The translations under genes were made by a program, and so were the position numbers. The notes beneath the pieces are model-generated. The model saw only the letters and a list, made by a program, of their open reading frames with translations. It did not search any database and was not told the origin of the DNA. This document shows positions 1-32,000 of a DNA stretch of 32,000 bases, in pieces. The first letter of the stretch is position 1. Every line of letters begins with the position of its first letter. The DNA comes from Lachnospiraceae bacterium (GTDB taxonomy: Bacteria; Bacillota; Clostridia; Lachnospirales; Lachnospiraceae): assembly GCA_036652735.1 (NCBI GenBank), contig JAVVVI010000001.1, positions 96,998 through 128,997 of the forward strand, given 5' to 3'.

Positions 1-156
1 TAATACCGCTAAATCAACCTTGGTTTTTTTCAGCATTAACAGGGCATCTACACCATTGGAAGCTGTAACTACCTGGAACCCCTCGTTTTTCATATAGAGC
101 TTAAGCAATTCTACTATATCCTCATCATCTTCAGCAACTAAAATTTTATATGTCAA
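1..156 (-). CDS. Response regulator, N-terminal receiver (REC) domain; the gene runs off the left edge
   Basis: Absent from the ORF track because it is truncated. Reverse-strand translation from TTG (156-154) gives (M)TYKILVAEDDEDIVELLKLYMKNEGFQVVTASNGVDALLMLKKTKVDLAVL, a CheY-like acidic-pocket start. GGAGGG (168-163) lies 6 nt upstream of the TTG. Confidence 0.6.
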   Translation of the reverse strand, partial: MTYKILVAEDDEDIVELLKLYMKNEGFQVVTASNGVDALLMLKKTKVDLAVL

Positions 157-201
157 AAGTTACCCTCCTTACTTGCTCTAGTTCCTTCGCTTCCACAAAT
201 T

Positions 202-1416
202 CTAGATTTTTTGAATCCGTTCAATCGCCTGTGCAGTGGCTTGGTATGTTCCAAAACCTGTCAATCGGAAATAGCCTTCCCCGCTTGGTCCAAAACCGGA
301 ACCCGGTGTTCCTACCACATTTGCCTCTTCCAATAAATAGTCAAAAAATTCCCATGAGGTCATGCCCTTTGGTGTCTTCATCCACACATAAGGTGCATTC
401 ACGCCACCAAATGCGGTATACCCTGCCTCTTTTAATCCCGTATAGATTTTATGGGCGTTCTTCATATAGCTTGCAACCTGGGCATCCAGTTGTTCCTTTC
501 CTTCCGGTGAAAAAACCGCTTCTCCTGCACGCTGGGTAATATAAGGAGCTCCATTGAATTTTGTACCATGTCTTCTTGCCCATAGGCTGTGTAATGGAAC
601 ACTCTCCCGAATCAAGGTCTTTGGAACCACGGTATATCCTAGTCTTACCCCGGTAAATCCCGCCCTTTTGGAAAAACTGTTTAATTCTATGGCACAGGTC
701 TCTGCCCCCTGACATTCATAGATGGAATGCGGTATCATTTCCTCTGAAATATAACTCTCATAAGCTGCATCATATAAAATGACCGCCCCCACTTCATTGG
801 CATAATCTACCCAAACCTGGAGCTGGTCCTTTGTAAGGGTGGTTCCCGTTGGATTGTTTGGCATACAAAGATAGATCAGATCCGGTGTTTCTTTCGGTAA
901 TTCCGGTACAAATCCGTTCTCCATAATACAAGGCATATAAATCACATCACTCCACATACCCGTTTGTTCATTAAAGGTGCCACATCTTCCCGCCATAACA
1001 TTTGAGTCTAAATATACGGGATAGACCGGATCACACAGTGCGATTTTTACATCTTTGGCAAAAATCTCCTGTATATTTCCGGCATCGCATTTTGCACCAT
1101 CTGATATAAAGATTTCCTCCGCCGCAATCTTGCAGCCCCTGGCTTTATAATGATGTTCTACAATTGCATTTCTTAAAAATTCATATCCAAGATCCGGTCC
1201 ATATCCGTGAAAACTGTCCGCTATTCCCATTTCATCCACGGCCCCATGCATTGCTTTTAAAATTGCAGGAGCTAATGGCTGCGTCACATCCCCAATTCCC
1301 AGTCGAATGATTTCTTTTTCCGGGTGCGTCTCTGAATACTGGTTGATTTTTTTCGCAATTGTGCTAAATAGATAACTTCCCGGTAACTTTAAGTAACTAT
1401 CATTTATATGAATCAT
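202..1416 (-). CDS. dapL: LL-diaminopimelate aminotransferase (DapL-type, PLP-dependent)
   Basis: The start MIHINDSYLKLPGSYLFSTIAKKI, plus NNPTG and the PLP-lysine motif SFSKRAGFTGVRLGY, are typical of DapL. I moved the start from 1473 to the ATG at 1416, which is preceded by AAGAGGAAAAG. The gene lies immediately downstream of dapF. Confidence 0.85.
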   Translation of the reverse strand: MIHINDSYLKLPGSYLFSTIAKKINQYSETHPEKEIIRLGIGDVTQPLAPAILKAMHGAVDEMGIADSFHGYGPDLGYEFLRNAIVEHHYKARGCKIAAEEIFISDGAKCDAGNIQEIFAKDVKIALCDPVYPVYLDSNVMAGRCGTFNEQTGMWSDVIYMPCIMENGFVPELPKETPDLIYLCMPNNPTGTTLTKDQLQVWVDYANEVGAVILYDAAYESYISEEMIPHSIYECQGAETCAIELNSFSKRAGFTGVRLGYTVVPKTLIRESVPLHSLWARRHGTKFNGAPYITQRAGEAVFSPEGKEQLDAQVASYMKNAHKIYTGLKEAGYTAFGGVNAPYVWMKTPKGMTSWEFFDYLLEEANVVGTPGSGFGPSGEGYFRLTGFGTYQATAQAIERIQKI

Positions 1417-1441
1417 ATCTTTTCCTCTTTTCCACTTTTCC

Positions 1442-2293
1442 TTATTTGATACCATCTGGAAGCTGAATCTCACCCTGATAAACCTGTGTTGCAGTTCCGG
1501 TCATATAGACACAAGCTTTTTGTTGGTCCCATTCAATCTCCAGGCTGCCGCCATTTAATTCTACTGTAACTTTGTTTTCTGTAAGTCCATTACGAATTGC
1601 CGCAACTGCTACAGCACAGGCACCTGTTCCACATGCCATTGTCTCACCGCTGCCTCTTTCCCATACCCGCATACGAAGTGTAGCCGCGTCAATTCGATTC
1701 ACAATCTCTGTATTGATTCGATTTGGAAAACGGGGATGATGTTCAAACAATGGTCCAACCACTTCCAGGGGAACCTTTTTTATATCCTCTTCCATAAAAA
1801 CAACGCAATGAGGATTGCCCATGGATACACACGTTACCAGAATCTCATTCCCATCTACCAGAAGATTCTGCTTTACCACTTCTTCTGTATCTGAGAGAAC
1901 CGGAATCTCCTTCGCCGTAAAATTCGGAGTTCCCATATTAACGCGAACCGCCTGAACCTTCCCATTTTCTATCTTAAGAGATAACTCCTTAATTCCACCA
2001 AGTGTCTCTATTGTGAGTTCCTTTTTCTTCGTCATTCCCGCGTCGTATACATATTTTCCAACACAACGGATTCCATTACCACACATTTCACCTCTGGACC
2101 CGTCTGCATTATACATTTCCATTTCAAAATCAGCTATTTTCGATGGTTGAATCAAAATCAGGCCATCTGAACCAATCCCCTTGTGACGGTCGCTGACAAA
2201 CTTTGCAACCTCACCCGGATTCTCTACTGTCTCCGTAAAACAATTTACATATACATAATCATTCCCGATGCCGTGCATTTTTGTAAACTTCAT
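1442..2293 (-). CDS. dapF: Diaminopimelate epimerase
   Basis: MKFTKMHGIGNDYVYV start. Both catalytic Cys motifs are present (CGNGIRC and ACGTGAC). Length is 283 aa. GGAGGG SD upstream. Confidence 0.9.
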   Translation of the reverse strand: MKFTKMHGIGNDYVYVNCFTETVENPGEVAKFVSDRHKGIGSDGLILIQPSKIADFEMEMYNADGSRGEMCGNGIRCVGKYVYDAGMTKKKELTIETLGGIKELSLKIENGKVQAVRVNMGTPNFTAKEIPVLSDTEEVVKQNLLVDGNEILVTCVSMGNPHCVVFMEEDIKKVPLEVVGPLFEHHPRFPNRINTEIVNRIDAATLRMRVWERGSGETMACGTGACAVAVAAIRNGLTENKVTVELNGGSLEIEWDQQKACVYMTGTATQVYQGEIQLPDGIK

Positions 2294-2319
2294 AATTGCC
2301 CTCCTTGTCCTTCCCTCTA

Positions 2320-2348
2320 ATTATATAAATTATTGAATGGTTTAGCAA
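2320..2348 (-). promoter_or_regulatory. Candidate sigma-A promoter for dapF-dapL
   Basis: On the minus strand: TTGCTA (2348-2343), a 17-nt spacer, then TATAAT (2325-2320). This sits about 25 nt upstream of the dapF start, leaving no room for an L-box leader. Confidence 0.45.
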
Positions 2349-2412
2349 GTCCTTTGATCCCAGATTGCAAATATATTTTCTATTTTTTTTGTGATTAATT
2401 GTGTTTTTCTAT

Positions 2413-3940
<1,528 letters not shown>

Positions 3941-3953
3941 CTGCTTTTTCCTT

Positions 3954-3992
3954 AAAAAAGGCTCGATTCACATGGAATCGAGTCTTTTCTTC
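3954..3992. terminator. Bidirectional intrinsic terminator between convergent guaB and the S9 peptidase gene
   Basis: Stem CTCGATTC (3962-3969) pairs with GAATCGAG (3975-3982) around a 5-nt loop. It is flanked by AAAAAAG upstream and TCTTTTCTT downstream. Confidence 0.6.
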
Positions 3993-3999
3993 TGTCCTG

Positions 4000-6003
4000 T
4001 TATCTTTTAAGGAACTTATCCATCCAATTTCCAATCTCTGTCAATCTCTTTACTCTGTGCCTTGGTTTACCGGAGCGTGAAAGTTCATGATTCTCGCCCT
4101 TAAAATAACACATACGGACTAAGTTTCCCTGATCTGCCAAAGCAGTATAGAACTGCATTCCCTGTTCCATTGGACAACGATAATCTTCATTGGAGTGAAT
4201 AAATAAAAGTGGAGTGGTAACGTTTTGGGCATATTTCAATGGGGAATGTTCCCACATCTTTTCCATATTCTCATAAATATCTCCACCGGTTTGATCCGCT
4301 GCGAACAAAGGACCTATGTCCGACACTCCTGAGAACGAAATCCAATTGGAAATACTTCTCTGCGTAGCTGCTGCCGCAAATCGTTCCGTATGTCCTACGA
4401 TCCAGTTGGTCATAAACCCACCGTAAGAACCCCCTGTTACCCCTACACGTTTTTTATCAATTTGAGGATAGCGTTCCAACACAGCATCCGTAAAGTCCAT
4501 AATATTGTCATAATCAATGGTGCCATATTTTCCTCTAATATCTCCAAACTCATTGCCTCTGCCATCGGATCCCGTTGGATTGCAAAAGAATACAAAATAT
4601 CCCTGGTTTGCCCATACCTGCATCTCGTGGTAGAACACTTCTCCATACACCGTCTTTGGTCCTCCATGAATGTCAAGAATCGCCGGATAGGTATGATCTT
4701 CCTTATAGTCCATCGGTTTTAAAATCCAACCATCGATGTCCGTTCCCTGGGATACGATGTTGATTTTCTCAGGAACTGCCACGTATTTCTCCTTTAATGC
4801 ATCTTCATTAAGATGGGTAAGCTGTGTTACAGTTCCGGCTGCATCTACCTTATAGAGTTCCTGAAGCTTCTGCTGCAACATTCCAACAAAGAGAATCTCT
4901 TCATTTTCCTTTGATATTGCAAGACAATCAATGCTTCCCTCTTCTGTGAGAACCGGTGCTGCCACTCCTGCCTTGTCCAAAGAATAGATATGGGAAGAAT
5001 TTCTTCGTGTTGTAATAAAGTAAAGGTTCCTGCATCCTTCGTCCATGGCAGTTCCTCCACCCATACGGCAGTCGCTTCCAACGGAAGAGCCAACTGCTTC
5101 TTCATATGCAAGAAAAAGAGTGATTTCCCCTGTTTCGATATCCACTTTGTAGAATTTAGGATTCTCATTTAACCCAAATACACCTTGGGTACTGGCAAGC
5201 ATATAAAGTTCACCATCAAAGCTTTGCAATGCTTCTATGCTATATTCTCCATTTTCGTATAAACATTTTGTTGTATCTTCTTTAAAATCATACTCATATA
5301 ATTCCGGATGCCTTGGCATCTTGCACTGATAACAACTTCCTGTATAATATACCTTATCTCCAATGATCGCATAACGCTCTCTGTCAAAAAGTGGTTCTGT
5401 AATTCTCTTTGCTTCCAACGTCTGAACATCTACAATAAAAAGTGCATTTCTTTTCTTATTCTTAAATCCACCGCCATTAAACCAAAATGGGGTCTCATCC
5501 AGTACTTCGTAATCATTTTCTTCTTCGTAAACTTTCTGTACGTCCTTCTTTTCGCAATCTGTCATTTTGTAATAATCCGGATAGTTTGCATCAATGGTTG
5601 CAGATGCGAGATACTTGCTTCCCTGAATCTTCTCAAGATGCTCTATGGCAAAAGGAAAGGTGAATGCAGGTGTTGCTTCACCTCCATGAATATCAATACG
5701 GTAATAGGCCGTAAACTGTTCCTTCTCTTTTTCTCTCTTTTTCTCTTTTTCCGAGCGGATGGCCGCAAATAGAATGTGGGTATCATCTTCCCAGAAAAAT
5801 CCCCGTTCTTTTCCAAGTGCGGTAAGCTGTCTGGTTTGCCCATTTTCATAAACCCAGATATTTCCTTCATAACTGTTCTCTTCTTCATTGGAATACGTCA
5901 CAATATAAGCTGCTGCCTTACCATTTGGTGCATAGGCTACATCGGATACATATTTGTAATTTAAAAAATCTTTTAATTCTAATTTTTCCATAAAGTCCAC
6001 CAT
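4000..6003 (-). CDS. S9 family serine peptidase (prolyl oligopeptidase / acylaminoacyl-peptidase-like)
   Basis: 667 aa, with an N-terminal propeller-like region and a C-terminal alpha/beta hydrolase domain. The nucleophile elbow is GGSYGG and a C-terminal GENHELS supplies a His. The start is 6003 or possibly 5991. Only 8 nt separate it from the hemW stop. Confidence 0.85.
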   Translation of the reverse strand: MVDFMEKLELKDFLNYKYVSDVAYAPNGKAAAYIVTYSNEEENSYEGNIWVYENGQTRQLTALGKERGFFWEDDTHILFAAIRSEKEKKREKEKEQFTAYYRIDIHGGEATPAFTFPFAIEHLEKIQGSKYLASATIDANYPDYYKMTDCEKKDVQKVYEEENDYEVLDETPFWFNGGGFKNKKRNALFIVDVQTLEAKRITEPLFDRERYAIIGDKVYYTGSCYQCKMPRHPELYEYDFKEDTTKCLYENGEYSIEALQSFDGELYMLASTQGVFGLNENPKFYKVDIETGEITLFLAYEEAVGSSVGSDCRMGGGTAMDEGCRNLYFITTRRNSSHIYSLDKAGVAAPVLTEEGSIDCLAISKENEEILFVGMLQQKLQELYKVDAAGTVTQLTHLNEDALKEKYVAVPEKINIVSQGTDIDGWILKPMDYKEDHTYPAILDIHGGPKTVYGEVFYHEMQVWANQGYFVFFCNPTGSDGRGNEFGDIRGKYGTIDYDNIMDFTDAVLERYPQIDKKRVGVTGGSYGGFMTNWIVGHTERFAAAATQRSISNWISFSGVSDIGPLFAADQTGGDIYENMEKMWEHSPLKYAQNVTTPLLFIHSNEDYRCPMEQGMQFYTALADQGNLVRMCYFKGENHELSRSGKPRHRVKRLTEIGNWMDKFLKR

Positions 6004-6011
6004 TTTCCTTC

Positions 6012-7169
6012 CTACTCAATTAAGAACTGTGCCAACACATAATTGCTAATATCTCTTCCATATTCTGTGAAGCAGATTCCTTCTTCTGATACCTGTAACA
6101 GGTTATTTTTCTGTAACTGCTCCACCACTTTTCCATATCTGTCTTCTATACTTTCTGAAAACTCCTTGAAAAAATCTTCTTTTTTTATTCCCTGTGTCAT
6201 ACGAAGCCCAAGGAAAAAAAATTCCTCCATTTGTGATTCCTTTGATAATTCTTCTATTTTTGTGATTGTCTCACCGGTTAAATAAGACTTCATATCCTCT
6301 GTATTTTTCCATCTTCTATTGCAAAATAAAGATGCTGCCCCAAGGCCAAAACCAAGATAATTCTCTCTTCTCCAATATCCTATATTATGTCTGCATTCAT
6401 ATCCCTGCTTTGCATAATTTGAAATCTCATAGCGTCGGTAGCCCTGCTTGTTTAGTTTCTCTTCTGTCTGCTCATACATCAGTCTCTCCGTATCCTCATC
6501 CGGAAGTCTCTTTGGTGTTCCTCCCCGGCTTCGAATCCGATCATCCTCCCGATACTTTTCGTAAAAGGGCGTATGTTCTTCAATAATAAGACTGTATGCG
6601 GATATATGCTCCGGCTGCAGCTCCAGGACACATTCAAGTGTCTCACAATAACTAGAAAGAGTCTGACCCGGAAGTGCTGACATTAAATCAACATTAATAT
6701 TTGAGAATCCGGCTGCTCTTGCTTGTTTATAAGAGATCAAAAATTCTTCATAGGTGTGAATCCGTCCCAATTCTTTTAATTCCCTGTTTTTTGCCGATTG
6801 AAGTCCAAAACTGATACGGTTTATTCCAATCTTCCTATATTGTTCCAGGGCTTCCGGTGTAGTTGTCCCCGGATTGCATTCAATGGAGATCTCTGCCTCC
6901 GGCAGAATGGAAAAATTATTTGCCACTGCCCGGACAATGTCCTGTATCCATTCCGGTTTTAAAATAGATGGCGTTCCCCCTCCCATAAAAATTGTGGTCA
7001 CATTGGAAATCTGCTGCCGGTATGGATGATTTTCAATCTCCTGAATCAAGGCCTGTACATACTGTTCCTGAAGAGGTAGGCCTGCTGTTTGAGAAAGAAA
7101 ATCACAATATTCACATTTTCTTTTACAAAATGGAATATGAATATACAACTGTGTGGTTACCTGCTTCAT
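6012..7169 (-). CDS. hemW: Radical SAM protein HemW (HemN-like, heme chaperone / coproporphyrinogen oxidase family)
   Basis: CKRKCEYCDF is a CxxxCxxC radical-SAM cluster motif near the N-terminus. Length is 385 aa. It occupies the classical position directly after lepA. Its ATG overlaps the lepA TAA by 1 nt (TAATG). Confidence 0.85.
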   Translation of the reverse strand: MKQVTTQLYIHIPFCKRKCEYCDFLSQTAGLPLQEQYVQALIQEIENHPYRQQISNVTTIFMGGGTPSILKPEWIQDIVRAVANNFSILPEAEISIECNPGTTTPEALEQYRKIGINRISFGLQSAKNRELKELGRIHTYEEFLISYKQARAAGFSNINVDLMSALPGQTLSSYCETLECVLELQPEHISAYSLIIEEHTPFYEKYREDDRIRSRGGTPKRLPDEDTERLMYEQTEEKLNKQGYRRYEISNYAKQGYECRHNIGYWRRENYLGFGLGAASLFCNRRWKNTEDMKSYLTGETITKIEELSKESQMEEFFFLGLRMTQGIKKEDFFKEFSESIEDRYGKVVEQLQKNNLLQVSEEGICFTEYGRDISNYVLAQFLIE

Positions 7170-8980
7170 TATTCATCATCCAGCTTCAATACGCTCATAA
7201 AGGCTTTCTGTGGAATCTCTACATTACCAATTTGGCGCATCCGCTTCTTTCCTTCTTTCTGTTTTTCCAATAACTTGTGTTTTCTGGAAATATCCCCTCC
7301 ATAACATTTTGCCAGTACATCCTTACGCATGGCCTTTATTGTCTCACGGGCGATGATTTTCCCACCAATTGCTGCCTGAATGGGGATCTCAAATAAATGC
7401 CGTGGAATCTCATCTTTTAATTTTTCACACATCCGTCTGCCTCTCTCATATGCAGTTGCTTCATGTACAATAAAAGAGAGTGCATCCACTTCTTCATGAT
7501 TTACCAGAATATCAAGTTTTACCAGTTCCGAGCGCTCATATCCCTTCAGTTCATAATCAAACGAAGCATATCCTTTTGATCTGGATTTCAGTGCATCAAA
7601 AAAATCATATATAATCTCATTTAAAGGCAATTCATATTTAATCACTGCCCTGGTAGCTTCTATATATTCCATGGAAAGATATACTCCTCGTCTTTCCTGG
7701 CATAAATCCATAATCGATCCAATAAATTCACTGGTCACCATGATTTCAGCACTTACAATCGGTTCTTCCATATAATCAATCTCCGCAGGATTGGGAAGAT
7801 TGGAAGGATTTGTCAGTTCAATCATATCCCCATTTAACTTATATACCTTGTAGATTACCCCGGGTGCGGTTGTTACCAAATCCAAATTATATTCCCGTTC
7901 CAATCGTTCCTGAATCACTTCAAGATGAAGCAGACCCAAGAATCCACAACGGTAACCAAAGCCCAATGCCAGGGACGTCTCCGGTTCAAATTGCAAGGAG
8001 GCATCATTTAACTGTAATCTATCCAATGCATCTCTCAAATCGGGATACTTTGCGCTGTCTGCCGGATACATACCGCAATAAACCATTGGGTTAACCTTTT
8101 TATAACCCGGCAATGGTTTTTCACAGGGATTGCTGTTATCCGTTAGGGTGTCACCTACACTGGTGTCCTTCACATTTTTCAGACTTGCGGTAACATAGCC
8201 CACCATTCCGGCGCTTAATTCCTGGCAGGGAAGAAATCTTCCTGCCCCAAAATAACCCACTTCCACTACATCGGCAACTGCGCCGGTAGCCATCATGCGC
8301 ATCTTTGTTCCAATCTTGATTGTACCTTCCATAATACGGACAAATACAATTACCCCCTTATACGAATCGTAAAGAGAGTCAAACACCAATGCAGACAAAG
8401 GTGCTGCTGGGTCTCCCTTTGGTGGTGGTATTTTAACGATAATCTGTTCCAGAACCTCTTCTATATTCAGCCCAGTCTTTGCTGAGATCTTTGGTGCATC
8501 CTGTGCTTCAATCCCAATAATATCTTCAATCTCTTCGATCACTCGTTCCGGATCTGCACTGGGCAAATCAATTTTATTAATTACCGGCATAACATCCAGG
8601 TTGTGATCCATTGCCAGATACACGTTCGCCAATGTCTGTGCTTCCACACCCTGTGCCGCATCTACCACCAGAATTGCACCATCACAAGCTGCAAGACTTC
8701 TGGATACTTCATAATTAAAATCCACATGTCCGGGAGTATCAATTAGATTCAAAATATACTCCTCTCCATTTTTCGCCTTATAAACGGTACGGACCGCCTG
8801 GGATTTAATGGTAATTCCTCTCTCTCGTTCCAAATCCATGTTATCCAGTATCTGCGCCTGCATCTCCCTGCTGGTTAAAAGACCGGTCCGTTCAATAATA
8901 CGGTCCGCTAAAGTAGACTTGCCATGGTCAATGTGCGCTATAATACAAAAATTCCTAATTTTACTCTGGTCTGTTGTCAT
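7169..8980 (-). CDS. lepA: Translation elongation factor 4 (LepA)
   Basis: GTPase motifs [18 protein letters not shown] and NKID are present. I moved the start from 8998 to the ATG at 8980 ([11 protein letters not shown]), preceded by GGAGGAATATT. Confidence 0.95.
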
Positions 8981-9012
8981 AATATTCCTCCAAATCACTT
9001 CGATACAAAAGA

Positions 9013-9041
9013 ATTATACCACGCTTGCTCCATCAATTCCA
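9013..9041 (-). promoter_or_regulatory. Candidate extended -10 promoter for lepA
   Basis: On the minus strand: TGgTATAAT (9021-9013), with a weak -35 TGGAAT (9041-9036) at 17-nt spacing. Confidence 0.35.
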
Positions 9042-9091
9042 TACATACTTTTTGAGAGCTTTCTTTCTTTTATTAAATGATTCTTCTACAT

Positions 9092-9106
9092 TGTGATTTT
9101 GTCACA
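9092..9106. promoter_or_regulatory. Inverted repeat TGTGA-N5-TCACA upstream of the reductase fusion gene (candidate operator)
   Basis: TGTGA (9092-9096), ttttg, TCACA (9102-9106), 75 nt upstream of the ATG at 9181. No regulator has been assigned. Confidence 0.25.
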
Positions 9107-9180
9107 GAACTCTTTTCCGGAATTGGCTATACTAGGAACAGATCATAAATGATATAAGTTTAACAAAGAGAGGGAAAGAA

Positions 9181-11604
9181 ATGAAGATATGTATTGTTGG
9201 GGGTGTTGCCGGTGGTGCCAGTGCTGCAACACGATTGCGTCGTTTAGACGAAGATGCTGAGATTATTTTATTTGAAAAGGGGGAATTTATCTCCTATGCG
9301 AATTGCGGACTTCCATACTATATTGGTGGAATTATCAAAGAGGAAGAAACTCTGATTGTAACCAAACCAGAATTATTAAGAGAACGATTTTTAATTGACG
9401 TTCGTGTGAGGAATGAAGTAACTGCTATTAACAAAGAAGAGAAAAAAATCCAGGTTAAGAACCACGAAACCGGTGAACTCTATGAAGAATCTTACGACAA
9501 ACTTCTACTGTCCCCGGGTGCTGCTCCCAAAATCATGTTTCCTGAGGCGGCTGCCATTCCGGGCGTATTTACTTTACGAACGGTCCCTGACACGCTGAAG
9601 ATTCGCAGCTTTATTGATACCCAAAAGCCAAAAACTGCCGTTGTGATCGGCGGTGGATTTATTGGAATTGAAATGGCAGAGAATCTAACCGCTCAGGGCA
9701 TTGCCGTTACGGTTGTGGAATTTGCCCCTCATATCGTTGCCTCCATGGACCATGAACTGGCAAATATTCTTCATACTCATTTAGCTGAGAATGGAGTATC
9801 GCTTCTTTTAAAAACCGGTGTCACGAATATAAAACAAGAAGGAAGCAGCATCTGCTTATCTCTCACAAACGACACTTCCATCCATGCCGACCTGGTACTG
9901 ATGTCTGTTGGTGTCGCCCCTGAAAGCCGCCTTGCAAAAGAAACCGGCCTGTCTCTTGGCATGGGTAACAGCATTGCTGTTACAGACACTTTGCAAACCA
10001 GTGATCCCAATATTTACGCCGTTGGAGATGCCATTTCTATTGAACATGCCATTACCCATAAGGAAAGCCTGATTCCCCTTGCCGGTCCTGCAAATCGACA
10101 GGGCAGAATTGTTGCGGAAAATATCCTTGGTGCTTCTAAATCGGGAAATCTCACCTTAGGAAGTGCCGTATTAAAGGTCTTTGACTTAACGGCTGCTTCC
10201 ACCGGCTTAAGTGAAGCCCAGTGCCAAAAGATGAATATCGATTATAAAAAAACTTATGTACATCCCTTTTCCCACGCCAGCTATTATCCCGGTGCAACCC
10301 AGATTACCATGAAATTACTGTTTACCAATGATGGTTCCATTCTTGGTGCACAGGCTGTTGGTTACGAAGGTGTTGAGAAACATATCGATGTAATTGCCAG
10401 TGTTATCCACTTTAAAGGGACCGTAAAGGATTTAGAAGAACTGGAACTATGCTATGCTCCTCCATTTTCCTCCGCTAAGGATCCGGTAAATATGCTTGGT
10501 TTTACTGCTTCTAATATTTTAAATGGAAGTATGCCTGTCTTTTACGCTGAGGATCTGGAAACCCTTGACCTGAATAAAATTCAGTTGGTTGATGTCAGCA
10601 CACCCGATGAAGTTCTTATGGGTACTATTAAAAACAGTCGCAATATTCCCCTGGATACCCTTCGAAACCGTATGGCGGAACTGGATCCCTCAAAGCCGGT
10701 TTATCTCTTCTGCCGAATTGGTTTAAGAGGCTATATTGCGGCCAGAATCCTGTTGCAACATGGATATCAGGTCTTTAATCTCAGCGGTGGCTACAAAACT
10801 TATATGATGATTCAGAATAAAAAGACATCCTTTTTATCCAAAGAATGCAGTCATAAGGAACACTCGGAGCAGTCCTCCGGTACGCCTGCTGCTTCCATGG
10901 AAGTAAATGCCTGCGGGCTTCAATGCCCCGGTCCAATTATGAAGGTTGCAGATGGCATGAAGGAACTGAAAGATGGCGAACAATTGTTAATTCATGCCAC
11001 TGATCCTGCTTTTGCATCCGATATCAAGGTTTGGTGTGAACGAACGGGAAACCAATGCTTAACCATTACGTCTGAAAAAGGAATCTTTCACGTTACTTTG
11101 CAAAAAGGCACTTTAATTCCTGTCCCTTCTACCGGTAATGACAAAACAATGGTTATTTTCAGCAGTGACCTGGACAAAGCGATTGCTGCTTTTATCATTG
11201 CCAATGGTTCTGTTGCAATGGGACGGAAGGTAACTCTATTCTTTACCTTTTGGGGTCTAAACATACTACGCAAAAACTCCAAAGTAACTGTTTCAAAGAC
11301 CGTCGTTGAAAAAATGTTTGGTAAACTGATGCCTCGTGGAAGCAAAAAGCTGGGTCTGTCCCGAATGAATATGGGTGGAATGGGTGCCAAAATGATTCGC
11401 ACCATTATGAAAAAGAAACAGGTCTCTTCCCTGGAAGAGCTTATTCAATCCGCCATACAAAGCGGCGTACGAATTGTAGCCTGTGAAATGTCCATGGATT
11501 TAATGGGCATTCATCCGGAAGAATTAATTCCCGGCGTAGAACTAGGTGGCGTTGCAACCTTCCTTGGAAGCGCCGAAACATCGGATACAAATTTGTTCAT
11601 CTAA
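9181..11604 (+). CDS. Four-domain fusion: CoA-disulfide reductase / NADH-oxidase-type flavoprotein + rhodanese + TusA-like + DsrE-like domain
   Basis: The N-terminus carries GGVAGGASAA (FAD) and SYANCGLPYY, with the redox Cys at residue 42. The rhodanese loop is FCRIGLRG (Cys511, nt 10711-10713). The TusA-type motif is CGLQCPGP (Cys582, nt 10924-10926). A C-terminal domain of about 150 aa, KTMVIFSSDLDKAIAAFIIANG...VACEMSM (Cys768), is DsrE/DrsE-like. SD is AGAGGGAAAG. Confidence 0.85.
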   Translation: MKICIVGGVAGGASAATRLRRLDEDAEIILFEKGEFISYANCGLPYYIGGIIKEEETLIVTKPELLRERFLIDVRVRNEVTAINKEEKKIQVKNHETGELYEESYDKLLLSPGAAPKIMFPEAAAIPGVFTLRTVPDTLKIRSFIDTQKPKTAVVIGGGFIGIEMAENLTAQGIAVTVVEFAPHIVASMDHELANILHTHLAENGVSLLLKTGVTNIKQEGSSICLSLTNDTSIHADLVLMSVGVAPESRLAKETGLSLGMGNSIAVTDTLQTSDPNIYAVGDAISIEHAITHKESLIPLAGPANRQGRIVAENILGASKSGNLTLGSAVLKVFDLTAASTGLSEAQCQKMNIDYKKTYVHPFSHASYYPGATQITMKLLFTNDGSILGAQAVGYEGVEKHIDVIASVIHFKGTVKDLEELELCYAPPFSSAKDPVNMLGFTASNILNGSMPVFYAEDLETLDLNKIQLVDVSTPDEVLMGTIKNSRNIPLDTLRNRMAELDPSKPVYLFCRIGLRGYIAARILLQHGYQVFNLSGGYKTYMMIQNKKTSFLSKECSHKEHSEQSSGTPAASMEVNACGLQCPGPIMKVADGMKELKDGEQLLIHATDPAFASDIKVWCERTGNQCLTITSEKGIFHVTLQKGTLIPVPSTGNDKTMVIFSSDLDKAIAAFIIANGSVAMGRKVTLFFTFWGLNILRKNSKVTVSKTVVEKMFGKLMPRGSKKLGLSRMNMGGMGAKMIRTIMKKKQVSSLEELIQSAIQSGVRIVACEMSMDLMGIHPEELIPGVELGGVATFLGSAETSDTNLFI

Positions 11605-11614
11605 CAACACTCTT

Positions 11615-11660
11615 ATAACAGGCATAGAATTTTTATCTTTCTATGCCTGTTATTCATTTT
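11615..11660 (+). terminator. Intrinsic terminator after the reductase fusion gene, overlapping the spoIIP stop codon
   Basis: A perfect 15-bp stem, ATAACAGGCATAGAA (11615-11629) with TTCTATGCCTGTTAT (11639-11653), encloses a 9-nt loop and is followed by TCATTTT. The spoIIP stop (11650-11652) lies inside the 3' arm. Confidence 0.6.
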
Positions 11661-12876
11661 GTGATGTCAGAACTTTATTTAACAGGTCCGCTAAAGGCTC
11701 CATGGCATTCCCTGCTTCCTCATCGGTATTGGTCTGTGCCCCAACTTCAATTAAAAGTGTCCTGGGTTTTAAATGCATATTGTAACGATATCCTTTTAGA
11801 TAAATTGGCCTTGTAAAACCCGGATAATAGGTGGCTGCCGCAATTTGCATCTGCAGTGAAAATGCAAGATTATCCTGTAAATTTGGATTTTTCAAATATG
11901 TAATTTCACCATTTGCGGTTGTGCGACTGAGGCCATTAAAAAACATAATTTTTGCGGTCTTTTTTCCATTAATTTTTTTAATCAAATGTGCATCTTCCTT
12001 CACTGCATCCCGATGCATGTCAATTACAACCTTAATGGAGGGATGGTCTGAAAGAATTTTTTCAATTGCAGGCAATGCTTCCGAATAAGCTGCATCCCGG
12101 CTTTTCACATCATATTCACCCAAGTGATGCAATACCTCAAATCCATACTTTTCTTCTAACAGCTGATCCAGATATTGGGCTATATCCACTACTGATTTCT
12201 GCTTTTCACCCTTTTTGGAACTTATATATTTTTCCTGGGAATGTGTATGATAAATTAAAATCTGGGGTCCCTTCCCATTTTTTTTAATGGTAAGATCTTT
12301 CTTTAATAATTTTTCTGCATTGAGCTGGCTTCCTTTAATTGTTGTGGTTCGATCAATCACATAGAAGTTCTGCCGCAAATAATCAAAGTCATTTAGCTTT
12401 TCCAATGACACCGCCTTAGCCTCGTCCTCTTTTAAGTTACCAGTGGAATCGGTCTCTTTTTCATCCTCCTCCACTACCTCCTGTGCTACAATATCTCCCG
12501 TTCTATCATCCACATAATTCTCATCTGCTGCCTCACTGGCAACTATGGCTTCGTAGGAAATTGCACTTTCCACTTTGGTCTCATAGTGTGGTTTTGTACT
12601 CTCATAAGCATAAATAGGAAAATATCGTACCACTTTACTCACGAATACATCCCAGAGGGAATCTTCTCCGGGGGGTGAGACTGAAAAGGTCAACACCGGA
12701 GAATGGAGTTTTATCATGCGGTTACCCATGTCATTTACCGTCTGTTCCAAACACTGCTGTGCAAATGAGGATGTTTTTCCTCCACGTTTTCCAATGGCAA
12801 AAAAAGCTGCCATACAAATCAATACACAAGTCAGAATAATTCTTGCTATTTTTACAATTTTCTTTCTGTAGTTCAC
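11650..12876 (-). CDS. spoIIP: Stage II sporulation protein P (SpoIIP, cell-wall hydrolase)
   Basis: N-terminal TM segment ARIILTCVLICMAAFFAI, an acidic linker, and a C-terminal SpoIIP-type domain with ILIYHTHSQEKY. The start is uncertain. The longest ORF starts at the GTG at 12912. I prefer the GTG at 12876 (VNYRKKIV), preceded by AAAGGGTGG plus 6 nt. Confidence 0.8.
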   Translation of the reverse strand: MNYRKKIVKIARIILTCVLICMAAFFAIGKRGGKTSSFAQQCLEQTVNDMGNRMIKLHSPVLTFSVSPPGEDSLWDVFVSKVVRYFPIYAYESTKPHYETKVESAISYEAIVASEAADENYVDDRTGDIVAQEVVEEDEKETDSTGNLKEDEAKAVSLEKLNDFDYLRQNFYVIDRTTTIKGSQLNAEKLLKKDLTIKKNGKGPQILIYHTHSQEKYISSKKGEKQKSVVDIAQYLDQLLEEKYGFEVLHHLGEYDVKSRDAAYSEALPAIEKILSDHPSIKVVIDMHRDAVKEDAHLIKKINGKKTAKIMFFNGLSRTTANGEITYLKNPNLQDNLAFSLQMQIAAATYYPGFTRPIYLKGYRYNMHLKPRTLLIEVGAQTNTDEEAGNAMEPLADLLNKVLTSQNE

Positions 12877-12917
12877 CCATTGCCACCCTTTCACCAAAAG
12901 ACATACATCCACAGATA

Positions 12918-12946
12918 TATATATGATGACAAGGTTGAATTTATGC
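12918..12946 (-). promoter_or_regulatory. Candidate sigma-E-type sporulation promoter for spoIIP
   Basis: On the minus strand: GCATAAA (12946-12940), a 14-nt spacer, then CATATATA (12925-12918). My recalled B. subtilis sigma-E consensus is ZHATAXX-N14-CATACAHT. The -35 fits, and the -10 matches 5 of 8 positions. Confidence 0.3.
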
Positions 12947-12957
12947 TCTTATTTCAC

Positions 12958-13692
12958 TTATTCTTTTCTATGTGTAAAATATCTGGCTGCTTCCTCTGCC
13001 TGGGCAGTCAGCATTTTAATACCACCAGAACATCGAATTCCCAGTTCTTCTGCCTGTGCTAAAAGCTTTGTTTTTTCCGGATTGTAGATTACATCAAAGA
13101 CCCCTTCGCAGTCCGGAAATTGCGTAAGATCTATGGGCCGTTGTTCTACGTTTGGATACATTCCAACCGGAGTTGTATTAATAATCACCTGAATCCTGTC
13201 CACTCTGTGTAAGTCAGCATAATTTACCCTTATGACCGGATTATTTTCCTGGAATTCCTGCTCCCTTCGGGAAGCAATTACAATTTTGGCTGCTCCCATC
13301 TGCTTCACAGCCCAGGTCACGGTCTTACTGGTTGCTCCATCTCCCAAAATAAGGACTGTTTTAGTTTCAACAACGATGCCTGCTTCTTTCATTGCGTAAC
13401 AAAATCCATAGTAATCTGTATTTGTTCCACAAAGTTTTCTCTGGGCATTAAAATATAAGGTATTTACAGCCCCTATTTGTTTTGCAATGGGTGCTAAATA
13501 GTCACAATAGGGCATTACGGTCTGTTTGTATGGAATGGTAACATTTAAACCCAGGAAATTTCTGGTCTCCAATAGTTCCACTAACTCTTCTTTGGAAACC
13601 GGATACAGTTCATATTGATAGAATCCCAGGCTCTCATGTATTTCCTTGGAATAACTATGGCCCAGTTTTTCCCCAACTAATCCATATTGCAT
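12958..13692 (-). CDS. aroE: Shikimate dehydrogenase (short form, 244 aa)
   Basis: LGHSYSKEIH, NVTIPYK and NTDYYG motifs are present. Its ATG overlaps the end of the chorismate mutase ORF by 16 nt. Confidence 0.85.
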   Translation of the reverse strand: MQYGLVGEKLGHSYSKEIHESLGFYQYELYPVSKEELVELLETRNFLGLNVTIPYKQTVMPYCDYLAPIAKQIGAVNTLYFNAQRKLCGTNTDYYGFCYAMKEAGIVVETKTVLILGDGATSKTVTWAVKQMGAAKIVIASRREQEFQENNPVIRVNYADLHRVDRIQVIINTTPVGMYPNVEQRPIDLTQFPDCEGVFDVIYNPEKTKLLAQAEELGIRCSGGIKMLTAQAEEAARYFTHRKE

Positions 13693-13964
13693 GATTCTTC
13701 TCCTTCTATCAACTCCCTTTGATACGCTCTGCTCACTTGAAACATGGTACCATATAGTGTTCGAATATAGGGCTCCATAAGTGGACCCACCTGTTCAGAC
13801 AGCTTTTGCAGAATTTCTTCCTCTCTTTGTGCATTTAAAACGATCGTTTTAGAAGCTTTCTTTTCTTCTGCTACCTGTTTGGATAACTTCATTCGTTGAA
13901 GGAATAAAGCAGCTATTTCCTCATCTATTTTATCGATTTCAATTCTTATGTTCTCTAATGACAT
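13677..13964 (-). CDS. Chorismate mutase, AroQ class (95 aa, stand-alone)
   Basis: MSLENIRIEIDKIDEEIAALFLQRMKLSKQVAEEKK is the typical AroQ helical N-terminus. AGGAG lies 6 nt upstream. It overlaps the aroC end by 26 nt and the aroE start by 16 nt. Confidence 0.8.
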   Translation of the reverse strand: MSLENIRIEIDKIDEEIAALFLQRMKLSKQVAEEKKASKTIVLNAQREEEILQKLSEQVGPLMEPYIRTLYGTMFQVSRAYQRELIEGEESCNMD

Positions 13965-15063
13965 CTTCTTCTCCTAATTCCAGCATGGTATCTAAAATAC
14001 CCAGTGCCATGGCGGCTTCCACTACTGGGACTGCCCGAACCACCACACAGGGATCATGTCTGCCAACAATACTCAGCTTCGTATTTTCTCCCCGGCTTAA
14101 AGATACCGAGTCCTGTTCCTTTGCTATGGATGGTGTGGGTTTCATTCCAAGACGGCAGATAATGGGCATTCCGGATGAAATTCCACCTAATATTCCTCCA
14201 TGGTGATTGGTTCTTGTTTTAACCTGATTTCCGTCCATATAAAATGCATCGTTATTCTCAGAACCTTTCCTGGCAGAAGAGGCAAATCCTGTGCCGAACT
14301 CAACTCCTTTTACTGCCGGAATCCCAAAGAAAATCGGAGACAAGATGCTTTCTAGTCCATCATACATAGGACCGCCAATTCCCGGTTTCACTCCAATTGC
14401 CACACACTCTATGATTCCGCCAATGGAATCTCCCTGTGACCGGACTTCGGTTATATACTTCCCCATCTCCGCTCCCTTTTCTTCATCCAGTACAGGAAAG
14501 GAACGTGTCTTCAAATCATTTAGTTGTGTCAAGTCTTCTATTCCCTCTGAGAATCCTCTGTCAAAAATAGAACCAATGGCATAAATATGTGCTCCAATAT
14601 GAATATTTTCTTTTTCCAATATTTGAAGTGCAATGGCCCCTGCAATACAAAGAGGTGCCGTCATTCTTCCTGAAAAAGGACCGCCGCCGCTGATATTCAC
14701 ACTGCCCTTATACTTTACCATTGCCGTATAATCTCCATGTCCGGGACGTGGAACATCACAAACAGATTCATAATCCTTGGAATGGATATTGGTATTTTTA
14801 ATTATAATGGTCAATGGTTCCTTTGTTGTTTTACCATCAATAAGACCACTTCGAACCAAAGGCAGGTCCGGTTCTTTTCGTGAGGTTGCATAAATACTGT
14901 TCCCGGGTGCTCTCCGATTTAGTAATTCCTGCATTTTATCAAAATCAATCCATTGTCCAATGGGCAGACCTGTAATCGTTACCCCTATTTCTTCTTCGTG
15001 AGAACCTCCAAATATGGTTACCTTTAAGTGTCTGCCAAAGGTAGAAGAACATTTAATACTCAT
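13939..15063 (-). CDS. aroC: Chorismate synthase
   Basis: GRHDPCVVVRAVPVVEA plus general AroC layout. I moved the start from the GTG at 15072 to the ATG at 15063, preceded by GGGAGGTG plus 6 nt. It overlaps the aroA end by 11 nt. Confidence 0.92.
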   Translation of the reverse strand: MSIKCSSTFGRHLKVTIFGGSHEEEIGVTITGLPIGQWIDFDKMQELLNRRAPGNSIYATSRKEPDLPLVRSGLIDGKTTKEPLTIIIKNTNIHSKDYESVCDVPRPGHGDYTAMVKYKGSVNISGGGPFSGRMTAPLCIAGAIALQILEKENIHIGAHIYAIGSIFDRGFSEGIEDLTQLNDLKTRSFPVLDEEKGAEMGKYITEVRSQGDSIGGIIECVAIGVKPGIGGPMYDGLESILSPIFFGIPAVKGVEFGTGFASSARKGSENNDAFYMDGNQVKTRTNHHGGILGGISSGMPIICRLGMKPTPSIAKEQDSVSLSRGENTKLSIVGRHDPCVVVRAVPVVEAAMALGILDTMLELGEEDVIREHKN

Positions 15064-16267
15064 ACCATTCACCTCCCAGTTGTTTATAATCCATAAAAAA
15101 ATCAGGATAAGATTTTGCCACAGCTTCTGCTCCTACAATGTATACCGGTTCCCTGCATAAACTTGATGCAATGGCTGCCGCCATTACAATCCGATGGTCA
15201 TTCTGACTACACACGGTTCCACCGGTCAGCCCACCCTTGCCATCTATGGTAAGGCCTTCCTGTTCTTCTATAATTCTTCCCCCAAGTGCTTCTATCATAT
15301 CATGAACTGCCACTAACCGGTCACTCTCTTTGATTCGAAGTCTTGCGGCATTGATAATCCTGGTTCTGCCTTTTCGGGATGCTGCCAGTACCGAAAGAAT
15401 CGGCACCAAATCCGGAATATCGGTTACATCTATCACCCAATCTTCCCGGCTGTGGTTCTCTTCTAATTCTTTTAACTCTTCAATGAGCCTAAGAATTGCC
15501 TTGTCCCCCTGCATGGACTGTACATTCAGATTCTTACAGTTAATCTGCTGCTCAGAACCGGTGATTTTTTCCGCTATCCTGTCTGCTGCAATCCAGAATG
15601 CACTGTTTGACCAATCCCCTTCTGCCTCCACCTCACCCGGCGACCGATAGCTCTGCCCACCCTTTATGATGAATGTATGAAACGGAGTTCTTTGCACTTC
15701 TATCTGAATTCCAAACTGCTGCAATACCTCCAGTGTTAGTTCCACATACCCGATGGATTCTAAATTGGATGTTAGTTCTATCCTGCTCTCCTGTTCCAAC
15801 AGAGGCAGTGCAAACAAAAGACCTGTTATATACTGAGAGCTTACATTTCCTGCCAAAGAAAATATTCCGCCCTGAAGTTTTCCCGACACACGAATAATCA
15901 GTCCTGCTTCCTGTGAAGTTTGAAAACTGCAGCCATGTGCCTCCATCTCCTCTTTTAAGGGTGACAAGGGACGTTGGGGAAGGCGTCCATTTCCATAAAA
16001 TTCCGCCTGTTCTGTCAAAGCCATTACAATGGGCAGAAAAAAACGCAGCGTCGATCCACTTTCTCCACATGGATAGTTCCCACTCCCATTTTTCAGGGCC
16101 CGAATGCAGTTCTCGGTTGCCTTTAAATCGTCATTCCAGTCATGGATGGTCACCCTGCATGGCTCCTTACATAACGCTGCTGCAATTAATAACCGGTGGG
16201 CGTGAGATTTTGATGTAATGGCATTCAAGCTTCCCTTTAAAGGTCCTGGTATTATTTTTATATTCAT
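15053..16267 (-). CDS. aroA: 3-phosphoshikimate 1-carboxyvinyltransferase (EPSP synthase)
   Basis: MNIKIIPGPLKGSLNAITSKSHAHRLLIAAAL start and DHRIVMAAAIA motif. I moved the start from 16309 to the ATG at 16267, preceded by GAGGAGGGG. Confidence 0.92.
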   Translation of the reverse strand: MNIKIIPGPLKGSLNAITSKSHAHRLLIAAALCKEPCRVTIHDWNDDLKATENCIRALKNGSGNYPCGESGSTLRFFLPIVMALTEQAEFYGNGRLPQRPLSPLKEEMEAHGCSFQTSQEAGLIIRVSGKLQGGIFSLAGNVSSQYITGLLFALPLLEQESRIELTSNLESIGYVELTLEVLQQFGIQIEVQRTPFHTFIIKGGQSYRSPGEVEAEGDWSNSAFWIAADRIAEKITGSEQQINCKNLNVQSMQGDKAILRLIEELKELEENHSREDWVIDVTDIPDLVPILSVLAASRKGRTRIINAARLRIKESDRLVAVHDMIEALGGRIIEEQEGLTIDGKGGLTGGTVCSQNDHRIVMAAAIASSLCREPVYIVGAEAVAKSYPDFFMDYKQLGGEWYEY

Positions 16268-16280
16268 AGAACCCCTCCTC

Positions 16281-17357
16281 TTAGAATGCATGTTCAATAA
16301 AATGTTCAAGCTCTGATATGGGTAGTTCCTTTAGATAACAGGCACCCATTTTCTTTGGTACTACAAGGGTAATCCTATCACCCTGTCTTTTTTTATCCTT
16401 CCATGCAACCTCTGCAAGCTGTTTGGATGAAAAGTTACACTCCAATGGAAACTTGAACTTTAACAAAATGCGCTTAAGGTCTTCGGAACAATCCTCTTGT
16501 GAATACCCCAATTGATACGATGCGCGGGAGACTATATACATTCCAATTGCAACTGCATGACCATGCGTCACTTGATAATTACTGCATTTTTCAATGGCAT
16601 GCCCTATTGTATGTCCAAAGTTCAATAGCTGGCGCTTGCCGGTATCCCTCTGGTCCAAACCAACAATCTCTGCCTTTATTGTAATACATCTTAAGACAAT
16701 TTTCTCTAAAATGTCTCCCTGGTGGGTTGTACCATATAACGCTTCCCCATACTGCTCCATTTGTTCCAATAGTTCCAGATCCTGAATGGCACCATACTTA
16801 ATCACTTCTGCTACTCCATCCAAAAAAATAGTATAAGGAAGTGTCTTCATGGTATCACAATCGCAAAGAACCAGAGACGGCTGCCAGAATGCTCCTGCCA
16901 GATTTTTCCCCCCTTCCAGATTCACACCTGTTTTTCCACCTACAGAGGAATCCACTGCTGCCAGAAACGTAGTTGGAATCTGTACATAAGGGATTCCTCT
17001 TAGGAAAATTGACGCTGCAAATCCTGCAATATCTCCTGCAATTCCACCACCCAATGCAACAATACTGTCACTTCTTGTAAAATTATGGTCCGCCATAAGT
17101 TCTAAAATGGCTTTTACTGTGTCGATTTTCTTTGCATTTTCCCCTTTTGGGAATACGTAGCTTATCGTTTGAAACCCTTCCTGTTCCAGTGATGCAACCA
17201 CTTGTGAGGCATAAAGCTTTTCTACTACCGAGTCGGTTACCAGACAGATTTTACCCGGTGAAAGAACTGTTTTTATATACTTCCCTGCTTCTTGAACAAT
17301 ACCTCGTTTTAAGATCACCTCATATTTTTTTCCCGTTGGAACCGTCACTTTTTCCAT
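16281..17357 (-). CDS. aroB: 3-dehydroquinate synthase
   Basis: GGGIAGDIAGFAA nucleotide-binding motif and metal-binding histidines in FGHTIGHAIE...HGHAVAIG. Its ATG overlaps the tyrA TAA by 1 nt (TAATG). Confidence 0.92.
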   Translation of the reverse strand: MEKVTVPTGKKYEVILKRGIVQEAGKYIKTVLSPGKICLVTDSVVEKLYASQVVASLEQEGFQTISYVFPKGENAKKIDTVKAILELMADHNFTRSDSIVALGGGIAGDIAGFAASIFLRGIPYVQIPTTFLAAVDSSVGGKTGVNLEGGKNLAGAFWQPSLVLCDCDTMKTLPYTIFLDGVAEVIKYGAIQDLELLEQMEQYGEALYGTTHQGDILEKIVLRCITIKAEIVGLDQRDTGKRQLLNFGHTIGHAIEKCSNYQVTHGHAVAIGMYIVSRASYQLGYSQEDCSEDLKRILLKFKFPLECNFSSKQLAEVAWKDKKRQGDRITLVVPKKMGACYLKELPISELEHFIEHAF

Positions 17358-18199
17358 TAAAATTTTTCTCCATCTATGGTCATTTTTCTTTCTTTACCTT
17401 CTCTTAAAAGCGTACAAAGTGTCTCTTTGTCCTGTGTCTGAATTGCTTGCTTATATTCTTCTAGATGTTGAATTAATTCCTCTATTTCTTCGGATAAGAA
17501 CTGTGGATTGCATAAGAATAACTCCGTCCACATATCTTCTTTTAATTTTGCAACACGAGTCATATCTTTATAACTTCCTGCGGAGAATCCCTGATGCTGC
17601 AATGCTGTCTCACTCTTTATATAGGCTCCTGAAACCACATGTGCCAGTTGAGAGGTGAACGCAATCATACGGTCATGTTCTTCCGGTGTTGTAATTACAA
17701 TATCCTGAAAACCAATGCTGAGAAATAATTGTTTCATTTGCTGAACGGCTTCAATCTGTGTTCCTTTTGCCGGTGTCAATATCATGGATGCATGCTGGAA
17801 TAATGCCTTCTTTGCATGATTGAATCCGGAATGTGCCGCTCCTGCCATAGGATGTCCGCCCATAAATAAAAATCCCTGTTCTTTTGCAATTGGCTCCAAT
17901 TCAGCGCAGATCACACGTTTCACTCCACAACAGTCCAGTACCACTCCGCCTTTTCTGATTTGCTCCCTGTGCTGTTTCACAAAATCAATGGTTGCCTGTG
18001 GATAGAGTGCAAGAATTAATAATTCACACTCCGGTAATTCTTCTGCCTTTAACTCCTCATCAATGGCTCCTGTTACAATCGCTTTTTTTACAATTGAATC
18101 TTCAATATCCAGTCCCAGAATTTGATGTTCGGTATTTTCCTTGAATGTTTTAGCCATGGAACCGCCAATCAGACCAAGTCCGATAATTCCTATCTTCAT
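17357..18199 (-). CDS. tyrA: Prephenate dehydrogenase
   Basis: MKIGIIGLGLIGGS Rossmann start and GGHPMAG motif. Its ATG abuts the aroF stop (TAAATG). Confidence 0.88.
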   Translation of the reverse strand: MKIGIIGLGLIGGSMAKTFKENTEHQILGLDIEDSIVKKAIVTGAIDEELKAEELPECELLILALYPQATIDFVKQHREQIRKGGVVLDCCGVKRVICAELEPIAKEQGFLFMGGHPMAGAAHSGFNHAKKALFQHASMILTPAKGTQIEAVQQMKQLFLSIGFQDIVITTPEEHDRMIAFTSQLAHVVSGAYIKSETALQHQGFSAGSYKDMTRVAKLKEDMWTELFLCNPQFLSEEIEELIQHLEEYKQAIQTQDKETLCTLLREGKERKMTIDGEKF

Positions 18200-19213
18200 T
18201 TATTTATCCCCCTTGTAACTAAATGGCAGAATTGCGTCAACCGCCTTTACCACATCCGAAAATGCTTCCGGTGTCAAGGACTGTGCTCCATCACACAATG
18301 CATGTGGGGGGTCATTATGCACTTCAATCATCAATCCATCTGCTCCACAAGCTGCTGCTGCCAGTGACATTGGCTTTACTAATTTTGCAATTCCGGTTGC
18401 ATGGCTTGGATCTACTATAATTGGAAGATGTGTCATTGATTTCAACAAAGGTATACTGGCTAAATCCAGTGTGTTTCTTGTTGCCGTCTCAAAGGTTCGG
18501 ATTCCTCTCTCACAAAGAATTACATTTTCATTTCCACCAGCCATAATATATTCTGCGCTCATTAAAAATTCCTGTAGGGTACTGGAAAGTCCCCTCTTTA
18601 AGAGAATTGGTTTTTTTAGGGTTCCCAGTTCCTTTAGTAACTCAAAGTTCTGCATATTTCTGGCTCCTACCTGAATCACATCAACCTCTTCGAACAATGG
18701 CAGATGTGAAAGGTCCATAATCTCCGTTACAATTGGTAAACCGGATACTTTTTTTGCCTCTAATAAAAGCTTGATTCCCTCTTCCCTCATACCCTGGAAT
18801 GCATATGGTGACGTACGCGGTTTAAAGGCTCCGCCTCTGCACAAAGAAGCTCCTGCCTCTTTTACCGCTACTGCAACCTGGCAGATTTGTTCTTTTGATT
18901 CAACAGAGCAGGGTCCTGCAATAATCTGAAAGGTTCCTCCCCCTATCTGAATGCCGCCCACATCTACTACGGTATCATCCGGGTGAAATTTTCTGTTTGC
19001 ATTTTTATATGGCTCTTGGATTCTTTTTACAGTATCTACAATATCCAGTGCGTTAATTAGTTCCATGTCTACTCCTGTGGTATCTCCAACTAATCCAATT
19101 AAGGTTGTGTGTTCCCCCTTACTCATATGAATTCCTAAATCCATACTTTTTAACCAGGATAATAAGTTGTCCAGTTGCTTTTGATCCGGATTGTTCTTTA
19201 AAATAATAACCAT
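18200..19213 (-). CDS. aroF: 3-deoxy-7-phosphoheptulonate (DAHP) synthase, type I-beta, with an extra N-terminal domain of about 70 aa
   Basis: The catalytic barrel includes GADGLMIEVHNDPPHALCDGAQSL. The N-terminal MVIILKNNPDQKQLDNLLSWLKSMDLGIHMSKGEHTTLIGLVGD resembles the ferredoxin-like regulatory domain of Thermotoga-type enzymes. I moved the start from 19270 to the ATG at 19213, preceded by AAGGAGGAG. Confidence 0.9.
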   Translation of the reverse strand: MVIILKNNPDQKQLDNLLSWLKSMDLGIHMSKGEHTTLIGLVGDTTGVDMELINALDIVDTVKRIQEPYKNANRKFHPDDTVVDVGGIQIGGGTFQIIAGPCSVESKEQICQVAVAVKEAGASLCRGGAFKPRTSPYAFQGMREEGIKLLLEAKKVSGLPIVTEIMDLSHLPLFEEVDVIQVGARNMQNFELLKELGTLKKPILLKRGLSSTLQEFLMSAEYIMAGGNENVILCERGIRTFETATRNTLDLASIPLLKSMTHLPIIVDPSHATGIAKLVKPMSLAAAACGADGLMIEVHNDPPHALCDGAQSLTPEAFSDVVKAVDAILPFSYKGDK

Positions 19214-19244
19214 TTTGTTCTCCTCCTTGGGTTTTCCTTTAATT

Positions 19245-19281
19245 ACAAAAAGTCCGTAGGTGAATTTCACCTGCGGACTCT
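19245..19281 (-). terminator. Intrinsic terminator (attenuator) 31 nt upstream of the aroF start
   Basis: In the minus-strand RNA, AGUCCGCAGGUGA (19279-19267) pairs with UCACCUACGGACU (19263-19251). That gives 12 bp plus one C/A mismatch around loop AAU, followed by UUUUGU (19250-19245). Confidence 0.7.
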
Positions 19282-19318
19282 AACGATTGTGCTTGTTATC
19301 TTTCATAAAGAGTATCCT

Positions 19319-19435
19319 TTATGAAGGGAGAGTATCCATATTTGCAGTGAAATCCAAAGAAGCCTTACTTCTATAATAATAGAATGTAAAGCTATAATAT
19401 AAATATTCTACTGCTGACTTCATTGTCTTATTCAT
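19319..19435 (-). CDS. Leader peptide of the aro operon (38 codons, Tyr/Phe-rich)
   Basis: AAGGAG (19448-19443), 7 nt, then ATG (19435). The translation is MNKTMKSAVEYLYYSFTFYYYRSKASLDFTANMDTLPS, ending at TAA (19321-19319). It contains six Tyr and three Phe codons, eight of them in codons 11-21. It is too short for the supplied ORF track. Confidence 0.6.
   Translation of the reverse strand: MNKTMKSAVEYLYYSFTFYYYRSKASLDFTANMDTLPS
19329..19355 (-). promoter_or_regulatory. Candidate antiterminator segment, complementary to the 5' arm and loop of the attenuator terminator
   Basis: GGAUUUCAC (19355-19347) pairs with GUGAAAUUC (19270-19262). UGC (19346-19344) pairs with GCA (19274-19272) if G19271 bulges out. 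ACUCU (19333-19329) pairs with AGAGU (19281-19277). The segment lies within codons 27-36 of the leader ORF. Confidence 0.45.
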
Positions 19436-19492
19436 AATCTCTCTCCTTAAGTAACTGCATCACTGCCTTATTATGACGGTAATAAAGCAATT

Positions 19493-19756
19493 TTATGCCA
19501 TTGCATTAACAGCTTTTGTTAAACGGGAAATCTTTCTTGCTGAAGTATTCTTGTGATAAACACCCTTTTTAGTTGCTTTGTCTATTTCAGAAGTAGCTAC
19601 AAGTAAAGCAGCTTTTGCTGTCTCAACTTCTTTTGCTACGATGGCAGCTTCAACTTTTTTAATTGATGTTTTTACTTTTGATTTGGTTGCTTTATTTCTT
19701 GCAGCCTTTTCATCATTTACTCTAATTCTCTTTTTTGCAGATTTTATGTTAGCCAA
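19493..19756 (-). CDS. rpsT: 30S ribosomal protein S20
   Basis: (M)ANIKSAKKRIRVNDEKAARNKATKSKV. I moved the start from 19819 to the TTG at 19756, preceded by GGAGGTG plus 6 nt. The product is 87 aa, the normal S20 size. Confidence 0.92.
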   Translation of the reverse strand: MANIKSAKKRIRVNDEKAARNKATKSKVKTSIKKVEAAIVAKEVETAKAALLVATSEIDKATKKGVYHKNTSARKISRLTKAVNAMA

Positions 19757-19847
19757 TCCGTACACCTCCATATGATAAAATATTAATTGTTCCTCAACTG
19801 TTACATTAAAGCCGGACACGGACGATCTAATGTAAACATACTATATC

Positions 19848-19876
19848 AGTTTATGCCATTGAGTTTCTCTTGTCAA
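19848..19876 (-). promoter_or_regulatory. Candidate sigma-A promoter for rpsT
   Basis: On the minus strand: perfect TTGACA (19876-19871), a 17-nt spacer, then TAAACT (19853-19848). This predicts a 5' UTR of about 85 nt. Confidence 0.55.
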
Positions 19877-19935
19877 TACATATTTTAAATTATTTTGCAG
19901 AAAATAGAGTTATATAGAAATGTGAGGAAAGTAAT

Positions 19936-20829
19936 ATGCGTAATTTTACAATTCGTACTGATTTGGCACTTGAGACCCGTGAAGTCTTTGAAGATGATGA
20001 TCCTGAAATAAGTGGCGTATTATTAGAAGAGATTCTGCTTAATAACGGCGAAATCAAAAAAACAACAGTTTGTATCGAAACTGAAAATGGATCCCGTGCC
20101 ATGGGCAAACCCAAAGGCACTTATATTACATTGGAAGCTCCCGCACTGCTTGAACCGGATGATAACTACCACCGTGAAATATCCATGGCACTTTCTGATG
20201 TTCTTAAAGCTCTGGCTCCCAAACAGGAAAGTTCTATTCTGGTTGTAGGACTTGGCAACCGTAATATCACTCCGGATGCCCTTGGTCCGCAAACCATTGA
20301 TCATTTAATGATTACCAGACATATTGCCAGAGAATTTGGTAAGGATGTATTGGGAACAGACTGCCATCACGTTATTAGTGGTCTAATCCCGGGTGTAATG
20401 GCTTCCACCGGAATGGAAACCTCTGAAATTATCCGAGGTGTGGTTGCTGAAACACACCCTGCCCTGGTAATTGTAATCGATGCACTTGCAGCTCGCAGTA
20501 TTAAGCGTCTGAATCGAACCATACAAATCTCTGACACAGGCATTCATCCGGGCTCCGGTGTTGGTAATCACCGGAATGCAATCAATCACCTGACTTTAGG
20601 CGTACCCGTCATCTGTATTGGAATTCCCACTGTTGTGGACGCCGCCACCATTGTGTGTGATTCTCTAACCGACTCCGGCGTTGGTGATCTCTGTGACCGT
20701 GTACTGACTCCCGGATTAAATACCCTGTTTGTTACCCCCAAAAATGTGGATGAATCCATTGACCGCCTAAGTTTTACCTTATCCGAAGGTATTAATTTAG
20801 CCTTCAGTGCTGCTGTATTTCACAATTAA
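19936..20829 (+). CDS. gpr: Germination protease (GPR endopeptidase)
   Basis: MRNFTIRTDLALE start and GLGNRNITPDALGP motif. SD is GAGGAAAG. The gene is divergent from rpsT. Confidence 0.88.
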   Translation: MRNFTIRTDLALETREVFEDDDPEISGVLLEEILLNNGEIKKTTVCIETENGSRAMGKPKGTYITLEAPALLEPDDNYHREISMALSDVLKALAPKQESSILVVGLGNRNITPDALGPQTIDHLMITRHIAREFGKDVLGTDCHHVISGLIPGVMASTGMETSEIIRGVVAETHPALVIVIDALAARSIKRLNRTIQISDTGIHPGSGVGNHRNAINHLTLGVPVICIGIPTVVDAATIVCDSLTDSGVGDLCDRVLTPGLNTLFVTPKNVDESIDRLSFTLSEGINLAFSAAVFHN

Positions 20830-21807
20830 TAACTCCACACCCAATTGTGCATCCATTCTTCCTGATTTTGCATCTTCTTCCGTCTGAATACCGTCTTTTA
20901 ATTCCTGTAACAATTCCTCTTTTGAAAATTGACGGGTCTGCGCCAGATTTTGCCTCACCGCAAAATCCCGCATACCCATTTTTTCTGCAATGATGTTCCC
21001 GGGTGTCCCTGCTGCAGCTAATTCCTTCATCTGCAATAGGATATTAAACTGGCGGTTAATCATATAGAGAATCTGAAATGGGGTATTTTTTAACGCCAAT
21101 AAATCATAATACAGGTTTAATGCTCGTTTCTGTTTTTTTTCTCCAATTGAACGAACCATTTCAAATATTTTATCTGTGATCTGTGTAATACAAATTTCCT
21201 CTATATCTGCTGCGGTGATCTCTTCCCGTTCCCATGCATAACAGATCAGCTTCTCAACTTCCTTTTCCAGCGTTTCCATATCTCCACCACATTTATCCAC
21301 AAGCAGGTGAAATACGCCGGGTGTAATTGCCTTGTGAACCCCACGGAGTTTTCCGCGAACCCATCGATATAAGGTTTCCTCTGTCTGAGGCAGGAACTCT
21401 ATCACACTCCCTGCCTTTGCTGCTGCTTTGTAAAGTTTGCTGCGCTTATCAATTTCATCTTCCACAAAAATAAAACAGGTTGTTGCTGCCACCTCACCAA
21501 GATATTGCGCAAGTTCTTCACATGAGTTTTTAAAGAACTCACTTTTTTCTACAAGAATCAATCGACGCTCTGCAAAGAACGGCAGCGTCTCTGACAAGTC
21601 TATTAGTTCCCGTGGATTCACCGATTTTCCATAAAAATATGTGACATTCATGGAATCGCCCGGATTGGAAAATGCCTGTATCAATTTGTCCCGGTACTGT
21701 TTTCTAAGGTATACTTCTTCTCCAAACAACAGGTACATTCCTTTGCACTGTTTTTGTTTTATGTCCTCGTCTATTTTAATATATTGGGAACGATCTGTTT
21801 CCTTCAT
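20797..21807 (-). CDS. holA: DNA polymerase III delta subunit
   Basis: The size, the YLLFGEEVYL N-terminal motif and the position right after comEC all fit HolA. The start is ambiguous: TTG at 21822, GTG at 21819 or ATG at 21807. I chose the ATG, which has GGTGA 8 nt upstream. Confidence 0.85.
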   Translation of the reverse strand: MKETDRSQYIKIDEDIKQKQCKGMYLLFGEEVYLRKQYRDKLIQAFSNPGDSMNVTYFYGKSVNPRELIDLSETLPFFAERRLILVEKSEFFKNSCEELAQYLGEVAATTCFIFVEDEIDKRSKLYKAAAKAGSVIEFLPQTEETLYRWVRGKLRGVHKAITPGVFHLLVDKCGGDMETLEKEVEKLICYAWEREEITAADIEEICITQITDKIFEMVRSIGEKKQKRALNLYYDLLALKNTPFQILYMINRQFNILLQMKELAAAGTPGNIIAEKMGMRDFAVRQNLAQTRQFSKEELLQELKDGIQTEEDAKSGRMDAQLGVELLIVKYSSTEG

Positions 21808-21863
21808 GAATTTATTCACCAACTTCTATTATTTTACCTACTATTTTTTATTGTAATGGTTTT

Positions 21864-24104
21864 TTAGGGATTTTTCAAGCTTTCTGCACAAAAGGTTTTT
21901 AGGGTTACATGGTCTTTTTTCATGGTGAGTGTAATTTGGCCCACTTGCTGGGTGTTATAAATTGCACTTTGAACCTCCTTTAATCGACGGATACATTCCT
22001 TAGACGGATGCCCGTATGAATTATCTCTTCCACTTGAAATTGCGCTAATTTGGGGCGATACAGCCTCTAAGAACGCCTCACAGCTGGATGTATTGGAACC
22101 ATGATGATTTACCTTGTATAGTGTTAGGGGCTCAATTTTATATTCTGCTATCCATTCTTTCTCCACTTGATCCGGAATATCCCCTCCAAATATACCGGAA
22201 AAGCCTTCCTTAACATTACGAATATAGAGGATTAGAGAACGTGCATTACGTTCTTCCTCCGGTTTGTTTCTAAGATTTGCACACTGTATCCATATACTCT
22301 CTGTGCTCAATACCTCTTCCGGTTTCATATATATAATTGGGATTCCTGCCTTTTTTGACATCTGAAGAAAGGAATCATAGGCCGAATCCTTTACAATATC
22401 CTTGCTCACAACCAAATGACCAATGGGATAACGCAATTCCAGAACATCTTTTAATCCGGACCAGTGATCTTCGTCTAAATGGGAGAGAAACCAATAATCT
22501 ATATTCCCAATTCCTTTCGACTTTAAAAAGGGCAGAATGCGGTATTCTCCAACTTTATCAATGTCCGTACTTCCTCCATCAATGAAGATCCGAACTTTTT
22601 CCTTGGTTGTAATGTAGATGCCATCCCCCTGCCCCACGTCCAGCATTGTTACGGTAAATGGTTCTCCTCTCCGAAACAAAAGTAACACGAACAGCATCGG
22701 AAGGAACCCCAGAATCCTTACTTGTTTTTTTCGGAATAAAAACAGGAATACTCCGGCTAACAGGGCATAGTATGCAATTAACACCCAGATTTCCGGCTTT
22801 CCACAGACGTAGGTACTCTTTCCCTTCCCAACCGCTTCTGTAAGCAGATTCACAGCCCTTAAAATCACATATTCCGGTTTCAATATATAAGAAGCAGCCA
22901 TGGGAAAATAGCAGCCTGCGACTCCTGCCACCAGTCCCAGAATCAAGATTATTCCCGTAAATGGAACAATGAGAAGATTCATAGGAATAACCCACAGCGG
23001 AAGCTCATAATAAAAATAGGCGGTCAACGGCAGGGTCATACTTTGAATTCCAATGCTTATAATGAGTGTTTTCCACAGCCAGTGCATTCTTTTATAATTT
23101 TCTTTCAGGTAAGCATTCATAATCAGCGTTCCTGCCACTGCTGCAAAGGAAAATAAAAATCCACCCTCAAACAATAAGTAAGGGTTCTCCAATAAGATTA
23201 ATGTTCCTGCCAGACTCATTGCACTGGGGGCATCATACGTTCTTCCAAGCCACTGTGCTATCATTAATAACCCAAACATAACTGCCGCGCGAAGTGTCCC
23301 TGCCGGTGTTCCAACCATAAGGACAAACAATCCAATCAAGGTAATGGACAACCCACCCGACAGGAAAAAGGACAGCCCCCGTTTCCGAACAAACTGATAC
23401 AATGCCATTCCCAGCACTGAAATATGTAATCCGGAAATCGCTAAAATATGGGATACTCCACAAACACGGAAATTCTGCTTTATCTTCGGCTCCAATGTTG
23501 ATTTGTTTGCAAGCAGCATCGTTTTAATAATTCCGGCTTCTTCTTTTGGGAGATTCTCCTGAAAAAAATCCGCTGTTCTCTGGCTGAGTTTATATAGCTT
23601 TTCTTTCATTTTCCAATAGAACGACAGGGTTTGATTTTTGCTCTTCATCGACACCACAAAAACACGGTAGCCATAGCCCCGCCTGTGATAATACGTTTCT
23701 TCGTTAAAATTGCCTTCATTTCTTTGAGACATAAAATAACTTACGGTTCCTTTGACATTAATGATTGTTCCAACCGAAGGTTTCCCATGGTCGGATATGA
23801 GAATAAGATTAGGGGAAAGATGTGTTTCCCCATTAATAAGAATCTGAACATGATCCAGATAGATGGCATAGGAATTTGTTTTCTTTTCTTTGTTCGTAAT
23901 TCTTCCTTCTAAGATAATGGAATCCTTATTCTCTAAATAAGGCTGATACTGTTGGCAAATCTTATCTTCGTCTAAAAAATGAGTCGCCTTTCCAATGAGT
24001 ATTCCCATTACCACAAGAAAAAAAATCACACAAAGTGGCCTCTTAATCTCCAGCTTTTTCCTCCTTCTCTTTCTTTTTAACAACAATATCCAAATTGCGT
24101 TCAT
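21864..24104 (-). CDS. comEC: DNA internalization competence protein ComEC/Rec2
   Basis: A polytopic membrane core is followed by a C-terminal metallo-beta-lactamase fold (MLDVGQGDGIYI, SHLDEDHWSG). The start is uncertain. The ATG at 24104 overlaps the upstream gene by 62 nt. Alternatives are CTG 24053, GTG 24029 and ATG 24008. Confidence 0.88.
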   Translation of the reverse strand: MNAIWILLLKRKRRRKKLEIKRPLCVIFFLVVMGILIGKATHFLDEDKICQQYQPYLENKDSIILEGRITNKEKKTNSYAIYLDHVQILINGETHLSPNLILISDHGKPSVGTIINVKGTVSYFMSQRNEGNFNEETYYHRRGYGYRVFVVSMKSKNQTLSFYWKMKEKLYKLSQRTADFFQENLPKEEAGIIKTMLLANKSTLEPKIKQNFRVCGVSHILAISGLHISVLGMALYQFVRKRGLSFFLSGGLSITLIGLFVLMVGTPAGTLRAAVMFGLLMIAQWLGRTYDAPSAMSLAGTLILLENPYLLFEGGFLFSFAAVAGTLIMNAYLKENYKRMHWLWKTLIISIGIQSMTLPLTAYFYYELPLWVIPMNLLIVPFTGIILILGLVAGVAGCYFPMAASYILKPEYVILRAVNLLTEAVGKGKSTYVCGKPEIWVLIAYYALLAGVFLFLFRKKQVRILGFLPMLFVLLLFRRGEPFTVTMLDVGQGDGIYITTKEKVRIFIDGGSTDIDKVGEYRILPFLKSKGIGNIDYWFLSHLDEDHWSGLKDVLELRYPIGHLVVSKDIVKDSAYDSFLQMSKKAGIPIIYMKPEEVLSTESIWIQCANLRNKPEEERNARSLILYIRNVKEGFSGIFGGDIPDQVEKEWIAEYKIEPLTLYKVNHHGSNTSSCEAFLEAVSPQISAISSGRDNSYGHPSKECIRRLKEVQSAIYNTQQVGQITLTMKKDHVTLKTFCAESLKNP

Positions 24105-24990
24105 AAATTACATCAAACTTAAAATCGGTTCGATAGGTCATATTGGTATCTCCATTTACCGAGATTTGTACCTTATTTACTGCCGATAGTTCGGATAGGG
24201 AATTCACAATTGAATAGATCACAACAGCTTCGGATAATTCATAGTTCTGTTTCATATACCCGGAATCTAAATTGACAAAACACACTCCATCCAACGTAGA
24301 TACACTAATCAGCTTCGTTCCAGCCGGAACAGTTGCGCGTAATCCTTCTTTTTTGGGGCCCTTCATTAAATGCTGCATCACCAGTTTTTCCATGGAGCTA
24401 TTGGTACTTCCATAGACATTCTGTTTTTCTGCAACTAATTTTGTGCCCTCCTTATTTGCAAAATAGAGGGTAATTTCTTTGGTTTCAATACTATTAATCT
24501 GTCTACCCAGGTTCTCCACAAAGGTATCTGCTGTCATGACTCCCACTAACTTATCCTTAGCATCCAAAAGCGGTGCATCGGCGATATAAAAGGATACGCA
24601 GTCCACCCCTTTTACCTGAATCATTGTTCGAACCAACGCTGCCCGCAGCAATACTTCCTGCACCGGTCCTAATTCCGAATATCCTTCATTAAAATACACA
24701 TAAAGCTGCCTATTCTCCAGTTTATAAGATTCGATTTTGATTTTTGGGGGAATAGCCGCTTTATAATCCGTTCCATTTTTTGTCTTGGTAAGCTGATACA
24801 TTAGTTCCGCAATCTGCTTCTGCGGTGTCTTTTCCTTTAGCTCATAATTCACCGAAACCAGTTTACTTTCCTCATTATTGACATAATATACCGGTGTCTC
24901 TTTTTTATTTTCGATTTGTTTTTTTTCTCCACATCCTGCAGTCAGACACATTACCAGAAGCAGGAGAATCCATACTCTTTTTGCTTTCAA
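24043..24990 (-). CDS. GerMN-domain lipoprotein (GerM-like, two GerMN repeats)
   Basis: I moved the start from 25056 to the TTG at 24990, preceded by AGGAGG plus 6 nt. This gives (M)KAKRVWILLLLVMCLTAGC with lipobox LTAGC. Two repeats have GerMN-like signatures (…YFNEGYSELGPVQEVLLRAALVRTMIQVKGV… and …VNLDSGY…EAVVIYSIVNSLSELSAVNKVQISVNG). Confidence 0.75.
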   Translation of the reverse strand: MKAKRVWILLLLVMCLTAGCGEKKQIENKKETPVYYVNNEESKLVSVNYELKEKTPQKQIAELMYQLTKTKNGTDYKAAIPPKIKIESYKLENRQLYVYFNEGYSELGPVQEVLLRAALVRTMIQVKGVDCVSFYIADAPLLDAKDKLVGVMTADTFVENLGRQINSIETKEITLYFANKEGTKLVAEKQNVYGSTNSSMEKLVMQHLMKGPKKEGLRATVPAGTKLISVSTLDGVCFVNLDSGYMKQNYELSEAVVIYSIVNSLSELSAVNKVQISVNGDTNMTYRTDFKFDVIYERNLDIVVKKKEKEEKAGD

Positions 24991-25000
24991 ACGTTGCCTC

Positions 25001-26431
25001 CTATGCAATATAGCTAAGTGGAATTCGAACACTAAATGTTGTTCCTTCGCCCTCATTACTATGGACCTTTATTGCCCCTCTATGCATTAAAATTGAATTT
25101 CTGGTAATTGCCAATCCAAGACCGGTTCCACCGATTTCTCTGGAATGGGATTTATTTACCCTGTAAAATCGCTCATAAATATGTTCCATTGATTCTTCCG
25201 GTATTCCAATTCCGGAATCCTCAACCGTTATATAAAAATACTGATAATCTGCATTCAGTGTTACATGCACCCAGCCCTGTGGTTTGTTGTATTTTATACC
25301 ATTTTCCACCAGATTCGTAATTGCAAGTGACAATTTCACCTCGTCAATCTCACCGGTTACCGGTCGGAAACTCTCTAATACCAGCTCCACATCCTGTAGC
25401 TGTGCGATTGGACGAAGCCTTTTTAGAATCTGTTCCAGCAGTTCATTAATATTAACCGTTGTAATATCAAGGGTTGCCGCTGATTTATCTAATTTAACCA
25501 GGGACAGTAAATCATTAATAATCTTGTTCTCTCTCTCCACTTCCTGGGCAATATCTGTCATAAATTCCTGATATAATTCCAATGGTACATCTTCTTGATC
25601 CAACAGAGAATCAGCCAGAACCTTCATTGATGTTAGTGGTGTCTTTAATTCATGGGATACATTGGATACAAATTCTTGTCTGGATTCATCCAGAACTTTC
25701 ATGTTATTAAATAAACGGTTAAAGGATGCGGAAATCTCTTTGGTTTCCGAATAGTCCGTAATATTTAATTCATCACTATCAATTCCATTATGGATATTCT
25801 CCAGTGATTCACGCAATTTGCGAAATGGTTTGACTAATTGAATGGATAGCACAATTGCCAGGAAAAAAAGAATTACAGACATACTGATCATGATCATATC
25901 TGCCTTCTCCCGCATATACTCCATATTGGAAAAAATTTTATCCGTAGACACACTAACTAAAAAAACACCCTTCACTTTCTTTTTTCCTGAATCAATAATT
26001 GGCAGGGTCAATTCCAGATAATGGTTTTTTGAATCATAACGATTAATTTCTTCTCCACGAAAAGAACGAATGACTTCCTCGGATGTTATTGTTCGTCCCT
26101 CGTCCATTCCAAACGTGTCTTTTACAATATTAAATGCGCTGTCGATTACCATTACACGTCCATCATAAATATTGGAAATCTGTTCCAGCTGCGCATTAAT
26201 GATTGCTGCGGATGTATCCTCCAGATAGGCATTTGCCACAATTTGATTTGCCAGCATTTTTGACTGACCGGTAATCTCTATTGTCAGCATATTTACTTCA
26301 CGATTTTCATAGAATTCAAGTACTGCATAGCGAAGGATAAACCCCGGCACAATACCGAAGAACAGAAGCAAACAGAATAGTCTTACTTTCATACTCTTGA
26401 AATTAGCTGTAGATATCTTCAATTTTGTCAT
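25001..26431 (-). CDS. Sensor histidine kinase (two TM segments, extracytoplasmic loop of about 140 aa, HisKA + HATPase)
   Basis: H-box SHELKTPLTS, N-box NLVENGIKYN, and G-boxes DSGIGIP and GGTGLGLAI. TM segments are LFCLLLFFGIVPGFIL and MISMSVILFFLAIVLSI. Confidence 0.88.
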   Translation of the reverse strand: MTKLKISTANFKSMKVRLFCLLLFFGIVPGFILRYAVLEFYENREVNMLTIEITGQSKMLANQIVANAYLEDTSAAIINAQLEQISNIYDGRVMVIDSAFNIVKDTFGMDEGRTITSEEVIRSFRGEEINRYDSKNHYLELTLPIIDSGKKKVKGVFLVSVSTDKIFSNMEYMREKADMIMISMSVILFFLAIVLSIQLVKPFRKLRESLENIHNGIDSDELNITDYSETKEISASFNRLFNNMKVLDESRQEFVSNVSHELKTPLTSMKVLADSLLDQEDVPLELYQEFMTDIAQEVERENKIINDLLSLVKLDKSAATLDITTVNINELLEQILKRLRPIAQLQDVELVLESFRPVTGEIDEVKLSLAITNLVENGIKYNKPQGWVHVTLNADYQYFYITVEDSGIGIPEESMEHIYERFYRVNKSHSREIGGTGLGLAITRNSILMHRGAIKVHSNEGEGTTFSVRIPLSYIA

Positions 26432-26470
26432 TTCTTTTTCCTTTAATCTCGGTTGGTTCTCCTGATTGTT

Positions 26471-27160
26471 CTAGTGCTGATAATAATATCCAACGCCCCA
26501 CTTTGTCTGTACATATTTGGGTTCACTTGGATTTTGTTCTATTTTTTCCCTCAGTCTTCTCACATGGACATCTACAGTGCGTTCATCACCCGGATATTCT
26601 TGTCCCCAGACCAGATTCAACAGTTTTTCCCTGCTGTACACCTTATTGGGATGTGTCACCAGAAGCTCCAAAAGATCAAATTCTTTCGCCGTAAGATTAA
26701 TGTTTTTATCAAGAACAAACAATTGTCTGCTCTCATAATCCATTTTAATATCACCACTTTCAATCACTTTTACTTCTTCCTGGGCTGCTGCTATTGGAGC
26801 AGTTCTTCTCATTATTGCTTTAATTCTTGCCTTAACCTCCAATATATTAAATGGTTTTGTAATATAATCATCTGCCCCATATTCCAGCCCCAGAATTTTA
26901 TCCATATCGTCTCCCTTAGCTGTAAGCATGACTATGGGAACCGTGGAAAAATCACGAATATGCTGGCACACTTCAAATCCATCCATTTTGGGAAGCATAA
27001 TGTCCAATAAGATGATATCGTAGTTACTATCTGTTGCCATTTTTAGCGCCTCTTCCCCATCATATGCGCAATCCACTTCCATCCCATCCTGTTCCAGGCT
27101 AAAGCGAATTCCTTTTACAATCAGTTTTTCATCGTCTACTACGAGAACCTTCTTACTCAT
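26471..27160 (-). CDS. OmpR/PhoB-family response regulator (WalR/YycF-like)
   Basis: MSKKVLVVDDEK start, phospho-acceptor LLDIMLP, LTAKG, and the winged-helix C-terminus RTVDVHVRRLREKIE. Length is 229 aa. Confidence 0.9.
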   Translation of the reverse strand: MSKKVLVVDDEKLIVKGIRFSLEQDGMEVDCAYDGEEALKMATDSNYDIILLDIMLPKMDGFEVCQHIRDFSTVPIVMLTAKGDDMDKILGLEYGADDYITKPFNILEVKARIKAIMRRTAPIAAAQEEVKVIESGDIKMDYESRQLFVLDKNINLTAKEFDLLELLVTHPNKVYSREKLLNLVWGQEYPGDERTVDVHVRRLREKIEQNPSEPKYVQTKWGVGYYYQH

Positions 27161-27175
27161 CTCTTCACCTCTAAT

Positions 27176-27739
27176 TTAATCTACACATATTTTATCTTTG
27201 ATTTTATCAAAGATGCCTTCTTTGATACCGCTGATCTTCATTATGTCCTCTATGGTATGAAAGGAACCCTTTGTTTCACGATAGGTTATGATTTCATCTG
27301 CCCTGGACTCACCTACACCCGGCAGTTCCATAAGTTCCTGTTTGGATGCACAATTAATGTTTAGAAGTCCTGCTTGGGTCTCCCCGTCTCCCCCCGGCTG
27401 CTGGGATTTGGTCCATTCTTTTTTCGTGAGTACAAGAATCATCTGTCCATCTTTTATCTTCTCTGCCTGATTAACGCTTTCCAAAGCTGCTGCCTTTGTA
27501 AGTCCGCCTGCAAGAAGAACTGCATCTGCAATTCGGCTTTCTGCAGGCAGACAATATACTCCCGGTTCCACAACTGCACCACATACCTGTACGTACCATT
27601 TTTCTTCCTGTACCGTGGTTGTTTTCTCTGTTTTGTGGATCTCCACTTCTTGTTTTCCTTGAAACTCCATCTCTTTTCCGCAACTGCTCATTATCAGCAA
27701 TACCAGAATGGTACTTATAATTATACTTATTTTTTTCAT
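27176..27739 (-). CDS. comEA: ComEA family DNA-binding competence protein
   Basis: An N-terminal signal/anchor, a central SLBB-like region and a C-terminal helix-hairpin-helix (INCASKQELMELPGVGESRADEIITYR). Confidence 0.85.
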   Translation of the reverse strand: MKKISIIISTILVLLIMSSCGKEMEFQGKQEVEIHKTEKTTTVQEEKWYVQVCGAVVEPGVYCLPAESRIADAVLLAGGLTKAAALESVNQAEKIKDGQMILVLTKKEWTKSQQPGGDGETQAGLLNINCASKQELMELPGVGESRADEIITYRETKGSFHTIEDIMKISGIKEGIFDKIKDKICVD

Positions 27740-27824
27740 TTTCAGCCTTTCCGGCCAAAAAAGAATGTCCTCAATGACTAATAAACTTATTCTATCGAAA
27801 ATCGCAAAGAATTACAATAGGCAA

Positions 27825-29096
27825 TTATACTTCGTCTATGGCTTTTCCAATATCATTACGCATATACTTATTCTCAAACTGTACCCACTCGGTTGCCTGA
27901 TATGCTCTTTCTCTTGCTTCTGCCAGTGTTGCTCCGGTTGCTGTAATGCCAAGGACCCGTCCACCATTTGTAATATATTCTCCATCTTTCATTGCTGTGC
28001 CTGCATGAAAACAATAATATCCTTCTTTTTCTCTGAAATTTTCCAATCCCTGGATAACATACCCTTTTTCATAAGAAACCGGGTAACCTGCCGATGCCAA
28101 TACCACACACACCGCTGCATTTTCTTCAAATTCCAGCTCTATTTCCGAGAGAGTACCGTCAATACAGGCCTCCATTACATCAACAATATCATTTTTCATT
28201 CTTGGCAATACCACCTGCGCCTCAGGATCCCCAAATCTTGCATTATATTCTAATACCTTTGGTCCTTCCTTGGTAAGCATTAATCCAAAAAATATAATTC
28301 CCTTAAACGCTCTTCCTTCTGACGCCATTGCTTCCACTGTTGCACGATAAACATGCTGCTGGCAAAAAGCATCCACCTGATGATTGTAAAAAGGACTTGG
28401 TGAAAAAGTTCCCATTCCGCCGGTATTTAATCCAAGATCTCCATCCAGTGCACGTTTGTGATCCTGGGCGGATGTCATAGTTTTAATTGTTTTGCCATCT
28501 ACGAAAGAAAGTACCGACACCTCTCTCCCTTCCATAAATTCTTCTATTACCAATGTATTCCCTGCTGAGCCAAATTTTTTATCTGTCATAATGGATTTGA
28601 CACCTTTTTCTGCCTCTTCTTTTGTCTGGCAAATTAGAACACCCTTGCCCAATGCAAGTCCATCGGCTTTTAAAACTAAGGGATACACTGCTCTGCGTAA
28701 ATACTTTAACGCTTTTACCGCGTCTGTAAAGACCTCATATCCCGCAGTTGGAATATTATATTTTTTCATTAGATCTTTTGCAAAGGCCTTTGAGCCCTCC
28801 AGAATAGCCGCATTTTTTTGGGGTCCAAACACCCGCAGCCCCTTCTGCTGAAAGACATCCACAATTCCGGCTACCAATGGATCATCCATTCCTACAATGG
28901 TTAAATCAATGGATTCTTTTAGGGCAAACTCGGATAATTGTTCAAATGCCATGGGTGAAATTGGAACCAATTCCGCTAATTCCCCAATTCCGGCATTTCC
29001 CGGTGCGCAATAGAGCTTATCCACCCGTGGACTTTTTTTAACACTTGTAGCAATTGCATGCTCTCGTCCGCCACTTCCAATAATTAATACTTTCAC
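27825..29096 (-). CDS. purD: Phosphoribosylamine-glycine ligase
   Basis: (M)KVLIIGSGGREHA start with an ATP-grasp body. It starts at a GTG preceded by GAGGAG plus 7 nt, 1 nt after the purN stop. Confidence 0.93.
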   Translation of the reverse strand: MKVLIIGSGGREHAIATSVKKSPRVDKLYCAPGNAGIGELAELVPISPMAFEQLSEFALKESIDLTIVGMDDPLVAGIVDVFQQKGLRVFGPQKNAAILEGSKAFAKDLMKKYNIPTAGYEVFTDAVKALKYLRRAVYPLVLKADGLALGKGVLICQTKEEAEKGVKSIMTDKKFGSAGNTLVIEEFMEGREVSVLSFVDGKTIKTMTSAQDHKRALDGDLGLNTGGMGTFSPSPFYNHQVDAFCQQHVYRATVEAMASEGRAFKGIIFFGLMLTKEGPKVLEYNARFGDPEAQVVLPRMKNDIVDVMEACIDGTLSEIELEFEENAAVCVVLASAGYPVSYEKGYVIQGLENFREKEGYYCFHAGTAMKDGEYITNGGRVLGITATGATLAEARERAYQATEWVQFENKYMRNDIGKAIDEV

Positions 29097-29097
29097 A

Positions 29098-29709
29098 CTA
29101 TTTCTCCTCCGTAACTGTTAATTCTCCACTGGAAATCATCTGAATTGCTTTTGGCAGAATCTTCCATTCCGCCTCCTCCATTACTCTTTTTTGCAATATC
29201 TGAGGTGTATCTCCCGGTAAGACCTCTACTGCTTTTTGAAGAATAATTGGCCCGGTATCCGTCCCGCTATCTACAAAATGAACCGTTGCACCGGTAACTT
29301 TTACACCCCGTTTTAATGCTGCTTCATGCACTTTCAGTCCATAGTAGCCTTTTCCACAAAAAGAAGGAATTAAGGAAGGATGAATATTAATCATTCGATT
29401 GTGAAATTTTTCAACCATGGATGAGGAAATAGTTACTAAATATCCTGCTAATACAACAAGATCCACCTCTTCCTTTTCCAGTATCTCTATCAGTTTTTCG
29501 TGAAATAACTCTCTTTCCTGGAAATCTGAAGGGGAAAGACAACAATGACGAACCCCGTGTAATTCAGCCCTTTTCAATGCATATGCCTTGGGATTATTGC
29601 TAATAACCACCGAAACCTGCGCATTGGTAATCTCCCCCTGATCGATTGCCTTAAATATTGCCTCAAGATTTGTTCCGCCTCCTGAGGCCAACACGGCTAT
29701 TTTTAGCAT
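29098..29709 (-). CDS. purN: Phosphoribosylglycinamide formyltransferase
   Basis: [18 protein letters not shown] start and INIHPSLIP motif. It overlaps the purM end by 7 nt. Confidence 0.92.
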
Positions 29710-30728
29710 AAAGTTACTCCTTTTTCACCTTTTTGAATCTCGCCTACAATGTAAGGCTCTTCTCCCGCTGCTTTTATTGCTTCCATTGTCTTTGTAACGT
29801 CTTTTGGATCCACAGAAAGAATCATTCCAAGTCCCATATTATACGTATTGTACATCATCTTTGTATCCACATTTCCAACTCGTTCCATCATCTGAAAGAT
29901 TGGTGGAACTGGATAACTGTCCTTATGAACAACTGCATGCATACCATCCGGAAGCATTCTTGGAATATTTTCATAAAATCCACCTCCTGTAATATGACTG
30001 CAGGCTTTTACCTTAATACCGGATTTTTTTATTTCTTTTAATGCTTTTACGTAAATCTTTGTTGGTGCAAGAAGTGCCTCTCCCAATGTTTTTCCTAATT
30101 CCTCATGATATGTATTTAAGGTCTGTTCATCCATAGAAAATATTTTTCTTACAAGAGAAAATCCATTGGAGTGTACACCTGAGGAAGCCATACCAATTAA
30201 AACATCTTTTTCTGATAATTCTTTTCCCGTAATCAGATCTTTTTCATCTACAATTCCTACCGCAAACCCGGCAAGATCATATTCACCATCCTGATAAAAT
30301 CCCGGCATCTCTGCAGTCTCTCCACCAATCAGCGCTGCATCCGACTGTGTGCAGCCATCTGCCACTCCACTTACAATGGTTGCGATTTTTTCCGGTATGT
30401 TTTTTCCACAAGCGATATAATCTAAAAAGAACAACGGTTCTCCACCTGCACAGGCAATATCATTTACACACATTGCCACACAATCGATTCCAATTGTGTC
30501 ATGTTTATCCATTAAAAATGCCAATTTCAGTTTTGTTCCAACCCCATCTGTACCGGATACCAGCGTTGGTTTTTCCATATGCTTGAAACTCTCCAAAGAA
30601 AATGCTCCTGAAAATCCCCCAATGTTTGTTAAAACTTCCGGTCTCATTGTCCCCTGTACGAACTTTTTCATTAATTCTACTGATTTGTATCCAGCTTCAA
30701 TGTCTACTCCTGAATTCTTGTAATCCAT
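29703..30728 (-). CDS. purM: Phosphoribosylformylglycinamidine cyclo-ligase (AIR synthetase)
   Basis: [13 protein letters not shown] start and [12 protein letters not shown] motif. SD is GGAGGAAAAAA. Confidence 0.93.
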
Positions 30729-30746
30729 TTTTTTCCTCCATGTGTG

Positions 30747-31265
30747 CTATTTTTTCATTTCATTTAAATATTCTTTGTATCCTAATTTATCTAATTTTTC
30801 GGCTTTTGTTTCCACCTGCTCTTTTAATTCCTCTGAATACTCTTTTAATTTTTTCAATAATTCCTCATTTGAAGTTGCCAATATTTTTGCTGCCAACAAT
30901 CCTGCGTTAACCCCTCCATTAATGGCCACTGTTGCAACCGGTATCCCGGATGGCATCTGTACTATGGAGTACAGAGAATCTTTTCCTCCCAGGGACGTTG
31001 TATGCATTGGGATTCCAATCACCGGCATTGGGAAAATTGCTGCACACATTCCCGGTAAATGAGCTGCCATTCCTGCCCCTGCAATAATTACCTTAAATCC
31101 TTTTTCCTCTGCACCCTTTGCATATTCAAAGAACACATCCGGCTCTCTGTGTGCTGAAATAATTGTCATCTCATAGGAAACCCCTAATCTCTCCAAAATA
31201 TCTGCTGCCTTACACATAATTGGCATATCTGAATCACTGCCCATTACAATTCCTACTTGTGCCAT
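30747..31265 (-). CDS. purE: 5-(carboxyamino)imidazole ribonucleotide mutase
   Basis: VGIVMGSDSDMPIM and AGAGMAAHLPGM motifs. The SD AAGGAGG overlaps the stop of the upstream aminopeptidase gene, leaving an 11-nt gap. Confidence 0.93.
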   Translation of the reverse strand: MAQVGIVMGSDSDMPIMCKAADILERLGVSYEMTIISAHREPDVFFEYAKGAEEKGFKVIIAGAGMAAHLPGMCAAIFPMPVIGIPMHTTSLGGKDSLYSIVQMPSGIPVATVAINGGVNAGLLAAKILATSNEELLKKLKEYSEELKEQVETKAEKLDKLGYKEYLNEMKK

Positions 31266-31276
31266 AAATTTCCTCC

Positions 31277-32000
31277 TTATTTTTCATTCAATGGTTCATT
31301 TAATTGTTCTGTTCCCGGTACCACAAACTTTCCATCTCGAATAATATCTTCTTCTATTCCATCTTTTCTGCAGACCGTAATTTTATCTAATTCATCATAT
31401 GGAATTGTAATATCCGTATGACAATTAAAATAAGCTTTTGTTTCATCTTCTTTTCTTATCCGTGTGATTTCATTGTCTTTTGCCACAATTTCTTTTCCAT
31501 CCGGATTAAATACCTTCTGGTCCTCACTATGAGAGTAACAGGTATCTCCCACTGCAAAATGTGGTCCTGTCTTTTCAGCTATGAGAATCGGCAGCTTGTC
31601 CTGAATATTGAATTTTCTACCCATCTGATAAGCCGTGGTATTGGTACCAATGGCAAATTCTCCCATTGGTATGCTGTCATGATGAAAAAGCACGTATTCA
31701 TGCATGTACTTATGATTTTCTTCTTCTGTTTCAAAATTACCACAGCTATAGGATGTAATCATTCCATCGGTAAAGGTAAGATCTAAGTCCAGGAACTTCA
31801 TTCCATTTAAGTATACCTGCGTTACATGTAGTCTTCCATTTGTCCCTTTTAATACCGGTGAAGTAAAGACTTCTCCAACCGGAATATTCACATCCGCAAC
31901 ACAATTTTCAAAGGCAGTTTCTTTTTCCGGTTGATTTAATGGACAGATTGCAATTCTTAAATCCGTATGATTCTTACCTTTTCCCGTAATATGAACGGTT
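31277..32000 (-). CDS. M29 family aminopeptidase (AmpS/PepS-like), C-terminal part; the gene runs off the right edge
   Basis: NIPVGEVFTSP, GPHFAVGD and HTDITIP motifs. The frame stays open upstream of the track's GTG at 31891 all the way to position 32000 (…TVHITGKGKNHTDLRIAICPLNQPEKETAFENCVAD-VNIPVGE), so the gene is 5'-truncated by the window. Confidence 0.8.
   Translation of the reverse strand, partial: TVHITGKGKNHTDLRIAICPLNQPEKETAFENCVADVNIPVGEVFTSPVLKGTNGRLHVTQVYLNGMKFLDLDLTFTDGMITSYSCGNFETEEENHKYMHEYVLFHHDSIPMGEFAIGTNTTAYQMGRKFNIQDKLPILIAEKTGPHFAVGDTCYSHSEDQKVFNPDGKEIVAKDNEITRIRKEDETKAYFNCHTDITIPYDELDKITVCRKDGIEEDIIRDGKFVVPGTEQLNEPLNEK

Follow-up and report, generated by a model that had tools for sequence, protein, structure and literature searches.

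The window analysed here, a 32-kb stretch of DNA from a Lachnospiraceae bacterium, carries on its minus strand a putative regulatory element between rpsT and the aroF-tyrA-aroB-aroA-aroC operon (Table 1). The genes that would be regulated are those of the shikimate pathway together with tyrA, in agreement with the Tyr and Phe codons of the leader, and the order aroF-tyrA-aroB-aroA is common to most related loci. The true start of aroF is the ATG at 19213, as homologues align from residue 1 and the protein has 337 aa in NCBI MAGs; the GTG at 19270 offered as the start by the ORF list is an artefact, both the Pfam domains and the homologues beginning at ATG 19213. The leader lies 57 nt beyond the end of rpsT, and a consensus terminator scan of the window found no terminator between the two. 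Nor did a promoter scan of the window recognise a promoter belonging to the leader itself in this interval; it returned the rpsT promoter (19876..19848) and a likely spurious site within the Tyr codons. Most members of the family of related leaders described below differ in this respect, with a sigma-70-like promoter in 56 of 63 loci, typically 20-35 nt upstream of the leader AUG.

Table 1. Features of the leader and of the operon that follows it, by position in the window
Feature	Position	Strand	Basis
Shine-Dalgarno sequence AAGGAG, 7 nt upstream of AUG 19435	19443..19448	-	Read from sequence
Leader ORF, 38 codons + UAA, MNKTMKSAVEYLYYSFTFYYYRSKASLDFTANMDTLPS (6 Tyr, 3 Phe)	19319..19435	-	ORF translation, codon table
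Full match to covariance model R1, model positions 1-155 of 155	19242..19420	-	74 bits, E = 1.2e-13
Segment 1, 5' strand of the outer 1:2 helix, GCAGUAGAAUAUUUA; family consensus GCAGCUGAAUA	19400..19414	-	MFE
Regulatory codon block Tyr11, Tyr13, Tyr14, Phe16, Phe18, Tyr19-21 (predicted ribosome stall sites)	19373..19405	-	Codon table
Inner hairpin of 1:2, AGCUUUAC...GUAAGGCU with UUCUAU/AUAGAA extension, codons 15-25	19361..19393	-	MFE
Segment 2 core UGGAUUUCACUGC, pairs with segment 1 or segment 3	19344..19356	-	Constrained folds, repeat search, family covariation
First GGAUACUCU copy, the helix-B strand	19329..19337	-	In the window's constrained MFE; without comparative support
Hairpin of 9-10 bp around the UAA stop, UUCAUAAAG(G) / (U)CUUUAUGAA, including the second GGAUACUCU copy	19302..19325	-	MFE, repeat search
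Segment 3, terminator 5' arm, loop and first 2 nt of the 3' arm, AGAGUCCGCAGGUGAAAUUC	19262..19281	-	Folds, repeat search
Intrinsic terminator 3:4, 13 bp with one C.A mismatch, loop AAU, then UUUUUGUAAUU	19241..19281	-	RNAfold -18.9 to -19.3 kcal/mol
aroF, first regulated gene, DAHP synthase (N-terminal ferredoxin-like domain)	18200..19213	-	Pfam DAHP_snth_FXD + DAHP_synth_1 from residue 1
Remainder of the operon	13939..18199	-	Pfam hits
tyrA	18199..17357	-	Pfam hit
aroB	17357..16281	-	Pfam hit
aroA	16309..15053	-	Pfam hit
aroC	15072..13939	-	Pfam hit

Codons 11-21 of the leader ORF contain all six of its Tyr codons and two of its three Phe codons. A Tyr/Phe-rich upstream ORF is likewise found in about 68 of 80 genome loci with a related DAHP synthase (63-79% identity), in most cases followed by a strong U-tailed hairpin. 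Aromatic residues make up 29% of the family leaders (Y 407, F 488 and W 17 of 3131 residues), with 5-16 aromatic codons per leader, and the aromatic codons number 567 in frame vs 199 and 264 in the other two frames. A Shine-Dalgarno core of at least 4 nt stands at a matching distance in 44 of 63 family leaders, their start codons having been chosen automatically. The length of the leader peptide (14 to >40 residues) and its C-terminus vary across the family, and the position of the stop codon ranges from 30 nt before segment 2 to 30 nt after it. Six leader peptides matched no Pfam or NCBIfam family; some family leader ORFs are present in public gene calls, named only 'hypothetical protein', and an exact-protein look-up found no protein record for the leader ORF of the window itself. 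Loci in which aroF is followed by tyrA have a slightly higher Tyr:Phe ratio (median 0.44 vs 0.27, in 62 vs 9 loci; Mann-Whitney p = 0.049), which is to be taken as a hint only, the statistics ignoring phylogeny.

A covariance model, R1, was built from 27 homologous leaders with the window sequence excluded from the seed, and its match at the leader is the only significant one in the 32 kb. Of the 160 related loci, about 96 match R1 (50 of the 80 from genomes, 46 of the 80 from metagenomes), and the matches lie just upstream of aroF, three weak minus-strand ones excepted. The closest aroF relatives share at most 79% identity in the genome scan and 74% in the metagenome scan, and the exact-protein look-up for them returned the same species only, with an identical leader. 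In members of a short form the sequence differs but the aromatic ORF is retained, and segment 2 of each is still complementary to its own terminator. The off state, with the 1:2 pairing and the terminator formed, is 80.9% paired on a MAFFT alignment vs 36-48% when slid; on the R1 alignment it is 84.8% paired, with compensatory changes in 26 of 30 pairs. RNAalifold on the MAFFT alignment found the terminator alone, and the other helices were specified and then counted. Rfam 15 gave nothing relevant for the whole window at the gathering threshold, for the region at E<=10 or for 20 related loci: the element matches none of its families, riboswitches and T-boxes included, and the Rfam Phe, Trp, His, Leu, Thr and leu/phe leaders find no match in 19100-19600 at E<=10.

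The terminator is formed by segments 3 and 4 and is followed by UUUUUGU, 32 nt before the aroF AUG. The initial annotation had paired 19279-19267 with 19263-19251, and a stable hairpin that covaries in the family indeed lies there; the coordinates, quoted segments and codon numbers of that annotation are all correct on the minus strand. Across the family 91-96% of cells pair, with compensatory changes in all 11 of its pairs (alignment A3), and a repeat search independently recovers the arms (19251-19264 with 19266-19279). The consensus terminator scan of the window did not pick up this hairpin, probably because of its single C.A mismatch. The region 19480..19240 as a whole has an MFE of -68.6 kcal/mol (z = -6.1; none of 200 shuffles was as good), in a fold that holds the 1:2 pairing (GCAGUAGAA... 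with ...UUCACUGC), the stop-codon hairpin and the terminator. In the ribosome-free fold, the 1:2 pairing persists and segment 3 is left free for the terminator.

The 1:2 element is a 71-nt bipartite hairpin of -24 kcal/mol, the inner stem of which is made of the aromatic codons themselves. The outer helix joins 19414-19400 to 19356-19344, is 70-75% paired in the family and shows compensatory changes in 9 of its 10 pairs; the inner helix joins 19393-19386 to 19368-19361, with the inner hairpin 79-81% paired and compensatory changes in 6 of 9 pairs (alignment A3 for both). The variants CUAUUACU/AGUAAUAG and CUUUUACU/AGUAAAAG of the inner stem covary with Tyr or Phe codon identity. Two upstream stretches resembling segment 3 had been suggested as segment 1. 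One of them, GCAGUAGAA (19414-19406), does pair with segment 2, although segment 1 is not confined to it, being the 5' half of the 71-nt bipartite hairpin; the other, GCAGUGA in the 5' UTR, is not conserved, with 3% of family members matching at p<=0.05.

Segment 2, the 3' strand of the outer helix, can also pair with segment 3, which takes in the inner 5' arm, the loop and the start of the 3' arm (2 nt) of the terminator about 65 nt downstream; this pairing consists of helix A plus UGC/GCA across the bulged G19271. Helix A is recovered independently by the repeat search (19261-19270 with 19347-19356), and a GCAGUGAAA-type motif recurs in the family terminators. At equilibrium, the terminator beats the 2:3 pairing (pair probability 0.9997), and the antiterminator helix as a duplex (-12 kcal/mol) is weaker than the terminator (-19 kcal/mol); given this dominance, antitermination could only come about kinetically, the way it does in classical attenuators. 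When a ribosome footprint was masked, equilibrium folding still gave the terminator and closed 1:2 around the ribosome, which is physically not sensible, and downstream-only folding at successive 3' ends was therefore adopted. To mimic stalling at Tyr19-21, the RNA upstream of 19362 was removed; for 3' ends at 19262-19254 the 2:3 antiterminator is then the MFE structure, with -22.5 to -24.8 kcal/mol. In constrained folding, a check proposed in the initial annotation, 2:3 is the MFE structure before segment 4 is made; at equilibrium the terminator is the more stable.

Within the window alone the 2:3 complementarity is unexceptional (p about 0.2-0.3; best ungapped helix p = 0.19; RNAduplex z = -0.5), and the argument therefore rests on the family comparison. 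Pairing each locus's own segment-2 region with its own terminator 5' arm gives a mean of -16.0 kcal/mol, vs -11.7 with the arms of other loci, a difference equalled in 0 of 10,000 permutations. On the structure-blind MAFFT alignment, the antiterminator is 82.6% paired vs 32-47% when slid; on the R1 alignments, which were fitted to the off state only, it is 78.6% and 83.9% paired vs 27-52% slid, and its covariation score there was reached by none of 500 shuffles. Two independent sets of homologues retain helix A with compensatory changes; the compensatory signal is modest (21-26 double-change cells vs about 10 expected), and much of the percent-paired signal is due to sequence conservation. The core of the proposed antiterminator is supported, being the MFE structure when segment 1 is masked and segment 4 unmade and having a helix A that covaries in the family. 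The covariation analysis of homologous leaders that had been called for supports all three of the terminator, the 1:2 hairpin and helix A.

The other features near the stop codon have at most slight backing from the family. Helix B, proposed as a second part of the antiterminator, is at chance level in the window (p = 0.36) and reaches p<=0.05 in 7% of family loci. The stop-codon hairpin is present in the window fold, and its arms are recovered by the repeat search (19302-19310 with 19317-19325), but its family support is weak (spacer hairpin median z = -1.1, with 20% of loci at p<=0.05). The 9-mer GGATACTCT, described as directly repeated on either side of the stop codon, is found by the repeat search at 19309-19317 and 19329-19337, and these are its only two sites in the 32 kb, where 0.13 are expected.

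A translatable leader ORF, cognate codons, a terminator, mutually exclusive 1:2, 2:3 and 3:4 pairings and a suitable placement of the predicted stall sites are all found at this locus. Read from its sequence and folding models, the element is very probably a ribosome-mediated (leader-peptide) transcription attenuator of aroF-tyrA-aroB-aroA-aroC that senses charged tRNA-Tyr and tRNA-Phe. The Tyr/Phe codons (19405-19373) begin inside segment 1 and continue through the inner hairpin, and a ribosome modelled on them with an assumed footprint of ~30 nt covers segment 1 or the inner hairpin; it is here that we infer stalling. Segment 2 begins at 19356, 17 nt past the last Tyr codon, and a stalled ribosome would mask segment 1 and not segment 2.

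During a shortage of charged tRNA-Tyr or tRNA-Phe, the ribosome would be expected to stall on codons 11-21, covering segment 1 or the inner hairpin. Segment 2 would then be free as segment 3 emerges, so that helix A would form first, nucleation of the terminator would be blocked and the polymerase would continue into aroF. Since the equilibrium favours the terminator, the choice would be a kinetic one. The core of the earlier reading, that a ribosome stalled on Tyr codons frees segment 2 and gives read-through, finds support in the constrained folds and in the covariation of helix A. When Tyr and Phe are plentiful, the ribosome would reach the UAA, 1:2 would form or re-form, 3:4 would pair and RNA polymerase would terminate at about 19245-19250; termination is likewise expected of an untranslated leader. 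The earlier reading also had the ribosome at the UAA allow the terminator by sitting on the helix-B half of segment 2. Its outcome, termination, is the one expected here too, but such a ribosome would leave the helix-A core (19356-19344) uncovered, and replete termination is therefore more likely to come about through 1:2 re-forming behind the ribosome. The attenuator model requires kinetic trapping and appropriate timing of transcription and translation, and its logic in the replete state depends on the refolding of 1:2.

Three other explanations have to be weighed against this attenuator. The same switch could be set by a trans-acting factor, such as a TRAP- or PyrR-type RNA-binding protein or an uncharged tRNA, acting at the conserved UACUUUAGCUUUAC / GGUAAGGCU region, with the ORF incidental. 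The primary sequence of 1:2 is indeed unusually well conserved across several families of Clostridia, and the serine of the conserved block is nearly always encoded by AGC and not UCN, which points to selection on the RNA sequence and not on the peptide. However, the conserved nucleotides are accounted for by the inner and outer helices with their compensatory changes, no T-box or known protein- or tRNA-binding leader matches, and the short-form members retain the aromatic ORF and the segment 2/terminator complementarity on a different sequence. Translation of the ORF is further indicated by an AUG with a spaced Shine-Dalgarno sequence, a frame that has been maintained and aromatic codons 2-3 times as frequent in it as out of it, and we consider a trans-acting factor very unlikely. 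That the leader peptide is itself the effector, either as a TnaC-like nascent arrest peptide sensing free aromatics or as a small trans-acting aromatic-rich peptide, is highly improbable. A loose conserved pattern (FAAEY-F-F-SF...GKA...FAA) and the public annotation of some family ORFs as genes would fit such a role, but conservation tracks the RNA helices and not the residues, codon choice is fixed, and swaps of Tyr to Phe are compensated in the partner strand. Moreover, the peptides vary freely in length (14 to >40 residues), C-terminus and stop position, match nothing in Pfam or NCBIfam and bear 'hypothetical protein' as their sole name.

The hairpin could also be a constitutive terminator of rpsT, the Tyr-rich ORF and the 2:3 complementarity being chance occurrences in an AT-rich spacer. 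The short distance from rpsT, with no intervening terminator or clear promoter, and the non-significance of the 2:3 match in the window alone speak for this. Against it, a model free of the window sequence (E = 1e-13) places the element upstream of aroF in about 96 related loci, rpsT lies within 3 kb upstream in none of the 62 family loci tested, most of these loci have their own promoter, and conservation with covariation extends to the ORF, the 1:2 hairpin and the antiterminator. We regard an rpsT terminator as extremely improbable.

The leader-peptide attenuator proposed here belongs to a kind already known, and it is absent from Rfam, Pfam and NCBIfam. We give about even credence to the broader reading that it is the first to be recognised of a large family of Tyr/Phe leader-peptide attenuators, missing from the catalogues, that controls the shikimate operon across much of Clostridia and in which the sensing codons are at the same time strands of the regulatory hairpin, so that the choice of a Tyr or Phe codon would co-evolve with the partner strand. 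Such a family may range over Oscillospiraceae, Acutalibacteraceae, Christensenellaceae, Lachnospiraceae and Anaerovoracaceae and may include the gut genera Faecalibacterium, Ruminococcus and Oscillibacter; Oscillibacter valericigenes Sjm18-20 and Angelakisella massiliensis are carriers available in culture. The element would then be a candidate for an unannotated control of aromatic amino acid synthesis in many Clostridia of the gut and rumen, and R1 could be used for annotating such leaders in metagenomes. With the identity of its Tyr/Phe codons tied to the covariation of the hairpin, it would also offer a clean overlap of coding and structural constraints. Leader-peptide attenuation requires a ribosome that keeps pace with RNA polymerase; largely uncoupled "runaway" transcription has been reported for Bacillus subtilis, whereas data from C. 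difficile suggest that it is not the rule there (PMC7858274, PMC8237595). If widespread in Clostridia, the element could provide independent genomic evidence on transcription-translation coupling, as well as a natural reporter of it.

The known systems closest in mechanism are the enteric leader-peptide attenuators (trpL, pheL/pheA, pheM/pheST and hisL; summarised in PMC9413887 and PMC11802643). As modelled here, the window element shares with them a short translated leader with clustered codons for the end product, exclusive 1:2, 2:3 and 3:4 pairings with a U-tailed 3:4 terminator, a segment 2 that a stalled ribosome would free, termination as the untranslated default, and an antiterminator weaker than the terminator, hence kinetic control. 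In contrast to them, it occurs in a Gram-positive spore-former of Clostridia and not in a proteobacterium, has no sequence or Rfam relationship to them (no leader-family match even at E<=10), would sense Tyr and Phe together and would control the common shikimate pathway along with tyrA. Its regulatory codons, moreover, are strands of a nested inner hairpin, and the position of its stop codon is not conserved.

Full-text literature searches turned up no account of such a family for Clostridia; uORFC-13-1 and the aroR of Corynebacterium glutamicum come nearest. In the account given in PMC11802643 (after Neshat et al. 2014), aroR lies upstream of aroF and encodes Phe-Tyr-Phe, stalling at its Phe/Tyr codons raises transcription, and it responds to limitation of Phe and not of Tyr. 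By that account it resembles the window element as a leader before a DAHP synthase operon, with the same regulated function and amino acids. It differs, as far as the description goes, in being actinobacterial with three regulatory residues, whereas the Clostridia family has 5-16 aromatic codons and the window leader is dominated by Tyr. The uORF candidate uORFC-13-1 (Brewer et al. 2021, RNA Biol, PMC8632094) is known from Acholeplasma and environmental sequences (24 representatives), was found only upstream of aroF and was proposed to act by Phe-dependent attenuation. Its published description (PMC8632094) includes U-rich Phe codons with a promoter, an RBS and a start codon, as well as an intrinsic terminator alongside and a further base-paired substructure; the motif is not in Rfam 15. 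Set beside the window element by verbal description alone, it comes closest among published descriptions from a Firmicutes-related lineage: an aroF-adjacent RBS, start codon, Phe codons and terminator are all present in the window, whereas PMC8632094 mentions no antiterminator model or Tyr codons for uORFC-13-1.

Within the Firmicutes, His-leader attenuators have been predicted for hisS/hisZ in the B. cereus group and for the his operons of C. difficile and other Peptostreptococcaceae (PMC2965389, PMC9413887). They are a precedent in that leader-peptide attenuators replace T-boxes in some Firmicutes, Clostridia included (PMC2965389, PMC9413887), but they concern another amino acid and other operons, in no more than a few species and with unrelated sequence. 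The T-box leaders of Firmicutes aromatic genes have in common with the window element a choice between terminator and antiterminator in the 5' leader and, on the attenuator reading, the use of tRNA charging as the signal; the T-box model (RF00230) matches neither the window (gathering threshold; region at E<=10) nor 20 related loci. A T-box senses uncharged tRNA directly and without translation, whereas the Clostridia element has a conserved aromatic ORF. If the broader reading of a large family is true, translation-coupled control of transcription would be routine in Clostridia and not a rarity beside the T-boxes.

The leader lies on the minus strand between rpsT and the aroF-tyrA-aroB-aroA-aroC operon that it would control, and on the strength of its sequence and modelled folds it is best read as a classical ribosome-mediated attenuator that would sense the charging of tRNA-Tyr and tRNA-Phe. 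A 57-nt spacer separates the end of rpsT from the leader AUG. Nine NCBI MAG contigs from this species carry an identical, unannotated copy of the leader. GTG 19270, which falls within the terminator, had been taken as the DAHP synthase start in a mechanical ORF list; the alignment of homologues, the boundary of the Pfam domain and MAG annotation all point instead to the downstream ATG at 19213 as the real start.

Coordinates of the leader, its pairing elements and neighbouring genes (window positions)
Feature	Position	Strand	Remarks
rpsT promoter	19876..19848	minus	sole good promoter in 19436-19900 (minus)
rpsT	19819..19493	minus	upstream neighbour of leader
AAGGAG	19448-19443	minus	ahead of 38-codon ORF
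Leader ORF	19435..19319	minus	38 codons, MNKTMKSAVEYLYYSFTFYYYRSKASLDFTANMDTLPS
Outer helix of bipartite hairpin	19414-19400 with 19356-19344	minus	GCAGUAGAAUAUUUA with UGGAUUUCACUGC
Direct repeat UAUUAUAG	19371-19378 and 19392-19399		exact, 21 nt apart; Tyr-Tyr-Ser/Arg codons
Helix A	19355-19347 with 19270-19262	minus	part of antiterminator
Helix B	19333-19329 with 19281-19277	minus	part of antiterminator
Direct repeat GGAUACUCU	19309-19317 and 19329-19337		exact 9-mer, 20 nt apart, flanking stop codon
Terminator	19281..19241	minus	hairpin then UUUUUGU
GGAGGAG, then aroF-type DAHP synthase	ATG at 19213	minus	N-terminal ferredoxin-like domain
tyrA, aroB, aroA, aroC		minus	in order after DAHP synthase
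Shikimate dehydrogenase-like ORF	12958-13939		244 aa; matches N-terminal substrate-binding domain only
Fusion ORF	9181-11604	plus	807 aa; pyridine nucleotide-disulphide oxidoreductase + rhodanese, TusA, DsrE-like domains

Elsewhere in the window, a gap of ~250 nt parts the shikimate dehydrogenase-like ORF from aroC, and this ORF may be a truncated or divergent one, or may have a transcript of its own.

The initial annotation had proposed a four-segment switch in which segment 2 pairs either with an upstream segment (1:2) or, as an antiterminator (2:3), with the 5' arm of the terminator (3:4). Direct sequence check placed all of its quoted segments at their coordinates and codon numbers, and an independent repeat search recovered both arms of the terminator, helix A (as 19261-19270 with 19347-19356), the hairpin at the stop codon and the directly repeated 9-mer. 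The 241-nt leader has a minimum free energy (MFE) of -68.6 kcal/mol (z = -6.1 against 200 dinucleotide shuffles) and folds into three elements, namely a bipartite hairpin, the stop-codon hairpin and the terminator (-18.9 to -19.3 kcal/mol). The 1:2 structure is present in this fold, but is far larger than the 9-nt look-alike originally noted: the 71-nt bipartite hairpin alone reaches -24.0 kcal/mol, and its inner stem AGCUUUAC/GUAAGGCU, lengthened by UUCUAU/AUAGAA, is made of codons 15-25.

When a 30-nt ribosome footprint was masked within the full transcript, the terminator still formed and 1:2 closed round the ribosome, which is physically not sensible; folding was therefore restricted to the RNA 3' of a ribosome stalled at Tyr19-21, with successive 3' ends. 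For 3' ends from 19262 to 19254, the proposed antiterminator is itself the MFE structure (-22.5 to -24.8 kcal/mol), comprising helix A, a UGC/GCA extension over the bulged G19271 and helix B, with the stop-codon hairpin enclosed. Once segment 4 is added, the terminator fold is preferred at -29.5 to -31.7 kcal/mol, and the terminator pairs reach a probability of 0.9997. The 2:3 pairing is far less stable than rival folds at equilibrium, but not in the relevant kinetic window; classical attenuators such as the E. coli trp leader likewise have 2:3 outcompeted at equilibrium. With the ribosome absent, 1:2 persists in the folds and segment 3 remains free for segment 4.

It is evident that the element belongs to a wider family. 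One genome per species was scanned for DAHP synthase relatives, which gave 80 loci (63-79% identity), mostly in MAGs of Oscillospiraceae, Acutalibacteraceae, Christensenellaceae, Lachnospiraceae and Anaerovoracaceae, with Angelakisella massiliensis and Oscillibacter valericigenes in addition. About 68 of the 80 carry a Tyr/Phe-rich short upstream ORF (for example MNKFAFAAEYYFTFIFTFAYFSKGSLRLAAKGASC and MSTFTFAAEYRYFSFTYYFGKAYFGLAENECV), most of these followed 15-60 nt past the stop codon by a strong U-tailed hairpin. In an alignment-free comparison, segment 2 pairs better with the terminator 5' arm of its own locus than with that of other loci (mean -16.0 vs -11.7 kcal/mol), a fit equalled in 0 of 10,000 permutations and holding also for the best ungapped helix; compensatory sets are visible by eye as GAUUUCAC/GUGAAAU, GAUUUGUGC/GCACAAAUC, AAUACGGUUAUUUU/AAGAUGACCGUAUU and GUUUGGUGU/GACACCAAAC.

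Moreover, both states of the switch covary. Aligning 28 long-form leaders with MAFFT without regard to structure (consensus TTTGCAGCTGAATACTTTTACTTTAGCTTTACC...GGTAAGG.TT.TT...GTTT.GCTGCAAA...GCTCCGCAG..AA...CTGCGGGGCTTTTTT) left the off state, that is 1:2 plus terminator, 80.9% paired (36-48% when slid), the terminator 91% paired with compensatory changes at 9 of 11 pairs, and the antiterminator 82.6% paired (32-47% when slid), with a covariation score that no shuffle reached. A covariance model, R1, built from 27 of these leaders with the window left out and on the off-state structure only, matched the window at 19420..19242 over its full length (74 bits, E = 1.2e-13), with no other significant match there. 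It also matched 50/80 genome and 46/80 metagenome loci, directly upstream of aroF and on the gene's strand, the only exceptions being three weak minus-strand matches. In the R1 alignments the off state is 84.8% paired, with compensatory changes at 26 of 30 pairs. The antiterminator, to which these two alignments were not fitted, is 78.6% and 83.9% paired (27-52% when slid), its covariation score was reached by 0/500 shuffles, and both sides changed in 21-26 cells against ~10 expected.

The codons themselves appear to take part in the structure. Two inner-hairpin types occur in A3, an alignment of family leaders (e.g. L050, L060, L046, L072): that of the window and CU(A/U)UUACU/AGUAA(U/A)AG. 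In the latter, a change from Tyr (UAU) to Phe (UUU) is matched by A to U in the partner strand (CUAUUACU/AGUAAUAG vs CUUUUACU/AGUAAAAG), and the choice of amino acid sensed would therefore co-evolve with the structure. The two UAUUAUAG copies flank the 5' strand of the inner hairpin, which suggests a small internal duplication of a Tyr-Tyr unit. Further, across related loci (L001-L166) the median Y/(Y+F) is 0.44 before aroF-tyrA (n=62) vs 0.27 before aroF-aroB (n=9), a weak hint (Mann-Whitney p = 0.049, without phylogenetic correction) that leader codon content may track operon content.

Several details of the proposal fared less well in the family. The 5'-UTR look-alike GCAGUGA, offered as a second segment 1, matches over 7 bp in the window (p = 0.02), but reaches p<=0.05 in 3% of loci against 5% by chance, and helix B is at chance level in the window (p = 0.36) and in the family (7% of loci at p<=0.05). 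The stop-codon hairpin is part of the window MFE (spacer z = -1.6), but across the family the tendency to form a hairpin between segments 2 and 3 is weak (median z = -1.1; p<=0.05 in 20% of loci). The GGAUACUCU repeat is real, with two copies in 32 kb vs 0.13 expected, one forming the helix-B strand and the other lying in the stop-codon hairpin, where it makes up the loop and some of the 3' arm. In 28% of loci the stop codon precedes segment 2, in another 28% it follows by 1-15 nt, and in 42% by >15 nt. The stop codon of the window leader follows segment 2 by 23 nt, and a terminating ribosome would therefore cover ~19339-19307, that is helix B and the stop-codon hairpin, but leave the helix-A core uncovered. 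What is conserved is the disruption of 1:2 by a ribosome on the aromatic codons, not the covering of segment 2 by one at the stop codon. Overall, the four-segment observation holds and its interpretation stands in its core, with these details corrected.

Between rpsT and the leader AUG there is neither a terminator nor a recognisable sigma-70 promoter. In this genome the terminator of the attenuator probably serves rpsT as well, and the aro operon would be read through from rpsT. A plain rpsT terminator nevertheless fits less well: rpsT lies within 3 kb upstream in 0/62 related loci tested, most with their own strong promoter, and a good sigma-70 promoter is found in 56/63 loci, usually 20-35 nt ahead of the leader AUG. 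Ribosome-mediated attenuation is also a better fit than a functional or arrest peptide or a trans-acting factor working the same switch. Aromatic codons in family leaders number 567 in frame vs 199 and 264 in the other frames. The parts of an attenuator, their mutually exclusive pairings, with conservation and covariation, and codons matching the regulated pathway are all present, and from the attenuator reading we infer ribosome stalling, its timing and read-through.

The family is not uniform. Short-form leaders of 14-23 codons (L028, L032, L033, L035, L059, L073 and similar; e.g. MKKVFNYYFYNFYFFRPY) are not detected by R1; their own segment 2 is strongly complementary to their own terminator, as in AAUACGGUUAUUUU with AAGAUGACCGUAUU, and they appear to form a second subfamily that follows the same logic. 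The aromatic ORF is absent in at least 8 of the 80 loci (L009, L022, L024, L034, L053, L054, L068, L076), in which no T-box or other Rfam element reached the gathering threshold; several MAGs among them are labelled Spirochaetia, Planctomycetaceae or Bacteroidaceae. At L011, a cobalamin riboswitch (RF00174, 32.6 bits; 1968-2104, minus) lies ~650 nt upstream of the aroF leader on the opposite strand.

Rfam gave no match in the window at the gathering threshold, nor in the leader region at E<=10; six leader peptides searched matched no Pfam or NCBIfam model, leader ORFs that are called as genes bear the name "hypothetical protein", and full-text searches turned up no account of a clostridial Tyr/Phe leader ahead of aroF. 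While a specialist would find nothing surprising in the attenuation mechanism itself, how widely this uncatalogued leader family extends in Clostridia is worth reporting, and it bears on transcription-translation coupling in these bacteria (PMC7858274, PMC8237595). In Firmicutes, attenuators of the leader-peptide kind have been predicted for histidine (PMC2965389, PMC9413887). Going by its published description, the closest motif is uORFC-13-1, found ahead of aroF in Acholeplasma and in environmental DNA (24 representatives) and proposed to be a Phe-sensing uORF adjoining a terminator (PMC8632094). The window element would share its mechanism with trpL, pheL and hisL, and its closest functional analogue is aroR, the Phe-Tyr-Phe leader that precedes aroF in Corynebacterium glutamicum (as summarised in PMC11802643).

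Follow-up and report, generated by a model that had tools for sequence, protein, structure and literature searches.

The 279-nt gap between rpsT and aroF (19214-19492) in the 32,000-nt stretch of Lachnospiraceae DNA analysed here (the window) houses a short ORF (sORF) dense in tyrosine and phenylalanine codons, and we consider the element built around it to be, with a probability of about 85%, an attenuator of the classical ribosome-mediated type, acting on transcription in response to the charging of tRNA-Tyr and tRNA-Phe. Found together at this locus are a leader ORF with a Shine-Dalgarno (SD) sequence and an ATG, clustered Tyr and Phe codons, a terminator, an antiterminator formed by regions 2 and 3 (2:3) and an anti-antiterminator formed by regions 1 and 2 (1:2). 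A first-pass annotation made from the sequence alone had proposed attenuation of the trpL/pheL/hisL type, and the conservation of the sORF, the terminator, the co-varying alternative pairings and the lack of a T-box all argue for such a reading. The features of the locus are collected in Table 1.

Table 1. Features of the rpsT-aroF region and the aro operon, in transcriptional order (positions in the window)
Feature	Position	Strand	Basis
Sigma70-like promoter of rpsT, TTGACA-17-TAAACT	19848..19876	(-)	10/12 consensus matches
rpsT, ribosomal protein S20, 87 aa	19493..19759	(-)	Gene call
A/U-rich 12-bp hairpin directly after the rpsT stop	19462..19491	(-)	Fold, sequence
Shine-Dalgarno AAGGAG of the leader ORF	19443..19448	(-)	7-nt spacer, then ATG at 19435-19433
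Leader ORF MNKTMKSAVEYLYYSFTFYYYRSKASLDFTANMDTLPS, 38 codons and stop	19319..19435	(-)	Direct reading of sequence; covariance model R1 match
Region 1 GCAGUAGAAUAUUU, codons 8-12, pairs with region 2 as anti-antiterminator	19401..19414	(-)	Duplex -9.9 kcal/mol
Regulatory codon run (proposed), codons 11-21, 6 Tyr and 2 Phe	19373..19405	(-)	Shuffles; conserved in relatives
Internal hairpin GCUUUAC...GUAAGGC around the second Tyr cluster	19362..19392	(-)	Fold; family consensus CUUUACC/GGUAAGG
Region 2 GGAUUUCACUGC...GGAUACUCU, partner of region 1 or of the terminator 5' arm	19329..19355	(-)	Duplex energies, folds
Hairpin CUUCAUAAAGGAUACUCUUUAUGAAAG containing the leader stop UAA (19321-19319)	19300..19326	(-)	Fold
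Region 3, terminator 5' arm and loop AGAGUCCGCAGGUGAAAU	19264..19281	(-)	Sequence, fold
Region 4, pairs with region 3 as terminator	19247..19264	(-)	Fold
Intrinsic terminator (3:4 hairpin) and U-tract UUUUUGU	19245..19281	(-)	Fold -19.3 kcal/mol, one C.A mismatch
aroF, DAHP synthase with N-terminal ferredoxin-like regulatory domain	18200..19228 including own SD	(-)	Gene call
Rest of operon: tyrA, aroB, aroA, aroC, chorismate mutase, aroE	12958..18199	(-)	Gene calls

Direct inspection of the minus strand confirmed the leader as it had been described, with AAGGAG, 7 nt, an ATG at 19435 and 38 codons, and translation returned the six Tyr and two Phe residues claimed for codons 11-21, which read Y-L-Y-Y-S-F-T-F-Y-Y-Y. 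All six Tyr codons of this run are TAT, and the two Phe codons are TTT and TTC. When the 300 nt in front of aroF were dinucleotide-shuffled 2000 times, no sequence gave an sORF with 8 aromatic residues in 11, and eight gave one with at least 6. The run is the proposed site of ribosome stalling when charging of Tyr-tRNA or Phe-tRNA is low. The leader RNA is strongly structured (z=-6.1).

Downstream, aroF carries an SD sequence of its own (AAGGAGG at 19228-19222) and starts with an ATG at 19213. The gene calls agree with the order claimed previously, aroF-tyrA-aroB-aroA-aroC-chorismate mutase-aroE, without a prephenate dehydratase gene, as no pheA lies within the aroF-aroE operon. The G+C content of the window is 41%. 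Upstream of the leader, the rpsT promoter is the sole good match; a promoter search between rpsT and the sORF in the window gave a best match of only 7/12, and no promoter belonging to the leader itself was found. The window promoter scan also returned a weak promoter-like match, TTTATA-16-TATTAT, inside the Tyr codons (19403-19376). The hairpin directly after the rpsT stop has no U-tract and is not a canonical terminator, so that read-through from rpsT into the leader is likely, and in this genome transcription of the leader probably continues from rpsT.

The terminator, with the sequence AGAGUCCGCAGGUGA-AAU-UCACCUACGGACUUUUUGU (19281-19245), ends about 30 nt ahead of the aroF ATG, and its stable hairpin and U-tract bear out the strong terminator that had been placed 31 nt before aroF. 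A simple terminator scan of the window made no call at 19281-19245, probably because of the C.A mismatch, and explicit folding was used instead. Across the whole leader, region 2 is the strongest complement of region 3 (-16.7 kcal/mol), and its pairing with the terminator 5' arm constitutes an antiterminator that is mutually exclusive with the terminator. The corresponding value for shuffled leaders was -12.1 +/- 2.2 kcal/mol and 11 of 300 shuffles reached that of the window, so that the significance is modest. Region 1 overlaps the first Tyr codon of the run, and the internal hairpin around the second Tyr cluster may act as a pause hairpin or as a stabiliser of the 1:2 pairing.

When the window leader was folded at equilibrium with ribosome masks, the terminator was the minimum free energy (MFE) structure in every masked state, and the model therefore depends on co-transcriptional kinetics. 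As masked equilibrium folding was uninformative, transcripts cut before the terminator 3' arm were folded. With a ribosome placed on Y11-Y14, the MFE structure of the truncated window transcript holds the 2:3 antiterminator, and with the ribosome absent or at the stop codon region 2 pairs with region 1. Taken alone, the window was no better than shuffled sequences in the upstream-pairing energy metric (z=-0.14).

The first-pass annotation had named conservation in relatives as one check, and the aromatic-rich sORF proved to be conserved, with a terminator after it and with drift in its other residues. A sense-strand sORF with at least 6 aromatic residues in 11 was present upstream of aroF at 63 of 79 genome loci, compared with a single antisense case and a shuffle expectation of 3.0, and this was replicated in metagenomes, where the same sORF was found at 52 of 73 independent loci and never in antisense. 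Where the sORF is present, it starts with ATG at 68 of 70 loci and has an SD core at 64 of 70, as against 14% for other ATGs, both counts being somewhat inflated because the choice of start codon favoured an ATG with an SD. The length of the sORF ranges from 14 to 47 aa among relatives and drifts together with the non-aromatic residues, and the aromatic run comprises 5-9 Tyr/Phe codons in 11 across the element family. Synonymous codons vary within the family (TAT 126, TAC 156, TTT 277, TTC 63), and Trp is nearly missing (8 TGG). Folding placed a terminator of -14 to -28 kcal/mol between sORF and aroF at about 68 loci. A near-consensus TTGACA-17-TATAAT promoter, typically ending about 30 nt before the sORF ATG, was detected in 52 of 70 relatives, and in these the sORF is therefore the first item on the transcript. 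The element occurs at more than 110 loci of other taxa without rpsT upstream.

The composition of the run follows that of the operon. The Tyr fraction of the leader, Y/(Y+F), is 0.50 where tyrA follows aroF and 0.29 where it does not (p=1.4e-4), and the comparison thus supports the earlier proposal that the Tyr bias goes with tyrA; the window has a value of 0.67.

By their titles, the relatives are mostly Oscillospiraceae, Acutalibacteraceae, Christensenellaceae, Anaerovoracaceae and unclassified Clostridia, with Lachnospiraceae as a minority, and the closest of those found in the genome and metagenome scans share at most 79% AroF identity with the window. Oscillibacter valericigenes Sjm18-20 and Angelakisella massiliensis are cultured candidates among the carriers. 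Assemblies of the same species carry a leader identical to that of the window and hence add nothing to the conservation test. In some relatives the sORF is already annotated as a 'hypothetical protein' gene. A covariance model (R1) built without the window matched it at 19325-19429(-) with 55.7 bits (E=4.8e-9), and matched 36 of 80 metagenome loci, always immediately upstream of aroF. A second match of R1 in the window, at 21822-21869(+) in the A/T-rich holA/comEC junction (E=0.45), was judged to be due to chance.

All three proposed pairings are supported by co-variation across the family, as cognate regions formed better duplexes than non-cognate ones for 1:2 (p=8e-9), 2:3 (p=7e-8) and 3:4 (p=1e-12), whereas in the negative control, 1:3, cognate duplexes were no better (p=0.30). 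Compensatory changes such as CAC/GUG, GGC/GCC, GUGC/GCAC and GCAC/GUGC are visible. This register-free test with its negative control was chosen because the core of helix 1:2, GCAGC/GCUGC, is almost invariant and bulges shift the register between subfamilies. RNAalifold returned no consensus structure from the MAFFT alignment of the leaders, as the alignment is gappy, and column-wise covariation of helix 1:2 in the MAFFT alignment was weak, with 65% of cells paired compared with 63% in shuffles, 21 of 500 of which reached the observed value; its register was clearly above that of slid controls (65% paired vs 30-49%). Helix 1:2 is therefore supported by its energetics and its register, and not by covariation in the classic sense. 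Mean upstream pairing of the terminator 5' arm amounted to -8.7 kcal/mol when the ribosome was stalled, -3.7 in its absence, -2.9 when it had reached the stop codon and -5.1 in shuffles, and 44% of the family loci had z < -1.64 for the upstream-pairing stabilisation. Beyond the aromatic codons, the nucleotide motifs UUUGCAGCUGAAUA, CUUUACC/GGUAAGG and GAUUUNNGCUGC are conserved. The spacer between region 2 and the terminator varies from about 20 to 80 nt among relatives.

We infer that the sORF is translated, that ribosomes stall on it and that the operon responds to Tyr and Phe in the following way. The leader RNA, starting in or before the SD at 19448, would encode the 38-codon peptide and be able to adopt three competing pairings, 1:2, 2:3 and 3:4, between the segments given in Table 1. 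With both Tyr and Phe plentiful, the ribosome would pass codons 11-21 and move over region 2 to the stop codon; region 2, lying under the ribosome, could not hold region 3, the 3:4 hairpin would form and transcription would end about 30 nt before aroF. With Tyr-tRNA or Phe-tRNA in short supply, a ribosome stalled on the Tyr/Phe run would cover region 1, and the free region 2 would pair with the newly made region 3, preventing the terminator and admitting the polymerase into aroF-tyrA-aroB-aroA-aroC-chorismate mutase-aroE. Without any translation, 1:2 would form and the terminator would follow by default. In B. subtilis, transcription outruns translation (reviewed in PMC7858274), and a ribosome-mediated mechanism would be disfavoured if this were general in Firmicutes.

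The strong structure of the leader and the conserved motifs outside the aromatic codons would also fit an RNA that binds a ligand or a protein, be it a Tyr/Phe riboswitch or a TRAP-like reader of UAY/UUY, with the ORF as an incidental feature, and RNA or protein sensors are usual for amino-acid operons of Firmicutes. We nevertheless regard this as unlikely, since the 1:2 and 2:3 pairings explain why these nucleotides are conserved, and the ORF has its ATG in frame, an SD and a promoter just upstream in most relatives; moreover, the run changes synonymously and from Tyr to Phe, yet stays aromatic and in frame, the sORFs of 14-47 aa have no conserved complex fold, there is no Rfam match in the window leader or in 20 related loci, and the neighbouring genes include no candidate binding protein. 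That the sORF might instead encode a functional small hydrophobic aromatic peptide, for instance one of the membrane, with the terminator merely ending this small gene or rpsT, agrees with the hydrophobicity of the peptides and with the 'hypothetical protein' calls in some relatives. It is very unlikely in view of what is conserved, namely the Tyr/Phe run and the residues of the pairing segments only, within peptides of such variable length, and of an arrangement in which the sORF always precedes aroF, with a promoter before it and a terminator after it at most loci, as do the R1 matches in metagenomes. The Tyr:Phe ratio follows operon content, and no Pfam or NCBIfam match was obtained with the six leader peptides scanned.

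A diverged T-box, or another tRNA-binding leader missed by the Rfam models, has to be considered because genes of this kind are typically under T-box control in Firmicutes and because streptococci have been reported to carry diverged T-boxes that Rfam overlooks (PMC5314783). It is, however, extremely unlikely, as no T-box was detected at E<=10 over 19150-19560 or at the gathering threshold in 20 related loci, the antiterminator has neither a UGGN bulge nor a T-box sequence, and the folds show a translated-looking ORF in place of a Stem I, specifier-loop or K-turn architecture. Finally, in a window of 41% G+C, where TAT-rich runs resemble promoter DNA (as in the weak match at 19403-19376) and where the leader has no promoter of its own, the ORF might have arisen by chance in an A/T-rich spacer before an ordinary rpsT terminator. 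The comparative data refute this reading, leaving it a negligible probability: the aromatic density was reached in 0 of 2000 shuffles, the element recurs at more than 110 loci of other taxa, and a model built without the window recovers it at E=4.8e-9.

Amino-acid sensing in Firmicutes is usually described in terms of T-boxes, riboswitches and RNA-binding proteins, for which one suggested reason is that the B. subtilis polymerase outruns the ribosome. Among about 150 aroF loci sampled, mostly titled Clostridia, more than 110 have such a leader, a frequency that would make translation-coupled control of transcription common in the class. More tentatively, and at slightly less than even odds, we propose that these leaders form a large uncatalogued family of Tyr/Phe attenuators through which many clostridial families (Oscillospiraceae, Acutalibacteraceae, Christensenellaceae and Anaerovoracaceae among them) mainly control transcription of the shikimate/tyrosine operon, with a Tyr:Phe mix tuned to the presence of tyrA in the operon, and that the copy in the window has lost its promoter and become fused behind rpsT. 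If so, a family of such breadth would mean that in these Firmicutes, in contrast to B. subtilis, the ribosome is not left behind by RNA polymerase, and in this genome a single Tyr/Phe-sensing terminator would form the end of the S20 mRNA and at the same time control entry into the aro operon. The coupling of transcription and translation in gut anaerobes could be followed with the element as a natural reporter, and for engineering or modelling the aromatic amino-acid output of gut Clostridia it would mark the control point. It would also offer a concrete explanation for the unexplained premature termination mapped in C. difficile within the 5' UTR of aroF, and many small genes called 'hypothetical protein', as well as unannotated gaps in front of aro operons, could be annotated with it. 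The kind of mechanism is already known, and the advance lies in its distribution and cataloguing.

Neither Rfam 15 nor Pfam or NCBIfam contains the clostridial Tyr/Phe leader family. Searches of Rfam 15 at the gathering threshold with the window and 20 loci, and at E<=10 over 19150-19560, yielded nothing relevant; Phe_leader, Trp_leader, His_leader, Leu_leader, Thr_leader and the leu/phe leader gave no match in either, and a weak match to AS-pc01 in the leader (E=0.085) reflects the two hairpins only. T-box RF00230 matched neither the window leader nor the 20 related loci, in line with the earlier remark that no T-box is seen. A literature search for a described clostridial Tyr/Phe leader of aroF found none; older FEMS papers (Panina, Vitreschak 2003, 2004) could mention one. 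The earlier remark that such attenuation is textbook in Proteobacteria, whereas Firmicutes usually use T-boxes or TRAP, needs correction: leader-peptide precedents exist both in Firmicutes and for aroF (PMC8632094, PMC4046766, PMC2965389, PMC9413887, PMC5314783, PMC5864092).

With T-box leaders of aromatic genes in Firmicutes the element would share its goal, the sensing of tRNA charging, and its output, terminator versus antiterminator; a T-box, however, binds uncharged tRNA directly and without translation, and its features were not found in the window leader. Closest in organisation are E. coli pheL-pheA and trpL-trpEDCBA, which likewise have a short leader ORF with codons for the end product, located in or beside segment 1, the pairings 1:2, 2:3 and 3:4, and a terminator before the first gene. 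The window element has no sequence or structure homology to them (no Rfam match at E<=10), its host is a clostridium and not a proteobacterium, and it would sense Tyr and Phe together rather than Trp and control the shikimate pathway and tyrA. In the long form of the element, to which that of the window belongs, the ORF extends over region 2, and a ribosome completing translation would cover this region directly, in contrast to pheL and trpL.

For aroF itself, attenuation has been predicted in Corynebacterium glutamicum, whose DAHP synthase gene is preceded by a Phe-Tyr-Phe leader peptide (PMC4046766); compared by description, this actinobacterial leader has three aromatic codons only, whereas the clostridial element has 5-9 in 11 and precedes a whole aro operon. 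The uORFC-13-1 motif, comprising 24 sequences upstream of aroF in Acholeplasma and environmental samples, includes -35/-10 elements, an RBS, a start codon, Phe codons and an adjacent intrinsic terminator, for which a ribosome-speed mechanism was proposed (Brewer et al., 2021, PMC8632094). All of these qualitative features occur in the clostridial family, the window being without the promoter; the description of uORFC-13-1 puts the emphasis on a U-run coding for at least one Phe, with no Tyr run mentioned. In Clostridioides difficile 630, an unexplained premature termination has been mapped in the aroF 5' UTR with no known riboregulator (Fuchs et al., 2021, PMC8237595), which again lies in front of aroF and in a bacterium of this class, no mechanism or sORF having been reported. 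Leader-peptide attenuators are also known in Firmicutes for his (B. cereus group, C. difficile and Erysipelotrichales), leu (Streptococcus and Lactococcus) and ilv (Listeria) (PMC2965389, PMC9413887, PMC5314783, PMC5864092), where a ribosome-mediated device in the same phylum takes the place of the usual T-box. These attenuators respond to other amino acids, have unrelated sequences and are mostly confined to narrow clades, whereas the aroF element spans many clostridial families.

Reading and translating the minus strand over 19100-19600 confirmed all leader coordinates of the first-pass annotation, and the Tyr/Phe-rich 38-codon ORF, with its SD and a terminator ahead of aroF, is present as described there. 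Folding assigned the terminator hairpin -19.3 kcal/mol with one C.A mismatch, which is probably why a simple terminator scan overlooked it. The aromatic density of the leader ORF cannot be put down to A/T-rich DNA: when the 300 nt ahead of aroF were dinucleotide-shuffled 2000 times, no shuffle contained an sORF with 8 aromatic residues in 11. Four public assemblies (L161-L164: GCA_036649395.1, GCA_036651795.1, GCA_036644075.1 and GCA_036647515.1) share the AroF sequence and the 279-nt leader of the window exactly, while differing from it at 3-13 positions across 4 kb, and in none of the four is the leader ORF called as a gene. The operon contains no shikimate kinase, dehydroquinate dehydratase or, as already noted from the sequence, prephenate dehydratase, and spoIIP comes next after its aroE end (NCBIfam). 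At 244 aa, the aroE ORF falls short of the 263-290-position profiles, the alignment beginning at about profile position 3-13.

Features of the leader and its surroundings in the window
Feature	Position	Strand	Basis or detail
comEC	21864-24104
holA	20797-21822	-
gpr	19936-20829	+
rpsT	19493-19759	-	NCBIfam
SD of leader ORF, AAGGAG	19448-19443	-	7-nt spacer, then ATG at 19435
Leader ORF, 38 codons, MNKTMKSAVEYLYYSFTFYYYRSKASLDFTANMDTLPS	19435 to end 19319	-	translation
Region 1	19414-19401	-	full-gap fold
Aromatic run, codons 11-21, Y-L-Y-Y-S-F-T-F-Y-Y-Y	19405-19373	-	translation
Region 2	19353-19344	-	full-gap fold
Terminator hairpin AGAGUCCGCAGGUGA/UCACCUACGGACUU, then UUUUUGU	19281-19245	-	folding
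aroF, own SD 19228-19222	start 19213	-	sequence reading
aroF, tyrA, aroB, aroA, aroC, chorismate mutase, aroE, in that order	12958-19213	-	NCBIfam
spoIIP	11650-12912
lepA	7169-8998
hemW	6012-7169

Relatives were collected by an AroF protein scan with one genome per species, yielding 80 loci (63-79% identity), mostly MAGs titled Clostridia, Clostridiales, Oscillospiraceae, Acutalibacteraceae, Christensenellaceae, Anaerovoracaceae, Lachnospiraceae or Ruminococcus, together with Oscillibacter valericigenes and Angelakisella massiliensis. We scored sORFs that lie within 300 nt of aroF and have 6 or more aromatic residues in 11. Such an sORF was present on the sense strand in 63 of 79 loci whose upstream sequence was long enough and on the antisense strand in a single locus, against 3.0 loci on average in dinucleotide shuffles; an independent metagenome scan gave 52/73 sense and no antisense, so that the aromatic sORF is kept in relatives. 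Typical peptides are MNKFAFAAEYYFTFIFTFAYFSKGSLRLAAKGASC, MSTFTFAAEYRYFSFTYYFGKAYFGLAENECV and MKRNIFAAEYFYFYFINKS. Among 70 loci with an sORF, its length is 14-47 codons (median 28) and the first aromatic codon stands at median position 10. The start is ATG in 68/70, and a 4-nt SD core lies at -18 to -5 in 64/70 (vs 14% for the remaining ATGs of these regions), both counts being somewhat flattering since the choice among alternative starts favoured an ATG with SD. The mixture of Tyr (TAT 126, TAC 156) and Phe codons (TTT 277, TTC 63), with just 8 Trp, indicates that the run is conserved as Tyr/Phe codons and not as a fixed nucleotide string, and predicts that Trp is not sensed. A promoter with a match of at least 10/12 to TTGACA-17-TATAAT precedes the sORF in 52/70 loci, typically ending ~30 nt ahead of the ATG, so that the sORF and its SD are the first feature of the transcript in those relatives. 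In about 68 loci aroF is preceded by a hairpin (-14 to -28 kcal/mol) with a U-tract, which begins a median of 34 nt past the sORF stop. Two MAG bins labelled Thermoguttaceae (L075, L079) also carry a leader (MTSFTYYYNAKSYGFNYAFLFTG...) and a strong terminator upstream of aroF, which in bins assigned to Planctomycetes suggests horizontal transfer or mis-binning; no such leader was found at the Spirochaetia, Treponema, Bacteroidaceae and Planctomycetaceae loci (L022, L024, L076, L068, L053).

The whole 279-nt rpsT-aroF gap folds at -76.9 kcal/mol (z=-6.1), with region 1 pairing with region 2 around an internal hairpin (1:2, anti-antiterminator) and the terminator (3:4) standing separately. The terminator 5' arm and loop (19281-19264) can also pair with region 2 plus GGAUACUCU (19337-19329), in a duplex of -16.7 kcal/mol (2:3, antiterminator), and this upstream segment is the best partner for the arm among all 32-nt leader windows; shuffled leaders gave -12.1 +/- 2.2 kcal/mol for the same arm, 11/300 reaching -16.7. 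At equilibrium the terminator wins in every state, as would be expected for a kinetic switch, and folding was therefore redone on a transcript ending just before the terminator 3' arm, with the ribosome footprint varied. With the footprint on Y11-Y14 the MFE structure includes the 2:3 antiterminator, and with the ribosome absent or on the stop codon region 2 pairs with region 1, which keeps region 3 available to the terminator. When the footprint was moved to F18-Y21, 1:2 was still predicted across the ribosome, a pairing that we infer to be sterically impossible because region 1 abuts the trailing edge of the ribosome. In the MFE structure of the full leader, the leader SD (19443-19448) pairs with CUCUCCCUU (19324-19332) just before the stop codon, which could limit re-initiation on completed leader transcripts.

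The same truncated-transcript analysis was applied to 68 loci, measuring the stabilisation gained when the terminator 5' arm pairs upstream. Its mean was -8.7 kcal/mol with a ribosome stalled in the aromatic run, -3.7 with no ribosome, -2.9 with the ribosome at the stop codon and -5.1 with the upstream segment shuffled; z was below -1.64 in 44% of loci (vs 5% expected), and the window is unremarkable on this metric (z=-0.14). Co-evolution was examined register-free on 65 distinct loci by setting the cognate duplex of each locus against every non-cognate combination, energies being row- and column-centred. The cognate advantage was -2.6 kcal/mol for 2:3 (p=7e-8) and -2.5 for 1:2 (p=8e-9), compared with -12.1 for the terminator as positive control (p=1e-12) and -0.06 for 1:3 as negative control (p=0.30). 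Compensatory changes between regions 2 and 3 are directly visible: UUUCACUGC with GCAG(G)UGAAA in the window and L013, GGUUGGGCUG with CAGCCUAAUC in L074, GUGUUUGGCUG with CAGCUGAACAC in L023, AAAUUUGUGCUGC with GCCGCACGAAUUU in L078, and GGUUGCACUG with CAGUGCAAGC in L029. Conventional covariation tests gave weaker support than this comparison: RNAalifold returned no consensus structure from a gappy MAFFT alignment, and column-wise 65% of helix 1:2 cells were paired vs 63% in shuffles (21/500 reaching the observed value) and 30-49% in slid registers.

A covariance model built from 38 relatives, with the window excluded, matched the window over its full length at 19325-19429(-) (55.7 bits, E=4.8e-9), as well as 36 of 80 metagenome loci, all on the aroF strand and just upstream of the gene. 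The shared motifs are UUUGCAGCUGAAUA (region 1, read F-A-A-E-Y), CUUUACC...GGUAAGG (internal hairpin, S-F-T...G-K-A), GAUUUNNGCUGC (region 2, D-F-x-A) and CGCAGNNAAAUC (region 3, within the terminator 5' arm). A second, weak match in the window at 21822-21869(+) (15.4 bits, E=0.45) was judged a chance hit; the sequence there, at the holA/comEC junction, is A/T-rich, and the match is confined to the unpaired middle of the model.

Taken together, the evidence fits the trpL/pheL scheme, in which the sORF would be translated and ribosomes would stall when charged Tyr- or Phe-tRNA is scarce; the attenuation proposed in the first-pass annotation is thus supported by the conserved sORF, the alternative pairings and the co-evolution of 2:3 and 1:2. 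The family has two variants, a short form with its stop codon ahead of region 2, like E. coli trpL, and a long form, including the window leader, with region 2 inside the ORF, so that a ribosome finishing translation would pass straight over region 2. The Tyr:Phe mix of the peptide tracks operon content. tyrA comes next after aroF in 55/80 genome loci. In leaders of loci with tyrA next (n=48), Tyr makes up 0.50 of the aromatic residues, compared with 0.29 in those with aroB directly after aroF (n=9; Mann-Whitney p=1.4e-4, uncorrected for phylogeny), which supports the suggested link between tyrA and Tyr bias; the window value is 0.67. The DAHP synthase of the window has an N-terminal ferredoxin-like domain, which in the Thermotoga enzyme mediates feedback inhibition by Tyr/Phe, and if it acts likewise here, enzyme activity and transcription would answer to the same two amino acids.

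The operon lies inside a block of comEC-holA, gpr, rpsT ... spoIIP-lepA-hemW, and since rpsT is upstream of aroF in 0/80 relatives, its placement behind rpsT looks lineage-specific. The convergent gpr and holA ORFs overlap at their 3' ends by 33 nt (20797-20829). The rpsT stop and the leader SD lie only 45 nt apart. An A/U-rich hairpin in this interval (19491-19462) lacks a U-tract, no sigma70-like promoter occurs at 19436-19492 (best match 7/12), and the only good promoter upstream is that of rpsT (19876-19848); the window leader is therefore most likely a 3' extension of the rpsT mRNA, and under replete conditions the attenuator terminator would double as the rpsT terminator. A weak promoter-like match, TTTATA-16-TATTAT (9/12), lies inside the Tyr codons (19403-19376) and is probably explained by the TAT codons themselves; it may act as a secondary start, and such a transcript, if real, would bypass region 1.

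Rfam 15, Pfam and NCBIfam contain no entry for the clostridial Tyr/Phe leader family. No Rfam family reached gathering score anywhere in the window or in 20 related loci, and a permissive search found no T-box or known leader family at E<=10 in 19150-19560, in agreement with the earlier remark that no T-box is seen here. Six leader peptides gave no NCBIfam or Pfam match; protein collections list the sORFs of relatives only without a name or as 'hypothetical protein', and that of the window is absent from those searched. Among the papers searched, none described the family; older work outside that set (Panina 2003; Vitreschak 2004) may contain an earlier mention. Two earlier reports concern aromatic leader peptides upstream of aroF, namely Phe-Tyr-Phe in C. 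glutamicum (PMC4046766) and the uORFC-13-1 motif in 24 sequences from Acholeplasma and environmental DNA (PMC8632094); Firmicutes leader-peptide attenuators are known for his (PMC2965389; PMC9413887), leu (PMC5314783) and Listeria ilv (PMC5864092). A premature termination event in the C. difficile aroF 5' UTR, so far unexplained, was mapped by Fuchs et al., who also argued that runaway transcription is not characteristic of that species (PMC8237595), the opposite of B. subtilis (reviewed in PMC7858274). The attenuation mechanism itself is textbook and not new; our results support the window element as an attenuator of the classical type, in a lineage and with a spread so far uncatalogued. It is of specialist interest for the rpsT fusion, for the size of its family and for what the family means for transcription-translation coupling in Clostridia.
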